A DNA stretch of 64,000 bases, taken from positions 11,718,001 to 11,782,000 of the forward strand of contig JBHGNT010000010.1 in assembly GCA_043228905.1 (NCBI GenBank), given 5' to 3'. Below the pieces are notes generated by a model. It ran no database searches. It was not told where the DNA came from and saw only the letters and a list, made by a program, of their open reading frames with translations. Below are positions 1-64,000 of this stretch, piece after piece. This DNA comes from Azolla caroliniana (taxonomy: Eukaryota; Plantae; Polypodiophyta). Within the stretch, counting starts at the first letter, position 1. The number at the start of each line of letters is the position of its first letter. The position numbers and the translations under genes were made by a program.

Positions 1-837
1 ACTCAGCGATTTTTGACTTATCTTCGGCATCTGCCGACAATCGCTGAGCTCCATGGTTAATCTCCCATGTCGTTAAGAAATCCCTAACATGTGCTTCCGC
101 ATCTGTTCCAAATGTCCCAAATGTCGTCCCAAATGTCGTAAAACGATACCTCTTCCGTCTGTTTTTCGTCTGAAGGTAATTGATCGGATAAGTCAGGAAG
201 TTTCGACCACTTTGTGCTTGATTCCGACTGTTCTTGCGCAATGAACGCTTCCTACACTGCCTTCGTAATTGACCTTGTACGAGGGCGCTTACAACTGACC
301 GGTGTCTCCTCTTCATACGACATCCATTCGATTTGTTCTCTGCTTAATTGCAGATGTAACCGGGCGTGCCAAATTTCTTCTGTGTTAATCGGCTAATTAC
401 TAACTACTACCGATACAGAAGAGTGAACGTCGCTACTCAACGTTCTAACAAGGAATTGTGTTTTACGAACGGAATTATACTATATTAATCGGTAATTACC
501 GTGATCGTTACTTAGTTATAAATTAGGAAGCTTGCACTTAACAACATAGACAATAGAAAGGACACAGAATCCGTACATGATATTCCTAACTTAAACTTAT
601 ATTACTAAATAAACGACCTTTCTTACAATGCCTTCGGTTCCCTTTTATAGGTATACCGAAGGTCTTTCTCATCAAGAACTATTCCTACTTACTATCAAGA
701 ATTACAAAATTATCTAACTAACTTAGTTCTCTTCGTTCACTGCTGAGTCATTGATCCGAACAGTCGATCCGAACCGACTCCGTTTTCGACGCTTTCCCAC
801 TTGTTCGGTAAAACTGACTATCCGGGTCCGGGTAACA
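1..837 (-). mobile_element. 5' end of a Ty3/gypsy LTR retrotransposon (LTR 383-837, PBS, gag start), inserted antisense into ORF1 of the next element
   Basis: On the minus strand the LTR has termini TGTTACCCGG...CCGATTAACA, followed by TGGCACGCCCGG (371-360) and then a gag-like frame (TFGTDAEAHVRDFLTTWEINHG...KIAE). Homology of the host ORF1 to ORF1 of 53195-60392 stops at 838. Confidence 0.75.
360..371 (-). promoter_or_regulatory. Primer binding site, tRNA-Arg type
   Basis: TGGCACGCCCGG; the same motif follows LTRs at 40825 and 51321 and is complementary to the 3' end of plant tRNA-Arg(UCU) as I recall it. Confidence 0.7.
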
Positions 838-1407
838 AGACAACAATCGAACGAGGAAGAAGAGAAGCCGCAAAAAGCAAAAACGAATGCCATAACGATG
901 GCAAGAGACGAAATCAATGAAGATATGGTGGACAGCCAGTACACTCGACCTCATTGGGCACGAGCGACAACGGAGACGCTGGTGAAGATTGGGGAGAAGA
1001 AAGAGACCGTGGTAACCTTGATCGACCACGGCTCGGAGATCAACCTCATGTCAACCGACTTCTACAAAAAAGGAAGATGGCCAATCAATACAAACCACGG
1101 ATGGAAGATTCGCGCGGCAACAAAGTCTACGGAGGATTTGTACGGAGCTTGTCCCAATGTCAAAGTCACAATCGGGGATGTGGAGATGGATCAACACTTC
1201 TTCATACAAGAATCGGCGTCGCATCCTGTCATCCTAGGGCAACCTTATATCACATCATCTCGGATGGAGATCAGAGTGTTCGATAATGGAGCAGCCTTCG
1301 CACGAATAAAGAGTCTTGACAACCAAAGATCGGTCCAATTCCTAACGGTGCGAGCCAATCATGAAAGGAATCAAGATAGTCTCGGAGGCGAATCCTTGGA
1401 TTTTTAG
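838..1407 (+). CDS. gag: C-terminus of ORF1 (Gag-protease), containing the aspartic protease
   Basis: LIDHGSEINLM active site and ILGQPY motif; ends GAT TTT TAG (DF*), as in the homologue. Confidence 0.9.
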   Translation, partial: RQQSNEEEEKPQKAKTNAITMARDEINEDMVDSQYTRPHWARATTETLVKIGEKKETVVTLIDHGSEINLMSTDFYKKGRWPINTNHGWKIRAATKSTEDLYGACPNVKVTIGDVEMDQHFFIQESASHPVILGQPYITSSRMEIRVFDNGAAFARIKSLDNQRSVQFLTVRANHERNQDSLGGESLDF

Positions 1408-1460
1408 AGCGGACTATTGAAGCATGGGGCACAAATAGTCCGAGTTTTCACAAGACCCCA
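1398..1460 (+). promoter_or_regulatory. Predicted -1 ribosomal frameshift signal (GGATTTT plus H-type pseudoknot)
   Basis: Slippery site 1398-1404; stem 1410-1418/1434-1442; TGGGG 1425-1429 can pair with CCCCA 1456-1460; the -1 frame is open into pol. Confidence 0.8.
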
Positions 1461-4400
1461 CAAGAAAGAAGAGTGCGTGGATTGCAAGGAGAAGCAACAT
1501 GTGTCACACCTAGTGGCGCATGTAAACTAGTACTACCCGATAAGAAGCACAAGCGCCGGATACAAGAATTCGAGAAGATGTTGAAAGAAGAGAACATAAT
1601 AGAAGAAGGAGAGTTTGTGACTCATATTATGGAAGAAGCCTCATTTAACGACACCATCGGCGAAATCGAGGACGTCGTGGACTTGAGCTATCTTCACAAC
1701 CAACGCGTGATTTCGGTTAACTCCGTCAACATGTACGCTATCATCGATGAATACCATCGTGGCATCTCGATGAAGGAAGCTGACATCAACACGAAATATA
1801 AAACGGTGGATAAGAAGATCAAGCCAGTTGCGGTTCCACTACCGGAAGATAGCTGGCAAAAGATGAAGGAAGTCGCTAACGATCCAAGCTTAAGAGATCC
1901 GAAGAAGATAGGTCATGTCTTCACCAAAGAGACGAAGGGGAAGCTACGAGTTGGAAAGGAGGATTTCCTTCTCCCCGAAGAGGACTGAATGTTTCACGAT
2001 ATGCTTGAGAGACATGGGAAGGCTTTCGCATTCTTCCCACGAGAAATTGGATGCGTCGACCCAAAGGTTATAGAGCCGATGGTGATCTTCACGGTGCCTC
2101 ATGTGCCTTGGAATTTGAAACCGATACCGGTTCCGAGAGCACACCGTCCGAAGCTGATCGAGCTCTTAAAGGAGAAGGTGAGTATGGGAATTCTAGAACC
2201 GTCGAATGCTCCTTATTCCAATAGGTGGTTCATGGTGCCGAAGAAGAATGGATCATTGCGATTCATCCAAGATCTTCAACCCGTCAACAAGGTGACAATT
2301 CGAAATGCCGGAATCGGTCCGAGCGTGGACGAATTTGCCGAAGCGTTTGCGGGCCGGTCCATCTACTCCATTGGCGATCTCTACTCCGGATATGACCAAT
2401 TCCAATTGGCGATCGACAGTCACGACATTACAACCATGAGGACTCCGATCGGGCTTGTGCGGATGTGTACCTTACCCCAAGGCGCAACGAACTCGGTGGC
2501 TCATATGGTGAATGCCATGAATAAAGTCTTGAAGGATTGCATTCCGGACATCACGATGCCATTCTTGGATGATATTCCGATAAAAGGATGTTTGGATGAG
2601 GAGAAAGATGAATCGAAAGATAAGGAAGATTGTAGAAAGTTCGTTGCGGATCATATGAAAGATTGCGAGAAGGTGCTTCAAAGGCTCGAAGATGCGAATT
2701 TGACATTTTCGGGAGAAAAATCCGCATTCGGGCAACCGGAGATCTTGGTGGTAGGTCACTTGTGTGGAGCATATGGCCGGAAGCCCTCGCCATCCAAAGT
2801 GAACGCAATCCAAGACATGAAAGAAGAATGCGAAAACCAAACGGAGGTTCGAAGGTTCCTTGGAGCGTGCGCGTTTTATCATATATGGATTCCTCACTAC
2901 GCTCATGTCGCCGAACCGTTATATGGACTACTAAAGAAAAGAATAAAGTTCGAATGGCGAGACGAGCACACAAAGGCTATGCAAAGATTAAAGAAACTGC
3001 TTCTTGAAGCTCCGGCACTAAGGAACGCCGACTATGCCGAAGGGAAACCAATTTATGTGACCGTAGATACGAGCCCAACTGGAACCGGGTGGGTCATCAA
3101 TCAAGAAGGCGAAGATAATGCGCGATATGCCATCCGGTTCGGAGCAAAGGTTCTCAGCGAACGGCAACAAAGATATGCCCAAGTCAAGCGGGAACTTTGG
3201 GGTATTGTGTCGGCAGTGAAGACGGACAAAGATTACCTGATCGGGTCAGAAGTGATAATAGAGACAGATTGTCTCCCAATTCTCGGAATGGTCTCGGGAT
3301 GTGCGACCCCAGATCTTGCTATGCTAAGGTGGATCGCCTACATCAAGTCTTTAAACCCAGAGATCCGTCACATTGCAGGGAAGAAGAACGCCATGGCTGA
3401 CATGCTGTCGAGGGCAAGATTTTCAAATGGAAGTAACATGATTTCGGAAGATGAAGATGTCGCCCTCGACTTCTTCAAGATGGCTCGATTGTCGGCGAAA
3501 GATCAGGACACACAAACCCTCCACGCCTTCAACGAGAACGAGTACGAAGGGGAGTGGTTACTCATCGGTAGATTCCTAAGAACATTGACGACAGATGCTT
3601 CGTTGACAAAGGAGGAGGCCCTACGAATCCGAAAGAAAGCTTACCAATACTTCTTGAAGGGAGGATTCCTTTGGCGACATCCAAAAAGAAGGACAGGAGT
3701 ACCACGTCCAGTGGTGGTAAAGAAAGAAGAGCAAGAGACGCTGATGACCGAATTCCACGAGAGTGCTTGGGTAGGTCATAGAGGAACATGGGCGACATTC
3801 GAAAAGTTGAAGGAGAAGTACTGGTGGCCAAGCATGTACAAAGATGTACTCCATTTCGTGTCCACATGCGAAACTTGCCAAATATATTCAAATATACGTC
3901 ATCGTGATGAGTTAAAGCCGACATACCCACTCACCATACACTTCAAATGGATGGTGGATCTGGTCTCGATGCCAATGGGAGTGGGACAAATGAAGTACTT
4001 AGCGCTAGCAAGGGAAGACTTGACAAATCAAGTGGAAGGACGAGCCTTGACAAATAAGACGACTTCAGCCGTTTGCAAATTTCTACTTGAAGATGTTGTT
4101 TGCCGATATGGATGTGTAGGGAAGATAGTGGCCAACCGAGGGGAGTTGGACGCGCACGAAGCAACGGAGCTCTTCGAAAGACTAGGCGTGAAGCTCTCCC
4201 TCACGACTGCCTACAATCCGGAAGCAAATGGGAAGATAGAGCGAGGGCATGGACCTATCGTTAAAGCCATCGTACGGGCATGCAACGGTCGAGTCGGGAA
4301 TTGTCCACAACTATTACCCTATGCCTTGTGGGCCGATAGAACGACACATAGCTCGGTGACAGGGTATAGGCCGACGGAGCTTATGTATGGACAAAAGCCG

Positions 4401-4892
4401 ATTATGCCCATCGAAAGGACGATCGCCTCATGGGTAGCGATACCGTGGGAGAACGAGATGAGCCGAGAAGAGTTATTAGCGGCGCGGATAAGGCAACTTG
4501 AAAGAAGACCTGAAGATTTAGAAAAAGCGCGAAAGATGATGAAGGCAGCCCGAGTAAAGAACAAGGTTCGGTTCGACAACACGCATCGACTTCGTCCCAA
4601 GAAGATTGAAGAAGGGGATTGGGTTTTGGTTTACGACAACACCCTTCACAATCAACACAGTACAACAAGGAAGTTCGCAAGAAGATGGTTCGGGCCGTAT
4701 GTGGTGACAAGTGCCAACGATAATGCCACATACCACCTTGCGGAACTAGACGGATCAAGATTGGCCGTACCCATTGCGGGAAAAAGAGTAAAGATTTTCA
4801 AGAAAAGACAAGACAAGGATCCTGACCTCGATTACCTCGACGATGAACATAATAGGGCGGATGTAAATGAAGACATGGAGGAATCTAATTGA
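1404..4892 (+). pseudogene. pol: Pol (RT-RNase H-integrase) in the -1 frame, with one premature TGA at 1986-1988
   Basis: RT (GDLYSGYDQ, PQGATNS, FLDD), RH (VDTSPTG, ETDC), IN (H..H..C..C zinc finger, AYNPEANGKIER, WFGPY). ORFs 1473-1988 and 1989-4892 are in the same frame. Confidence 0.93.
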
Positions 4893-4964
4893 TCATCGTA
4901 GCTGAAATCTCACTTTCTCTCTTCTTTGCACGTACCAGAGGACGTGCGGTTTGGTGGGGGTGGA

Positions 4965-6139
4965 TGTCGTGAAGATTTTCGGCAATAGTGTGAAAATCCC
5001 ATAAAATGTACGAAATCGAGTATGAATCACGTAATACAATAATTGTGAAGATAACATTTTAAACAAATTTAATATCTAAGTACAAAATGATGGAGGTTTC
5101 GAATGCAGTTTATTACACGAGAAACGGACAACTAAATGTCAAGATATTAGGGTATAAAGTTTTTGAAAGGAAAAGAGAAAATTGTGAGATATCCCACATA
5201 GGCACGACAAATACGGCTCTCATCATATATAATGTAGAGCAAAAGATATTATCTTTGCGTCTATGTGTGGAGCATAGAGAGTTCAAGGTAACTTGAACTA
5301 AGAGTGGAGGTGGGCTAGCTACTCGTAAAGGGTTTTGGTTGGCCAAAACCGGACCGGCGATGGAACTGGTGATCCGGCGGCAATCCGGCATCCAGCGAGG
5401 CACCGGTAACCGATGACATTCGCCGCCGGCACCGGTATCCGGCGCCGGTCAGACGACGGAATCCGGCGAGGCACCGGTAATCGACGGCATCTGGCACCGG
5501 CACCGGTAAGACGACGGCATCCGGCGAGGTACCGGTAACCGACGACATCTGGCGGCGGCACCGGTATCCGGCGACTAGATAAATAAATATATAAATATAT
5601 ATACATATATACAAGGAGGGCAAGTAAGGATTCGAACCTTGCACCTCCAAGTTAGGAGTCAATTGGCTTACCATTAAGCCATGCTATTTAGTTCAAATTA
5701 TATTTCTATCATTGTACTTTTACATGTAAATTCTCATACATGAGAGCTAAAATGAGTGACATGGTTATCATGCACCACATGTAATACATAAGCGCCAAAT
5801 GGCAAACATGCAATTTATGCATGTCTTGTACCCTCACATGCATCATATGCATGAGAGCATCTATAAAAGAAGGAAGGGAGAGGAGAAAAAAAACTTTTTG
5901 TTTTTATGATGAAATTAAGAAGAAGAAATTCGTTATCAAATTGATGGTGTAACTTGTTTCTTAAATCCAAAGATAAAAGTTCAATCAATCTCTCTCAATC
6001 ATTTAATCTCAACTTCTCTCTTTCCCAATCAATCTTAAGTACTTTCTCGCCAAAGCTTATACCAACTTTGAATCCTTCCGGTCCAGAACCCCGGCGGTTC
6101 CGCCTCACAATCCGCGTGTAATGACGGATCTTCACGACA
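4965..6139 (+). repeat. 3' LTR (1175 bp)
   Basis: 12-bp terminal inverted repeat TGTCGTGAAGAT...ATCTTCACGACA, preceded by a G-rich PPT; contains CCGG-rich tandem repeats at about 5350-5575. Confidence 0.92.
5616..5686 (-). other. tRNA-like Pol III type-2 promoter module inside the LTR
   Basis: Minus strand TGGCTTAATGGTAAGC (A box with D-stem GCTT/AAGC) ... AAGGTTCGAATCCTT (B box/T-arm) at tRNA spacing; no acceptor stem. Confidence 0.7.
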
Positions 6140-6887
6140 GCGTCACCGATCGCACTTCGCCAGAAGCTCGGAGAGAGCCGGGTCGGGACCAGCCCTCGTA
6201 ATGAAGCATAAGGCTAACCGAATGGGAGTATTCGATTCGAAGTCGGAAAAAGTTTGGTATGTGGATTCCGGAGCTTCAAACCGCATGACGAACCACCATG
6301 AGTGGTTCTCCTTTCTCGAGAAGCCGAAGAAGCTGGGGGTAACCGAAACCGAAGATGACACCCCACATCCCAACGAGCACATCGAAGATGTCCCATTGAC
6401 CCATGTCGACCAGAAAGGGGTCATGAGGAACGTCCGGCATATCTGGATGATCACCAAGAACATGGTGTAAGACTGCTAGATCGTAGATCAAGGAATGCAG
6501 GTCTGATTTACTCACTGTGGTTGCTTCATCGAGGAGGAAGGCTGGATCATCGCGCAAGGGCGCCGGGATGGAAGAATGTTCCTTCTCGAAACCAATGATG
6601 GAGGCACCGTGATGTTTGTGAAAGGGCAGAAGGTCAAGTCGGACATCGACCTGTGGCATAAGGGTTAAAGCACGCTACGGTGTACCAAAAAAAGTATTGT
6701 TTTTGGCTTGTGAAAGGGCAGAAGGTCAAGTCGGACATCGACCCGGTTGCTTCATTGAGGAGGAAGGCTGGATCATCGCACAAGGGCGCCGGGATGGAAG
6801 AATTTTCCTTCTCGAAACCAATGATGTAGGCATCACGATGTTTGTGAAAGGGCAGAAGGTCAAGTCGGACATCGACCTGTGGCATAA
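6140..6887 (+). pseudogene. Ty1/copia pol fragment (protease, GAG-pre-integrase), part 1; includes a local duplication
   Basis: WYVDSGASNRMT and DIDLWHK motifs; continues at 28612 (KRIGHINF). Confidence 0.88.
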
Positions 6888-7369
6888 GGGTTAAAGCACG
6901 CTACGGTGTACCAAAAAAGTATTGTTTTTGGCCAAAAAAAACACGTCTACTTTTTATACTGCTAGTACTAAAAACTAATAAATAATAATAATTTTGACAA
7001 AAATAAAATTCAAGAGTGATGTGGGAGTAGTACAAAGTGCAATAATGACAGAAAATGGGGGGAAAGTGATATGAGAGGATTTTACCATTTTGGGGGGTAT
7101 TTCCCCCTTCACATTAAATATTTTTAACTTTTTCAAGTTTTTACCTTTTTCAAAATTTCACCTTTTTCATTTTTGATGCTTTCTCTTCTCATCATTCTTC
7201 TTCCAACCAAGCCTTCTCCTTACTCAGATCCAAACCCTATTTCTGAATCGTTCTCCTATCTCTGATTTGAACCTTATGCATGAATCGTTGTCTTAACTCA
7301 GATTTCATGCTTCACCTTTCAATAGTTCACCTAACAGCATGGTTGAACCTTCTTCCATGAATCATAAGA

Positions 7370-8337
7370 TTATGCTAACTCACATTTGAAGCTTTTTCCA
7401 ACACCAATCTTTTGCACTCAGATTTGAAGCTTCTTCCAACATGAATCTTCTGCACTTAGATTTGAAGCTTCTTCCAACACGAATCTTCGGCACTCAGATT
7501 TGAAGCTTTGGCTAACATGAGTCCCCCTATCTCTGATTTGAAGATTCTTTGATGAACCATATGCGGTTCATTGATTGGGAAACTTCTTCCTCGTGTTCAT
7601 ATTTCTTCTCATATTCTCATGTAGATTTCTTTCGTTTTCTTCTTTCTTCTCATATTCTCATGTAGATTTCTTTCGTTTTCTTCTTTCTTCTCATATTCTC
7701 ATGTCTAACATGAGTCTTCCTATCTTCGATTTGATGTTTCTTCCATGAATAGTAAGTGGTTCATAGGTAGAGGAAATTTTTCCTTATGTTTATCTTTCTT
7801 CTCATCTTCTCATGTTCATCTTTTTTTCATGTATATTTTTTTTATGTTCATCTTTCTCATGTAAATCTTTTTCATGTTCATCTATTCTTTTCTTATTATC
7901 ATGTTCATCTTTCTCTTGTAGGTTTTTTTCATGTTCATCTTTCTTCTCTTATTCTCATGTCGAATATAAGTATTCCAATCTTCGATTTTCAGGTTCATCT
8001 ATGAATCATAAGTGGTTCATACATAGAGGAGCTTCTTCCGCATTTTCATCTTATTTTTCATATTCTCGTGTTCATCTTTCTCTTGTGGATTCTTTTCTAA
8101 CTCATCTTTCTTCTCGTATTTTTGTGTTTATCTTTCTCATGTATATTATTTTCATGCACATCATTTTTCTGGTATTCTCATGTTCATCTTTTTCATGTAA
8201 ATTTTTTGCATGTTCACCATTCTTCGTATATTTCATCATTTTAATATATAAAACCATGGTTTTCTTGTATATGATTTTTTTATGTGATTCCAATTTTTTA
8301 TGTTGCATTTTGTCCTCTATTTCTTGCTTTTCATATT
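7370..8337. repeat. Degenerate tandem repeats in the left arm of the DNA transposon (about 39-bp unit, then T-rich about 20-bp units)
   Basis: Repeated gaatcttctgcactcagatttgaagcttcttccaac and ttcatctttctcatgt. Confidence 0.7.
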
Positions 8338-9924
8338 TGAAATCATGTTATCATTGGTTATGAAATTACTAATACAACTGTTGTTGATTTATTATGCTTG
8401 CGTGTCTCATTTGGTAATATTAGTATACAACTAATTGTAACCTTCATTACTTTAAATACTTTCCTTGGTATTCTTTTTAAGTAATAGATATAATTGAAAA
8501 TGGTAGTCATCAATTAGATTGACATGTCTTGTTTACCAATAGACAATATATAGTATGTGTAATGCTAAAAAATAGATCTATTAATCAGTCTTTCATTTCT
8601 TTTAAGACGATGTAAGTTTTGGCCACAGCCCATATTCGGTACAATGAGCTTGATGTGATAACTATCATATTGTGAAATGGAAACAAATTTAGGGTATGTA
8701 GTGGAAAATATAGGGAATAAACTAGTTAGGAAAAATATTAAGTAGGCATATAAGGAGACATATGTTACTATGCTTGTCTCAAAGGTTCAAAAGTAACTCT
8801 AGGAGTTCATTCCACATAAATTTAGGGGTTATGGGCAAATTTCACAATTCAAGGAATGTTACTATTGAGATATCAAGCTCAACTAGTTTAATCTAGTTAG
8901 TCAACACATGTAACTTAGTAGTTACCTAGATCGAATCTAGTTAATGTGTTGACCTTAAGCCTTTAAATAGGACCTTGTACTTCAGTGAGATATTCTAGAT
9001 CCTCCACTCCTTAGTACATTTAATGTAGGACTTACACATAAGTACCTATGTTCTACCCACACATGTGCACCTTCGCACATGGGTTGTATATATATCTCAT
9101 TGTGGGTGTATTTGTATGTTGATGACACTTTTCAATATAGTCAATCATCCCCCATTTATCTTCGTGTTCATAAGTGTAACTTCCTCTCTCTCTCTCTCTT
9201 CCTCTCACACACTCTCACGTGCATATCATACTAATCTTCCGTTGCTTAACGTAACCATATAATTAGTCTCTAATTAACCCTAGTTAATTACCTAATTACT
9301 TAACATGGTATCAGAGCGCGTGGTTTAGGAAATCCACTAAGCCCACTGCTTATTCGTGATTGTGTGTTCGAGACGCCGACGACAAATCCCGGCTATTCAC
9401 TATCCGCTACTGTAGTGCCGCTACGAAGGATGTGTACGCAACCAAGAGAAGAAAAACAAAACGGAAGACACAACAATCAACATGAACACACAAATGGGAA
9501 GCCCACTCCCTAGCGAAAAGCTAGACCGAAGCAACTATTCATCTTGGGAGTACAAGATGAATCAATACCTTGTCGGCCAAGGGTATTGGAGCTACATCAA
9601 CGGTGCACAAGAAAACAAACCCGAAACCACACACGCCAACTACCCAACGTGGGAGCAAAGTGTGAGTCGAGTAATGTATTGCGTGGCAACATGTGTAAAC
9701 GACCACATGCTTTGCCACATTCGTGACGCCAAGACGCCCAAAGAGGCGTGGGAAAATATTAAGAAGATTTTCGCCGCGGACACATCCGCGCGCAAGCTTC
9801 AACTCCGGCAAGAGTTGAACAACATACGACAAAAAGAAATGTCCGTGACGGACTACACCGCCAAGATCAAGAGCATTTGCGACTCTCTTGGCTCCATCAA
9901 CATCAACATCGACGAGGACGAGAT
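8338..9924 (+). mobile_element. Ty1/copia 5' LTR (8338-9305), tRNA-Met PBS and gag start (9482-9924)
   Basis: TG...AACA, then TGGTATCAGAGC at 9306; copia gag KLDRSNYSSWEYKMNQYL...LRQELNNIRQ. Confidence 0.9.
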
Positions 9925-12900
9925 TGTTACCCCGTACGAGATGTACGGAGAGTCAAGTGTGATGAGCGAGGGTTGAATGTTATCATCATGTTGTTGTGTA
10001 TGTGTAGGGGGCATAAATGTAATTGTGAGTCTATACGTATGTGAACATATGCACATGTGTGTGCATGTGGATGGATACAAGAAGGTGTCAGTGAGTGTTC
10101 AGTATGAATGCTCGAGGGGGCTTACACCCCTATGTATCTACCCCCTCTTGTACTATTTAACCCCTTATGGGGAATGAATGAATACATGAATAACCATTTC
10201 TCTCTCTCTCAATCTCTCTCTTGTCATCTCTCTCTTCTATCTCCCTTTACGTTGAACCCCCTTGGGAAGGGGGTGGAGCCATTCTAGGCACCACCCCCCA
10301 CCCCGCAATGCTTCTCAATGCACATGATCTCTCTCGCCATCAATCCCATACTCTCCATCATCATCATAACCACCATGTCTATCTTTATCATGATTATCAT
10401 TGTCCTTAACCCAAACCCTAAAACGTATAACACCTTTTGGCGACCACTAAGGCAACCCCCCTTTGGAAACGGAGTCAAAGAATGATACGCGGATGTGCAA
10501 GCCATAGCGACTAAGTGCAAGAAATGGCGAAACGCGAAAATGACGGTGAAGATGTTGGAAGAAGTCTATGGAGGAATGCATGAATGGCAACAATGTTTGT
10601 GCGAGGTTGCGATTAGTGTCCATGTGCGTGTTTCCGAAAGCACTTAGCGACAATGTGCGTGTTCTCAAAAGTGGGGTTCAAGTTGCACGGCAGGACAAAC
10701 AGCAATGCAGAGGGAACCGGTGCCAGCACGACCGGAAAGAGAAGCCCACCAGGAGACTGCGGAGAAAGTCGCAGTGTGTGGAGCGGAGACCGGCAGGATG
10801 TGCTGAGAATGCACGGGCAATGGTGACGAGAACTGAACACTCCCTATACGCAACGCTCGGCCACAATCGAGGTTAGGATCATACACAGAAAACGGGAAGT
10901 AAATTCACGACACAAAGGAGAGAAAAGGTACATAGAATGTTTACGTGGAAAACCCAAACTAAGGGAAAAACCACGGCAGCCCACAGGCTGCAAACTATCA
11001 CTATGTTGGAATGTACAAACAGTGAGTTCACGGAGGCAACGACCTCATGCTCACGATCTTCGCCACAGGCGGCGGTTACAACAGAGGCAACGACCTCTTT
11101 TTCTCTCTCTTTCTCTGTACACTATTACGCACTCTAATCTTGTGCAAAACAGGAATGACAACAACAACAACCGTTACTAAAAGTTTGCCCTAAGTCATAT
11201 TTATACTAATATGACTTTTCGTCTATTTACAAATATAGCCTCGATGGACTCTCAGAAACATATTTACGAAAATGTCTCATCATCCGGTTCTCACCGGGTC
11301 TGCACCATCCGGCTCTCCGTAGCCGGGTACTCCTCATCCGGATCTCATCGGGTCTGCACCATCCGGCTCTCTGTAGCCGGGTACTCCTCATCCGGTTCTC
11401 ACCGGGTCTGCGTCATCCGGCTCTCCGTAGCCGAGTACTCCTCGTCCGGTTCTCACCGGGTCTGCGTCATCCGGCTCTCCGTAACCGGGTACTCCTCATA
11501 CGGTTTCCTTGTTCTTCTCCCTTCCCATCCGGAGGCACCTGTCTCCCAACAAATGGTTCCAGAAGAAACAACGCGGAGAGAGTCGGAACCGGAATCGGAA
11601 CAAGAACCAGAGTTGGTTAACACCGAAGGACCATAGAAGACAAAGAAGAGACACAGACACAGACTCAAATGGACGGAAACCAACAAAGACGGTGATGGAG
11701 TCCGCAACGGAGTGGTAGCTTGACAGCAGCCGAGGCATAGACGGAAAAGGCCGGAGAGGCCGGCAAGCGGCGGCCAAACCAAGGGTCGAACAGTGGAAAG
11801 AGACCGGCCAGACAGAGCCAACAAAGATAGTGACTATGATGACCAACAACGACCATGCATGGATGAACGAAGACAGTCGGACAAATATGCGAAGAGACAA
11901 AGACCGTTGAAGAACGACTTGATGATCGGAAACGGCCGAACGAATGAACTGAAGAATGAACGAAGGACTGGAAAGATATCGTCAAAGACAGACAACCGGC
12001 ACGACCGACAAATGGACAACAGCCAAGAACAGAACGGTTAGACACAGCCGAACCATGGCAAAAATGGAGGCCCGAAGAACGCTCGGATAGTGACGACTGA
12101 ACAGAGCGGCCATGCGACTGGAGGCCGGCCGGACAGGGCTGGCGACGACAAGAAAGGCGTCAGGAATGGTCACCACTAACCGACAGCAGCCGGAGCGGAG
12201 CGGCCAAAGAGCAGTTGGAATGGCCGGATAACGGTTGAAAAGTGGCCGGAATGGCCGAACAACGGCTGAAGAGCAGTCGGGCAACAGTCGGAACGGTTGG
12301 AATAGTCGGACAGTGGTTGTAGCAACCAGAGCGGTCGGAGGGTCAGACAAGGGTCAGATGAAGCCGCATTGGTCGCCAAACAAACGATGGCAGTCGGAAT
12401 GATGACGGAGTCACCGTACAACCGGCCAGAGACACGCTGGACAAAGATGGCCGAAACAGCAACATTGATGCCGAAAAGCGACAGACCTCGGCCAAAACCA
12501 ACGGCCGAATAGGGCCAACAAGGTCGGTGATAGAGACATCTGGAGATGGACCGGACAAACATGGCCAAACGGGCCAGACAGCGGAAAGAGCGGCCAGAAG
12601 GGCCGGAAACCGATCGAAACGGCGGGAGATGGAGATAGACGAGCGGCCAAAGAGTGGCCGAAGCGGCCGTAATAGCCGAACAATGGCCGGAGTGGCCAAA
12701 CGGGTTGGACAGACGACCAACCATGACAACCAAAACAAAGACAACACAGAGAAGAAAGAGGCAAATATATAGAAAATAAGAAGAAGAGAGAAGAGAAATG
12801 CAAGGAAGAAGAAGAATAGAGAAGCAAGAAAAAGAAGATGTCATGGAAGAAGAGAAAGGCATGAACAGACAGACACGAAGTGGAAGAAACAAAGAGACAA

Positions 12901-13139
12901 GAAGAAAGAGAGAGCAGGAAAAGAAAGACAGGAAGAGGAGAAGAAGCAACGGTTAACACCAAGGAGGAAGAAGATACAGACAACACGCAGGAGAAAACGT
13001 AAGAAGACAAACACTAAAAAAATAAAATGAGAGGGAAAATTTCAGCCTAAAATTGTTGAGGGTAGTAGCCTAAAATTTCAGAAACTTGGGGGTACTGAAT
13101 GAAATTTTCAAAACTCGAGGGTACATATCAAAACTCGAA
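9925..13139 (+). mobile_element. Truncated non-autonomous LTR element related to 40521-43507, inserted in the copia gag
   Basis: Starts TGTTACCCCG with an LTR ending in a cccccacccc tract like the 40521 LTR; purine-rich non-coding interior; 13030-13139 resembles 42800-42860. Confidence 0.6.
10824..11551 (-). mobile_element. Solo LTR related to the copia family at 19059/51744, with a 57-bp tandem repeat (about 11280-11500)
   Basis: TG...CA termini, 5-bp TSD AATGG on both sides, reverse-complement similarity to the 19059 LTR. Confidence 0.85.
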
Positions 13140-14107
13140 TGAAATCATGTTATCATTGGTTATGAAATTACTAATATAACTGTTGTTGATTTATTATGTT
13201 TGCGTGTCTCATTTGGTAATATTAGTATACAACTAATTGTAACCTTCATTGCTTTAATTACTTTCCTTGGTATTCTTTTTTAAGTAATAGATATAATTGA
13301 AAATGGTAGTCATCAATTAGATTGACATGTCTTGTTTACCAATAGACAATATATAGTATGTGTAATGCTAAAAAATAGATCTATTAATCAGTCTTTCATT
13401 TCTTTTAAGACGATGTAAGTTTTGGCCACAGCCCATATTCGGTACAATGAGCTTGATGTGGTAACTATCATATTGTGAAATGGAAACAAATTTAGGGTAT
13501 GTAGTAGAAAATATAGGGAATAACTAATTAGGAAAAATATTAAGTAGGCATATAAGGAGACATATGTTACTATGCTTGTCTCAAAGTTTCAAAAGTAACT
13601 CTAGGAGTTCATTCCACATAAATTTAGGGGTTATGGGCAAATTTCACAATTCAAGGAATGTTACTGTTGAGATATCAAGCTCAACTAGTTTAATCTAGTT
13701 AGTCAACACATGTAACTTAGTAGTTACCTAGATCGAATCTAGTTAATGTGTTGACCTTAAGCCTTTAAATAGGACCTTGTACTTAAGTGAGATATTCTAG
13801 ATCCTCCACTCCTTAGTACATTTAATGTAGGACTTACACATAAGTACCTATGTTCTACCCACACATGTGCACCTTCGCACATGGGTTGTATATATATCTC
13901 ATTGTGGGTATTTTTGTATGTTGATGATACTTTTCAATATAGTCAATCATCCCCCATTTATCTTCGTGTTCATAAGTGTAACTTCCTCTCTCTCTCTCTC
14001 CTCCTCTCACACACTCTCACGTGCATATCATACTAATCTTCCGCTGCTTAACGTAACCATATAATTAGTTTCTAATTAACCTTAGTTAATTACCTAATTA
14101 GTTAACA
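13140..14107 (+). repeat. Second copy of the 8338-9305 LTR (recombinant LTR, no PPT, no matching TSD)
   Basis: Near-identical direct repeat of about 968 bp. Confidence 0.92.
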
Positions 14108-16972
14108 GTTACATAACAAATTAATAATCTACATTTCAGATGATAAAAAGCATTATCCGATTTTTGTTTAACATTAATTTGAGCTTGACCATGCAGATTT
14201 ACTATTTCTTGGTCTTACCTTTAATCAACATTAAGTCTGGTCTGATCGTGTAGCTCCACAATTTAAGGCGGCATGATACTTCTTTTTTATTGCAAGGTAA
14301 ATTGATTATTTTACGTTAAGTACACATAGTTCTAAGTCTATTCAACTAATACTTCATAAGCCTTGAACTATTACTTTAGTTTCCTAAGCTTTCTATTTTT
14401 TAATGAAAACTTAGAACTAATTGTATTCACACTTGTCTACATTACTAATATTAGTTTAGTCTACTACATTTAGTGTTGTTCAATAAAAACTTTTTACTTT
14501 CCTCCAATGTGCATCAATGCTAATTATGTATTTACCGATATTTAGTACTTTTAAATGACAATGTAGTATTGTCCTCCCATGTGGATCAATATTAATTGTA
14601 TATTTACCTATATTTAGTATTTTTATATAACAAATTAGTATTGTTCTTCTATATGCATCATCACCGATTGTCTATTCACCTATGCTTAGTATTTTGAATA
14701 ACTTAGTATTGCTATCAAATGTGCATCAATACTAATTATGTGTTTACCCATGTTTAGTATTTTTAAATGACAACTTAGTATTGTCCTCCCATATGTGTTA
14801 GTACTAATTTTCTACTCGCTTATGTTTAATATCTATAAATAATAACTTAGTATTGTCCTCCCATGTGTATCAATACTAATTGTGTATTACCTAAGTTTAA
14901 TATTTTTAAATAAAAACTTAACATTGTCCCCCCATGTGTGTCAGTACTAATTTTATATTCACGTATGTATAGTATCTATAAATAATAACTTAGTATTATC
15001 TTCGCATGTGCATCAATACTAATTGTGTATTTACTTAAGTTTCATATTTTTAAATAAAAACTTAGTACTATCCTCCCATGTGCATCGGTACTAATTGCAT
15101 ATTTACCCAAATGTAGTATTTTTAAATAAAAACTTAGTACTATCCTCCCATGTGTTTTAGTACTAATTTTCTACTCACTTATGCTTAGTATTTTTAAATA
15201 ACAACTTAGTACTATCCTCCCATGTGAATAAGTACTAATTGTCTATCCCCGGGTTTAGTATAGATATAAATAAAAACTTACTATTGTCCTCCCATGTGAA
15301 TCAATACTAATTGTCTATTCACGTATGTTTAGTATCTACATGTAATAACTTAGTATTGTCCTCCCATGTGCATCAGTACTAACTTACAACATAGTACTAT
15401 CCTTAATTTACAACTTAGTACTATCCTCCCACGTGCACAAGTACTGATTATGTTTTAAGCCATGTAAAATATTCTTAATTTACAACATAGTATTATCCTC
15501 CCACGTCTACTAGTACTAATTCTATTTTAAGCCATGTTAAGTATTCTTAATTTACAACTTAGTACTATCCTCTCACATGAATCAATACTAATTATGTTTT
15601 AAGCCATGTAAAGTATTCTTAATTTACAACTTAGTACTATCCTCCCATGTGCACAAGTACTAATTATGTTTTAAGCCATGTAAAATATTCTTAATTTACA
15701 ACATAGTACTATCCGCCCACGTCTATCAAGACTAATTTTGTTTTAAGCCATGTTAAGTATTCTTACTTTACAACTTAGTACTTTCCTCTCACATGAATCA
15801 ATACGAATTATGTTTTAAGTCATGTTAAGTATTCTTAATTTACAACTTACTAATGTCCTCCCATGTGCACAAGTACTGATTATGGTTTAAGCCATGTAAA
15901 GTATTCTTAATTTACAACTTAGTACTATCGTCCCACATCTATCAATACTAATTCTATTTTAAGACATGTTAAGTATTCTTAATTTGCAACTTAGTAATGT
16001 CCTCCCATGTGAATCAATATAATTAAGTTTTAAGCCATGTTAAATATTGTTTGGCTACATGTGATGTACTAACTTAGTATTGTTACTAATGTTTGTTGGC
16101 TACCTGTGATGCAAAACGCCTAGGTACTTCTCATTGACCAACATTAGGATGCAATGGAAATACTTCAGGTCTGGACATGGAAAGGGAGAGTATGATGGGG
16201 CGGAGGCTATGATCAAGCATGCTCTTATAAGCAAGAAAGTGGATAATAAAGGTGCTAAGTTACAAAATGCACATGATGTTGTGGAGTGACTGACATGGAA
16301 GATGTGAAAGGATGGTAAGAATAGATTGTTTATTGAGAATCATATGGTTGTAAAACCGCGAAAAGGACATGTAAGATCCATTGTTCTTTAGGGTTTTGTC
16401 ACAAGGACACAACACAATTGCTATTTCGCAGTTTATCATGTTTTTGTTCCATGTGTATTATAGGTGAATCTTGGGATGAATGCACCAATCTATCAGTTGC
16501 GGAGTCATGGAAGTTGCAGAAGCTTGAGATTCAACAACAAGATGATATTCAAGAAAACGAACACTCGGACAATATTGTATACTACAACCAATGTACACTT
16601 TTATTGGAGATCATTTTGCAGTGTTGAAATCTCCTCAAAATGAAGATTTTGAATGAAGACTACTACATTGTGGTGTGCAAGCAAGGGAACACAATATTGA
16701 AAGAAGTGACTAGGGATGGTTGGGGCAACATGTCCAACGTTGGCGAGTCTATCATCTGTGGCAACTATTATGCAAAGTTGCCACAATGCAAGAACACGTA
16801 TGCATTATTGCAAGCTGCACCCACTACCATAATCTATGATGATGCCATTACCGCAAGCAAGTTCACTATGATTCAAGCAAAGCACAAAATTAAGGGATAC
16901 AAAACTATCTACAAGGTCCCTCAAGATGTACATGAACACATATTGGGGGAGGTCTCCCTCTTTAATGCTTAG
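14108..16972 (+). pseudogene. Sola2-like DDE transposase, C-terminal part; exons about 14108-14296 and 16124-16972
   Basis: YISDDKKH...VWSDRVAPQFK...FIAR|YFS...YFRSGHGKGEYDGA..IK...LSCFCSMC; GT at 14297 and AG at 16123 join in frame; several stops and a frameshift. Confidence 0.8.
14500..16050. repeat. Tandem array, about 72-bp unit, inside the transposase intron
   Basis: Unit acaacttagtactatcctcccatgtg...aagccatgtaaagtattcttaattt; period 72 (15601 to 15673). Confidence 0.93.
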
Positions 16973-17089
16973 AATTTTAACTGTTAATATATTGTAGAAA
17001 CCTTGTAGAATGACCAGTGATCTTCAATCTCAGATCTTCATATGTAAGTTCACAAGTTATCCTAATTAGGGATGACAAATTCATCAATA

Positions 17090-17750
17090 TATATCCTCTT
17101 TGGTTTTCCTAAAGTGTTTGGTGCTTATATAGTGTTATATTTTTCTAGTAATATATTATCCTCTTTGGTTTTCCTAAAGTGTTTGGTGCTAATATAACGT
17201 TAAATGTTTCTAGTCATGTATTATCTTCTTTGGTTTTCATAAAGTGTTTGTTGCTCTTGTAGTGTTAATTGTTTCTAGTAATGTATATATCTTATTTGGT
17301 GTTTGTTAAGTGTTTGGTGCTCTTATAGTGTTAAATGTTTCTAGTAATGTAATATCCTCTTTGGTTTTCATAAAGTATTTGGTGCTCTTGTAGTGTTAAT
17401 TGTTTCTAGTAATGTATTATCCTCATTGGTTTTCATAAAGTGTGTGGTGCTCTTGTAGTGTTAACTGTTTCTAGTAATGTATATATCCTCTTTGGTGTTC
17501 GTTAAATGTTTGGTGCTCTTATAGTGGTAAATGTTTCTAGTAATGTAATATCCTCTTTGGTTTTCATAAAGTGTTTGGTGCTCTTATAGTGTTAACTGTT
17601 TCTAGTACAATATATATCCTCTTTGATTTTCATAACGTATTTGGTGCTCTTATAGTGCGAACTGTTTCTAGTAATGTATATATCCTCTTTGGTTTTCATA
17701 AAGTGTTTGGTGACCTTATAGTGTTAATTGTGTCTCGTCATGTATATATC
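17090..17750. repeat. Tandem array, about 65-bp unit
   Basis: ctagtaatgt...tcctctttggttttcataaagtgtttggtgctcttatagtg; period 65 (17341 to 17406). Confidence 0.93.
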
Positions 17751-17768
17751 TTCTTCTCTTCACTATAA

Positions 17769-17937
17769 CAACTATTATACAAAGTTGCGACGGTCCGCCC
17801 ACATGTATGCTTTAGTAAAAGATGCACCCACCACCATAATCTATGTTGAGGCCATTATCGCAATCAAGTACACTATGACTCAAAAAAAGCACAAGGTTAA
17901 GGGAAGTAAACTGTTTACAAGGTCCCTCAAGAGGTAA
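17769..17937 (+). pseudogene. Diverged duplicate of the transposase C-terminal segment
   Basis: NYYTKL...APTTIIY...KHKVKG matches NYYAKL...APTTIIY...KHKIKG at 16763-16925. Confidence 0.8.
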
Positions 17938-19058
17938 ATGATGTCATAAACATCTTTGGAGTGTAATGGACTCAACATTCATCTTCTCTTAAAACATTAT
18001 ATTCATACTTAGAGAGAGAACAAAAACAATGTCTGACATATCAATTCGGTACATAATAAGTATAAAAAAGATTTATCATTTCGACATGAAAATAACAAGT
18101 ACAGACCATGACCCATAAAATCTTTGGCACTAGTATTTTCTGGTACTTATAATGCATCGAGAACTGATCATCTCCTTCATTGATTTTACATCTGTCTACA
18201 TACTACTGAGTGGCACTTCATCAACAGAGGCCAATAGGACAACATCAAATGGTTCCCCTCCTCGGACCAGTGGCACCCGCCTTGAGTTTCCTACTTTATT
18301 GTTTATACCAACATGAGATGCACAATCATTCAAAAAGGTGCAGTTGATAGCAATATCATCATGTACCTCCTGGGTGCTGATGGATTCCTCGTCCTTCATT
18401 TGGTGCGGCTCCTCTTCGTGGGTGGTGGTCGTAATTTTCTGAGACCCATCCTAGCTGATGTTGTCCACATCTTTCTTAGTACCCATGTATTGCTCTTCGT
18501 GGGTGGTAGCTGTGTTTTTCACACACACATCCAGGATGGAGTTGTCCACATCTTTTGTAGTACCCATGTGCTCCTCTTCATGGGTGGTTGTTTTGTTTTT
18601 CACTCACTCATCCGGGATGGTGTCATCCATATCTTTCGTAGTACCCATGTGCGTTTCTTCATGGGTAGTAGCGGTGTTTTTCGCAGATTCATCTAGGATG
18701 GTGTTGTCCACATCTTTCTTAGTGCACATGTGCTCCTCTTCGTGGCTGGTAGTTGTGTTTTTTGCAGACTCATCCTGGATGGTGTTGTCCACATCTTTCT
18801 TAGTACTCATGTGTTCCTCCTCGTAGAAAATGCTAGAAACCGCATTCTTTTTATAGTCTTTCTCCTCTTCTAAATTGAATGTGGTGTTTTCTTCACAATC
18901 CTCATGTGTGGTTGCGGTGTTGTCAGAGTCATCTTTTGTGCAAGGCATAGTCACGATCTCGGAGTCTTCGTCTCTACTCCATATAGTGCCTGAATCATCT
19001 TCTTGTATTTGTTAATCTCCTCATTCATGTCCAACTAAATCTGAATGCACCCAATAAT

Positions 19059-22000
19059 TGTTAGGATTTCGGTCCCTCCGGATGGGATATGAGTACCCAG
19101 CAATGGAAGACCCAGTGAGAACCGGATGATGAGTACCCGGCAAGGAAGACCCGGTGAGAACCTCTCACCGAATGAAGGGACATATATGTAAATATGTTCC
19201 AGAGATCCCACTAGGGCTACATTTGTAAATAGTCCTAATTTCATATTAGTATAAATATGACCTAGGGAAAACAGAGTGTTGTGTGTATCATAGAGTGTGT
19301 TGTCATTATTTTGTATAGTGTTATTGGTGTAACTGTTGTACAGAGAAAGAGAGAGAGAGAGACAGTGTGAGTCTCTATTGTAACCGCCGCCAGGCGAAGA
19401 TTGTCAGCACGAGGTCGTCGCCTCTATGTTCCCCTGTTGTATTCCTATTGGACATAGTGATAGCTTGGAGTTTGTGGACTCCCGTGTTTTTTCCCGTTTA
19501 AGGTTTTCCACATTAACATCATGTGCATTCTCTTCTGTTTGTGTACCTACTTCCATTTCTCATCTTTCTGTGTTTGATTATCATTGAAGTGACCTAAGTC
19601 TTGGTTGTGGCCGACGATTATTCTGCAAGTTCCTTTCAATCTGGTATCAGATCAAAACGACACAGAAAAATGGAAGATTCGTTGGGAAGCATGTTCAAGC
19701 TCACCAGCTCCAACTACTCAGTGTGGAAGTCAAAGATGAGGGACATGCTCGTGGTTAAAGATCTCTGGTTGCCGGTTCAGTTCGGGGACAACAATGACGT
19801 ACATACGATGCTTCATTGACATGAGCCTGTACAACAACTTCAATGAGGAGAGTAAGGCTCATGAGCTCTGGGAGAAGATTGACATTATGTTTCAGAACAA
19901 AAATGTTGTTAATCAGATTTCGGTATTGCGGAAGCTAGTGCGGCTCCGGTACCAAGATGGCTCCAGCATGGTGGAGCACATGAATGCCTTCCAGGGGCTG
20001 ATTCACCAGGCAACATCGTTGGAAGTACCTTTCGCCGATGAGGTACTAGCATTAGTCCTGCTCGGTTCCCTCCCGGATAGCTGGGAGACATTAGTTGTCA
20101 CTTTGGGCAATGCCGGGTCGGAAGGAAAACAATTGTCCCTAGCAAGAGTCAAGTCAAGCTTGCTAGATGAGGAGGCGTGTTGGAAAAACAAGGATACGAT
20201 CTCCGACTCCAAAGCGCTCCTTACCAAATCGGAACGTGGAAGATTAAGGAACCGTGGTCCCCAGAACCGGGAAAAATCAGGGACACGGTCAAAGTCAAGG
20301 GGGAGGCCTACTTGCTTCTATTGCGGCAAGCCTGGACACTTCCAAAAGAACAGTCGGCATTTCCGGGAAGAGAAGGAAACCGACAGTACCAACTCGAAGT
20401 GGTCACCGGACCGGAATGGTAAAGACCAAAGGGGACTGGACCGGATGGGAACGACGGCAATCGCAGCAAGTGAAGAGGAGTTGATGCTCATCACCGAGGA
20501 GAGTGAGTTGAACCTTGCTGGCGACGAGACAACATGGGTTGTCGATTCCGGAGTGTCGTTCCACCTGACCTCGAACCGGAAATGCTGACAACACCAACCG
20601 GATGCAAATTGTTACTGAAGGATGTCTGACACGTTCGGGAGGTTCGATTGAACCTGATATCAATCGGTCGGCTAGATGATGAAGGCTACATAGGTAGCAT
20701 CCGGAACGGTGTTATGAAGTTCACCAAGGGGAGCCTGATAGTGGCTCGAGCCCGGAAAGTTAACACATTGTACTTAATGAATGCCCAGTTATGCCGGGAA
20801 GAAGTGAACGTCGCATCTGACACTGCCGGTGAGCTGTGGCACAAGAGACTATGTCACATGAGCGAGAAGGGAATGAGGAGGCTTGCCGATGACAACCTCA
20901 TTCTGGTAAAGGACGTGCATCTTGAGAGGTGCACCGACTGCTTGGCTGGTAAGCAAAACCGGACCTGCTTCCAATCAAGGCCACCGATGAGACGTAATGC
21001 ACCACTGGAGCTGGTGCATACCGATGTGTGTCAAGTAGACACAAAGTCACATGCTGGAGCACAGTACTTGGTGATGTTCATAGATGACCACAACCGGAAG
21101 TTGTGGGCCACACCGTTGAAGACGAAGGATCGGGTGTTATCCGTCTTCAAGGAGCTCCACGTGAGAGTGGAAAGAGAAACCGGCCGGAAGCTGAAGGCGG
21201 TTCAAGCAGATAACGGAGGCGAATACCGGGGGCAGTTTGAGGAGTATTTCCGCTCGAATGGCATCCGGCTCGAATTTACTGTGCTGAAGAAGCCGGAACT
21301 CAATGGGCTGGCCGAGAGGATAAACTGGACCATAATGGAGAGGGTCCGGAGTATGCTAGCACATGCTAAACTACTCAAGACGATTTGGGTTGAGCCGATG
21401 TCGACAACGACGTATGTGATAAACAGATCACCCTCAGTACCCTTGGATGGAGACCCGCTGTATAGAGTGTGGACCGGTAAGGAAGTGTCTTACCGGCATC
21501 TGAAGGTGTTCGGGTGTCTCACTTACGTGCATGTTGCAAAGGATCGGAGAGCAAAGTTGGATCCAAAGTCCAGGCCTTGAGTTCGGCTACTGAGTGTGGG
21601 ATTTGGTTAACAAGAAGGTTTTCCGGAGTCGAGATATTATCTTCATGGAGGACAAGACCCTTGCCGACTGGGAGTCAGAGAAGAAGATAATGAACTCTGA
21701 GTCAATCGGTAAGGATCGATTCGATGAGATTCGGACCTACCCGGCTAAGAGTTGGTTGAACTCGAAGAACCAGCCGGCTACGGTGAGGATACCGAACCAG
21801 CAGAAGAAGAAGAGGAGGAAGCTGAAATCGGAACCGGCCAAGATCCCGAATCGGATTCGGATGAAGAACAGACACACGAGCCGGTTACTGAAAGCTGAAG
21901 TCACAGATATCCTCTCAGAGAGAGAAGGCCCCCACAGAGATTTTTGGATGTAGAACATGTGTTGTTGACTGATGAGGGGGAGCCGGAAAGCTTCAAACAA

Positions 22001-23865
22001 GCGAAGGATAACACTCGTAGCTGCAAGTGGTTGAGTGCCATGCAGGACGAGATGAATTCCCTACATGAGAACCACACGTATGAATTGGTGGATTTGCCAA
22101 AAGGGAAGAGGGCACTCCAAAACAAGTGGGTGTACAAGTTAAAACCGGGAGATGCCGGCAACCCCCCAAGGTACAAAGCCAAGATCCTGGTGAAGGGGTT
22201 CCAGTAGAAAAAGGGCGTGGACTTCGACGAGATATTTGCCCTGGTAGTAAAGATGACTTCCATCCAGACAGTGTTGAGCATAGCGGCAAGCATGGACCTC
22301 AAGGTAGAGCAGTTAGCCGTGAAGATGGCATTCCTTCACGGCGAGCTCGAAGAGGAGATCTACATGTAGCAACCGGAGGGATTTGTGAAGAAAGGGAAGG
22401 AGCACCTGGTTTGTCGATTGAAGAAGAGCCCCTACGGTTTGAAGGAGGCTCCCCGGCAATGGTACCGGAAGTTCGACTCCTTCATGACCGATCAAGAGTA
22501 CCACAAGACGCAGGCCGATCACTGTGTGTTTGTGAAGAAGTTCGAAGGTGGAGACTTCCTGATACTCCTCTTGTATGTGGACGACATGTTGATTGTCGGA
22601 CGAGACCAAGTCAAGATACGGATGCTGAAGAAGGCTCTGAACGGAGCCTTCTCAATGAAAGACTTGGGTCCGGCAAGACAAATACTGGGGATGCATATCA
22701 TTCGGGACCGGTCAAAGAAGCAATTGTGGCTGTCACAGGAGAAGTACGTGACAAAGGTGCTTCAGCGGTTCAACATGTCAAATGCTAAATCGGTCGGATC
22801 GACACTCCCGGAAAACTGCAGGTTATCTGGTAAGCAAAGCCCAAAGACAAAAGTAGAGAAAGCTGATATTATGAAGATACCATATGCCTCTGTCTTCGGG
22901 AGCTTAATGTACACAATGGTGTGTACCCAACCGGATATCGAATACGCAGTCGGAGTGGTGAGCCGGTTCATGAGCAAGCTCGGCAAGGAGTACTGGAATG
23001 CGGTAAAATGGATACTCCGGTACTTGAAAGGCACCTCAAGTATGTGTCTCCAATTCGGCTCTGGTAAACCCCAACTTGACGGTTTCACCGATTCGGATAT
23101 GTCGGCTGATGCGGATACCAGTCGGTCAACATCCGGATACGTCATTACATATGCAGGGGGACCTGTTTCGTGCAGTCGAGGCTATAGAAGACGGTTGCAT
23201 TGTCAACCACGGAAGCGGAGTACATGGCGGCTGTGGAAGCCGGAAAGGAAATACTATGAATGAAGGACTTCATCGAAGAGCTAGGGATCCGGCAAGAGGA
23301 ATACCGGCTTTATTGCGACAGTCAAAGTGCCATCCACCTTGCGAAGAATGCAACATATCATTCCAGGACGAAGCACATCCAGTGGAGGTACCACAGGATC
23401 CGGGAGCGAGTGGAAGATCGAGAGTTCGTGTTGACGAAGATCCACACAGAGGAGAACGGGTCGGACATGCTGACCAAGGTGTTGACACCCGACAAGCTGG
23501 ATGCATGCAGGAAGAGAATCGGATTGACGAGGCATCCCATGCCAGAGTGAAGGGGGAGTTTGTTAGGATTTCGGTCCCTTTGGATGGGATATAAGTACCC
23601 GGGAACGGAAGATCCGGTGAGAACTGGATGATGAGTACTTGGCAAGGAAGTCCCCGTGAGAACCGGATGTTGCAAGCCCGGTGAGAACCTCTCACCGGAT
23701 GAAGGGACATATATGTAAATATGTTCCAAAGAGCCCATTGGGGCTACATCTATAAATAGTCCTAATGTCATATTAGTATAAATATGACCTAGGGCAAACA
23801 AAGTGTTGTGTGTATCATAGAGTGTGTTGTCATTATTTTGTATAGTGTTATTGGTGTAATTGTTG

Positions 23866-23898
<33 letters not shown>

Positions 23899-24166
23899 AG
23901 TCTTTGTTGTTACCGCCGCCAGGTGAAGATTGTGAGCACGAGGTCATTGCCTCTGTGTTACCCTGTTGTATTCCTCTTGGACATAGTGATAGCTTGGAGT
24001 TTGTGGACTCCCGTGGTTTTTCCCATTTAGGGTTTTCCAGTTAACATCTTGTGCATTCTCTTCTGTTTGTGTACCTACTTCCATTTCTCACCTTTTTGTG
24101 TTTGATTATCATTGAAGTGACCTAAGTCTCGGTTGTGGCCGAAGATTATTCTGCAAGTTCCTTTCA
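19059..24166 (+). mobile_element. Full-length decayed Ty1/copia element
   Basis: LTRs 19059-19638 and 23561-24166, TSD ATAAT, tRNA-Met PBS at 19642, PPT GAAGGGGGAG at about 23549. Confidence 0.97.
19670..23550 (+). pseudogene. Copia Gag-Pol polyprotein, disrupted
   Basis: CFYCGKPGH, WVVDSG, LWHKRLCH, DNGGEY, LLYVDDML, YCDSQSAIHL motifs; many stops and frameshifts. Confidence 0.95.
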
Positions 24167-24263
24167 ATAATACCAGCATCAATACCAATCTCAATTAACA
24201 TACAAGGTTAAGGTTCACACTGCTGCCTATTGTTACATCGGCGTGATCCTCTACTTCTGTAGA

Positions 24264-25830
24264 CTATGCTAGTACTAGCCCACCTAAATATGGAGTAGAT
24301 TCTAGTATTAAACCTACATTACAACTAATTGTAGAATGCAATGTGTACTATGTTAGTACTAGCTGACCTAAATATAGGATGGATTCTAGTACTACACCAA
24401 CTGTACACCTAAAAGTCTCCTAAATTTGTACTATGCTTGTCCTAGCCCACCTAAATATAGAATGGATTCTAGTACTAAACCAACTGTACAACTAATTCCA
24501 AAATGAAGTGTGTACTTACTACCATGTCAGTACTAGCTCACTTATATATAGGATGGATTCTAGTACCAAACCAACTCTACATGTAAAGGTCTCTTGAAGC
24601 ATGTACTATGCTAGTACTAGCCCACCTAAGTATAGAATGGATACTAGTACTAAACCAACAGTACAACTAATTGCTGAATTAAATGTGTACTATGTTAGTA
24701 CTAAATCACCTAAATATAGGATGGATACTAGTACTACAACTGTACACCAAAAGGTTTGCTAAATTTGTACTATGCTTGTCCTAGCCCACCTAAATATAGA
24801 ATGGATTCTAGTACTAAACCAATTGTACAACTAATTCCAGAATGAAGTGTGTACTATGTTAGTACTAGCTCACCTAAATATAGGATGGATTCTAGTACTA
24901 CACCAACTGTACACCTAAAGGTCTCCTAAATTTGTACTATGTTTGTCCTAGCCCACCTATATAGAGAATGGATTCCAGTACTAAACCAATTGTACAACTA
25001 ATTGCAGAATGAAGTGTGTACTATGTTAGTACTAAGTGCTAGCTCACTTATATATAGGATGGATTCTAGTACTACACCAACTCTACACGTAAAGGTCTCC
25101 TGAAGTGTGTACTATGCTAGTACTAGCCCATCTAAATATAGAATGGATACTAGTACTAAACCAACAGTACAACTATTTGCAGAATGAAATGTGTACTATT
25201 TTAGTTCTAGCTCACCTAAATATAGGATGGATACTAGTGTACTACATCAACTATACACCTAAGGGTCTCCTAAATTTGTACTATGCTTGTCCTAGCCCAC
25301 CTAAATATAGAATGGATTCTAGTTCTAAACCAATTGTACAACTGATTCCAGAATGAAGTGTGTACTATGTTAGTACTAGCTCACCTAAACATAGGATGAA
25401 TTCTAGTACTACATCAACTGTACACCTAAAGGTCTCCTGAAGTGTGTAATATGCTAGTACTAGCCCACCTAAATATAGAATAGATTGTAGTACTAAACCA
25501 ATTGTACAACTACTTACTGAATGAAGTGCATACTATGTTAGTACTAGCCCACGTAAATATAAGATGGATTCTAGTACTACATGAACTATACACCTAAAGG
25601 TCTCTTGAAGTGTGTAATATGCTAGTATTAGCTCACCTAAATATAGAATAGATTGTAGTACTAAACCAATTGTACAACTACTTACTGAATGAAGTGCATA
25701 CTATGTTAGTACTAGCCCACGTAAATATAAGATGGATTTTAGTACTCCACCAATCGTATACCTAAAGGTGTCCTGAAGTGTGTACTATGCTAGTACTAGC
25801 CCACCTAAATATAGAAGGGATTCAGTAAGA
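24264..25830. repeat. Tandem array of alternating about 84/83-bp monomers (about 167-bp dimer) in an intron of the RING gene
   Basis: ctagcccacctaaatatag recurs at 24781, 24865 and 24948. Confidence 0.93.
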
Positions 25831-26869
25831 GTAGCATGTTTAGTACTACAAAAACTATACACCAACATGTAAATTTAGTTACGATGAATGCACAAGAACT
25901 AAACGACATAAATATCGATGCAACATATAGTATATGGAGCGAAACCAATACTAAACCATGAATTTTCTACTTTCTGGTATGAATTATGACCTAAACCAAT
26001 ACTAAAGCAACTATTAAATGGAATTAGAAAATACTAAAAGACATAATAGCAGTATCACATACCAGAGGAGTGAACTTTGAAACCCATAGCTAAGTACCAT
26101 TCAGCTCCAATCGTATTTTACAGTCCATACATGTATTTACTTTCTCAAAGTGGTACTTAGCACATAGCGTATGATATGTGTGCAAACACAGTGTAATCAC
26201 AACATCCATAGCCTCGAGCTTGAATCCAAGGCCACATAATACACATATGCACTTGGAGACATAGACTACCACATAATAGCTAAAGGAGAAAAATATAAAC
26301 CATAGAAGGTAAAAGGAGAGATATCCTCTTAGGCATCCTCAGACTTCAAGCCAGTGTTTGTACTGGAGGACTCTCTATAATGTGATGATTGGTGACGAGT
26401 AAAGTCTTCCTAGTCAACTTCAATGTCACTTGAACTTCACATGCAAAAACACATGTGCTTCACCCTTTCTTTGGTGTGTGTCTATTTACTTTCTTTGATG
26501 GGGGGTCCAAGTTCTTTCCTTTGTGGGTGTCATCACTTCATCTTTGACTAGTGCCTTCCTCGTGGGTGTCTTCTTTGTCAATTTTCTAGTTCTCACTCTT
26601 CTTCTAAAAAAGCTTCCACAACACAGTATTAACTCCCTTGCATAGCTATAAACTAGTACTTACTTCACACATCAATATACATAGCAAAATACCATTCCTA
26701 AATCACACAGGAAATTACCACACTATAAATATGTCTAGACAACAATACTAAATCAACAAGAACAAGAAGAATAACAACAAGACAACAACTTTTCAACATA
26801 GCAGTACTAAGTCAAGCGTCCCCCTTTCCAACAAGAAGAAGAAGAAGCAAAGCAGATTCAAGCATATAT

Positions 26870-27735
26870 TGACCCTCAAATGAACACTACACAAAAACAA
26901 TAACACCACCACCAAGAAGAACAGGACATAATAGTATGGTCCAAAAATAACAAATCATATACTTGTCATCACAGAATTACTAAATCTCGACTCACAAATG
27001 AACACTGAGAAAAAAAAAACAATAATTGCAACAACATGAACAAAAACAACAAGAACATGACATAGTAGTCCAGATCAAGAACAAAGCACTTCTTGGACAT
27101 GTCATTTCCAAGCCTCAACAAGTGCAAGATTCATATCTCAGCTCTTGGATGAACACTAGAGAAAACAAGAACAACAAGAACAAGAACAAGAACAAGAACA
27201 ATAGATAGAACAAGAGCAAGAACATCATCAAAAATACTCAACAAGAACATGTTGAGGAACATAACATATACATAGGACCATATCATCATAGCACCCCTTT
27301 CCATATGTGAACATGTACTAGAGTCAACCATATACATGTTACAAGACTCTCAAATGAACACATTTGAAAAACAAAATGACAAACATACTCAACAAGAACA
27401 TATTGAGGAAATAACATATAAATAACATCATATCATCATAATGCCCCCTTACCATATGTGAACATGTAAAGGACTCAAGCCTATTTCTGTACAAGACTCT
27501 CAAATGAACACTTTTGAAAAACAAAACAAATGAAGAACAGGAACAACAATAAACATGCTCAACAAGAACATGTTGAGGAAGATAATATATAAATAGCATC
27601 ACATAATCATAGCACCCCGTTACCATAATAAGCATGTACAAGACTCAAGCATATTTCTATACAAGACTCTCAAATAAACACATTTGAAAAACCAGACATA
27701 ACAAGAACATTTACAAACAAAATCAACAAGAATAT
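26870..27735. repeat. Degenerate 150-170-bp tandem repeats plus an (AACAAG)n tract
   Basis: caacaagaacatgttgagg recurs near 27240, 27390 and 27560. Confidence 0.75.
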
Positions 27736-28611
27736 ACCTCTTCCCGAGTAGTTGAAGCTTCTCAATGAATATATGGTAGAGTTACAAGTTATTTCCCAAC
27801 AACTTATTTTAGATCATGTAGCAAAACCTACAATTGGAGGAGACCTAGATGTTGTGTCGTTTGAAGAGGTCTTTGCATGTTTGTTGTAGAGGGGTCATAA
27901 CAAGGACATTGAGTAGAGATAGTATGAACACAACGAGCAGAGGGGACAAAGTGAGCAAAGAATGCCTTATACACCGTAGAGGGGTCACAATAATAACAAA
28001 GAGCAGAGAATGCATGTTCGTTGGAGATGGCTCACAACAACAACAAAGAGTAGAGAACTCTTGTTTGCTTTGGATGATGTGACACAACAAGCACCAATGA
28101 GCACATATGGTGGGGACATAGAGAGCAAAGGGGACAGAGTGAGCACAGAGCAACTTGAGGTTGTAGAAGAGTCAAAGAGAACACAGAATGTGGTTGCCTC
28201 GAGGTGCAAACGGTCTGAAGCGTCACCACAACTTGAACACCTGTGAATGCAAGAGAAGCAAAGAGAGATCTGAGAGAGAGGGAGATCTGAGAAAGAGAGA
28301 GAGAGACTCACTCACCTTCAACAATTAAAGACTCGGTATAAGTTTACCTCGACACATGCACCTTCAACCTCAACTGGAATTTATTACACAAGGGACACTT
28401 GGACAGAGATGTAACCCTAGAAGGATGTGTGTGTTTATTATTCTTTTAAATTTTGAACCCATTGAATGTGACTTTTATTTTTTTAATAGGTGATGATAAA
28501 CTTTTTAGTCACTTTTATTGGATTTATTATAAATTATAGTGTTTATTCTCTTAATCGAAATAGTACTAAAATTTGGGCCAAAAGTTGGTACACCGTAGCT
28601 TGCTTTCACCA

Positions 28612-30681
28612 ATAAGCGGATTGGCCACATCAACTTCCGAAAGCTTCAGGAGTTGCAATCGAAACACATAGTTTCCGGATTGCTGAAAATTAGTGGCCGG
28701 AAAGGCCAAATATGTCAAGCTTGCCACCTCGAGAAGGAGGATAGGCTTCCGTTCCCCAACGAGAAGAATCAGAGCCGGAATTGGGTCGATCTTATTCATT
28801 TGGATGTGCGGGACTGGCACAAAACATGAGCATCGGCGGGAGTCGGTATTTCATCTACTTCATCGATGATTTCAGTCGACACACTTGGATCTATTTGATC
28901 GAGAACTTTAATCTCTCATGAGGACCGCAATAAAGTAATACGCCAAGACATATGTAAAATTTACACTCGGTATAAATGGATCACCCCACGAGAGCCACTC
29001 CCAACTAAAATGTTGTACTATAAGGAACACTTCATGCACTTCTCTGAGTTAGGTTTTATCACGCGGCCAAAATATCTAGATGTATTCTTACCACATGCAC
29101 TAAGGGTTGCCATTGGACAACTTAGAATATCATCTCACCAACTTGAGATTGAGAATGGCCGTACTAATGGAGTCCCTAGGGAGGGAAGGATATATAGGTT
29201 ATCTCACATAGAGATAGAGGATGAGTATCACTTTACATGCAAGTGCCCAATCTACGCCGAGATAAGGGAAAAATACCAAGACATACTTGGTTCCTCTCCC
29301 ACCCTCCCCAAACTATTAGATACTCTAGATATAAAGAAATTAGGCAAATACATTCTAGACCTAAAACAACACAAAGAGAATAAGTTACAAAATGTTGACA
29401 ATAATGTTGCTAATGTTCACCAACATGTAACAAATGAAGTTTTTCAGGAACAAGGGGAGCCAACAAACACACTTGCACCACTCGTCCTTTCCCTTCATGA
29501 GGCAAAAAACCAAAGAAGAACCAGACGTCCTCGGGTGCCAGGTTTCAAAGCAACTCGACGTGGTGTGGAAGCAATAATGAAAATAAGGGAACGTGAGCTA
29601 CACCGCCTAGAAGCCATGGCTAGGGCACTCTCTACATTGGAACCATGGGTCACACCCACATCAAAACCCTTTGACCCCCCACTACTTTTCGAGAGGCTTG
29701 GGTGGAAATAAAATTAGGATTAGTGTAAAGTCACTTCCTTTATCGAGTATATCACGTATTGTACACTACTAGAACTCTTTTAGCTTAAGTTCTATGTTTA
29801 CTTTATTTTATTTTATTTATGATGACTGGATAAATACTCATTTTGTTGTAAACCAATTGTCTCATGGGCCAAATTTGGCCTTAGAAGACGTTAATATATC
29901 TTTCTTTCTTTCTTTCTAGCTTCCAGGACCTAAAGAATCATGTAGAGCTAGAAACCAGAAGGAAGATTTAGTGCCTGAGATCAAATTGCGTGAAAGAGCA
30001 CTTTTCCGGATAGTTCACTAATTATATGCAAACCACGGGAATTCGCCGAGAGTTCTCCTGCAGATACACGCCGGAGAAGAACGGCATGGCCGAACGTCGA
30101 ATCGGACGTTGGTAGAAGCGGGGAGGGTAGTGCTGGAGGAGAAGAGCATGCCTCGGATTTATTGGGCTGAAGCAATTCAGACAACCGTCTACATACAGAA
30201 TCAGATATCTGCCTTAGGGACAAAGGTGTGGTCACACGAACTGTATTTTGAGTAGAAGTCGAATTTGGCGCACCTTTGGGTATTGAGCAAGATTGCATAT
30301 GTGCATGTGCCGTATGAAAAGTGGAAGAAATTGGATGCAAAATCGAAGAAGTGCATCCTGCTTGGCTACTTCGACGAGCAGAAGGGGTATAAGTGCTACA
30401 ATCCCCGTTCAAAGCCAATCCAAGTTAGCCGTGATGTCATCTTCGACGAAACAACATCTTGGTACCTCAGATCACCCGAACCCGAGCCGATTACTTTGGA
30501 TGTGTTGCAGAAACCAAATGACCGGATAGCCCAACTTCCCTCTGGATCCGTGGATCGAATCCAGATTGGTTGAGCTAGAGCGGTCAACCAGATGACAAGC
30601 CGGCGAGTAGCGAAGACTCGGTTGTGCTCTCCTCACGCAAGGAACCAAGGAGACAGTTCACGTGCAAAGAGAAAGGGAAGA
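28612..30681 (+). pseudogene. Continuation of the copia integrase from 6140-6887, split by a LINE
   Basis: FIDDFSRHTWIYLIE then, after 29916, ..KLDAKSKKCILLGY..KGYKCYNP..VSRDVIFDE. Confidence 0.88.
28906..29916 (+). mobile_element. 5'-truncated non-LTR retrotransposon (RTE-X/L2-like C-terminus) with a (CTTT)n tail
   Basis: ORF 29010-29711 has LRISSHQLEIENGR...IEDEYHF..KCPIY, the C-terminal zinc region of LINE ORF2; 3' tail tctttctttctttctttct; no TSD, short host deletion. Confidence 0.8.
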
Positions 30682-31151
30682 TGTTACGGGCATGACCATA
30701 TAATATCCCGTGGTGAGAATTTACTGTAGTATTCTATACACATGGATAAGTGTGAGGGTTAAATGAGAGTGTAAAAAAGGGGAGGATTACTTTTAATCCT
30801 CGGGATTGAGACAACCCATTAGACCAAGTGTGAACTTGCCTAGGGGCCTTGGGTATCGCTATAAATATGAGGCCTAGCTACCCTCATTTCATCATCTCTT
30901 GACTACGTCGAGACTCTGTTCTTGTGGTGGGTCAACTCTCGTAGCAAGCGCGCCAGCACCAGGTACGACTCGACGCCACGACGGTGGGATGGGACGCCGA
31001 TCGAGGCTCGAGTTTGTCTCGATCTCTTCGCTCGGGGGTGGTCGGGTGGATCGACATCCTTCTTTCTCTCTCACCTTTCTTGTTTCTTATATCTTTTATC
31101 CTTATCATATGCTTACATTAGACCATCGCTCTAACAGTTGGTATCAGAGCT

Positions 31152-34100
31152 TGTGAATGTTAATGTGCGGAAGCGTCAGACAGAACCGGCTCTGCCGAAT
31201 AGCAACAAAAAATGAGATGAAGGTTTAATGGAAAAACTAAAAACACAGAGGAGACAGAGAGAGTAGAACATACAACTATATTCAAAAAATTAACTCTAAA
31301 ACTCTATACATACAACGTGCTAAACAACAGTATTTATACAAGTCCATAAAGGACTCATAGAAGTACTGATAGGTACTTCAATGCTCACACGTGCGACTGA
31401 CACTAACTATGAGACAATGATTACCTAGTACTCTAGGCTACTATTAGGATTCCGGTTCCCGCTCGAATCCGGCTCTCCGATCCGGCCGGTTGTTTCCAGA
31501 TACCGATCCGGCTCAAGCTTGTTCACCCGATCCGGATCTGGTTGAGCTTGCTCGCTCAACACTCCCCCTCAAGCTCAACTTGAGGTTGGATCGTGCTGTT
31601 AGTGTCCGCGCCAGCCGGTTCTTCTACCCGTCTCCTTCTGGCGTTGCTCCGCCTTGCTCGTGTTCCTCGTCCGATCCGGTCTTGTTTGTCGTGACCCTTC
31701 TGGTTCTGTGCACTTTGACCTCCTTGGTCGGCTTGTTTGTTCAACAGGCCCATTTCAGCTCCTTTGCTACTACGACTCCGGCACTTGTTGACCCGTCGGT
31801 TCCTTCGTGTTGGCCTCGACTTTCGGTGCGTCCGTGTCCGCTTGGCCTTTAGTTGATCCGGCTTCCCCGAATCTTGAACCGAATCGGTTTCCTTCGATTC
31901 GTTCCAGCTCTTGTCCGAGTCGGTGTTCTCCAACTCGTCTTCCGGTTTCAAGCCCTTCACCACACCGAACCACGTCCAAGTCTTGGCCATTTTCGTCTGG
32001 TCGGCTCTGTCCTTCTTGACTCTGCCGCTGCTGCCGCTTGTTCTAACCTTTTTGGATATGCCGACTCCTTCGGTTGGCTCGTCCGATCGGCTCAGTCCTG
32101 TGCCATCCGTTCCCTTTCCTTTTCTCCCCCTCAAGTGCGGCACGTCGAGGTGCTGAACACCAAGCATTTCGGTGAAGTGCTACAACTTGTCCGATCCGAG
32201 CGGTGTCGTGTGAATCTTCACATACTATGTAAAATATAATGAAATAAGTATTTTAGATTAGATTAGTAGCTTGTTATAGAAAGATGGATGTTTGAGAAGA
32301 AAGGGAAATTAGAACTATGATTTATCCCACATAGATAAGAAGTTTGACAAGAAAGGGAAAATTAGGACTATGATTTATCCCACATAGATAGGAAACTTAA
32401 GGCATTCGCTATATAAGTACCTTGAGATCGCTCATTTTTTCATTTGTGTTTAGAGCACTTTGGCCACTTTGTCTAGAAGGATGAATGTGGCTAAGTTCCC
32501 AAAACCGGCTGGCAATAAAATGGAACCGGCCGGTAATGGGAACCAAACCAGAACCGGCCGGCAAGCAAACTAGAACCGAAACTAGCAAGCAAACTGGAAC
32601 TGGCCGGCAAGCAAAATCGGAAACGGGCCAGCAAGCAAAATCGGAAATCGGCCTGCAAGCAAAATTGGAAACCGGCCGGCAAGCAAACCGAAACCGAAAC
32701 CGTCCAGCAAGCAAACTAGAAGCGGTCGGCGATGGATTCAACGATCAGGTGGAACCGGCTACCGGACGAGATTGGATCATGCAACGAACTAAAGTAAAGT
32801 GAAGAAAACTAAAGTAAAGGCCATGTGGACACAAGCAACTAAAGTTGGAGTGCATGCATAAAGTAAAGGTGATGTGGAAGGTGTGCAACAAAAGGTGGAG
32901 ATCATGCAAAAAGTAATAAATAAAAAAACGTTATGTGGAATGCATGTAAGTGTATGGGGGAGAATAAGGAAAAATCCATCAATCAAGAAGGGGGCTATCA
33001 CTCATAATTCCTAATTTTCATACGGGGGAAGGAAGCTATCTCTCAAGAAAACCATAATTTCCATACAGAAGCAATCTCTCTAAAAATCCTAAATTCCTTA
33101 GAAAATCCATCTTACTCATAACCCTAATTTTCCATACGGAAGCTATTCAACTCATAAAACCATAATCTCTTATCAAAGCCAATAACCCTAAATCTCTATG
33201 GAATCCATATCTTAGTTTCTTCTAATCTATTATTCTAGTAATCTCCTTAAGATAAAACTTTTGTAATCCCAATCTTGGGATTAATTGTAATCTTTCCTTC
33301 TACTTGTTAATGAAATTTGTTAATCTTTCTCATTTCGGTTAATTCTTAGTACATAAATACACAAATTTGATATCCTCTAGTCAAAGGCCCTGGGGTCTTG
33401 CCTCAACGTTCATGTATCCTCATCGTATTTTTGCGACAGCGGTTTGGTGAAGATATCGGCAATCTACCGATCCGTCTGAACATACCAAAGTTCTACTTTA
33501 CCGCTCAAAACCCGCTCACGCACAAAGTGATAGTGGACTTCTATGTGCTTCGTCCGAGCATGGAACATGGGGTTCTTGGCAAGCTGAATGCTGCTCATAT
33601 TGTCACAATAGAGCAGGATCGGGGTCAGTACCTCAATCCGTAGGTCTTGCAGCAGTCGTCGAAGCCAGATGGCTTCACAAGTGGCATTGGTAGCGCCCCC
33701 GTACTCAGCCTTAGTGCTCAACAAAGCCGCTATTGGCTGCTTTTTGCTCCTCCACGCAACAGTCGCGCTACCTCGAGAAAACATGTAACCGGAGGTGGAT
33801 CAACGATCCGATACATCTCCAGCCCAATCGGCATCGGTATATCCGACTAGCTTCCCAGCTATACCGTGTCGGTATAATAGTCCTCGATCCTTCGTGCCGC
33901 TAACATACCGGAGTATCCGATTTGCGCACTGAAGGTGCTCGATGGTCAGCCTTTGCATGAACTGGTTGATCACTCCGACCAGGTAATTGAGGTTGGGTCG
34001 AGTGATTGTCAAGTAACTTAGGGTTTCGACGATTTGTCGGAACCGTTTCTCATCGCAAGCCGGTCTGGAGTTGGGACAGAGCTTCTGGTTCCGGTCCAGG

Positions 34101-37100
34101 GGTGTGGAGACAAGTCGGCACTCTGTCATACCGAACTTGGACAACATATTTAACACATAGTGTCGTTGTGAGAGCAATATGCCATCGGGGATTCGGATCA
34201 CCTCGATCCCAAGAAAATAATGAAGGTCCCCCAAGTCCTTCATTTTAAATGCATCCGACAGCTGGGACTTTACTCAGCCGATTTCATTGAGTCCGGGTCC
34301 GGTGATGACTAAATCATCAACATAAAGTAGGATGCAAACCGGACCGTCCGGAACTTGCCGGATGAACAACGACGAGTCGGATTTACAGGTCACAAACCCC
34401 ATCTTACGCAACCGGTGTGTGATCTTCGTATTCCAAGCTCAGGGGCCTTGTTTTAGACCGTAAAGAGACTTCTTGAGCCGGCACACCGCCGACTTGTTCA
34501 TCTCCGACTGAAAACCGGGAGGTTGGATCATATAGACCCGTTCTTCAAGGTCACCTTGAAGAAATGCATTCTTCACGTCCATCTGGTGAAGATGCCAACC
34601 CCTTGCCACAACAACCACCAGTACCACACGAACCGTCGTCATCTTCGCTACCGGGGCGAAGGTCTCGTCGTAATCTATTCCCTGGGTATGTACGTATCCC
34701 TTGGCCACTAACCGGGACTTGTACCGGTTAACCGAACCGTTGGTATTGTACTTTACCTTGTACATCCATTTGCAACCAATCGGTTTACAGTGTCGGGGAG
34801 GGTCAACAAGGTCCCACATGTCGTTGGCATCTAGTGCCCGCATTTCTTCCTCCATAACAGCACACCAATTTGCATCCTTTGCCGCTTCTGCGTAGCTCTC
34901 CAGCACCTTAGTCATGAACGCATAATGATGCGCCATGTACTCATTGTACCTGTACCGCGTAACGGGGTTCTTCAGGCGGGAAGACCGGCGTAACTTAGTA
35001 TTACCCGGTTTGGGGCCCTTCTTGGCTAGATCGGACTTCGTTCTAAAGATCCGCCATCATCCTTTCCAGAACTGGATGCGTTCTGATCCGACTCAACGTT
35101 GCCGGCTTCGTATTCCGGCATCTTCTTCTTCCCCTTCTCTTTGGGCGTTAACCGTCTCTTCGGTTCCTTGCGCGGGGAGAGCACGAGAGAGTCTCTACTA
35201 CTCGCTGGTTCTTCATCCGACTGGTCACTTTGACCCAGTCTCTCGTTTGGTCCACTCAATTGAAACAATTGCGGACTCTCTTCTAAAGTTTCCAGCTTGT
35301 CATCTTCTATCTCCTTCTAGAGTCTCCAGCTCGTCATCTTCTATCTGGGCCTCCTCAGGCTCACTAGCCTCATCTTCCGAAATCGGGTCTTCGTCAGGAG
35401 TTGGAATCGGTTAGGAGTACCATGATGTTGTCTCATCAAGCTCGACATCTCGGCTTACTCGGACCTGCTTAGTCTGGGTGTTATAGCACTTATACCCCTT
35501 TTGCTCATTCGAGTAACCGACGAGATTGCACTTCTTCGACTTCAGATCTAGCTTCCTCCGCTTCTCATCCGGTACATGCACATATGCTATGCTACCGAAT
35601 ATCCGAAGGTGTCTCAAATTCGGCTTTCGCCCGAAATAACAACTCATGTGCTAACACCATGTCACCGATCCGGTTTTGGATGTAGACGGTCATCCGGTCC
35701 GCCTCGGCCCAGGCGAAATGGGGCATGCTCTTCTCCTCTAGCATTGCCCTTGTCGCGTCGACAATCGACCGGTTCTTCCTTTCGGCCACACCATTTTGCT
35801 CCGGTGTGTACCTGCAACTGAATTCTCTCTGAATTCCATTCTGTTGCAGATAACTGTTGAATTGGCCGGAAAAGTATTCTTTCCCGCCATTCGACTGTAA
35901 GCACTTGATCTTCCTCTCCGTTTCCCGTTCAACCAAGCTTTGAAGGTTCCGGAAACACTTGAAGACTTCTCTCTTCCTCTCGATGAGGTAGATCCACGTG
36001 TGCCGATTGTAGTCGTCGATGAAGGAGACGAAATACCAACTCCCGCCAAGACTAACGTTTTGTGTTGGTCCCCATACATCCGAATGGATTAAATCGAGCT
36101 TGTTATGGCTCCGGTTTCGATCGGTGGGGAATGGAAGCCGGTGTTGCTTCCCGGGTTGGCAGGCTTCACAAATTTCGGCCTTCCAGCCGCTATTCGGCGA
36201 ACTGAAAACGACTTGTTTCGATTGCAAGTCTTGAAGCCTCCGATAATTGACGTGGCCGATCCGCTTGTGCCATAGGTCGATGTCCGATTCGACCTTCTGC
36301 CCTTTCGCAAACATAGCGGTGCCGACATCATTAGTGTTGAGGATGAACATCCTCCCGTTTCTGCGTCCTTGCGCAATTATCCGGCCCTCTTCCTCGATGA
36401 AACACCCTAGGTGCATAAACCGCACTTGCATCCCCTGGTCGACGATTTGCCCAACTGACACCAGGTTCTTTGTGATAGTCAGAACATGTAGTATGTTCAT
36501 CATCTTCCCCTTTTGTCCGACATGGCTTAAAGGGACTTCTCCGACATGCACAATCGGGTGAGGGGTGTCGTCTCCGGTTTCGACAATCCCCGGTTGTTCC
36601 GGTTTCTCCAAAAAAGAGAACCACTCTTCATGGTTCGTCATGTGATTGGACACTCCGGAATCAACATGCAATACTTCCTCTGATTTGGAAGTAGTCTTCT
36701 TCATCAAGTTAGCCTTGTGTTTCATCACAAAGGCTGGCCCTTTACCGGTTTTCCCAGTTCTGGATCCTTCTTATCCTTCTGCGTAGTGCAAGCTTTGCTA
36801 GTTCTCCCGACCGATTTTGACGGATCCGGATTTGTCCGAATTGGCACACTTCTTCCAGCACTCGCTTTCCCTGTGGCCATTTTTGCCACAGTACCAACAT
36901 TCCATGTCGGCCTTTCCTTGCCGGTTCCCGGCGCCGCTTTGACTCCCCCTACTTGTGGAGGGTCCGGAACTATTGTCGGCACAACCTCTGTGCCTTTGGT
37001 CCTGCTCTTGTCGGCCGCCTCCATTGCGTGCCGACCCACCTCGTCCACCACATCCATGGGGCCGATCTGTCTCTGTGTACAACATTCGATCGTCCGATTG

Positions 37101-38233
37101 AGTGGTCCTTGACCCACTCGCGTGGTTTTCTTCGACCATCAACATCGATTGCAAGTCGAAGAAAGACGGTGGTTTCTTCTAAGTGCAGATCACTATCCAG
37201 ATTGGCTCGTACCTTTGCATTAGACCACCGAGGCAGATTTGTACCATCTCGTCTTCGTCCACTATCACGTTGATGGACCCAAGTGCATCGCAAATCTCCT
37301 TTATCTTGGTGGTGTAGTCCGTAACCAACATATCTCTTTGCCGGATGTTGTTCAGCTTTTGCCTGAGCTGCAACTTACGAGCTGTGGTACATGCGGTGAA
37401 AATCTTCCATAGATTTTCCCAGGGCTCCTTTGGTGTCTTTGCATCCTTGATGTAGCTGAGCATTTGATCATGCACACCAAACGCAAGACAATACAGTACC
37501 CGACTCGCGCCTTCCTCTCATACCGGGAAGTCTTTGTGTGACGGCTCCGGTGCTACTTCATTTGTTCCTTCCACGAAGCTTCAATATCCATGCCCCAGCA
37601 GGTACTGGTGCATTTTATATTACCAGGACGCATAGTTGCTCCAGTCGAGCTTCTCTATTGGAATTGAACTCGCCATTCCTCTGTCCATATCTTCTCTCTA
37701 TTTGTTGTTGTATGTACCGAGTTCTAGGGTTCGTCTATGAAAGCAAGCGTCGGCTGCAGAGGTTCTCAACCCTTGCGCTCTGATTCCATGTGAGTGTTAA
37801 TGTGCGGAAGCGTCAGACAGAACTGGCTCAGCCGGATAGCTACGGAAAATGAGATGCAGGTTTAATGGAAAAGCTTAAAACACAGAGGAGATAGAGAGAG
37901 CGGAAGATACAACTATATTCAAAAAATTAACTCTAAAACTCTGTACATACAAGTGCTAAACAACACTATTTATACAAGTCAATAAAGGACTGACAGAAGT
38001 ACTGACAAGTACTTCAATTCTCACATGTGCAAGTGACACTAACTACGAGACAATGATTACCTAGTAGTCTAGACTACTACTAGGCTTCCGGTTCCCACTC
38101 GAATCCGGCTCTCCGATCCGGCCGGTTGGTTTTGGATACCATGCGGATACCGATCCGGCTGATCCTTCCGGATGCCAAACTGGCTCAGGCTTATTCAGCT
38201 GATCTAGATCCAGTTCAACTTGCTCGCTCAAGA
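31152..38233 (-). mobile_element. Full-length decayed Ty1/copia element inserted at the PBS of the preceding element
   Basis: LTRs 31152-31561 and 37789-38233, TSD GAGCT, PBS TGGAATCAGAGC (minus), PPT at 31562-31572; minus-strand gag, PR/IN (35592-36728), RT (34439-34936, 33800-34243), RH (33464-33784). Confidence 0.95.
32204..33438 (+). mobile_element. Solo LTR of the TGTCG...CGACA Gypsy lineage
   Basis: Termini TGTCGTG...GCGACA, 4-bp TSD GCGG, interrupts the copia RH motif ADIFTKPL; internal about 24-bp repeats at 32500-32720. Confidence 0.85.
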
Positions 38234-40520
38234 GAGCTATTGTTTCTAATGTTTCTAAATTTGTTGGTTTTTGTTTTCTTCTTGATTGATGGTGATTGAT
38301 TGACGTGTGGTCAACCTTGATCCAGATAACAATCAACAAAGGATGTTTATATTTACTTGTATTTTTATTTTCTTATTCTTTCTTCTCCTAATCTAATCAT
38401 GTATAGTCAATATGTGTTGTTTTTCATTGAGTCAATGATGTTGTAGTGGTAATTAATTGGTTGTATAAAATGTTTACATATGTGTATGAGGTCAATACCT
38501 CATTTGACATATATTTGATATGTGATGTGTGTCGTATGCGTACGAGGTTAATACCTCAATTGCATATTACGTTCACATACATGTTATGTATGTGTATGAG
38601 GTCAATACCTTGATTTCTAAGTAAATGATATACGTTTGGTGTCGTATGCGTAAGAGGTCAATACCTCAATTGCGTATTAAGAGTAACCCTTATTATTGGA
38701 TGTTTCGTGTGCGTAGAGGCTATATGCATCGATTACGTGTCTTGATTTCATCATATGTTGGCTATTTGATGTTACGATTTTTTTTAATATACGCATATGT
38801 GGTCACATGTATACATATTTGATTGTATGTATGTGATAAATATAAATATGTGTATGCTAGTTATAACGTAATTTCTATATCGAATGTTGTCCTTTTCGAG
38901 GAAAGGATCTTGGTGGCCATCCTCACATTTTTGTGAGAATGGCGTAGTCACCATCCTTTTTTCAACAATCTTTTTTGTTGACATCCCCGTTGGTCACTTT
39001 GATTTCGTTACATAATGAAACGATCATAGCCACAATGATGGTGAGAACGTAGGGCTTGACCCACTTCATGTGAGGTCCCTCCTAGGACACACATATTCAA
39101 CATCCCTCCCTCATTACGTGGATATGTTGCCACCATGAGATCATTCTTACGAAAGGCACTCGTAATGACGTAACCATGTGATGGGCCACGTGGGCCTACT
39201 ACGAAAAGAGGGCTCATTTGGCTTGACCATTAAGTTGCACTTTGGCCTATGCCATCGTAATTATGAGACTTGAGGTTAGGTAACGTATGAACATCTTGAC
39301 ATGTATGTTTCTTTTAAAGAAAACATATATGGGCAAATGCCTCGCATATCTCTTATACACATAAAACGTTAAACATTCAACACGAGCAACCTATTTGATT
39401 AGCTCAAGTGTTTAATCCATTTGTTCTTGAGGTCTCAAGTTCAAATATGACCAAGACCATACAACATTGTTGATACATATGACTATAATACGTGTTTAGA
39501 CTCTAGGTCTAATTGCACTTTGGGGTCCTCGTAATAGGACTTAAAGAGCCGAAACCACATACGTCTGCACAGAAACATAGTTTATTGTTAACATGTTTTT
39601 CGTGTATAAACTATTCATGACGCGAACATACATGGTTGAGCCTCGGGGAGCTGCCATGAAAACAATCGATATAGAGATAAGGGAGAGACATTCATTTGTC
39701 ACCCCCATGGTTTTTAAAACACCTTTGTGTTACCATTGTAACCTAATCTTGAACCTCATCTCATATGTCTAGAGGGTATTGACGTGAGATCATGATATCG
39801 ATTAAAGTTTGCCCGTGATATGTTTACATCACGACATGATGTTATGACTATTTGTCTGACCTTATCCTATTTCTTTGCCAAAAATAATCATTCAATAGAT
39901 TGGAATAACGACCCGATGTCATCCGCTCAAGCGGAAGGAACTCAAGGAAATCCTCCTGGACCAATGTCCATTGAGTTGTATTTTTTACAAATACAACATT
40001 TCCTTAGTTCAACTGCGCATCAGATGTCCGAACTTTGGCAATCTCAAAGTTCTCTCAAGGTACGTGTCATTAGTTTACAACGTGAGACTAATATACCTGA
40101 TGAGCGTTAGGGTGAACCATCATTTGTTGTAAAGCCATTTACAGGAGAAAAAAGGAAAGAACCGAAGAAGCAATTTGCACGTGGCTAGGCCGATGGGAGT
40201 CTCATTTTGAGCTCTATCCCACGCCAGATAGTGTGAAGATTGCATATGTCGGTCAAGAACTAGGGGGTAAGGTCGCCGCCTGGTGGCGTGGGCTCCGAAC
40301 TTTGGGGAAATTGCCCAGACCTGGACAGATTTTGTCACAAATTTCAAGGGCCAATTTCTGCAACCTCCATCTCGAACCGAGGCAGATAAGCATTAATGAA
40401 CCTCTCTAGCCGAAAATTTTCTTTGCTAGAAGACTATGTCCACCATGCTAGAACCCAAATCCAAAAATCGGGTCTAGAATGGGACAATTGGTTAATAGCT
40501 TGTTTTGTCAATGGCATCCC

Positions 40521-43507
40521 TGTTATCCGTATAGGCGTACAGAGGGATAAGGTGTATTGTGTATGGTCTAAGGTGTTTAATGTATACGAGTATGTGTGAG
40601 CACATGCATAATTATGTGCATGAGACAAGAATGTAATGGTCTTCTTTGTGTAACGATCCTATTAACTGTTACATTATGTACAATAAAAACCCCTTCTGGG
40701 GCACATAATAGATATAGATTTTTCCCCTTGCATTCAGTGTCATTTTCTATTTGTCTTTCTCTCACGCGCTCTCTCTAACTTAACCCCTTGGGAGGGGGCT
40801 TCAGCCCCCACCCAACAACACTTTTGGCACGTCCAGTGGGACGACTCTCCCCTGAGAAGAAGTCACGTCTCCCTCCCTTGTTCTCCTTCTCCAACACTAA
40901 TCTCTCTCTCTCTCTCTCTCTCTCTCGTTGCATCTCTGTGTTGTGTGTGTATCTCTCCCCTAACTCGGAAGAAGAAGTAGTGGAGAAGAAACGCAACAAC
41001 AACCTGGAATGTTGCAATAGCCTCGAAGAAGCACAGATCTATCCAGCAACAGAAAGAAGAATCATGCATGAGTGAAATTTGCATACTAGAGAAGAATTAG
41101 AAACTTGCACAAAACAACTCAAAGACGAAGTGGATATATATCAACGGAAATGGAAGAAGATGAAGTGGTAGAGCCTTTCTTAGAGTTTATGGCCAAAGAT
41201 GGAACATGGTATGCTGGCACCGCTACCTGAATAGGCCCATCATCAAGTGACATGCCTGTTCATTTCTTGCACTAGTCGGAGGATGAAGATGAGACATGGC
41301 ATCCTCATTCTTTAAAATACTCTTATCATGTTGATGCCATGATCCACCCTATCATATTCATGCTCATGTTGTTCCTTCCTTTTCCTCACTCAGTTTGAGA
41401 GACAGTGTAGCGTGCCCATGGCGACCTTCACCTCCATCTGCATTCCCTCTGCTGAAGCAGATGCTGGTGATGGTTATGGCGGTAGTTATGGCTCTCTCGA
41501 CTCTCCGAACAACCATTACTCTCTCTCTCACCTCCAAAGCCCTTCCGCTTTCCCTTCATATCTCTCCGATGAAGACAAACTCCAATACAGTCAGATCGAT
41601 CCGCTTAGATGGGATTGCATCTCCGATGATCTCCATGGTTTGAGTCCTCTCTGTTTCCTATGTACATAGGAAGATTTCATGGACGGAAACCCTAGATCAC
41701 CCAAATGATGGATGCGAAGCATTATCTGTCAAAGAAGACACATTGGGTGAGGATATAAACGACAATCCCCATTCCATCTAATTCCTGCTCCATCATGTCC
41801 AATCCATGTTTCTTCAACAACAGAGGATATTCCTTCTCTCACCGTGAAAGGTCAATCTGTTCCACTTGAAAGGTCTCCAGGGTCAGTGGATAATACTGTG
41901 TATCATATTACTAATGATATTTTGCCAGATAGATTATCACAAGCGAATGCATGTATGCAGCATCTTCCATCTATGTTGTACACTTTCCTTCCAAGTGATT
42001 CTCATCAGTGTGGCACAGTGGATTCCATTTTAATTCCACCCTTGCATTTCCAAGAAAATATGTGTGGTCATGCATCATCATTCTCTTGCAATGATCATTT
42101 CCTTGATGGTTGTGACCTTATATGCTCTTGCTCCATCCCTCAATACCTCATTATGGCCAATCTTTTGTTAGTTGAATCTCTTCAGGGATTGAAAAGATTT
42201 TCCGATAAAGATGTTCCCTTCACTACAACCTGGTGGGCATGTAGAACACATTATGCACATCAACGGATATTAGCAGAGCCATCATCAGCAACAACTACAT
42301 CATCACCACCACAGCCAGCTCCAACAATAATTGCATCCATTCTCGAGAGCTCTACTCCTACCATCACTGGCAAGGACAATTACAACATCTTCAGCAGAAT
42401 GGTCCTTGAAATCAGCACCGCCATCGCCATCGCTGTTGTCGCCATCCGCCAAAATCAAAAGTATGGATGCCCACTGAGTAGCTCAAAACTCCAAGAGCAA
42501 CAAGAAGCCAAGCAACAACTGAGAGGAAAGAAGACCGAAAGGAATAAGAAGATGAAAGTAGACAGAAAGAAAGGAAAAGAAGCTGAAATTAGAAAGCATG
42601 GAGGATGAAAGGAAGAAAACAAGAAGATGAAAGCAGATGGTAACTACTACCATCACCAACACCACATAGGAGAGAGGGCATACAGAGAAATCTCCACAAA
42701 CAGACAGAGAATAAAGGAAGAAAGAAGAAAAGTAGAAAAGAAGAGACTTAAAATAAAGAAGGGATGACATGAGAATTATAATAACTCGAGGGCACGCAAA
42801 CAAATTTCGGAAACAGAAGGGCAGGACACGAGATTTCTAAAACCGGAGGGTACTTAATATAATTTTAAGGAAGAAAACATATCTATATCTATATATAAAC
42901 ACCCACATACACCCACAATTACTGATAAACCTAAATGACGATACCACATTGGATAAGACTATTGGTGTGTGATCCAATCATGCGATTATGCTGACTGAAC
43001 GAGAAGGTTTGTGTCAAGCCAGCTCTAATCGAAGTTATCGATCGTCGAGTAGTAATCCGGTCGAGGAATTTCCGACCGTGAGAGAAGACCGTTGGATGTC
43101 CGGTCAACAAGAGTTTTTCGGTAGGGGCTTGTGGGTTCGACGTGCAATGCACTATCCCACAGGCATGACAGGTGTTATCGGTATTGGTGTACGGAGGGAT
43201 AAGGTGTAATGTGTATGGTCTAAGGTGTTTAATGTATACGAGTATGTGAGGATGAGTATGTGTGAGCAAATGCACAATTATGTGCATGAGACAAGAATGT
43301 AACGGTCTTCTTTGTGTAATGGTCATATTAACCGTTACATTATGTACTATAAAAACCCCTTATCGGGCACATAATGGATATAGATTTTTCCCCTCATTTA
43401 GTGTCATTTTCTATTTGTCTCTCTCACGCTCTCTCTCTAACTTAACCCCTTGGGATGGGTGTGAAGCCATTCTAGGCTAGAATGGCTTCACCCCCCACCT
43501 AACAACA
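40521..43507 (+). mobile_element. Non-autonomous LTR element (LARD/TRIM-like, 2987 bp)
   Basis: LTRs 40521-40820 and 43173-43507, TSD ATCCC, tRNA-Arg PBS 40825-40842, no recognisable gag/pol. Confidence 0.92.
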
Positions 43508-46500
43508 ATCCCCAATTTGGATTATCACTGGATAGTGCACGATAAGGATCCAAAATCCTTCGAAGACGTTGTTGAAATAGTTCTTCGCTATCAACGTACA
43601 TCGAAGGACCATAACAAACCCAACGAAGCGCTCGGGACTAAGCAGTCACAATTCACTGGGAAACGTAAGACACCCAACGAATTCATGGATTGTGATTGTA
43701 AGGGACAACATCCGATTTACGCATTCTGCAAAAAGAAGGGTCATACAAAAGAACAATGTCGAAAGCTCCAATGGAAAGAGCACGACAACAAAGAAAAAGT
43801 TGCAGATTCTTAATGTCCTTGAGGTCTATACACATCATTTAAGTAATTGTCAATGTTCTTTCCTTCACTATGTATTAGGACCCAATGATTTACTACGTGC
43901 AAACGGGTATATCAATGGATCTCCCGTACAATTTTTATTTCATTCGGGAAGCTCACAGAACTTTGTAAATGATCGTTTGGTTCAGATATGGGGAATCCAA
44001 CCCACTGTAAGTGATCACACATATAAGGTGCACTTGGTTGATGGAAGAGTACAATACATCAATGGGGAGATTCATTCCTTAGGAATTTTTATTGATACTT
44101 ATAGAGGAAGTAGACTTCCATGTAATGAATCTTTGTACCACTGATGTAATACTGGGTTATCCCTGGTTTTTTAAATAAAAACTCTTCTTTATCTATTGAT
44201 TGGGTTCATCATTCAATTACTTTTGTACTGAATGATTGTACTCATTTTATTCAATGTGTTAAAAAACAATATCTTTCGATTGTTTCCTCGCCATCAATAT
44301 CCGAGTTTTCTTATTCTACTTTATTTTATTGTGTACTTGATCCGGACATTCACGTTTACAATATTGATAATGTCTTAGTTCAATTATCATATTTTGAACA
44401 ACAACAACTCGATGAAATATTAAATGATTTTTGTGATGTTTTTTACGTGTGAACTACCACATGGGTTACCTCCTAAATGTAATATAGACCATCGTATCAA
44501 TATTGTACCTAGTGTTGCACCAATAAGTATACCTCCTTATCACTTAAGTCAATTCGAAGAGGATGAGGTATCTAAGCAACTCAAGGACTATTTACGAATG
44601 GGTTATATACGTTATAGTAAATCTCCATGGGGTGCACTTGTTCTCTTGGTAAGAAAGAAAGAGGGCACATGGTGTAAGTGTATTAATTACTGACGCCTAG
44701 ATAAAGTGACGATCAAGAATTCATATCCATTGCCCCAGGCTGATGATCTAATTGACCGTCTCCAGGGAGCTCGGTATTTTACGAAACTTGATCTCCGTAC
44801 GGGCTACCATCAAATTCGTACAAGTGAGGATGATATTCCTAAAACGACATTTTGTATGCGTTTTGGCCATTATGAGTTTTTGGTTATGCCTTTTGGTTTG
44901 ACCAATGCTCCAGCCACATTTCAACAAGAAATGAATGACATTTTCCAAGAACAACTTCGAAATTTTGGCATTATTTTCTTGGATGATATTCTAGTTTATA
45001 GTCGTACATTAGAAGAGCATGCTAAACATCTCCGCTTTGTTTTACAAACATTGCGCGACAAGCAATTCTACGTGAATATCTCAAAATGCGACTTCTTCAA
45101 GAAATGAATTACTTATCTTGGACATCTCATAACCCAATGAGGAGTTGAAATTGATCCTTCTCGCATCGAGAAAGTCAAACTTTGGCCCACTCTTCGGAAT
45201 ATTCGAGAAGTCTGATCATTCCTTGGTTTTGTCGAGTTTTTGTGAAAATCCCTTCGTGATTACTCCCAATTAACGACGTTGTTTACTGATCTTCTAAAAG
45301 GTCGAACGCGTAAGTCTACAAAACCTATTGTGTGGAATGCTACACTAGACCTCACCTTTAAGGAACTCAAGGACCTGGTGTGCAATGCTCCTTCGCTTCT
45401 TTTACCTCATCCTTCAAAACCTTTTGAGGTTGAAACCGATGCAAGCGATTATGCTATAGGTGTTGTCTTATATCAAGATCGTAAACCAATAGCATTCGAG
45501 AGTAAGAAACTTGATTTTGCTCAATGTCGATATACCGTTCAAGAAAAGGAATTATTTGAAGTTATACATGCACTCAAAAAATGGTGTCATTATCTTTATG
45601 GAAATCATTTTGTGGTAACTACGGACCACGAGTCCTTGAAATATTTCTATGACCAACAAGAGCAGAAAGGTCATAAGGCACGATGGGCTGATCTCATCTA
45701 GGACTTCGATTTTTCCATACGATATCGTAAAGGTTCCATGAACACTGTCACTAATGCACTAAGTCGCATCCGTGAAGTTAGCATGCTTAGCTTCACTGAA
45801 ATAACATTAGATCTTTATGATTACCTTCGAGGAAAGTATCCTGATGACAATTATTTTGCGAAATACTAGGCAAGAGTTGAGTCTGGAATAGACACCACCA
45901 CATCCTCGAAGGAATACTTCCACATTGCTAACGGTCTCCTCTACCATAATGGGAAGGTTTATGTTCCAAATTTGCCCGAGGTTAGAAAGAGAATTCTTTT
46001 TTAATGCCATGATGCACCCTCCACAGGGCACCTTGGAATACATGGTACCCTTGTTCGCATCTCCACTTAATTCTATTGGCCTAAGATGCATCCTTATATA
46101 CATAGTTATGTGACGCAATGTCACCAATGTTAGGTTAACAAAGCTGAGCGACTTAAAGCTACAAGACTTTTACATCCCTTGGACATTCCCAATAATAAGT
46201 GGGAAAGTATATCCATGGATTTTATTGTTAGCCTTCCTCACACCCAAAAAGGCCATGATGTCATCTAGGTTGTGGTTGATAGACTAACTAAAATGGCCAG
46301 ATTTATTGCTATTAAAACCATGGTAATAGCTCCTGAATTGGCTTACCAATTCATTGACAAGTTATTTCATTTTTATGGATTACCGATGGATATCGTGAGT
46401 GATCAAGATCCAAAGTTTACTAGTGACTTCTTGATGCAAGTCTTTCAGAAGTTAGAAACTACGTTGAGCATGAGCTCCACGGATCATCCGATCGAAAGAC

Positions 46501-46786
46501 AGAACGAGTAAATCAAATTATTGAGGACATGCTTCGAGCATACGTTGGTGCAAAACCAACAAAATGGGAACATTATCTCCCAATTTTGGAGTTTGCTTAT
46601 AATAGCTCCAAGCATACGTTGACGGGATATAGTCCTTTTATGTTGATGTATGGTTTTCAGCCACGAGCCCCGATTGATGTTATTATACTTCATGATGAGT
46701 TGTGAAGTACGCAAAACTTTTTTTGGGATATGCAAGATATGTTGCATATTGCACGAGATAATATAAAAACAACTCAAGATAGAGCA

Positions 46787-49022
46787 TGTTTTTGCTGCCC
46801 GGCTAAACTAGTTTTTTCAAGCTTCTGCACGCTAACTTTTACATGGTATCAGTGCGCGAGGGTTGAGACTCCTCTGTAGTCGACAAACGTTTTCAAAGAC
46901 AAACCCTAGCACTTGGTGAAGAACAGTAGAGAACCAGAATGGACAGAGGAATGGCAAGTTCACTTCCAACAGAAAAGCTTGACCGGAGCAACTATGCATC
47001 CTGGTCATATAAAATGCACCAATACTTGTTGGGGCATCATGGATATTGGAGCTATGTGGAAGGAACTAACGAGGTAGCACCGGGCCGGCATACAAAGATT
47101 TCTCGGCATGGGAGCAAGGAGTGAGCTGAGTATTGTACTGCCTAGCATCTGGTGTGCACGATTAGATGCTCGACTACATCAAGGATGCAAAAATGCTGAA
47201 GGAGGCTGGGAAAATCTTTGGAAGATTTTCGCCGCAAGTACCATAGCCCGTAAGTTGCAGCTCCGACAAGAGCTGAACAACATCTGACAAAGAGATATGT
47301 CAGTTACGGACTACACCAATAAGGTAAAGGAGATTTGTGATGGTGGATGAAGACGAGATGGTCAAGATCTATCTCGGTGGTCTAGCACAACGGTACGGGC
47401 CAATCTGGACGGCAATCTGTACCCGAGAGAAGCCACCGCCCTTCTTTGACTTACAATCAATGTTGATGGTCAGAGAAAACCACGCGAGTGGGTCGAGGAA
47501 CACTCAATCGGACAACCGAATGTTGTACACGGAGGCGGATTGGTCTCGTGGGCATGGAGGATGAGGTGGGTCAGCACACAGTGGAGGCGGCCGACAAGAG
47601 TATAACCGAAGGCATAGAGATAGTGCTGACAACAATTCCGGACTCTCCACAAGCAAGGGGAGTCAAACCAGTGCCGGAAATTAGCAAGGAAAGGCCAACA
47701 CGGAATGTTGGTACTGTGACAAGAAAGGCCACAAAGAAAGTGAGTGTTGGAAGAAGCGCGCCGATTCAGATAAATCTGGATCCAGCAAGACCAAACAGGG
47801 AAACCGGCAAAGCTCGTACTACACAAAAGGATCGGAAGGATCCGGAACCAGGAAGATCGGAAAAGGGCCAGCCTTCATGATGAACCACAAGACGAACTCG
47901 ATGAAGAAGACCACTTCCGGATCGGAGGAAGTATGGTATGTTGATTCTGGAGCGTCCAACCACATGACGAGCCACGAACAGTGGTTCTCATTTTTGGAGA
48001 AACCGGAACAACCGGGAATCGTCGAAACCAGAGACAACACCCCTCACCCAATTGTGCATGTTGAAGAAGTCCCTTTAAGCCATGTTGGACAAAAGGGAAA
48101 GCTGATGAACGTACTACATGTTCCGACAATAACAAAGAACTTGGTGTTAGTCGGACAAATTGTAGACTAGAGAATGCAGGTGCGGTTAATGTACCTCGGG
48201 TGCGTCATAGAGGAAGAAGGCCGGATAATCCCGCAAAGGCGCAGGGAAGGGAGGATGTTCATCCTCAACACAAATGACGTCAGCACCGCCATGTTTGCCA
48301 AAGGATAGAAGATTTAATCGGACATCGATCTCTGGCATAAGCATATCAGCCACGTCAACTACCAGAAGCTTCAAGATCTGCATTCGAAACAAGTTGTGTT
48401 CGGATTGCCAAAGTTTAGTGGCCGAAAGGCCCAAATATGTGAAGTCTGCCAACTCGGTAAGCAACACTGGCTTCTATTCCCCAGCGAACTAAACCGGAGC
48501 CGTAACAAGCTCGACCTAATCCATTCGGATGTATGAGGACCGACACAAAACGTTAGTCTTGGCGGGAGTTGGTATTTTGTCTCCTTCATCAACGACTACA
48601 ACCGACACACATGGATCTACCTCATCGAGAAGAAAAGCGAAGTCTTCGACTGTTTCTGGAACCTTCAAACTTATTCGAAAGGGAAACAGAGAGGAAAATC
48701 AAGTGCCTCCAGTCGGATGGCGAAAAAGAATACTTTTTCGGCCAATTCAACTGTTATCTGCAGCTATACGGAATTCGGAGAGAATTCAGGTGCCGATACA
48801 CACCGGAACAAAATGGTGTGGCCGAGAGAAAGAACCGGTCGATTGTCGACGCGGCAAGGGCAATGCTGGAGGAGAAGAGAATGCCCAAATTCTATTGGGC
48901 TGAGGCGGTCCGGAAAACCGTCTACATCCAAAACCGGATCGGTGACAAGGTGTCAGCACATGAGCTGTCGAAAGCCGAATTTGAGGCACCTTCGGATATT
49001 CGGTAGCATAGCATATGTGCAT
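46787..49022 (+). mobile_element. Truncated Ty1/copia (LTR remnant, PBS at 46844, gag-PR-IN), same family as 31152-38233
   Basis: TEKLDRSNYASWSYKM, WYVDSGASNHMT, YTPEQNGVAERKNR. Confidence 0.9.
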
Positions 49023-49026
49023 CTAC

Positions 49027-49530
49027 TATCATGAATAGATGAAACCCCATGAGGTTTAGGGTGACTCGAACCCCATGACCCCCTCAAGAGAAGCAATCAG
49101 CTCTAGCCATTAGGTTATATATGTTGTACATAAAGATATTATAATTTACTTTATTATAATATTGATAATGTAACCCTATAAATATCCAAAGGGTGCCATG
49201 ACCCTTCTATATCCCAAAGGGTGTGATGACCCTTCAATATCCCAAAGGGTATCATGACCCTACAAACATCCAAAGGGCACATACTACTCCTATATAAATA
49301 GGACATATTGTATTGTTAGAACCATTTGGTTCAACACCAGTCTTTGGCAAATATTCTAGTTCTTACTCTTGTATATTTTCCTATTATAATAAAATATAGT
49401 CATTGTTCTCTCTTTCTTTTCCTCTCTTGTTCAATAGACTCTTTTGTCAAGCTAAGGCCTTGACAGTTTGAACCGGAATAAGAAAGATACAGAAGGAGTT
49501 TTGGAAAATCAACCAGCCCACCCCCCCACT

Positions 49531-49566
<36 letters not shown>

Positions 49567-50860
49567 TTCCCTCTTTTTCTTGAGAATCGTATCAAGCGTT
49601 ATCATCGCCATGGAGTCCGTTAGCAAGCAAGAGTATGTTCGAGTCGTCTCTGAGCTCGAGCATCTCATAAACAAGTTTCTAGCTCTAGAGCAAGAGAATC
49701 AACGATTGCTTGGAGATTTACAACAAGTAAGCATAGAAAAGGCGCAACAATATGACGAGTTATCAACACGTGTATTGCAACTCGAAACAACATTGCGGTC
49801 TCTTCATCAACAAGCTTCGATGCAACAAAGCTCTCCCAAAGAACCAAAGATTTGTTTGCCCGGGAAGTTCGATGGTAATCGATCACAGTTTCGAGGATTA
49901 TCGATTGGTCAAGAAGAAAGATGGGTCTTTACGATTGGTCATGGATTATCGAGGTTTAAACAAAATCACAGTTCGAAATAGATATGTTCTACCCTTGATA
50001 TTGAGTTTACTAGAGCGTCTTAGTGGAGCTAAAAGTTTTCACAAAGCTAGACCTTCGAGGTGCATATAACCTTGTGCGGATACGTCCAGGAGACGAATGG
50101 AAGACAACATTTTGTACCCAATATAGACATTTCGAGTACACAGTTATACCTTTTGGTCTCACGAATGTGCCCATAGTTTTTCAACACATGGCGAATGATA
50201 TTTTTCGCGACTTCTTGGATTCATTTACCATAATATATCTTGATGACATCTTGATCTACTCTAAAAGTCAAAAAGAGCATGACACACATGTCCGCCAAGT
50301 CCTCCAACACTTACGAGAATCTGGGCTCTATGCCAAACTAGAGAAATGTAGCTTTGATCAAAACCACGTGGAGTTTCTAGGGTATGTGGTTTCACAATAA
50401 AGTATATATCAATGGATCCATCCAAGGTGCAAACAGTTCTAAACTGGGAAACACCTCGCTCAGTGCGTGATGTTCAATGTTTCTTAGGATTTGCGAAATT
50501 TTACCGCAAATTTATCAAGAACTATTCAAACATCGTGATGCCTCTCACGGAGCTTACACCAAAGAACAAGTCGTTCACATGGAGTTCCAGTGCCGCCAAA
50601 GCTTTTGAAAACCTAAAGAGAACATTCACTTCTACTGTAATTCTACTTCATGCTAACCTAGAAAAACCCTTTATCATCGAGGCGGATGCATCTGATTTTG
50701 CACTAGGAAGTATCTTGTCGCAGGTTGGAGATGACGGAAAGCTGCATCGAATTGCTTTCCATTCACACAAATTCGAAGTAGTAGAGATCAATTATGAGAT
50801 TCACTGCAAAGAGCTCCTAGCCATTATAGACTCGTTTGAACAATGGAGGCATCTATTTGA
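49027..50860 (+). mobile_element. Truncated chromovirus-like (Tcn1/sushi-type) Gypsy: LTR about 49027-49465, gag start, internal deletion, RT-RH
   Basis: LTR ends TTGACA; gag [14 protein letters not shown]; [27 protein letters not shown]; RH EADASDFALG; about 27-bp repeats at 49170-49280. Confidence 0.85.
49052..49120 (-). other. tRNA-like A/B-box module inside the LTR
   Basis: Minus strand TAACCTAATGGCTAGAG ... GGGGTTCGAGTCAC at tRNA spacing. Confidence 0.6.
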
Positions 50861-51743
50861 TGTCCGCCGGAATAGTATCTGACAGACAGAAGCGCAGAAG
50901 TATTATAATATAGTAAGAAACACATGTATTGGTTCACACGGGAAGCGTGAACGGCTAAAGGTCCTATGTATATAAAAGGCAGAAATCCTCTGTAAGAGGT
51001 AGCGTGTAATTTTGGTGCATAGAGCGTTTCTCTAATAGAATACTATCTTCTCTGATTTCTGTGCATATCAGTGGTTTTATCTACTGTGTTTCTTGTTCTC
51101 TCTTGTGTACTGTTAATCGTAAGGGTGTATGCGTAAGTGCGGATACTAGTGCACTTCCTAAGGAGTTCGGTTGTCGCCGTCTCGCTTATACGCTACTAGG
51201 ATACGAGGGAGTATCCCATTACGTATTACGGTATGACGGTACCATTCCTTACAACACAATCACCTTGAGGCCTACGTCGAAGGACTGACCATAGGCAGTG
51301 TTCCTAATCGGTAACATGTTTGGCACGCCCGGTGGGACAGTGCATTGCATGGTGAACCCATTCACCATGGCAACTGTTCTCGACCGGAACTCCATTGGTC
51401 GTCTCAACGGTTAGAAATCCCTCGACCGGATCACTACTCTACGATTGATAACTTCGATCGAAGCTTTGCTTGACTTGAACCTTCTCGTTCGGTCAACACA
51501 AGTCGCGATTGGATCATACACCAATCGGCTAGTTCAATGTGGCATGGGTCGTGAAATCGTGTTGTGCATTTGTGTAATCTCTAGTTCATTCATGTGAGTT
51601 GGGTTTTATGTTTTATACACCTTGGTCTTTCGAATTTTTACCCTCAAGTTTTTCTTTTTTCTTTTTTGAAATTTTATTTTTGGCCCTTGAGTTTTCAAAA
51701 TTCTGCATTCTGCCCTCCACTTTTTGAAATCTCACGTCATGCT
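50861..51743 (+). mobile_element. 5' LTR (50861-51316), tRNA-Arg PBS (51321-51338) and leader of another LTR element
   Basis: TGT...GGTAACA with TATATAAAAG, then TGGCACGCCCGGTGGGAC. Confidence 0.8.
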
Positions 51744-53349
51744 TGTTAAGATTTTGGTCCCTCCGGATGGGATGATGAAGGCCCGGTGAGAACCGGATGA
51801 TGAGTACCCGGCAAGGAAGACCCGGTGAGAACCACTCACCGGATGAAGGGACATAGATGTCAATATGTTTTTGTTAGCCCATTGTGGCTATATTTGTAAA
51901 TAGCCCGAAGTCATATTAGTATAAAAATGACCTAGGGAAAACACGATTATTGTGGTTGTCATTATTTTTTGTAGAGTGTTATTGGTGTAAGTGTTGTACA
52001 GAGCTTAGTAGAGAGAGATATAGAGACAGAGACAAAGTGAGTATCTGCTGTAACCTCCGTCAGGCGAAGATTGTGAGCACGAGGTCATTGCCTCTATGTT
52101 CCCCTGTTGTATTCCTCTCGACATAGTGATAGTTTGGAGTCTGTGGGCTCCCGTGGTTTTTCCCTCTCAGGGTTTTCCACGTTAATATCTTGTGTACTCT
52201 CTTGTTTACACTGTTTTGTGTATACGTACATCTATCTCCACATTCCCAATTCTGTGTTTGTAATTCTCAAAGAAGTGATGGAAGACTCGGTTGTGGTTGA
52301 GCATTATTCCGCATATTCTTTTCAATCTGGTATCAGAGCGAAACGACACAGAAAATGGAAGATTCATTTGGCGGGCATGTTCAAGCTCACCGGCTCCAAC
52401 TACTTAGTCTGGAAGTCGAAGATGAGGGACATGCTAGTGGTTAAAGATCTTTGGTTGTCAGTTCAGTTCGGGGACATGAGACCGGAGAAGATCGATGCCA
52501 CAGTGTGGGAGGTAATGCACATGAAGACAACGGTATAAATCCAGTGTTTCATCGACATGAGCTCGTTTGCCAATTTCAATGAAGAGAGCAAGGCTCATGA
52601 GCTATGGGAGAAGATCAGCATTATGTTTCAGAACAAAAATGTTGTTAATCGGGTATCGGTATTCCGGAAGCTAGTAAGACTCCGGTACCAAGATGGCTCC
52701 AGCATGGTGGAGCACATGAATGCCTTCTAGGGACTGATTCACCAGGCAACATCGTTGGAAGTACCTCTCGCCGATGAGGTATTAGCATTGCTCCTGCTTG
52801 GTTCCCTCCCAGATAGTTGGGAGACGTTAGTTATCACTTTGGGCGACGTCGGGCCGGAAGGAAAACAGTTATCCCTAGCAAGAGTCAAGTCGAGCTTGCT
52901 AAATGAGGAGGCTTGTCGAAAAGACAAGGACACAAGCTCCAACTCGAAAGTGCTCCTTAACGAATCAGAATGCGGAAGACAATGGAACCGGAGTCCCCAG
53001 AACCGGGAAAAGTCGGGGACACGGTCAAAGTCAAGGGGAAGGCCCACTTGCTTCTACTGTGGGAAGCCGGGGGCACTTCAAGAAGAACTGTCGGCATTTC
53101 CGGAAAGACAAGGAAACCGACGGTACCGATTCGAAGCGGTCACCGGACCGGGACGGTAAAGACCGGAGGGGATCAGACTGGAAGGGAATGACGGTGTCGT
53201 AGTGTAGGTTGCACACTATGTGGAAATTATATTTTTGTCCCTCCGGATAGAGAATGGAGTGCTCGGTGAGAACCGGAAGAAAACGGCATACCGGCAAGGA
53301 AGAGCCGGATAAAGAGACATAAATGTAAAAGAAAAAAAAGAAATACTCA

Positions 53350-53420
53350 ATGCGCAGGGCGTGATTCGAACTCTACACCTCCACGTTGACAAACCCCAAC
53401 CTTACCATTACATTAACTTA
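53350..53420 (-). other. tRNA-like A/B-box module in the LTR (second copy at about 59795-59865)
   Basis: Minus strand TAATGTAATGGTAAG ... GGAGGTGTAGAGTTCGAATC, followed by an oligo-T run; homologous to 5616-5686. Confidence 0.62.
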
Positions 53421-53951
53421 TCTTAAGTGTTTTAAATATAGATTTAATATGTATAAGACCTTTATTTATGCATACCTTTATTAAAAGGTAAATCGTGTAT
53501 TTTTTTAATATATGAAAAAGACGAGACACCAAAAATAACTCATGCACATCTAGCGTGCATGAGCCCTATACTTAGGAAATAAAAAAGCATCACATGCACA
53601 TTTAGTGGACATGAACACTTTTTGTAAAAAAAGCATGAAGCCATGCTTAGCTCTTCCTTCCTTATATAAGGAGGAGAGAAATATGTAAAGGGTTGTTGAT
53701 TATTTGGGATTAAGGATTAATCAATACATAAATTATTCGTGGGATTCACGATTTATACATCTACTTCTCTCTTAACACCCTAAGTACCAATTAATATAGT
53801 ATACTCGTGTGATTCACGAGTTTCTTATCTTTCTCTTTGCTATTTACTCATAATTAATCTCTATCTCACGAACTTCTTTCTCCTAGTCCAAGACCTCTGT
53901 GGTTCCCACCCGACTCACGCAACGATCCGGAGCCGAAAGGCACGACACAGT

Positions 53952-53969
53952 TGGTGAACCCGACGTGAA
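53952..53969 (+). promoter_or_regulatory. Primer binding site, tRNA-Trp
   Basis: TGGTGAACCCGACGTGAA, complementary to the plant tRNA-Trp 3' end (..TTCACGTCGGGTTCACCA) as I recall it. Confidence 0.85.
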
Positions 53970-53985
53970 GACGGGTGGCAAGGAG

Positions 53986-56025
53986 ATGGAGGCTCAACAA
54001 GCTAACAATATGATGGCGATGTTCGAACGGATGCTTCAAGAACAACGCACGATGTCGGAGATTTCGGCATCAGTAGAGCGGCTCGTGCAACGCAACGGGC
54101 AATTTAATGGTAAGGATGTGTCGCGATATTTGCAGGACTACAAGGCGGAGATGCTCCGGTGCCGGGCTTCGGAAGGACTGCAAGTGACATCCTTTAACCG
54201 GGTGGCGACCGACGGGCTTCAAGGGAGTATCCACGGGTTGCAACAACAAAATCCGACGTGGGAAGCATTCGTAGAGGCGTTAAAGACCACGTTTGCCATC
54301 GAGGACTCCTCCAAGGCAACGCGGAGGGGATTCGAGGATTGGGTGGAAACGTCAGGTAAGGGGCTGAAGGTCCTCGAAGTGTTTTCGACATTCGAAAGTC
54401 GGTTCGGGAGGTTGTCCGCGAGAGATCAAACTATTCTTGCACCGGACAAAGTCATCATGTTTTTGCGAGCTGTGGACGTCCGGGACCGGAAAGATCTCGG
54501 AGTGCTTCTTGAGGACACGACCACCGAAAGCGGCCTCACCGAAACATGGGAAAGCGTGCGGGATATCGTCGCGCGGTACACGAAGAGGGGGCAATGGCTT
54601 GCCAACGAAGAAAAGAGGGTTTCGGAACCGATTCCGAAACCGAGAACGGGACTGGAAGACCATCAACCGAGGGCTCGGGAGATTACGGCCGAGAAGGGAG
54701 TCGACGCGTCTACGGTGGAGCAGCTGCTGAAGGAGATGGAGAATCTAAAGATCGCGATGGTGAAGAAGTCGGATGACCACCCCACAAGCTCCAAATATAC
54801 GGATCGACGGTGCATATGGTGCGATAGCGCCGAACACGATCGGAGGGATTGCGACGACCATAAGGAGGCGCTACGACGGGATCTCATCTACTACGAGGGA
54901 AACCGGATTCATTCGATGGACTCTCGGAAGCCACTCCGACCGAACTTCCGGAAAGGCGGCATGAAGAAGGTGCTCGAGGAGGAGTTAGCGGCAAGAAGCA
55001 ACTATGCGACAACCGCGGGAATATGTGTCGGGGAGTCATCGGGAGCGAAGGCGTCTTTCTGGCCGGAGGTGCTAGGAAACACCGAGAAAACCGACTCCAA
55101 CGATATCCGAAACACCGCGGAAGGCGTCCGGGAAGCTACGGGATGGGAGTGCCCTGTCGACAAGAATAGCATATACGCCCTGTGTCAATTACATGAGGTG
55201 TATGTGGACGAGAAACGACGGCGCACGGAGGATGCGGCCGGACCATCGAAGATACCGGAAAGCTGGAACTCCGGAGGTAAGGGAAAAGAAAAGGCGACTC
55301 CGGCATTCAAGCTCGCCTCGGACATAGAACAACAAACCGACTTGAAAAGAGTGTTCGAGGAAAGAATCTTGGATAGCCGGGTAGATTTTTCGCTGCGGGA
55401 ACTACTCGGAATAGCGAAGAAGGAGTTTCACGATCTTCTCGTGGATCTCGTGAAAAGGAAGAGACAAAGTACGGAGGAAAATGCTCCAAGGGTGAATGCA
55501 AATACCGTTTCAATGAACGACACCGAAGTGGAAGGCGAAATTCCGAACTCCCACTATACAAGGCCACACTGGGCACGTGCGACTACGGAGACTCCGGTCC
55601 GAATCGGCAACATCAAAGAACCCGTGCTAGCATTGATTGATCACGGATCGGAGATCAACTTGATGTCCAAGGAGTTCTACCGAAAGGGGAAGTGGCCTAT
55701 AAACACCAACCATGGATGGAAGATTCGGGCAGCCACGAAAACGACAGAAGACCTATTTGCTACTTGTCCGGATGTGACGGTAAAGATCGGGGATGTCGAA
55801 ATTGACCAAAATTTCTTTGTGCAGGATGAGGTTTCACATTCTGTCATCCTCGGCCAACCCTTTATCACGGCTTCACGGATGGAGACGAAGGTGCTCGATA
55901 GTGGTGCGGCTTTTGCGCGAATTCGGAGCCAAAACGGAGGGAAATCCGTCCAATTCCTAACAGTGCCGGCAAATCACGAAAGGAACAAGAGGGAACTCTT
56001 GTCCCAAGTGAGAATGGATTTTTAA
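53986..56025 (+). CDS. gag: ORF1 Gag-protease
   Basis: First ATG after the PBS; FNGKDVSRYL, zinc knuckle CIWCDSAEHDRRDC, protease LIDHGSEINLM/ILGQPF. Confidence 0.93.
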   Translation: MEAQQANNMMAMFERMLQEQRTMSEISASVERLVQRNGQFNGKDVSRYLQDYKAEMLRCRASEGLQVTSFNRVATDGLQGSIHGLQQQNPTWEAFVEALKTTFAIEDSSKATRRGFEDWVETSGKGLKVLEVFSTFESRFGRLSARDQTILAPDKVIMFLRAVDVRDRKDLGVLLEDTTTESGLTETWESVRDIVARYTKRGQWLANEEKRVSEPIPKPRTGLEDHQPRAREITAEKGVDASTVEQLLKEMENLKIAMVKKSDDHPTSSKYTDRRCIWCDSAEHDRRDCDDHKEALRRDLIYYEGNRIHSMDSRKPLRPNFRKGGMKKVLEEELAARSNYATTAGICVGESSGAKASFWPEVLGNTEKTDSNDIRNTAEGVREATGWECPVDKNSIYALCQLHEVYVDEKRRRTEDAAGPSKIPESWNSGGKGKEKATPAFKLASDIEQQTDLKRVFEERILDSRVDFSLRELLGIAKKEFHDLLVDLVKRKRQSTEENAPRVNANTVSMNDTEVEGEIPNSHYTRPHWARATTETPVRIGNIKEPVLALIDHGSEINLMSKEFYRKGKWPINTNHGWKIRAATKTTEDLFATCPDVTVKIGDVEIDQNFFVQDEVSHSVILGQPFITASRMETKVLDSGAAFARIRSQNGGKSVQFLTVPANHERNKRELLSQVRMDF

Positions 56026-56079
56026 AGCGGACTGTTGCGGAGTGGGGAAGTGATAGTCCGAGAAGCCCTGATACCCCAC
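56016..56079 (+). promoter_or_regulatory. Predicted -1 frameshift signal (GGATTTT plus pseudoknot)
   Basis: Slippery site 56016-56022; stem 56028-56038/56050-56060; GTGGGG 56042-56047 can pair with CCCCAC 56074-56079. Confidence 0.82.
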
Positions 56080-59000
56080 ACAGGAAGAAAACTCTCGGAG
56101 CAAAACAAGTACGAATCGGCCCGGATGGGGCATCTACGTACACGGCCGTAACCAGAGGAATGAAGAAACAATACCGACAAGTGGAGGATAAGTTATGGTC
56201 GGCATCAATAATAAAAGAAGACGAAGAAATCGTGGGAGTGATCGAGGAAGTGTTCTATGGGAATACACTACAACGGCTTGAAGAGCTTGCGGAAGATAAA
56301 AGCCAAGGGAACCGGGTAGTCCCGGTGGAATCGTTCGAGATGTACGAGATCGTTGCGAAAATGGGGCCGGATGCGCTCCGCAAAGAAGAAGCAATGGTAA
56401 GTACGAAATACAAGACCGTGGAGAAGAAGGTGAAACCGGCCGCGGGACCACTACCTGCCGATAGCGAACAAAAGAAGAAAGAAGTCTCAGGAGATCCGAC
56501 ACTTCGGAAGTCCGTGGATATCGGACATGCCTTCACAGATGAGACCCGGAAGAAACTTCGGATCGGTGGAGGTGGGTTCCTCTTACAAGAAGAAGAAAAA
56601 CAGTTTCGAGAGATGTTGGAGCAACATGGCAAAGCATTCGCGTTCACATCGAGGGAGATCGGATGCATTGATCCAAAGATAGTGGAGCCGATGGTGATTT
56701 TCACGATTGATCATGTACCGTGGAACCTGAAGCCGATTCCGGTGCCACGGGCGCATATTCCGAAAGTCATCGACTTGCTCAAGGAGAAGGTGGCGATGGG
56801 GATTCTAGAGCCATCAAGTGCTCCATACTCAAATCGATGGTTTACGGTTCCGAAGAAGAATGGGTCACTCCGATTCATCCAAGACTTGCAACTGGTGAAC
56901 AAGGTCACGATCCGGAACTCAGGAGTCGGTCCGATAGTGGACGAATTCGCGGAAGCTTTTGCCGGACGTGCGATATACTCCATCGGGGACCTATACTCGG
57001 GGTATGACCAATTCCAACTAGCCGTGGAGAGCCGAGACATCACTACCATGCGGACACCGATAGGACTAGTTCGAATGTGCACACTACCACAAGGAGCGAC
57101 AAACTCGGTTGCACATATGATGAACGCGATGAACAAGGTGCTTCGAGATTGCATCCCGGAGATAACGATGCCGTTTCTAGATGACATTCCGATGAAAGGA
57201 TGCGCGGTGGAAGAAAAAGATGAGACTATGGATGATCGGGGATGCCGAAAGTTCGTGGTCGACCATATTCATGATTGCGAGAAAGTGTTGCGAAAGCTAG
57301 AAGATGTGCACCTAACACTTTCCGGGGAGAAATCGGCATTCGGGCAAGAAGAAATATTGGTGGTCGGACATCTATGTGGACCCTACGGCCGAAGACCGTC
57401 ACCAACAAAGATCGATGCGATTCAAGCTATGAAGGAAGTATGTGAGTCAACATCGGAAGTCCGAAGGTTTCTGGGTGCGTGTGCATTCTATCACATATGG
57501 ATTCCGCACTATGCACATATAGCGGACCCGCTCTATCACTTGTTGCGGAAAGGTAAGAAATTCGAGTGGAAACCGGAACACACTAAAGCCATGAGGAAGC
57601 TCAAGAAGACACTATGGAGGGCGGAATCACTTAAGAAGCCAAGCTACGAGCGGCCAATCATAGTAACGGTTGATACAAGTCCAACCGGTATCGGGTGGGT
57701 CATCAATCAAGCCGACTCGGATGGTTCGCGGTATCCGATCCGATTTGGAGCAAAGGTCCTCAACGAAAGGCAACGCGGATATGCACAAGTCAAAAGAGAA
57801 TTGTGGGGAGTCGTGTCGGCGATAAAATCGGATCGGGATTATTTGATCGGAGCTGAAGTGGTGATCGAGACGGATTGTCTTCCGATACTCGGGATGATGC
57901 GGTGTTGTACGATACCGGATGTGGCTATGCTAAGGTGGATTGCATATGTCAAGTCACTTAATCCGGAGGTTCGACACATCTCGGGGAAGGACAACGCGGT
58001 AGCGGACATGTTATCGAGGGCGCGGTTTGAAGACGACATAACCGAATCAGATAATGAAGAAGTTTCCGAAGACTACTTCACGTCAGAACACATATGCCGA
58101 GTGAACGTGATCCGAGAATTCCGGGAAGAAGAATACGAGGGGGAAACCTTGATGATCGGGAAGATGCTACAAGAGGTCGAGGATTCAACCAATGATAAAG
58201 AAAGGAGAGCCGAGATCCGAAGGAAGAAGAGGCAAGTCCAAAAGTTCTTCTTGGAAAACGGTTTAATATGGAGGACGCCGAAAAGACCGGATGGGATACC
58301 ACTTCGAGTAGTCGGGACGAAAGAGCAACGAAACCGGATAATGTCCGAGTTCCACGAATCCAATTGGGCTGGACATCGAGGAACATGGGCAACTTTTGTG
58401 AAAATCAAGCAAAGATATTGGTGGAAGAACATGTATAAAGATGTCGCGGAGTTCACAGAAAGCTGCGAGAAATGTCAAGTCTACTCCGGGGTCCGACACC
58501 GAGATGAGCTGCATCCGACATTCTCACCGACAATCAACTTCAAGTGGATGGTCGACATTGTAGCTATGCCGACCGGGATTGGACAAAAGAAATACTTGGT
58601 GTTAGCTCAAGAAGATCTCACAAACCAAGTTGAAGGTCGAGCGCTTCGGAGGAAAACGTGTGCCGCGGTGTGCCAATTTCTTTTGGAAGAAGTGTTTTGT
58701 AGGTACGGCTGCGTAGGACAAGTGATTGCGGACCGGGGAGAACTCGACTCGGACAAAGCTAGGGGATTCTTCGCCAAACATGGAGTTCGGTTAACGTTGA
58801 CAACGGCCTACAATCCGGAGGCCAACGGGAAGATCGAACGAGGACATAGTCCGATCGTGAAAGCACTTGCGAAGGCATGCGACGGAAGGGTGAAGGATTG
58901 GCCACAAATGCTTCCGTATGCACTATGGGCGGATCGGACGACGCATAGCTCCGTGACCGGTTACATGCCGGCAGAACTCATGACCGGACAAGCACCGGTA

Positions 59001-59627
59001 ATGCCAACGGAAACCGCAATCGCGACATGGACAATACTACCGTGGAAGGAAGAGATGAGCCGGGAAGAACTACTAGCGGTCCGGATACGACAACTGGAGG
59101 GAAGACCGAAAGATGTAGCGGAGGCGTCACGTCGACAACAAGAAGCACGGTTCCGGAACAAAAGCCGGTTCGACACAAAGCACCGACTACGACCGAGGAG
59201 GATTGAAGAAGGAGATTGGGTGATCGTTTATGATAGTAGCTTGGACCATCAACATACAACGATGCGGAAATTCGCGAAAAGGTGGTTCGGGCCGTACGAG
59301 GTTCGGAAGGTCTTCGACAACGGGACGTACCGACTGTCCGAGTTGGATGGAACAATACTACGAGTGCCTATAGCCGGGAAGCGGGTGAAGATTTTCAAGA
59401 AGCGGACCGACGACAAACCTTATGTGATCCAAGTCGAGGCCGACAACGAGGAGCAATCGGACGAAGACCACAATGATGCGGGAAGCGAAGAAAGTGGATT
59501 ACAACTCATAGTCGACATAAGGGGAGAATCGGAGGAAGCTTCGGATGAAGACGGATACGAAGAATCAAGAACTTCGGCACATACCGGAGGATGTGCGGGT
59601 TTGGAGGGGGCGAGTGTCGTAGTGTAG
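56022..59627 (+). CDS. pol: ORF2 Pol (RT-RNase H-integrase), -1 frame
   Basis: Open from the slippery site to TAG 59625-59627 inside the 3' LTR; RT, RH and IN motifs are present; no chromodomain seen. Confidence 0.95.
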   Translation, partial: LKRTVAEWGSDSPRSPDTPHRKKTLGAKQVRIGPDGASTYTAVTRGMKKQYRQVEDKLWSASIIKEDEEIVGVIEEVFYGNTLQRLEELAEDKSQGNRVVPVESFEMYEIVAKMGPDALRKEEAMVSTKYKTVEKKVKPAAGPLPADSEQKKKEVSGDPTLRKSVDIGHAFTDETRKKLRIGGGGFLLQEEEKQFREMLEQHGKAFAFTSREIGCIDPKIVEPMVIFTIDHVPWNLKPIPVPRAHIPKVIDLLKEKVAMGILEPSSAPYSNRWFTVPKKNGSLRFIQDLQLVNKVTIRNSGVGPIVDEFAEAFAGRAIYSIGDLYSGYDQFQLAVESRDITTMRTPIGLVRMCTLPQGATNSVAHMMNAMNKVLRDCIPEITMPFLDDIPMKGCAVEEKDETMDDRGCRKFVVDHIHDCEKVLRKLEDVHLTLSGEKSAFGQEEILVVGHLCGPYGRRPSPTKIDAIQAMKEVCESTSEVRRFLGACAFYHIWIPHYAHIADPLYHLLRKGKKFEWKPEHTKAMRKLKKTLWRAESLKKPSYERPIIVTVDTSPTGIGWVINQADSDGSRYPIRFGAKVLNERQRGYAQVKRELWGVVSAIKSDRDYLIGAEVVIETDCLPILGMMRCCTIPDVAMLRWIAYVKSLNPEVRHISGKDNAVADMLSRARFEDDITESDNEEVSEDYFTSEHICRVNVIREFREEEYEGETLMIGKMLQEVEDSTNDKERRAEIRRKKRQVQKFFLENGLIWRTPKRPDGIPLRVVGTKEQRNRIMSEFHESNWAGHRGTWATFVKIKQRYWWKNMYKDVAEFTESCEKCQVYSGVRHRDELHPTFSPTINFKWMVDIVAMPTGIGQKKYLVLAQEDLTNQVEGRALRRKTCAAVCQFLLEEVFCRYGCVGQVIADRGELDSDKARGFFAKHGVRLTLTTAYNPEANGKIERGHSPIVKALAKACDGRVKDWPQMLPYALWADRTTHSSVTGYMPAELMTGQAPVMPTETAIATWTILPWKEEMSREELLAVRIRQLEGRPKDVAEASRRQQEARFRNKSRFDTKHRLRPRRIEEGDWVIVYDSSLDHQHTTMRKFAKRWFGPYEVRKVFDNGTYRLSELDGTILRVPIAGKRVKIFKKRTDDKPYVIQVEADNEEQSDEDHNDAGSEESGLQLIVDIRGESEEASDEDGYEESRTSAHTGGCAGLEGASVVV

Positions 59628-61394
59628 GTTGCACACTATGTGGAAATTATATTTTTGTCCCTCCGGATAGAGAATGGAGTGCTCGGTGAGAACCGGAAGA
59701 AAACGGCATACCGGCAAGGAAGAAAACGGCATACCGGCAAGGAAGAGCCGGATAAAGAGACATAAATGTAAAAAAAAAAAGGAAATACTCACTACTGCGC
59801 AGGGCATGATTCGAACTCTGCACCTCCACGTTAACAAACCCCAACCTTACCATTACATTAACTTATCTTAAGTGTTTTAAATATAGATTTAATATGTATA
59901 AGACCTTTATTTATGCATACCTTTATTAAAAGGTAAATCGTGTATTTTTTTAATATATGAAAAAGACGAGACACCAAAAATAACTCATGCACATCTAGCG
60001 TGCATGAGCCCTATACTTAGGAAATAAAAAAGCATCACATGCACATTTAGTGGACATGAACACTTTTTGTAAAAAAAGCATGAAGCCATGCTTAGCTCTT
60101 CCTTCCTTATATAAGGAGGAGAGAAATATGTAAAGGGTTGTTGATTATTTGGGATTAAGGATTAATCAATACATAAATTATTCGTGGGATTCACGATTTA
60201 TACATCTACTTCTCTCTTAACACCCTAAGTACCAATTAATATAGTATACTCGTGTGATTCACGAGTTTCTTATCTTTCTCTTTGCTATTTACTCATAATT
60301 AATCTCTATCTCACGAACTTCTTTCTCCTAGTCCAAGACCTCTGTGGTTCCCACCCGACTCACGCAACGATCCGGAGCCGAAAGGCACGACAACGGCAAT
60401 CGTGGCAAGTGAAGAAGAGTTGATGCTCATCACCGAGGAGAGTGAGTTGAACCTTGCCGGCGACGAGACAACGTGGGTTGTCGATTCCGAAGCGTCATTC
60501 CACCTTACCCCGGACCGGAAATGCTTCTCATCCTAACATGTTCGCATTCACAAGTGGAAGGATTGCGCATTCCACTTGTAGAGTCTTCTTGAAACTATCC
60601 AAATATACCCTCTCTACAAAAATTGGATGCACTATTATCACATGTTCCACAACTTGATTACAATTTGCAAATATAAAAATACATGATAGGTCTACGAGTG
60701 GAGATCATTAGAAATCATGCAAGTTTGGACGTGTTGATAAGTTAATGTAGGCACAATAAAGTTCAACAATGGCTTAATATGTCACTAATGTGCGACATGG
60801 GAAACACTAAGTTAAAGACTTATATTAATTTGGTAAGTTTTACAAAAATATGAGGTGTACTTGTATCCATACTAATAAAATGAGTTCTAATTTATACTTT
60901 GACCCATGCGTGCATGTATATAATGGTGGACAATGTAGGATAGTGCACTTTAGGATAATGTGATTGGAATAACTAACTTATTAAAGTATTCAATACTTGT
61001 ATTTAAAGTTGATCTAATCTATTCCTTAGTTTGGTCGTATGGGATCAAACCATATGTATATAATTGTGGACAATGTAAGACAGTGAACTTTAGGATAATG
61101 TGGTGGAAATAAGAAACCTATTAAGGCTTTCATACTTGTATTAAAAATTGATCTACTCTATTGCTTAGGTGATTCACACAGGGTCAAACTCCGAACGATA
61201 ACACTAGTGGAACTACAAGCGTATAAAAACATGCGGATAACGCTAGTGGAACCATTATCAACACACTACACAATCTAAGCAACAATGGAATAGAAACATA
61301 ATTGTTTTAACAATAGAAGACAAAGATCCATAATAACAACATGGACAGTCATGGCAACAGTTCTATGACCATGTTATGTTAAGGTAAACTTGGA

Positions 61395-61932
61395 CCAATC
61401 GATACGGCGTATCGAGTTCCTTTTTAAAACACAAACATTATACAGGAATTCGATACGATGTATCGAGTTCCTGTATAAAACACACATATTATACAGAAAC
61501 TCGATACGGCGTATCGAGTTCCTGTTTAAAACGCAAGCAAAATAGAGGAACTCGATATGGCGTATCGTGTTCCTGTTTAAAACACAAACATTATACAGGA
61601 ACTTGATACAGCGTATCGAGTTCCTGTTTAAAACGCAAACATAATACAGGAACTCGATACGGCGTATCAAGTTCCTGTATAAAACACACATATTATACAG
61701 GAACTCGATACGCCGTATCGAGTTCCTGTTTAAAACGCAAACAAAATAGAGGAACTCGATATAGCGTATCGAGTTCCTGTTTAAAACAAAAAACTTTAAA
61801 GAAGAACTCGATACGCCGTATTGAGTTCTTGTATAAAACCTAAACATCACACAAGAACTCGTACGTCGTATCAAGTTCATGTATATTGTTTGTGTTTTAT
61901 ACAGGAACTTGATACGCCGTATTGAGTTCTTG
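61395..61932. repeat. Tandem array of about 51-bp units, each a near-perfect palindrome
   Basis: ACAGGAACTCGATACG-G-CGTATCGAGTTCCTGT plus an A-rich linker; period 51 (61497, 61548, 61599, 61650); about 10 copies. Confidence 0.95.
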
Positions 61933-61978
61933 ATGCTAAAACATATTTACAAAAATGTCCACAGTGTCAGAGGCTTAC

Positions 61979-62013
61979 CTGGAGTCCTGGCGCTCGATTT
62001 TCTTTGAAGACAT
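61979..62013 (-). CDS. Putative first coding exon (MSSKKIERQDS) of a gene divergent from the transposase
   Basis: ccATGtc start, CAG|GTAAGC donor at 61978, TATAAATA on the minus strand at about 62131-62138. Confidence 0.4.
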
Positions 62014-62847
62014 GGTTGATATTTGTCGATTTTTAGGCGGAGATCTCGCTATCGTGCTTCGTGCTCTATGTGCTCTGTTTGCTCTGTTTCCTCTTGTGTT
62101 TCGTGTGAGTGAAATATGACGAGGTCTTCCTATTTATAGGGATTGACCACAGTGGTTAAAGTAACCACAGTCAGCTTAACCAGGGTTGGCAAGCGTGAGG
62201 TTAGTTAGTTAGTAACCACAATCACATTAACCTGAGTAACTTATGATTGCATTAATGATTACAAAGTAAAACTAACATATTGATGAGTATTCTATAGTCA
62301 AAATAACTTACAATGACTTTGAAGGTCATGAAGGAAACAATGATAGAGGTTCATCAATGAACTAATGATTGATTACTTAAATCAACATTTTTATGACTCC
62401 TTAATTGCTTTGTATTAAAGATGTGGGCATGAATGAACCAATGATTGAAATGTCTTATATTTAAAATGGTGGGCATTAATGAACCAATGACTGAGAAGTT
62501 CTATATTAAATATGGGTGCCTTTAATTAACCAATGATTTTAACTTTAATCCAACATATATATGGCTTAATTATATTATACTTGATTTAACTTCATATAGA
62601 CTAGTTTAAGTAATTATTAATATGTTAAATACAATTACTATATTAAAAATAATAATTTTTTATGTATTGTATTAATATAATATTAAATAATATAGACATT
62701 ATATTGAGGGCGCTTCTATTTAGAGAAGAGTTTATGTTTTGAGAGGAGTTTATGTTTAGAGAGGAGTATATGTTTAGGGAGGAGCTTATTAGTTTTTTGC
62801 CTTAGCCTAAGCACATAACTTAAAGAGCTCTGTCTAGACCTTAAGCC

Positions 62848-64000
62848 ATGAGTGAAGATTCACCGTTCTCGATTGAAGAATATTGTTTGTCATCAGACTC
62901 TTCGTTTTCTACTGAAGAATATTGTCTGTCGACAAACTCACCCTTTTCTATTGAAGAATATTGTCTGTTGACAGACTCGCCATATTCTATTGAAGAGTAT
63001 TGTGTGAACTCATCTTCACCTACAACGAATATGAATAATGACACATGTGAAGAGTTCTCTATTGAAGAATACGATATTAATAAAGATACGGAGAATGAAG
63101 GCAGTGCCAATGAAACATCGAATATCATGGGCAATGGTCACAACAGAGAATTGGATAGTAACAAGGTTACACCAACTTCTATGCAGGAAGAGAAATCTGG
63201 AAGCCCTATGCATATTAGAAGAATCCCACGAAGAATTCTTCTGGCTAGATTTAACTTGGTGACATCTAATAAACAGATTGGATTTGATGTCAAAAAAATA
63301 TGTTGTGCTCGTGGTTGTATGTCTATGATTGGAAAATCAAAGTTGCGAGAATTAAGGCGATATTATTTTTCGATGACTGGTGATGAGCAAGACACTTACC
63401 TCGGGTCAAATATGCAACTAGTGTCTGACAAATGTACGGGGATCAAAGTATCATTCGAGTATTATATCTTCCGTGCGTGACAGATATGTAGAGTTGCATT
63501 CAAAATTGCGTTATGTGTTAGTAACATGCGGCTACATAGACTACAAGAACATCTACTTATGCTCAATTGTAAAGAGGTTCCAAGTATGAAAGGTGCAATT
63601 GGAAGATATGCTATTGGTTGGATGAAAACTTACTTTCAGTTAAATTGTGAAGTAATGCCCACTACAGGTAGGATGCACCTTTCTGATAATTACACACGTC
63701 AGGAAGTTTATGATGTCTATCGTTCTGATATGGTGGGCTCACGTAATAAGTCTGTCACATATAGCCAATTCACAAGACTATGGAGAGCTCGGTTTTCAAA
63801 TGTTATCATTCCACGTAAAGTACACATGGGGTATTGCTCCATTTGTGCAAATCTTAAAAGTTTGGCTAAAGGTGCAAAGACATCAATGGAAAAGGATATG
63901 AGTAAGAAGTTACTACAAGAGCATCGTGAGGCACAATCGTTAGAACGAAAGAAGGTGATGCATTATAGAGAGAAGTGTTTGAAGAGGCCCGAACAATACA
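62848..64000 (+). pseudogene. N-terminal half of a Sola1-related DNA transposase (one in-frame TGA at 63478), runs off the window
   Basis: Reading through the stop: CCARGC...ICRVAF...WMKTYF...MPTTGRMHL...QFTRLWRARFSNVIIPRK..GYCSIC...EHREAQSLER; N-terminal 13-aa repeats (DSPFSIEEYCL). The catalytic domain is not in the window. Confidence 0.6.

Follow-up and report, generated by a model that had tools for sequence, protein, structure and literature searches.

In RSV the protease is a part of Gag. The RSV shift, like the pro-pol shifts of MMTV and HTLV, is a -1 shift between protease and reverse transcriptase (RT), and the RSV slippery site stands directly before the 0-frame stop codon, with a pseudoknot after it (PMC5009743, PMC12789967, PMC12002268). 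According to PMC5009743, the XXX rule admits heptamers that begin with G_GA or G_GU as exceptions, the usual spacing to the downstream structure is 5-9 nt, and the IBV-type H pseudoknot has a long stem 1 of at least 11 bp. The same source confirms what a sequence-only reading of the DNA described here had stated, that dianthoviruses and umbraviruses shift at G_GA-type sites, with pea enation mosaic virus RNA 2 as the umbravirus example.

In plant LTR retrotransposons, the Gag:Pol ratio is mostly known from splicing, as in EVADE, BARE1 and Ogre (PMC12786077, PMC6317226), and a 2016 review, summarizing a 2003 survey, knows of only two kinds of plant element whose frames are separate, in both cases by +1 (PMC5009743). 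In the supplement of PMC6317226 (Neumann et al. 2019), the polyprotein of the Tat elements Ogre and Retand is split between PROT and RT, by a spacer intron in Ogre and a single in-frame stop in Retand, neither having overlapping frames; Tcn1 and Selgy of seed-free plants do have overlapping frames, but between GAG and PROT. No lineage in the supplement table has GAG-PROT overlapping RT-RH-INT. The polyprotein organization of Phygy, which the survey regards as a Physcomitrium patens-specific clade, is listed there as ND (not determined).

Here we describe two elements of Azolla caroliniana, E1 and E2, which are Phygy-like and in which, judged from their sequence, RT and integrase are very probably reached by programmed, pseudoknot-stimulated -1 frameshifting between protease and RT. 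The mechanism is a known one; its placement and the cassette are new for this lineage so far as the literature was searched. A full-text search, mostly of sources other than subscription papers and repeat databases, returned no title or abstract describing such a cassette, and the word 'frameshift' is absent from a P. patens transposon-expression paper (PMC7466625); other supplements of PMC6317226 may record ORF layouts for single Phygy elements. The elements resemble MMTV, HTLV and RSV in the position of the predicted shift, and RSV also in the order of slippery site, stop and predicted pseudoknot. They differ from all three in being plant retrotransposons without env and in their heptamer, from MMTV and HTLV in having a single predicted shift, and from RSV in a simple two-stem predicted fold where RSV has a double pseudoknot. 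With umbraviruses and dianthoviruses they share the heptamer, the plant ribosome and a 0-frame stop close behind, but in those viruses a bulged stem-loop pairs with a distant 3' loop, whereas here the partner strand lies 10-16 nt past stem 1 (PMC5009743). Convergence is as likely as transfer to account for the shared heptamer.

Two Phygy-like elements and their neighbourhood

The window (the whole stretch of DNA analysed, 64,000 nt of contig JBHGNT010000010.1) carries E1 and E2 on the + strand, to which all element coordinates below refer. E2 spans 53195 to 60392 in full (7.2 kb). Its 5' LTR (53195-53947) has TG..CA ends and is preceded by the target duplication ACGG at 53191-53194; the 3' LTR (59615-60392) has the same base at 746 of 750 aligned positions and is followed by ACGG at 60393-60396. 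A primer-binding site at 53952-53969 is complementary to the 3' end of the host tRNA-Trp. ORF1 (53986-56025, 679 aa) encodes a Gag-like region (DUF4100 hit) and a protease domain (55582-55965), and the pol frame (56016-59627) contains, free of stops, a 129-aa linker, RT, RNase H and integrase. In E1, the window holds the 3' part of ORF1 (838-1407), encoding the end of gag and the protease, the pol frame with linker, RT, RNase H and integrase (1398-4892), and the 3' LTR (4965-6139), which has 92.5% identity to its own 5' LTR and is directly followed by the target duplication GCGT at 6140-6143. A nested element separates this part from the 5' part of ORF1 and the 5' LTR, both of which are located upstream of the window. 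The nested element is a different gypsy-type one of ~9.4 kb, inserted in the E1 gag in reverse orientation (window 1-837, G000:C10 ~11709483-11718837); it has 455-bp LTRs, of which that at 383-837 (- strand) is 99.3% identical to its upstream counterpart, and a 5-bp duplication, AGACA.

The TG..CA LTR ends and the domain order PR-RT-RH-IN identify E1 and E2 as Ty3/gypsy LTR retrotransposons. They share 70% protein identity in the protease, 78% in RT and 27% in the linker; despite this last figure, nucleotide identity reaches 71% over the first 66 nt of the junction. The linker of these elements is generally 120-155 aa long and poorly conserved, with no RNase H hit. Both target duplications, ACGG (E2) and GCGT (E1), have the form NCGN, and the primer site is complementary to tRNA-Trp in both elements; these are marks of Phygy (PMC6317226 supplement). 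All three genome loci checked for the primer-site complement are tRNA-Trp genes, and the primer-site 17-mer occurs 5,561 times in the 523-Mb genome. No chromodomain or additional RNase H was detected by Pfam (E<=0.01) in either pol frame or linker. TatI, which likewise has tRNA-Trp priming and a 4-bp duplication, was considered and rejected, as its additional RNase H between PROT and RT was not found. Named homologues of ORF1 come from Physcomitrium, Riccia and Adiantum, the nearest being P. patens proteins. Starting from a distant homologue, a search for relatives in fungi or algae returned two proteins, and no named fungus or alga among them.

On the target duplications, the primer site and these moss, liverwort and fern homologues, E1 and E2 are assigned as Phygy-like, an assignment by marks and homologues where the primary criterion for Phygy is RT/RH/INT phylogeny with REXdb references. 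They also agree with the survey entry in that coding sequence fills the element. They depart from it in that the Gag-PR / -1 / RT-RH-IN organization can be read, in having homologues in Riccia and Adiantum as well, and in the length of E2, slightly under the 7.7-10 kb listed for Phygy (PMC6317226).

The window contains further repeats. Tandem arrays lie at 14400-16055, 17023-17744, 18332-18822, 24187-25869 and 61350-61843, with periods of ~72, 65, 81, 84 and 51 nt, respectively. Broken copia-type elements with gag, integrase and RT hits are found at 19740-23263 (+) and 35592-36770 (-), and decayed pieces of gypsy pol at 44484-46490 and 49899-50849. Elsewhere in the genome, matches to the tRNA-Trp 3' end cluster at G000:C8 17796786-17823371, with a spacing of ~1.2 kb, and at C16 4989495-5105657; these may be tandem arrays of tRNA-Trp genes.

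The catalytic motif of retropepsins (family A2) is D-T/S-G. In the domain that precedes the junction, 114 of 120 homologues have D-H-G in its place (LIDHGSE in E2, in the region of 55639-55647). Pfam protease hits on this domain were below cut-offs. A search of PDB sequences with an ORF1 profile gave nothing at E<=1, so a fold search was needed; the predicted model (pLDDT 78.6) has a retropepsin fold, and its best Foldseek hits are the proteases Ddi1 RVP, XMRV, EIAV, HIV and FIV, with E-values of 2e-6 and up. The modelled fold suggests a retropepsin-type protease with an atypical putative active site, and agrees with the earlier placement of the slippery site after the protease.

The junction between protease and reverse transcriptase

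In both elements ORF1 ends Asp-Phe-stop, and RT, RNase H and integrase lie in the -1 frame. An ending of G GAT TTT plus a stop had been proposed for both and is borne out. In E1 the heptamer G_GAT_TTT, read Asp-Phe in the 0 frame, occupies 1398-1404 and abuts the stop TAG at 1405-1407; in E2 the heptamer at 56016-56022 is directly followed by TAA at 56023-56025. The accompanying claim that the -1 frame is open into RT in both holds for E2, which is stop-free to 59627, but in E1 the frame is open only through the linker to the start of the RT region, because of a stop at 1986-1988.

The junction is highly repeated in the genome. An 18-mer shared by E1 and E2 has 993 exact matches, against none for a reversed control. 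A pattern anchored on the protease end, in which the leading GGA was not required, gave 4,041 matches, and 3,586 of these carry GGATTTT followed by TRR (0 and 1 in controls).

Among metagenome loci (the best 80 of 169), 73 have a heptamer, namely GGATTTT in 65, GGATTTC in four, GGGTTTT in two, and GGTTTTC and GGTTTTT in one each; six of the remainder are rearranged or shifted and one runs off the contig end. The heptamer rule demanded the first G, and none of the six missed loci has an Asp-Phe ending. G_GAU_UUU is itself a non-canonical heptamer, and the variants G_GGU_UUU, G_GUU_UUC and G_GAU_UUC retain the slippery tandem geometry. RT lies in the -1 frame at 60 of these best 80 loci, in +1 at two and in 0 at one, and is out of view at 17; the earlier placement of RT in the -1 frame thus extends from E1 and E2 to 60 of the 63 metagenome loci with RT in view. 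This frame runs uninterrupted from the heptamer into RT in 59 of the 60. In eight loci it opens just 10 nt before the ORF1 stop, and the shift is therefore pinned to the heptamer. Overlapping ORFs, an open -1 frame, and a heptamer or accepted exception in 73/80 loci are together the features of a frameshift cassette. A search of viral contigs gave five pattern hits, none of which was confirmed.

The stop lies directly after the heptamer in 66 of the 73 loci, one codon later in two and five codons later in five. In the last group (L129, L131, L133, L136 and L138) it falls inside the 5' arm of stem 1, described below, and these late stops match 25 homologous proteins that end in xF plus five residues. 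At the protein level, 92 of 120 ORF1 homologues (the best 120 of 169), with examples in Physcomitrium, Riccia and Adiantum, terminate in [DGN]F, either alone or with five further residues. Such ends are found in 84/87 gene calls on contigs versus 8/33 named eukaryotic gene models, and, judged by eye, the same ending is frequent in distant representatives of 39-50% identity. The heptamer opens with a G that occupies the wobble position of 13 different codons, for 12 amino acids; this base is invariant in all 35 representatives, in which the four third positions upstream are mixed. On this evidence, a -1 shift at G_GAU_UUU is highly probable.

The predicted downstream RNA fold

The predicted structure follows the heptamer closely. 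In E1, stem 1 (1411-1441) pairs 1411-1418 with 1434-1441, an outer C-G pair extending the arms to 1410 and 1442; the predicted 5' strand of stem 2, TGGGG at 1425-1429, lies within the loop, and its predicted 3' strand is CCCCA at 1456-1460. In E2, stem 1 (56029-56059) pairs 56029-56038 with 56050-56059, with an outer pair extending the arms to 56028 and 56060, and GTGGGG in the loop (56042-56047) is predicted to pair with CCCCAC at 56074-56079. Both strands of the TGGGG/CCCCA pairing first proposed are thus present as described. Taken alone, the hairpin has a z-score of -2.50 in E1 and an unremarkable -1.08 in E2, and the structural case therefore rests on comparison.

For this purpose, 144 junctions were reduced to 38 clusters at 85% identity, and three decayed ones (L048, L057 and L135) were dropped, leaving 35 non-redundant rows, which were aligned by MAFFT, unguided and gap-free. 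On these rows both stems covary, stem 2 less strongly. Unaided, RNAalifold returned an 8-bp stem beginning 6 nt past the heptamer, within the usual 5-9 nt, with double changes at six of its eight pairs. Both sides have changed at 7/9 pairs of stem 1 and, less cleanly, at 5/6 pairs of stem 2. Across both stems, 85.1% of cells are paired against 77.9% after shuffling, with 58 double changes against 17.6 (0/500 shuffles), and slid controls give 41-43%; as the rows are related, cell counts overstate the independent events, and as these controls ignore relatedness, the results are not probabilities. Against a synonymous-codon null in the pol frame, stem 1 had 10.1 pairs observed versus 6.0/12 (maximum 6.7) and stem 2 scored 16.1 versus 11.4 (maximum 12.8), so that protein constraint does not explain the stems. 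The combined geometry of stems 1 and 2 is found in 33 of the 35 representatives and 136 of the 144 junctions, compared with 435 (0.34%) of the 128,419 remaining positions that these loci contain. A search with six loci against 4,227 Rfam families gave no match at E<=1.

Some details of the proposed fold are narrower in scope. The 5-nt spacer and the 13-nt distance to the 3' strand hold in E1 and E2, but the conserved spacer is 6 nt and the distance varies from 10 to 16 nt across relatives. The outer C-G pair is paired in 11/35 relatives only and was rejected as a conserved feature; the 5-nt and 13-nt figures are therefore subfamily details. Mismatches are frequent among the upper stem-1 pairs of the E1/E2 group (in columns 22-25, 9-20 of 35 rows are unpaired), and 8-10 contiguous pairs with mismatches above set this group apart from the IBV type, which is more closely approached by distant relatives (L129, L130, L131, L134, L136 and L138) with 11-12 stem-1 pairs (PMC5009743). 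These relatives have a 7-nt loop and a stem 2 of 5-8 bp. Stem 1 is very likely to act as stimulator.

The formation of a true pseudoknot by stem 2 is probable. Hairpin-loop bases pair with a 3' strand, as in an H-type pseudoknot, with support from covariation and a register that varies between subfamilies; with one register imposed on all rows, stem 2 is paired in only 74.8% of cells, since the length of the connecting loop ranges between 10 and 16 nt. It is unlikely that a real -1 shift is instead stimulated by the stem-1 hairpin alone, or by an RNA that switches from stem 1 to another fold and back, with no stable pseudoknot; this explanation shares the shift, and its probability is counted within that given to the preferred one. 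It is favoured by the RNAalifold result, which contains stem 1 only (pseudoknots being beyond the scope of that program), and by L090, the commonest family in the genome, in which the minimum-energy fold lacks stem 1 and uses the stem-2 helix with an inner hairpin. In addition, stem 2 has 4 bp in 2/35 rows and mostly sets a G-run against a C-run, so that non-cognate partners often score equally (mean 16.1 for cognate and 14.0 for non-cognate partners) and the E1 loop ranks its own partner only 11th of 35.

Several observations favour the pseudoknot. Swapping partners between rows, loop against 3' strand, lowers the score from 16.1 to 14.1 (0/10,000). Where the loop is not a G-run (L129, L130, L131, L136, L138, L139 and L150), the cognate partner ranks 1st-2nd among 35, and in distant relatives both strands have been replaced together, as in L130 (GCGAGA/TCTCGC), L136 (GCGGGA/TCTCGC), L150 (ACAGGG/CCCTGT) and L131 (CAAGG/CCTTG). 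The 3' arm is kept although it starts in all three codon phases (14/17/4). In a subset of 20 rows selected for similar loop length, 87.5% of cells are paired, with 19 double-change cells against 7.1 after shuffling (0/500); the count of pairs with a double change in this subset was not significant, being reached by 78/500 shuffles.

Additional hairpins occur in some subfamilies. One ending at or just before the slippery G is seen in L031, L033, L050, L060, L090 and E2 (55975-56016), and may be attenuator-like in those subfamilies only; z falls below -2 in 9/35 rows, and in 0-2 of 35 in four windows further upstream. A universal 5' attenuator hairpin was rejected, on these nine rows and a mean z of -0.5. 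An extra small hairpin in L089 (2992-3063), L090 (2989-3060) and L035 either sits in the loop that separates stem 1 from the 3' strand of stem 2 or competes with stem 2, and could indicate a three-stem or switching fold.

Translation of pol and its implications

What the sequences show is how the frames are related, the heptamer, a constant spacing of 6 nt, the open -1 linker of 120-155 codons and the compensatory changes in both stems; from them we infer slippage, its rate and the simultaneous formation of both stems. Under the preferred explanation, pseudoknot-stimulated frameshifting, ribosomes with Asp and Phe tRNAs on G_GAU_UUU would meet the predicted stem 6 nt ahead. As in known -1 frameshifting, the pseudoknot would pause the ribosome at the mRNA entry channel, tRNA-Asp would leave GAU and re-pair at GGA, accepting one mismatch, and tRNA-Phe would move from one UUU to another. 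A minority of ribosomes would slip one base back and produce Gag-PR-RT-RH-IN. The majority would terminate at the adjacent codon and produce Gag-PR, so that the expected yield is Gag and protease at 1:1, both exceeding RT and integrase.

Pol could also be reached by splicing, if an intron over the junction were removed from some transcripts and Gag-PR thereby fused to RT without recoding. This is very improbable. In its favour, the 11 homologues that are longer and fused, each of them an automated gene model (ten Riccia, one Physcomitrium), span the junction, and a similar join appears in three of seven fused models compared, all three from Riccia. Gene predictors are known to invent introns across frameshifts. 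The -1 linker is stop-free in 26/26 rows in which it can be delimited (9/35 cannot), compared with 4-25 stops in the other frames, and there is no conserved GT donor before the stop (best 12/35). A spliced pol RNA, which the sequence-only reading had named as evidence against its own proposal, was looked for at L091; RNA reads cross this junction at a depth of ~4-20, with no splice joint listed. These data are thin, being polyA RNA-seq from three runs of one study (12-13% of each run), with reads on both strands, and come from related copies, mostly 90-99% alike to L091. Splicing would also leave the invariant wobble G and the 6-nt spacing unexplained. Ogre does splice in this way (PMC6317226 section 13), but its junction is marked by splice sites and by a spacer, non-coding and with stops in every frame, that lies between PROT and RT, and these features were not found here.

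At the E2 junction there is almost no RNA coverage. At window 55000-55517, over the end of gag, polyA reads of a relative accumulate, nearly all in one orientation, and thin out before the end of the protease; a single copy may give rise to a short transcript of the gag region.

A further alternative is that pol is translated on its own, from an AUG within the linker that ribosomes reach by reinitiation or internal entry, and that the stem acts in packaging or dimerization. Packaging is a possible role of RNA structures in retroelement genomes, and most rows do have a Met near codon 98-113, ~20 codons ahead of the RT region. The first AUG, however, lies anywhere from codon 4 to 104, and at least 100 codons upstream of the shared Met stay open, which makes reinitiation unlikely; in addition, the Riccia models have Leu at the place of the shared Met, and a packaging signal is not expected at a fixed position relative to a slippery heptamer. 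Separate production of pol therefore has a slim chance, slightly below that of splicing. Polymerase slippage on the U-run, adding one base in some transcripts, is the least probable route: most junctions have five consecutive T, but the GGATTTC variants (4/73 loci) have only three, no insertion was seen at the L091 site in RNA reads (10% threshold), and the tandem geometry (G_GGU_UUU, G_GUU_UUC) with a 3' structure at 6 nt fits ribosomal slippage. Readthrough of the stop was ruled out, because pol lies in another frame and all three stop codons occur.

Beyond E1 and E2, it is reasonably likely that mosses, liverworts and ferns share a lineage-wide cassette, in which RT and integrase would be expressed by a pseudoknot-driven -1 shift at G_GAU_UUU behind an atypical D-H-G protease. 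Such a conserved -1 cassette would fill the 'not determined' entry for Phygy, a lineage abundant in seed-free plants. It also calls for caution with automated gene models, which span the junction with doubtful introns. If correct, plant retrotransposons would here have their first -1 pseudoknot with support from covariation. Carried by thousands of chromosomal copies, it would provide a natural library of pseudoknot variants, with a stem 1 from 12 bp to 8 bp, for plant ribosomes. As the shift is placed after the protease, equal amounts of Gag and protease are predicted; this raises the question of how early cleavage is restrained, on which the D-H-G motif may bear.

Follow-up and report, generated by a model that had tools for sequence, protein, structure and literature searches.

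Results

tRNA-like modules in the LTRs of nested Gypsy elements

The LTRs of three Gypsy retrotransposons in the window (the whole 64-kb stretch of DNA that was analyzed) carry A and B boxes at tRNA-like spacing, located in U3 and on the minus strand. We consider it quite plausible, though short of probable, that this module is an optional, orientation-free DNA site for TFIIIC or Pol III, kept under weak selection, that would aid the Pol II promoter of the element.

The annotated window is a nest of LTR retrotransposons, three of which (E1, E2, and E3) host the modules. E1 has a 967-aa pol frame that is open at 1989-4892, a broken part upstream of pol, and a 3′ LTR at 4965-6139 (plus strand) with 10-nt inverted ends and a polypurine tract (PPT) before it; RT, RH, and INT domains gave Pfam matches. 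E2 (53195-60392, 7198 bp) is the only one of the three with both ORFs intact (712 and 1241 aa, both open). Its 5′ LTR (53195-53947) and 3′ LTR (59615-60392), both on the plus strand, show four differences over 752 aligned sites, and the element is flanked by the TSD ACGG (53191-53194 and 60393-60396). The E2 primer-binding site at 53952-53967 (plus strand), which we take to be that of tRNA-Trp, is found in identical form after many related LTRs. E3, whose 5′ LTR (about 49027-49465, plus strand) interrupts a Copia copy, is decayed and truncated and was cut before the integrase.

E2 has a 4-nt NCGN TSD, a tRNA primer site, and a pol region that fills the interior, with no chromodomain match. The Phygy clade of Physcomitrella, which prefers a 4-nt NCGN motif for insertion, shares this TSD, the tRNA primer site, and the non-chromovirus layout with E1 and E2 (Neumann et al. 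2019, PMC6317226). By TSD, primer site, and domain layout, E1 and E2 were assigned as Phygy-type non-chromovirus Gypsy elements; named integrase homologues belong to a liverwort genus, to a fern, and to Chara. The RT of E3 is 22% identical to that of E2, no tRNA primer site was found after the E3 LTR, and its named RNase H homologues come from a fern, an amphibian, and a fungus. Compared with Tcn1 (PMC2864245), these properties fit a Tcn1-like, chromovirus-type Gypsy element, the clade inferred for E3. Together, these affinities make a moss the likely host of the elements.

The E1 module lies at 5628-5681 on the minus strand (A box 5681-5671, B box 5638-5628, gap 32 nt) and has no mismatch (0+0) to the A- and B-box consensus sequences against which all modules were scored. 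The E2 modules, also on the minus strand, lie at 53362-53415 in the 5′ LTR (A box 53415-53405, B box 53372-53362, gap 32 nt, T8 at 53339-53332) and at 59807-59860 in the 3′ LTR (A box 59860-59850, B box 59817-59807, gap 32 nt, T11 at 59780-59770), each with 2+2 mismatches. The E3 module, on the same strand, lies at 49062-49117 (A box 49117-49107, B box 49072-49062, gap 34 nt) with 1+1 mismatches. TATA-like motifs, taken from the sequence as predicted Pol II core promoters, were found on the plus strand at 5861-5869 in the E1 LTR (179 nt beyond the A box), at 53663-53670 in the E2 5′ LTR, and at 49291-49298 in the E3 LTR.

Sites with at most 1+1 mismatches occurred twice in the 64 kb (E1 and E3), compared with a mean of 0.02 and a maximum of 1 in 100 shuffles. 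There were six sites with 2+2 mismatches, compared with a mean of 1.39 and a maximum of 5 in shuffles; judged by the consensus only, the E2 sites do not reach significance. A profile built from 28 modules of other loci, with the window excluded, matched the first three sites (E1 and the two E2 LTRs; E 7e-18, 5e-8, and 1e-6). All four predicted minus-strand sites were thus confirmed above chance, E1 and E2 by the leave-window-out profile and E1 and E3 by the shuffles. The gaps are 1 nt below the spacings of 33, 33, and 35 nt first proposed because box B is taken here to begin one base earlier. The same profile missed the E3 module, which was also not the best match of the E3 LTR with the E1 or E2 LTR in a 50-nt comparison. 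These sequence comparisons detect no homology between the E3 module and those of Phygy type, and a second capture is therefore likely.

The E1 LTR may contain a second, decayed module in the sense orientation at 5934-5988 (plus strand), 73 nt after the TATA-like motif (−9.9 bits, not significant alone). At this position, two other loci (L043 and L077) have a scoring module (16.4 bits), and an LTR in L079 has a stronger one; in all three, it is an extra sense module after the TATA-like motif.

All four substitutions between the E2 LTRs fall within 50 nt over or just behind the module (53339-53388 versus 59780-59833; chance about 0.001); all are A/G transitions, with small indels adjoining. Such clustering could reflect recombination or gene conversion of this patch, or hypermutation acting locally on the module. 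An unannotated AT-rich region that belongs to none of the three LTR families contains a degenerate tRNA-like stretch, its gap shortened, at 39396-39446 (plus strand; E 0.15 with the leave-window-out profile) and, facing the opposite way, a lone B-box-like motif at about 39050-39075 (minus strand).

The module is a family-level feature that can be deleted

Among the 10 E1-like LTRs that could be aligned over the region, nine have the module within matching sequence. In the remaining one (L055), the 3′ trailer of the module is retained while the boxes and approximately 130 nt beyond them are gone, and this LTR therefore represents a deletion rather than an empty site. The integrase end of L055 is 95% identical to that of E1, and its contig is deeply covered. 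In contigs of three runs, the E1 module and the next flank had similar depth (444,817 and 340,800 versus 500,791 and 433,296 in one run), depth being no measure of copy number.

The E3 module was spanned by contigs from runs with two different organism labels. Among the 40 differences listed for the E3 family (78 more exist), none fell in the 22 box positions, and eight fell in the 34-nt interior; some copies have a 1-nt deletion, which shortens the gap to 33. A run presumed to be RNA, a guess as to its nature, gave one contig against E3, on the Copia flank only.

The module is patchily distributed among Phygy-type LTRs

Relatives were sampled blind to the module by scanning metagenome contigs with the Phygy polypurine-tract pattern. 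This gave at least 122 loci, most of which share one naming series and probably one sampling campaign. Thirty-three of the 122 listed loci were dropped, mostly as chance matches; about six of them resemble Phygy ends that failed the filter, and one of these (L003) lacks a module over 1881 nt of LTR side. The 73 LTR starts of at least 230 nt were placed in 44 groups by the similarity of their first 300 nt, which is a crude grouping (L098 and L099, for instance, share a contig).

In the loci listed, the module was present in 18 of the 44 groups (approximately 40%), antisense in 13 and sense in five, and absent from 26, of which 16 had at least 400 nt of LTR in view. The claim that the modules are antisense thus holds for the four window modules and most groups and fails for the five sense groups. 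The claim that coding-competent elements keep the module is too strong, given the 26 groups that lack it and its deletion in a close E1 subfamily (L055). The module is not missing from most copies within the E1 family, whereas most Phygy groups do lack it.

The modules sit in U3, and where a TATA-like motif was seen (10 of the 19 modules listed), it lies 132-262 nt beyond the module, which agrees with the predicted cassette upstream of a Pol II promoter. Two modules were found in L013/L037. All profile matches in the fetched Phygy loci fell in LTRs or cut LTR pieces, and the four inspected matches away from the anchoring LTR all lay in other Phygy LTRs. Sense and antisense modules occur in neighboring branches of an integrase tree, which has 36 rows of uneven and often short length and is too weak for counts of gain and loss.

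This patchiness, the two orientations, and the clean L055 deletion would be expected of a passive relic, that is, an old tRNA-derived SINE or tRNA pseudogene that entered an ancestral U3 a few times and now hitchhikes without function. The decay of the copies in L007 and behind the TATA-like motif of E1 points the same way, and Kojima proposes the insertion of a SINE into an LTR as the origin of Helenus TRIMs (PMC10886601). We regard the relic explanation as somewhat unlikely, and the evidence that counts against it comes from the conservation of the module.

Several module-bearing elements with Phygy ends (the 2360-bp unit of L052, the 1118-bp unit of L026, and the L008/L061/L072/L074 group) carry the module in antisense or sense orientation and have no integrase match before the PPT; some are in tandem. 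They may be non-autonomous derivatives and, possibly, intermediates on the way to Helenus-type TRIMs.

Spacing and boxes are moderately constrained

The gap was 32 or 33 nt in 29 of 34 matches (duplicates included) when gaps of 28-45 were allowed. In 11 hand-picked and related pairs of homologous LTRs, alignment breaks numbered three in 600 module nt and 64 in 1990 flank nt (p 3e-5), and all three module breaks came from one pair with an insertion. In 10 such pairs, the boxes differed at 39 of 220 sites compared with 47 of 172 in the interior (p 0.027), and the nine tRNA-invariant positions differed at 7 of 90. The box difference of 17.7% was not significantly below the 20.8% (432/2080) of the aligned flanks (p 0.33). 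Set against neighboring LTR sequence, then, spacing is kept and boxes outlast the interior, whereas box substitutions are not significantly fewer than those in the flanks.

Across 19 divergent representatives, mean pairwise identity was 0.62 in the A box, 0.75 in the B box, 0.38 in the interior, and 0.32-0.35 in the flanks, values that are partly ascertained by the search itself. The 9 nt before box B, which are not a standard promoter element, reached 0.64. As had been noticed for E1 and E2, the module is shared between LTRs that are otherwise hard to align: of 18 pairs of LTRs from different families, 10 had their best 50-nt match at the module (chance 0.06-0.11 each, the pairs not being independent), and the integrases of some such LTRs are approximately 65% identical while the rest of the LTRs cannot be aligned. 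C56 of box B, which is required for TFIIIC binding, was lost in 7 of 36 distinct modules. These comparisons of sequence indicate that the module is moderately constrained and dispensable.

The strong depletion of indels, the persistence of the boxes relative to the interior, and the survival of the module as the best match between such distant LTRs all argue against a passive relic. The C56 losses and the boxes that do not fall below their flanks in close pairs favor it.

The module has lost the fold of a tRNA and lacks the marks of a recent SINE

ARAGORN and Rfam called no tRNA in the window, and ARAGORN at default settings called none of the 36 modules. With relaxed settings, ARAGORN called 23 of 36 only at the 70% threshold, with inconsistent anticodons and no null, and these calls were not used. 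Cloverleaf cells were paired in 54.4% of cases compared with 52.8% in shuffles, and the anticodon stem in 38.7%. Covariation showed no excess in the cloverleaf (167 of 500 shuffles reached the observed value) or, above shuffles, in a shifted T-hairpin register. The earlier remark that acceptor and anticodon stems are not kept is therefore borne out, and a working tRNA gene is excluded by the lost cloverleaf, the missing covariation, and the absence of ARAGORN or Rfam calls. The E1-type module may resemble an arginine tRNA.

No TSD was found around the modules: the longest word shared by a module's own flanks averaged 5.7 nt, compared with 5.8 nt across modules (5, 5, and 6 nt for the window modules), and an old TSD could have decayed. 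Outside LTRs, the 64 kb contained only the weak relic at 39396-39446, the other loci having been chosen by their Phygy PPT. A recent SINE insertion, the source against which the module was to be checked, is disfavored by the missing TSD and by the single weak relic in the 64 kb; the module behaves as a feature of the family. The lack of a TSD and of any free-standing copy family in the window or the loci, the one relic aside, also counts against the passive-relic explanation.

A further explanation is that Pol III actively transcribes the module into a short RNA, which in most families would be antisense and which would tune silencing, act as a decoy, or be a source of small RNAs. Both boxes are present at tRNA spacing, Pol III cassettes in the U3 of bovine foamy virus (BFV) offer a precedent (PMC7693620), and 14 of 19 representatives have a T4 in the 60 nt behind the module, whereas none has an A4 there. 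However, shuffles of the same stretches gave a mean of 12.2 with T4, and 209 of 1000 reached 14. Of 25 U3s without a module, 22 have an A-rich plus strand. The terminator argument was dropped because an A-rich U3 alone yields T runs after antisense modules. Thus, the T runs noted behind the E2 modules are real (T8 and T11) and do not exceed what an A-rich U3 gives; E1 has no T4 within 150 nt of the module, and in E3 the first T4 comes at 128 nt. No conserved RNA structure or payload was found, and past the module the RNAs made from sense forms would bear no relation to those from antisense forms.

The trinucleotide CAA, a signature upstream of box A in plant tRNA genes (PMC3082873), lies in the 15 nt that precede box A in 11 of 36 modules and occurs in 2 of 36 control stretches. 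This excess would suit a Pol III unit and is a faint echo of the plant tRNA-gene signature. Taken together, we judge the Pol III RNA explanation to be improbable.

Discussion

A putative TFIIIC site in U3

How LTR retrotransposons remain transcribable within silenced transposon nests is an open question, and the modules suggest one candidate answer. A tRNA gene or the head of a SINE may have been captured into U3 at least twice, in the Phygy and Tcn1 types, and may have spread among families via descent, inversion, or U3 swapping, under weak selection that would act on the replicating family as a whole. The A and B boxes would serve as a putative landing site for TFIIIC, perhaps with Pol III, and occupancy of U3 could keep the Pol II promoter open inside heterochromatin. 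A TFIIIC site is proposed because the boxes and their spacing are kept, the fold is lost, orientation is free, and the predicted Pol II core promoter follows the module at a distance of 130-260 nt. The lost fold, the use of either orientation, and the absence from many sister families favor an optional landing site over a working tRNA. A DNA site also fits better than a structured RNA because both orientations occur in sister families and covariation is lacking. The points that weigh against the landing site are the 26 of 44 groups without a module, the L055 deletion, the nonsignificant difference between boxes and flanks, the C56 losses, and the additional conserved 9 nt.

The barriers of fission yeast offer a possible working model: tDNA and B-box elements next to heterochromatin block its spread in either orientation and need intact boxes (PMC2040200). 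Those barriers are host loci with demonstrated TFIIIC and Pol III binding, whereas the module described here is carried by a transposon and was read from its sequence. In the strongest form of this idea, two distant Gypsy lineages of autonomous plant elements would have independently captured tRNA promoters as portable, orientation-free insulators that shield the Pol II promoter in nests, in some families on both sides of the TATA-like motif. We consider this stronger version unlikely.

Another DNA-level role, such as tethering of the provirus or cDNA to TFIIIC sites, damping of the Pol II promoter, or attraction of elements that target Pol III genes, would leave a conservation pattern identical to the one from which the landing site is argued, and interference between Pol III and Pol II has been noted (PMC2040200). 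On the other hand, the Phygy insertion preference is for NCGN (PMC6317226), as in the ACGG of E2, with no sign of tRNA-gene targeting, and no insertions pile up at the four window modules. Such roles therefore appear very unlikely.

Relation to known elements

The Helenus TRIMs (TRIMp3; Kojima 2024, PMC10886601) resemble the modules most directly: tRNA-like A and B boxes lie in the LTR, conservation is centered on them, and there is no functional tRNA. Helenus elements are non-coding and 311-1263 bp long, whereas the hosts here are coding Gypsy elements of approximately 7 kb with a separate TATA-like motif. The Pol III promoter of Helenus is thought to make the element's own RNA, whereas most modules here face outward: the antisense orientation holds for all four in the window and for 13 of 18 groups, a placement that does not serve to produce genomic RNA, and several of the sense modules run into T stretches within 40 nt. 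In the main text of that study, Selaginella is the only plant host named, and moss does not appear. The study states that "not a few" Repbase LTRs contain tRNA-like pieces, of which TRIMs alone were analyzed, and expects the autonomous partners of Helenus to have different LTRs (PMC10886601). The modules suggest a possible source of Helenus-type TRIMs.

Cassandra TRIMs likewise have the promoter of a small-RNA gene in a plant LTR (PMC10886601). However, theirs is a 5S type 1 promoter in the sense orientation that drives the genomic RNA of a non-autonomous element, whereas type 2 tRNA boxes in either orientation are found here in autonomous lineages. BFV can be likened to the present elements in having a Pol III unit in U3, beside the Pol II promoter of a coding-competent retroelement, that is dispensable and advantageous (PMC7693620). 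Its cassettes make structured pri-miRNAs with demonstrated function; the module here has a tRNA-shaped layout with no conserved hairpin and is known as sequence. A search of a viral sequence collection gave no match to the module pattern or to either protein.

The openly accessible literature searched contained no description of tRNA-like modules in Phygy or Tcn1 LTRs; this applies to the accessible text of PMC6317226, PMC7466625, and PMC2864245. The available part of a maize LTR-promoter preprint (10.64898/2026.05.08.723830) has nothing on Pol III. If the insulating role is true, the module would be the first plant TFIIIC-type barrier on a mobile element within that literature. Because some families have this host Pol III promoter in U3 and a sister subfamily has lost it by a clean deletion, elements with and without the module can be compared naturally, and box B provides a two-base test. 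If the module is only a relic, the matter is one of annotation, with thousands of pseudo-tRNA promoter boxes riding on these LTRs.

Other features of the window

An LTR-like insert in a Copia copy at about 32228-33440 has a GC-rich repeat tract and a 3′ end that resemble those of E1, and it lacks the module. A tandem array at 61350-61940 consists of a 51-bp palindromic unit and folds into long hairpins. Two ORFs of 270 and 285 aa (28899-29711 and 41751-42608, both on the plus strand) have no Pfam match and lie in transposon-rich surroundings. Directly before the PPT (about 4929-4964 and 59576-59614), a short inverted repeat is conserved in nearly all of the approximately 89 Phygy-type loci listed, at coding and non-coding loci alike, and it is possibly a cis-signal for plus-strand priming or packaging.

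What the first reader, a model, noticed from the sequence alone, without database searches (positions are those of the whole stretch)
32200..33442. A Gypsy lineage with 4-bp target duplications centred on CpG
Seen: the three TGTCG...CGACA insertions have target sites ACGG (53191-53194/60393-60396, confirmed against the uninterrupted paralogue near 20450), GCGG (32200-32203/33439-33442) and GCGT (6140-6143, right flank only). All are RCGK and all lie inside copia coding sequence. The other LTR elements with TSDs here have 5-bp TSDs (ATAAT, GAGCT, ATCCC, AATGG). Known: plant LTR elements usually make 5-bp TSDs. Inference: the integrase, which has no visible chromodomain, may prefer (methyl-)CpG and so target other TEs. 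n is only 3.
Basis: partly seen in the sequence, partly recalled or inferred. Interest (0 to 1): 0.72.

Follow-up and report, generated by a model that had tools for sequence, protein, structure and literature searches.

The report
Known Phygy retrotransposons inserting at CG
These plant jumping genes insert at CG and copy four bases of the target, a habit already published for the Phygy group to which they likely belong; the integrase likely reads the CG step itself, and a need for methylated CG is untested.

Summary
Of 92 independent insertions of three LTR families in this genome, 83 have a central CG. The other 9 read CA, and none reads anything else. Of 36 insertions with both ends, 21 have an exact 4-bp duplication, 35 differ by at most one base, and none has an exact 5-bp one. 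Neumann et al. 2019 list exactly this for the Phygy clade: 4-bp TSD (100%), NCGN, tRNA-Trp primer, no extra domain. The complete element matches these features; tree placement could not be tested. CG-rich DNA here is mostly transposon DNA, so the motif alone explains about half the nesting (61% to 74% to 88%). A residual excess of about 14 points remains, which selection, chromatin or methyl-CG could cause. VCGB is the foamy-virus VYRB rule narrowed to CG, and the integrase folds like foamy and Ty3 integrases with no reader domain. No earlier scan note on this motif was found.

The parts
32200..32203 (+). Left copy of 4-bp target duplication GCGG (family B solo LTR)
   Evidence: 4-bp overlap against uninterrupted paralogues L163 and L030
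32204..33438 (+). Solo LTR, family B, TGTCG...CGACA, inside the pol end of a minus-strand copia element
   Evidence: other family-B LTRs are followed by the tRNA-Trp PBS
33439..33442 (+). Right copy of GCGG
53191..53194 (+). Left copy of ACGG (family A full element)
53195..53947 (+). 5' LTR, family A; 99.3% identical to the 3' LTR over 752 aligned columns
53341..53420 (-). tRNA-like A-box/B-box module inside the LTR, antisense (approximate limits)
53952..53968 (+). Primer-binding site complementary to the 3' end of tRNA-Trp, 4 nt after the LTR
53986..56025 (+). ORF1: gag plus aspartic protease (DUF4100, weak Asp_protease_2)
55902..59627 (+). ORF2 (stop to stop), overlapping ORF1 in another frame: RT, RNase H, integrase
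58281..59624 (+). Integrase: H2C2 zinc domain, rve core, SH3-like strands, unstructured acidic tail; no chromodomain
59597..59614 (+). Purine-rich tract before the 3' LTR (PPT)
   Evidence: conserved in family-A copies
59615..60392 (+). 3' LTR, family A
60393..60396 (+). Right copy of ACGG
20454..20457 (+). Single ACGG at the matching, uninterrupted site of a paralogous copia element
1989..4889 (+). pol of the family C element; 68% amino-acid identity to family A pol
4965..6139 (+). 3' LTR, family C; its 5' LTR is L062 (G000:C10:11706604)
6140..6143 (+). Right copy of GCGT; left copy flanks L062

Best explanation
These are non-chromovirus Ty3/Gypsy retrotransposons, likely of the known Phygy clade, that duplicate 4 bp centred on CG, and their integrase likely selects the palindromic site VCGB by reading the target DNA itself. 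Shown: 4-bp duplication, central CG, avoidance of T at position 1 and A at position 4, Trp primer site, no chromodomain or other folded reader domain. Inferred by analogy to foamy virus: the intasome cuts the two strands 4 bp apart and kinks the target at the central pyrimidine-purine step, and base contacts narrow the general VYRB rule to CG. Shown: CG-rich DNA in this genome is mostly transposon DNA, so the rule alone steers insertions into other elements. Inferred: the remaining excess in repeats comes from loss of insertions in genic DNA or from chromatin, and the CA/TG variants are decay of methyl-C after insertion.
For: 83 of 92 central CG, 9 CA, 0 other; 0 of 36 two-ended insertions carry the same CA or TG on both sides; VCGB 78 of 83 against 46% of local NCGN sites, p 4e-21; no visible base preference beyond about two positions outside the duplication. 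Phygy in Neumann 2019: 4 bp (100%), NCGN, tRNA-Trp 81%, no extra domain. PFV consensus KWK-VYRB-MWM with a flexible central YR (PMC4176367 passage). Top Foldseek hits are PFV intasomes (E 7.6e-15) and then Ty3; residues 381-448 are unstructured. Pfam finds Chromo at E 1e-7 to 1e-15 in other gypsy elements of this genome but not in these integrases. Random VCGB sites are 74% in repeats against 61% for random positions. All 15 mismatched TSD pairs are C-to-T or G-to-A changes in CG or junction-made CHG context. Relatives at 71-80% RT identity share the CGACA end and Trp PBS, and the four LTR starts with a readable flank are VCGB.
Against: Insertions are more often in repeats (79 of 90, 88%) than motif-matched random sites (444 of 600, 74%); block-bootstrap difference 3 to 26 points. 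Two copia control families, also subject to selection, show no such excess (25 of 44, 57%). None of the 11 unclassified sites showed a host-gene domain; three had retroelement-type domains within 1.5 kb. The model is of modest quality (pLDDT 67, pTM 0.47; TM-score 0.28 to PFV over the whole chain) and identifies no base-reading residue. No tree with reference Phygy sequences was possible. The element (7198 bp) is shorter than the published Phygy range (7656-9968 bp).
Confidence: 0.7

Rival explanations
1. The integrase prefers or needs 5-methyl-CG at the kink, so the DNA mark itself steers insertion into silenced transposons without a chromodomain.
For: Residual excess in repeats beyond the motif (88% vs 74%). 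The choice of CG alone among YR steps. These sites are methylated at least after insertion. Moss TEs carry about 80% CG methylation (PMC9994747 passage). C methylation created strong in vitro target preferences for an alpha-retroviral integrase (review passage PMC11054761; the primary paper was not held). Phygy-labelled domains are enriched at Apopellia centromeres (PMC12885004 passage).
Against: No methylome is available, so nothing shows methylation before insertion. Flank CG density and GC equal those of random VCGB sites. No methyl-reader fold was seen. Strict sequence-specific Gypsy targets including CGCG exist in Drosophila (PMC5408687 passage), which has little CG methylation (recalled). 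Surviving insertions are filtered by selection.
Confidence: 0.18
2. Two layers: integrase reads VCGB, and a separate host tether (for example through the acidic tail) or chromatin state brings the complex to heterochromatic repeats.
For: Residual repeat excess not shared by the copia controls. An unstructured tail of about 68 residues is available for binding. Centromeric enrichment in Apopellia and frequent Phygy-in-Tcn1 nesting in P. patens are reported.
Against: The excess is modest, and the repeat call misses low-copy repeats (one search found retroelement domains near 3 of 11 unclassified sites). The tail was not examined for conserved motifs.
Confidence: 0.1
3. The CG pattern is chance or a boundary artefact of 5-bp duplications.
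For: Only n=3 in the window.
Against: 0 of 36 exact 5-bp and 21 of 36 exact 4-bp duplications; 83 of 92 CG. Empty paralogues overlap by 4 bp. Copia controls give exact 5-bp duplications at 8 of 9 single loci with both ends.
Confidence: 0.01

Closest known systems
Phygy clade of non-chromovirus Ty3/gypsy (Neumann et al. 2019, PMC6317226; passages and Additional file 5 read)
   Same: 4-bp TSD, NCGN target, tRNA-Trp PBS, no chromodomain, no aRH, coding region fills the interior
   Different: Motif resolved here as VCGB; the family A element is 7.2 kb, below the 7.7-10.0 kb range; the clade was defined from P. patens only, and the host here was not determined
Prototype foamy virus intasome (PMC4176367 passage; PDB 4e7k top fold hit)
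   Same: 4-bp duplication, V..B outer bases, central pyrimidine-purine step, related integrase fold
   Different: PFV accepts any YR and the bias is weak; here the centre is CG in effectively every case; a retrovirus, 20% identity
TatI (4-bp TSD, tRNA-Trp) and Selgy (4-bp TSD, tRNA-Ala) of Neumann 2019
   Same: 4-bp TSD, non-chromovirus; TatI shares the primer
   Different: TatI carries aRH (none found here); Selgy uses tRNA-Ala and averages 5 kb; no NCGN preference is listed for either
Drosophila errantiviruses, ZAM subgroup (PMC5408687 passages)
   Same: Sequence-specific Gypsy integration at a short palindrome containing CG
   Different: Target CGCG (central GC), AGT-type LTR ends, env gene
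Plant chromoviruses such as RLG1 of P. patens (PMC7466625 passages)
   Same: Accumulate in TE-rich regions
   Different: Use a chromodomain; Tcn1 clade makes 5-bp TSDs; no sequence motif

Membership tests
Phygy | Ty3/gypsy domain order PROT-RT-RH-INT | tested here: met
Phygy | 4-bp TSD | tested here: met
   21 of 36 exact, 35 of 36 within one mismatch, 0 of 36 at 5 bp
Phygy | NCGN target | tested here: met
   83 of 92; CG in at least one copy in 88 of 92
Phygy | tRNA-Trp primer-binding site | tested here: met
   PBS complement is the 3' end of 5 of 5 loci called tRNA-Trp by ARAGORN
Phygy | No chromodomain, no aRH, no extra ORF; coding region spans the interior | tested here: met
   Chromo detected in other gypsy elements as positive control
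Phygy | Length 7656-9968 bp | tested here: inconclusive
   Family A full elements are 7187-7199 bp (7 elements), slightly below; no uninterrupted full-length B or C element was measured; the range came from one species
Phygy | Monophyly with P. patens Phygy in RT-RH-INT trees | not testable with these tools
   The reference FASTA and element table were too large to read; no P. patens protein among the 120 listed of 263 homologues; nearest named hits are Riccia at up to about 70%
TatI | aRH domain | tested here: not met
   Only the RT_RNaseH/RT_RNaseH_2 region hits at E up to 0.1
Selgy | tRNA-Ala PBS | tested here: not met
   PBS is tRNA-Trp
Chromoviruses (including Galadriel, partly 4 bp) | Chromodomain on integrase | tested here: not met

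The most novel reading that the evidence does not exclude
Phygy integrase is a methyl-CG-directed integrase: it senses 5-methylcytosine at the kinked central step with its catalytic core, so DNA methylation itself, with no reader domain or host tether, sends new copies into silenced transposons.
Probability: 0.18. Interest if true: 0.72.

Novelty: new member of a known kind. Interest (0 to 1): 0.24.

Why it matters
The headline (4-bp, CG-centred TSD) is in print since 2019, so it adds little. What is added is small: the VCGB refinement, its match to the foamy-virus VYRB rule, and a measured split of nesting into a part explained by the motif and a residual part. The lineage is a good natural system to ask how an integrase becomes nearly absolute for one dinucleotide and whether methylation counts. 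If methyl-CG were read directly, it would be a new route to heterochromatin targeting. A whole-word search for NCGN with retrotransposon gave 2 papers, only one relevant; searches listed no study of the Phygy mechanism, judged from titles and abstract starts.

Tried and rejected
RCGK motif: rejected (33 of 83). 5-bp or 6-bp TSD: rejected (0 of 36 each). Specific aim at copia coding DNA: not supported. Extended palindrome: none evident by eye in 8 flanking positions each side, apart from a slight A excess just 5' of the site. Using TSD mismatches as proof of methylation before insertion: rejected, since they arise after duplication. Chromodomain or methyl-reader domain: none by Pfam or fold. 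Rfam scan of the family A LTR and PBS: one chance-level hit, nothing for the tRNA-like module. Names for three NCBI-sourced homologues: none given. Kitamura 1992 primary paper: not held. PMC3276498 and PMC8282616 passages added only that most Drosophila Gypsy families make 4-bp TSDs and that Phygy is a listed lineage. Search of earlier scan notes for this motif: none. Metagenome relatives were mostly contigs without both flanks, so no two-ended TSD could be scored there. Additional files 1 and 3 of PMC6317226 could not be read and may already contain the VCGB pattern.

Full report
Observation. The three target sites are at the stated coordinates. 32204-33438 is a solo LTR. 53195-60392 is a complete 7198-bp element with LTRs 99.3% identical over aligned columns. 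4965-6139 is a 3' LTR whose 5' partner lies 11.4 kb before the window and carries the same GCGT on its left. Uninterrupted paralogues overlap the flanks by exactly four bases for the first two. The three LTRs are separate families (A, B, C) with almost no alignable sequence beyond their ends; A and C pol are 68% identical.

Genome-wide test. Each LTR was searched in the own genome and 30 loci per family were fetched; these are the best-scoring of 40 scored out of 2664, 1371 and 3043 candidates, so young copies are favoured. Scanning all 190 loci then held gave 202 LTR ends, 134 facing host DNA. Six were dropped (two tandem junctions, one false end, one decayed internal end, two duplicates), leaving 128 ends and 92 insertions. 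Taking one copy per insertion, 83 have central CG, 9 CA and 0 other; local CG frequency is 5.4% per base (p 3e-94). By family: A 28 of 29, B 24 of 29, C 31 of 34. Of 36 two-ended insertions, 21 are exact 4-bp duplications, 35 are within one mismatch, and none is exact at 3, 5 or 6 bp. VCGB fits 78 of 83 against 46% of local NCGN sites; RCGK fits 33 of 83. Two copia control families show exact 5-bp duplications at 8 of 9 single loci with both ends (read).

Mismatches. In 15 pairs the two copies differ. Eleven have CG in one copy and CA or TG in the other. Four differ only at an outer base, and one of the eleven has both. Every outer change is C-to-T just before the LTR's TG or G-to-A just after its CA, that is in a CHG site made by the junction. 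This shows CG and CHG decay typical of methylation after insertion (inference), and implies that the original centre was CG in all 36. It says nothing about methylation before insertion.

Anatomy. ORF1 encodes gag and protease; ORF2 overlaps it in another frame and encodes RT, RNase H and integrase. The PBS complements the 3' end of genes that ARAGORN calls tRNA-Trp (5 of 5 loci). Pfam finds no chromodomain or aRH, while Chromo is readily found in other gypsy elements of this genome. An AlphaFold model of the integrase (62 sequences, pLDDT 67, pTM 0.47) shows zinc domain, core, helical linker, SH3-like strands and an unstructured 68-residue tail; its best PDB matches are foamy-virus intasomes and then Ty3, at low whole-chain TM-score. 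The nearest named homologues are Riccia liverwort proteins at up to about 70%. Unnamed relatives at 71-80% share the CGACA end and Trp PBS; four LTR starts with a readable flank are VCGB. The host was not determined; an earlier scan note calls it likely a fern (e1-10587443, untested).

Is it known? Yes. Neumann et al. 2019 (PMC6317226; passages and Additional file 5 read) state that Phygy elements prefer NCGN and list 4 bp (100%), tRNA-Trp 81%, 7656-9968 bp, no extra domain. PMC6911290 (passages) reports 4-bp TSDs as commonest for Phygy, GC-rich centres in 4-bp TSDs and Phygy nested in Tcn1. PMC12885004 (passages) reports Phygy in a liverwort, enriched at centromeres. All testable features are met except length, which is slightly short; tree placement could not be tested because the reference files were unreadable.

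Does it target other transposons? Forty 10-kb background stretches were taken at round coordinates that I chose across 22 contigs. CpG observed/expected ranges from 0.29 to 1.09; three blocks with host-gene domains and no retroelement hit lie at 0.29-0.48, and retroelement-rich blocks mostly at 0.7-1.1 (184 of 228 long ORFs were scanned there, one more). One-sided 400-bp flanks were classed with a local protein library and blastn. In repeats: 79 of 90 insertion sites (2 of 92 had flanks too short), 444 of 600 random VCGB sites, 367 of 600 random positions, and 25 of 44 copia control sites (3 of 47 dropped as duplicate or internal). So the motif accounts for about half of the rise from 61% to 88%. 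The rest is 14 points (block bootstrap 3 to 26). Copia coding DNA holds 31 of 90 sites against 135 of 600 (difference -1 to +25 points). Flank CG density equals that of random VCGB sites. The 11 unclassified sites showed no host-gene domain, and three had retroelement-type domains nearby. The repeat call misses low-copy families, so all fractions are lower bounds.

Mechanism. The foamy-virus consensus is VYRB within a 4-bp duplication, explained by bending at the central YR step plus contacts to abutting bases (PMC4176367 passage). VCGB is that rule narrowed to CG. I commit to direct read-out of sequence and shape by the integrase (0.7), with nesting as a by-product of where CG is and of selection. 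The cut geometry and motif are shown; bending, base contacts and selection are inferred. Methyl-CG preference stays possible (0.18): there is in vitro precedent for an alpha-retroviral integrase (review passage), and the residual excess is not seen in copia controls. Against it, no reader domain is seen and Drosophila Gypsy elements reach strict targets such as CGCG (PMC5408687 passages) in a genome with little CG methylation (recalled).

Verdict. Real, strong and already described for Phygy; these are new members of that kind. Interest 0.24.

Noticed in passing
window 53341-53420 and 5616-5690 (minus strand); LTR copies in L001-L030 and L061-L090: An antisense tRNA-like module with A-box and B-box lies inside two otherwise unalignable LTR families: B-box in 24 of 30 family A and 22 of 29 family C LTRs, chance-level in family B. 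It resembles a Pol III promoter kept in the LTR, as with the 5S piece of Cassandra elements (recalled). One literature search found nothing; Rfam gave no match.
   Followed up: partly
window 53948-53951; family C loci such as L062; L196-L275: The spacer between LTR end and PBS is 4 nt in families A (20 of 20) and B (6 of 6) but 8 nt in C (9 of 9), and ranges from about 1 to 8 nt in relatives, implying variable overhangs for integrase to trim.
   Followed up: partly
window 55902-56025: Protease sits in the gag frame, and RT-RH-INT begins in an overlapping minus-one frame; Neumann 2019 lists the Phygy arrangement as not determined.
   Followed up: no
G000:C8:17.80-17.82 Mb, C16:4.99-5.11 Mb, C5:10.11 Mb, C300, C1178: Tandem or clustered matches to the tRNA-Trp 3' end, about 1.2 kb apart on C8 (62 matches in all).
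   Followed up: no
L151-L190: Blocks with host genes are CpG-poor (0.29-0.48) and retroelement blocks CpG-rich (up to 1.09), the reverse of what long-term TE methylation alone would predict.
   Followed up: partly
window 8338-9305 and 13140-14107: The long repeat is composite: a 441-bp copia LTR preceded in both copies by about 525 bp of another repeat, suggesting capture of flanking DNA or a local duplication.
   Followed up: no
L025, L036, L072: Tandem or abnormal LTR junctions in these families, for example an LTR starting directly after a PBS.
   Followed up: no
window 14400-18820, 24187-25870, 61350-61930: Several tandem arrays with periods 72, 65, 81, 84 and 51 bp.
   Followed up: no

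Follow-up and report, generated by a model that had tools for sequence, protein, structure and literature searches.

In the parts of two accounts available to us, plus-strand priming from a polypurine tract (PPT) is presented as the rule for both retroviruses and LTR retrotransposons (PMC5371799, PMC6317226). The tRNA pairing of Ty1 and Ty3 is split and includes the T arm, and the available portions of the sources place it in minus-strand sites (PMC5371799, PMC3185511). TRIM/LARD elements and Helenus combine a non-coding interior mobilized in trans with tRNA-derived sequence in the element; in the available part of its description, the author states that the tRNA-like sequence of Helenus does not prime reverse transcription (PMC10886601). 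The element analyzed here, at 40521-43507 of the window (the whole 64,000-nt stretch of Azolla caroliniana DNA), shares the non-coding interior and the tRNA-derived sequence with the latter and a predicted split pairing with the former. Judging from sequence comparison, this element belongs to a Ty3/Gypsy clade that has no PPT, and we consider it likely that the plus strand of this clade is started by another molecule of host tRNA-Arg(UCU), bound to the minus-strand DNA.

The element is a decayed, non-autonomous LTR retrotransposon copy and a member of a family that we call X. Its features are as follows.

40516-40520, plus strand: left target site duplication (TSD) ATCCC, read from the sequence
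40521-40820, plus strand: 5′ LTR of family X (TGTTATCC...AACAACA), the same as the 3′ LTR in 275 of 296 columns
40825-40842, plus strand: forward primer-binding site (PBS), 4 nt past the 5′ LTR, matching the end of a tRNA-Arg(UCU) isoform over 18 nt with one mismatch
40843-42739, plus strand: non-autonomous interior without gag-pol or ORF2 homology
42740-43130, plus strand: 3′ untranslated region (UTR) of family X, by homology (an "inverted leader" in the earlier, sequence-only reading)
43131-43140, plus strand: GTGGGTTCGA, sense copy of tRNA-Arg(UCU) positions 49-58 (5′ strand of the T stem plus T loop), by comparison with the tRNA gene L052
43141-43153, plus strand: 13-nt insert with the 4-bp hairpin GTGC-AAT-GCAC, between tRNA A58 and G59, by covariation
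43154-43170, plus strand: inverted PBS, a 17-nt sense copy of tRNA 59-76 minus one base, decayed, with three changes from the usual form
43171-43172, plus strand: 2-nt spacer GG, read from the sequence (TG, GG or AG elsewhere)
43173-43507, plus strand: 3′ LTR of family X, by LTR alignment
43508-43512, plus strand: right TSD ATCCC, read from the sequence

The two LTRs have TG...CA ends and are 93% identical over the aligned columns. The sequence-only reading had placed an Arg PBS behind the 5′ LTR at 40825, and it is present (TGGCACGTCCAGTGGGAC); its match to tRNA-Arg covers the full 18 nt, compared with about 11 nt in most X copies. The interior gave no gag-pol match by tblastn or Pfam, and its stop-to-stop frame at 41751-42608 had no Pfam match. 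Before the 3′ LTR, the order is GTGGGTTCGA-CGTGCAATGCACT-ATCCCACAGGCATGACA-GG-TGTTATC, and the tRNA-Arg(UCU) gene of the genome ends in GTGGGTTCGAGTCCCACCGGGCGTG. As had been claimed, there is no PPT 2 nt before the 3′ LTR (7-8 purines per 15 nt at that place), and 43154-43170 (ATCCCACAGGCATGACA) matches the tRNA-sense 18-mer at 13 of 18 positions with one gap, stopping 2 nt (GG) short of the LTR. The distance is not the canonical PBS distance that had been supposed: the forward PBS of the family lies 4 nt from its LTR, the inverted site 2 nt. The window copy is among the more decayed X copies; the three changes in its 17-mer include the CCA (GACA), and the predicted duplex of its site is weaker (-22.5 compared with -31 to -35 kcal/mol, RNA parameters). 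The X element was inserted just upstream of the protease/RT region of another, distant Gypsy element (window 43508-46316). Elsewhere in the window, a further family has its 5′ end on the minus strand of about 1-371; it shows a short Arg PBS (TGGCACGCCCGGTTACA), matches family Y (described below) in gag and may belong to the same clade. Tandem arrays lie at 14400-16055, 17023-17744, 24187-25827 and 61350-61932, with periods of 72, 65, 84 and 51 nt, respectively; the units of the last array are palindromic.

The inverted site recurs throughout family X. With a query spanning the site/LTR junction, all 40 scored matches (from 677 candidates) crossed that junction, and in all 30 loci that were fetched the site lay 2 nt from the LTR, while the flanks differed among loci. 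Both LTRs were found in 10 of 20 longer X stretches, nine of these ten with the forward PBS and four with exact TSDs. When 30 X LTRs were collected by the LTR alone, blind to the motif, 12 followed the site, 6 were 5′ LTRs and 12 were solo or unresolved (one of them with a decayed site); no purine tract preceded any of these 30 LTRs, the maximum being 10 purines in 15. Among X copies found by DNA similarity, 54 of 57 were within 4 mismatches of the 17-mer. Insertions nested within several X copies (L041:2523-8375, L032, L037 and L046) include long, intact frames of Gypsy or Copia type.

The complete module consists of tRNA-Arg(UCU) 49-58, the 13-nt hairpin insert and then 59-76 minus one base. 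The T-arm match was present in 128 of 140 loci, compared with a mean of 3.6 and a maximum of 13 in shuffles, and the insert measured 13 or 14 nt in 135 of them; the 140 loci are those left of 151 after removal of 8 GCGC-for-GCGT matches without the module and 3 loci too close to the edge of a contig. The hairpin takes the forms GTGC/GCAC, GTAC/GTAC, GGAC/GTCC, GGGC/GCCC and GCGC/GCGC, and both sides were changed in 22 of 108 cells (27 hand-picked rows, whose relatedness inflates the count), compared with 0 of 500 shuffles. Among X copies, the 17-mer had a mean pairwise identity of 0.90 and the T arm plus hairpin one of 0.87, compared with 0.72-0.76 for the flanks and the LTR. The CCA end of the site is fixed at 2 nt from U3, while the letters of the spacer vary (TG, GG or AG). 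Substitutions at the T-arm CpG (26 G>A and 10 C>T) are suggestive only; the per-site rates pooled over the T-arm 8-mer do not discriminate, and the copies are related. Together, these comparisons support the view that the inverted site is conserved under selection and is not a relic.

Over the whole genome, the 17-mer followed by 2 nt and TGT has 1723 exact matches, and the control none. The first 30 of these matches fell into 7 LTR clusters, most with a sense ORF2 homologue upstream. The presence of the site in many unrelated LTR families rules out chance microhomology at LTR ends as the source of the 2-nt spacing. In family Y, a 1955-aa gag-RT-RH-INT frame, in which Pfam recognized gag, RT, RNase H and integrase in Ty3/Gypsy order, is accompanied by a forward ORF2 of 993 aa, and the site lies just past the ORF2 stop. 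All 30 copies picked by the ORF2 protein alone carried the site with at most 2 mismatches. The 5′ LTR of autonomous elements lay inside 12 of 20 upstream stretches; all 12 elements had the forward PBS, 7 had exact 5-bp TSDs, and their LTR identity was 0.90-1.00. The forward PBS of autonomous elements of another family, B, is of the Arg-UCU type, and we take the 10-mer of family Y to be of the Arg-UCG type. All full autonomous elements, with gag-pol and ORF2, read one way; a normal element lying on the minus strand was ruled out, the polarity being fixed by the forward PBS and the ORFs. The sequence-only reading had treated the inverted site as a feature of a non-autonomous element. This describes the window copy but not the clade, since autonomous gag-pol families have the site too; it is also present in young gag-pol elements of one RT clade.

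The RTs of site-bearing elements are 71-100% identical to that of family Y, barring two partial long-branch rows, and a quick tree places them in one group (SH-aLRT 92) that excludes the liverwort and fern proteins; this tree holds named database proteins only, and four distant RT rows are nested in site-bearing hosts, the site not being theirs. Among named RTs, the closest come from ferns and liverworts, with approximately 50% identity. In a metagenome scan, the site was found in at least 123 stretches (121 loci used), mostly in one assembly set of related-host contigs, where the LTR starts were 67-97% identical to families of this genome or had no match; the viral contigs searched gave 0 matches to the site. 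Pfam detected no chromodomain after the integrase of family Y and, with profiles that include no dedicated archaeal RNase H one, only an RT-type RNase H. The 993-aa ORF2 had no Pfam match, and weak feature leads (0.81-0.82, all under 0.9) pointed to ATHILA and Transposase_32 clusters.

Starting from what is directly observed, namely the site, its position and conservation, the missing purine tract and the normal integration, we provide a putative mechanism for the clade. The minus strand would be primed by tRNA-Arg at the forward PBS. RNase H would then clear the RNA, and the minus-strand DNA would expose a two-part tRNA site, in which tRNA 59-76 could pair with 17 nt, leaving one base of the tRNA bulged, and tRNA 49-58 with up to 10 nt, the 4-bp hairpin looping out at the A58/G59 step. 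RT would extend from the CCA across the 2-nt spacer (4-nt in one family) into U3. Normally, the primer would be removed and the spacer trimmed by integrase, giving the TG...CA ends and 5-bp TSDs. The site would be passed on via RNA and not recopied from the tRNA, and hence would stay a selected 17-mer. As a by-product, plus strong-stop DNA, with its PBS-copy end, might anneal to the mirror site and flip the interior, producing the locus at 51321 and the reciprocal chimeras described below. Overall, we think that both strands are probably tRNA-primed, with the PPT dropped in favor of a hairpin-split site, and that flips have founded new subfamilies in a recently active clade.

If a second tRNA primes the plus strand, as the sequence-only reading had suggested, tRNA copies would be expected outside the 5′ LTR, as traces of a minus strand that ran into an unremoved plus primer. 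We examined 46 tRNA-Arg(UCU) matches (from 74, plus one earlier). Sixteen were CCA-ended copies at U5 ends, which are ordinary minus-primer read-through; 12 were CCA-ended without a match to any reference LTR, and 12 were gene-like copies without CCA. The other six, from four independent places, were mature, CCA-ended tRNA copies at the start of U3 in tRNA-sense orientation, and they lend the suggestion support. These copies consist of the true tRNA 18-mer without the hairpin, and their spacers are those of their own LTR families (TG, TATG, GG and TG). The clearest, L340/L386, reads unrelated flank, tRNA with CCA, TATG, 5′ LTR, forward PBS, interior, 17-mer with hairpin, TATG and 3′ LTR, and its LTRs are 99% identical over the readable ~180-200 nt. 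The second (L339/L400) reads site-LTR-tRNA-GG-LTR start and resembles a two-LTR junction, and the third (L401) is a tRNA copy at a solo-like LTR. The fourth, at 12.00-12.02 Mb of C2, is a chimera present in triplicate, where a related 3′ UTR has its end replaced by the tRNA copy; it is ambiguous, as it could also stem from a switch of template to free tRNA. A hybrid that keeps the 17-mer and then continues into upstream tRNA, as a template switch might leave, gave 0 matches, although its absence is unproven. Only one of the four places (L340/L386, at the outer end of a 5′ LTR) is thus clean, and the footprints indicate that priming from tRNA, or copying of it, can take place at the U3 end, which is not proof of the usual route. 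For two of the tRNA-LTR junctions, contigs of other DNA runs were compared, and no listed piece spanned either junction, which is uninformative either way.

Further tRNA-related features of the genome (G000) were noted. The C2 region at 12,003,800-12,024,500 (L101-L103) comprises near-identical tandem or segmental repeats in which autonomous Y and a non-autonomous partner are joined via shared LTRs; the repeats hold three tRNA-bearing LTR copies and may have been inserted as a concatemer or be due in part to the assembly. Nearly whole, CCA-bearing copies of mature tRNA-Arg(UCU) adjoin LTR-like ends at L379 (C4:20.10 Mb), L384 (C1:14.81 Mb), L396 and L406, and are tRNA retrocopies via primer read-through past A58. 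Genes or pseudogenes resembling tRNA-Arg(UCU) form tandem clusters at C11:0.69-0.70 Mb, C22:1.43-1.50 Mb and C4:19.5-19.6 Mb; the host thus has an amplified set of the primer tRNA of the site-bearing clade.

The nearest competitor to tRNA priming holds that the element primes from its own RNA, the CCA-ended, tRNA-like stretch surviving RNase H, or being cut at CCA, and acting as a non-purine PPT. This would keep the normal geometry, with a primer end 2 nt before U3. PPTs follow no strict consensus in the available part of one account (PMC3185511), and the acidic residues of RNase H are apparently intact in site-bearing elements. The sense RNA of the module can also fold on itself, but weakly (-11 to -16 kcal/mol), and far stronger pairing is predicted between tRNA 49-76 and the minus-strand module (-48 to -54 kcal/mol), both values resting on RNA and not RNA/DNA parameters. 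Moreover, 23 of the 109 distinct variants have G53>A, which would break a T stem of the sense strand. A true forward PBS followed the site and LTR in only 1 of 115 loci, where a full 3′ UTR upstream indicates a tandem, and the remnants at the U3 ends of the four places are true tRNA without the hairpin of the element. We therefore regard self-priming as unlikely.

A second alternative concerns the direction of copying: the tRNA could prime on antisense RNA, making the genome a two-way one with no special plus-strand priming on DNA. The features of the locus at 51321 are as follows.

50858-51316, plus strand: LTR of the autonomous family B, start approximate, matching the LTRs of the gag-pol elements L274-L277
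51321-51338, plus strand: perfect 18-nt tRNA-Arg(UCU) PBS, 4 nt past the B LTR, by tRNA match
51339-51745, minus strand: 3′ end of family X (hairpin, T-arm match and 3′ UTR), flipped behind the B LTR, by homology; a nested element interrupts it downstream

The reverse-complement homology that had been noticed is real, 42941-43163 matching 51329-51545 with 76% identity in a 227-nt alignment (E 1e-36); its local score was 225, whereas 300 shuffles reached at most 35. The further similarity between 42780-42870 and 51660-51760 is real but weak (score 42 compared with a maximum of 38 in 500 shuffles). The stretch is not, however, the 5′ leader of another family, as had been proposed. Of the 30 best matches to the "leader" at 51321, 27 were the 3′ end of X, followed by an X LTR, and only 3 lay behind a B LTR with the 18-nt PBS and 4-nt spacer, and autonomous B elements have a different leader. 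Therefore, 51321 is likely a derivative in which a B LTR was joined to a flipped X 3′ end, the borrowing running opposite to the direction first assumed. The X LTR was also considered as a derivative of an inverted B LTR, but the two have no homology. In L104, the whole X interior is reversed behind a B LTR, and three chromosomes carry the reciprocal form (X LTR, 18-nt PBS and flipped 3′ end of B). Two reciprocal flips (L336 and L337) have TSDs, their LTR pairs are 98% and 97% identical, and a normal X site is kept at the 3′ end. The idea that interiors can be mobilized in either orientation between LTRs was borne out in that flipped interiors exist and can spread. The simplest cause would be that plus strong-stop DNA anneals to the mirror site and not to the PBS, which would point to B as the likely helper of X. 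Another X/B chimera, L074, has an X-type LTR followed by the forward PBS and leader of B. The Copia-like element that interrupts the 51321 locus holds an unrelated young Gypsy at 53194-60392 of the window, with LTRs 96% identical, a non-Arg primer site and a purine-rich tract before the 3′ LTR.

The spread of such flips, and the tRNA copies at U3 ends, would also fit a two-way genome. Nevertheless, the flipped forms keep a sense-orientation site before the 3′ LTR, the full autonomous elements share one polarity, and the second strand of a two-way genome would still need some primer. Replication from sense RNA, with the inverted site inherited through RNA, is favored because the forward PBS is overwritten by tRNA sequence, being tRNA-complete in 3 of 13 X 5′ LTRs (the window's included), whereas the inverted site was not seen overwritten. 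Forward read-throughs were also found in the whole elements L283 and L287. At the inverted spacing, only five 18-mers were found when the hairpin-side CT was required, none equal to a tRNA isoform seen, with a pattern slightly stricter than that behind the 1723 count. The overwriting argument is weakened by Ty1 and Ty3, whose PBSs are likewise not copied from the tRNA in the available part of PMC5371799. On balance, we find a two-way genome quite improbable.

The third alternative, that the site serves tRNA capture or packaging, dimerization, strand transfer or as a small-RNA decoy while the plus strand is primed elsewhere, seems to us very unlikely. Ty3 offers a precedent, as its second tRNA-pairing segment at the 3′ end acts in minus-strand initiation according to the available part of PMC5371799. 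However, the Azolla site is tRNA-sense in genomic RNA and so cannot pair with the tRNA there; its CCA keeps a fixed distance from U3 while the spacer letters vary, and the PPT place holds no purine tract. Finally, the view that the site is a neutral remnant left by a single inversion or chimera, which the sequence-only reading had allowed for and which the decay and weaker duplex of the window copy might suggest, is hardly credible, being refuted by the 1723 exact copies over many unrelated LTR families, the conservation above the flanks and the covariation.

If plus-strand priming by a second tRNA is correct, the normal route in a clade with over 1700 copies would be for RT to extend a tRNA primer on DNA, and RNase H would not need to spare a purine tract. 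The system is testable, as primer, position and structure are all defined. We would also predict two targets for 3′ tRNA fragments and elements that PPT-based element finders miss. An inverted PBS in place of the PPT was not described in the literature searched, outside which lie most subscription journals and supplements such as the REXdb tables.

Compared with known systems, the clade resembles Athila/OTA elements; any placement in that lineage would be provisional, as the tree holds no REXdb reference. It shares with OTA/Athila-like Ty3/Gypsy elements an extra forward ORF after pol, a tRNA PBS, 5-bp TSDs and, by Pfam, the lack of a chromodomain and archaeal RNase H (PMC6317226); the marker domains of Tat and chromoviruses are likewise missing from the helpers by Pfam. 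In contrast, a PPT is the norm in those elements, and the available part of the REXdb account mentions no inverted PBS (PMC6317226). Helenus differs in that its tRNA-like sequence is a Pol III promoter located within the LTR, and both PBS and PPT are kept, in the part of the description available (PMC10886601), whereas the window element, unlike Helenus and Cassandra, has its tRNA match outside the LTR and no PPT. With yeast Ty3, as far as its available description goes, the clade shares LTRs, a tRNA PBS after the 5′ LTR, the gag-RT-RH-INT order of the helpers and, under the proposed mechanism, an RNA primer end just before U3. Ty3 has a PPT there, and the Azolla clade has the tRNA-sense module in its place. 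Moreover, the second segment of Ty3 is complementary to the tRNA in RNA (PMC5371799, in the part available), whereas the site of the Azolla clade is complementary only on the minus strand.
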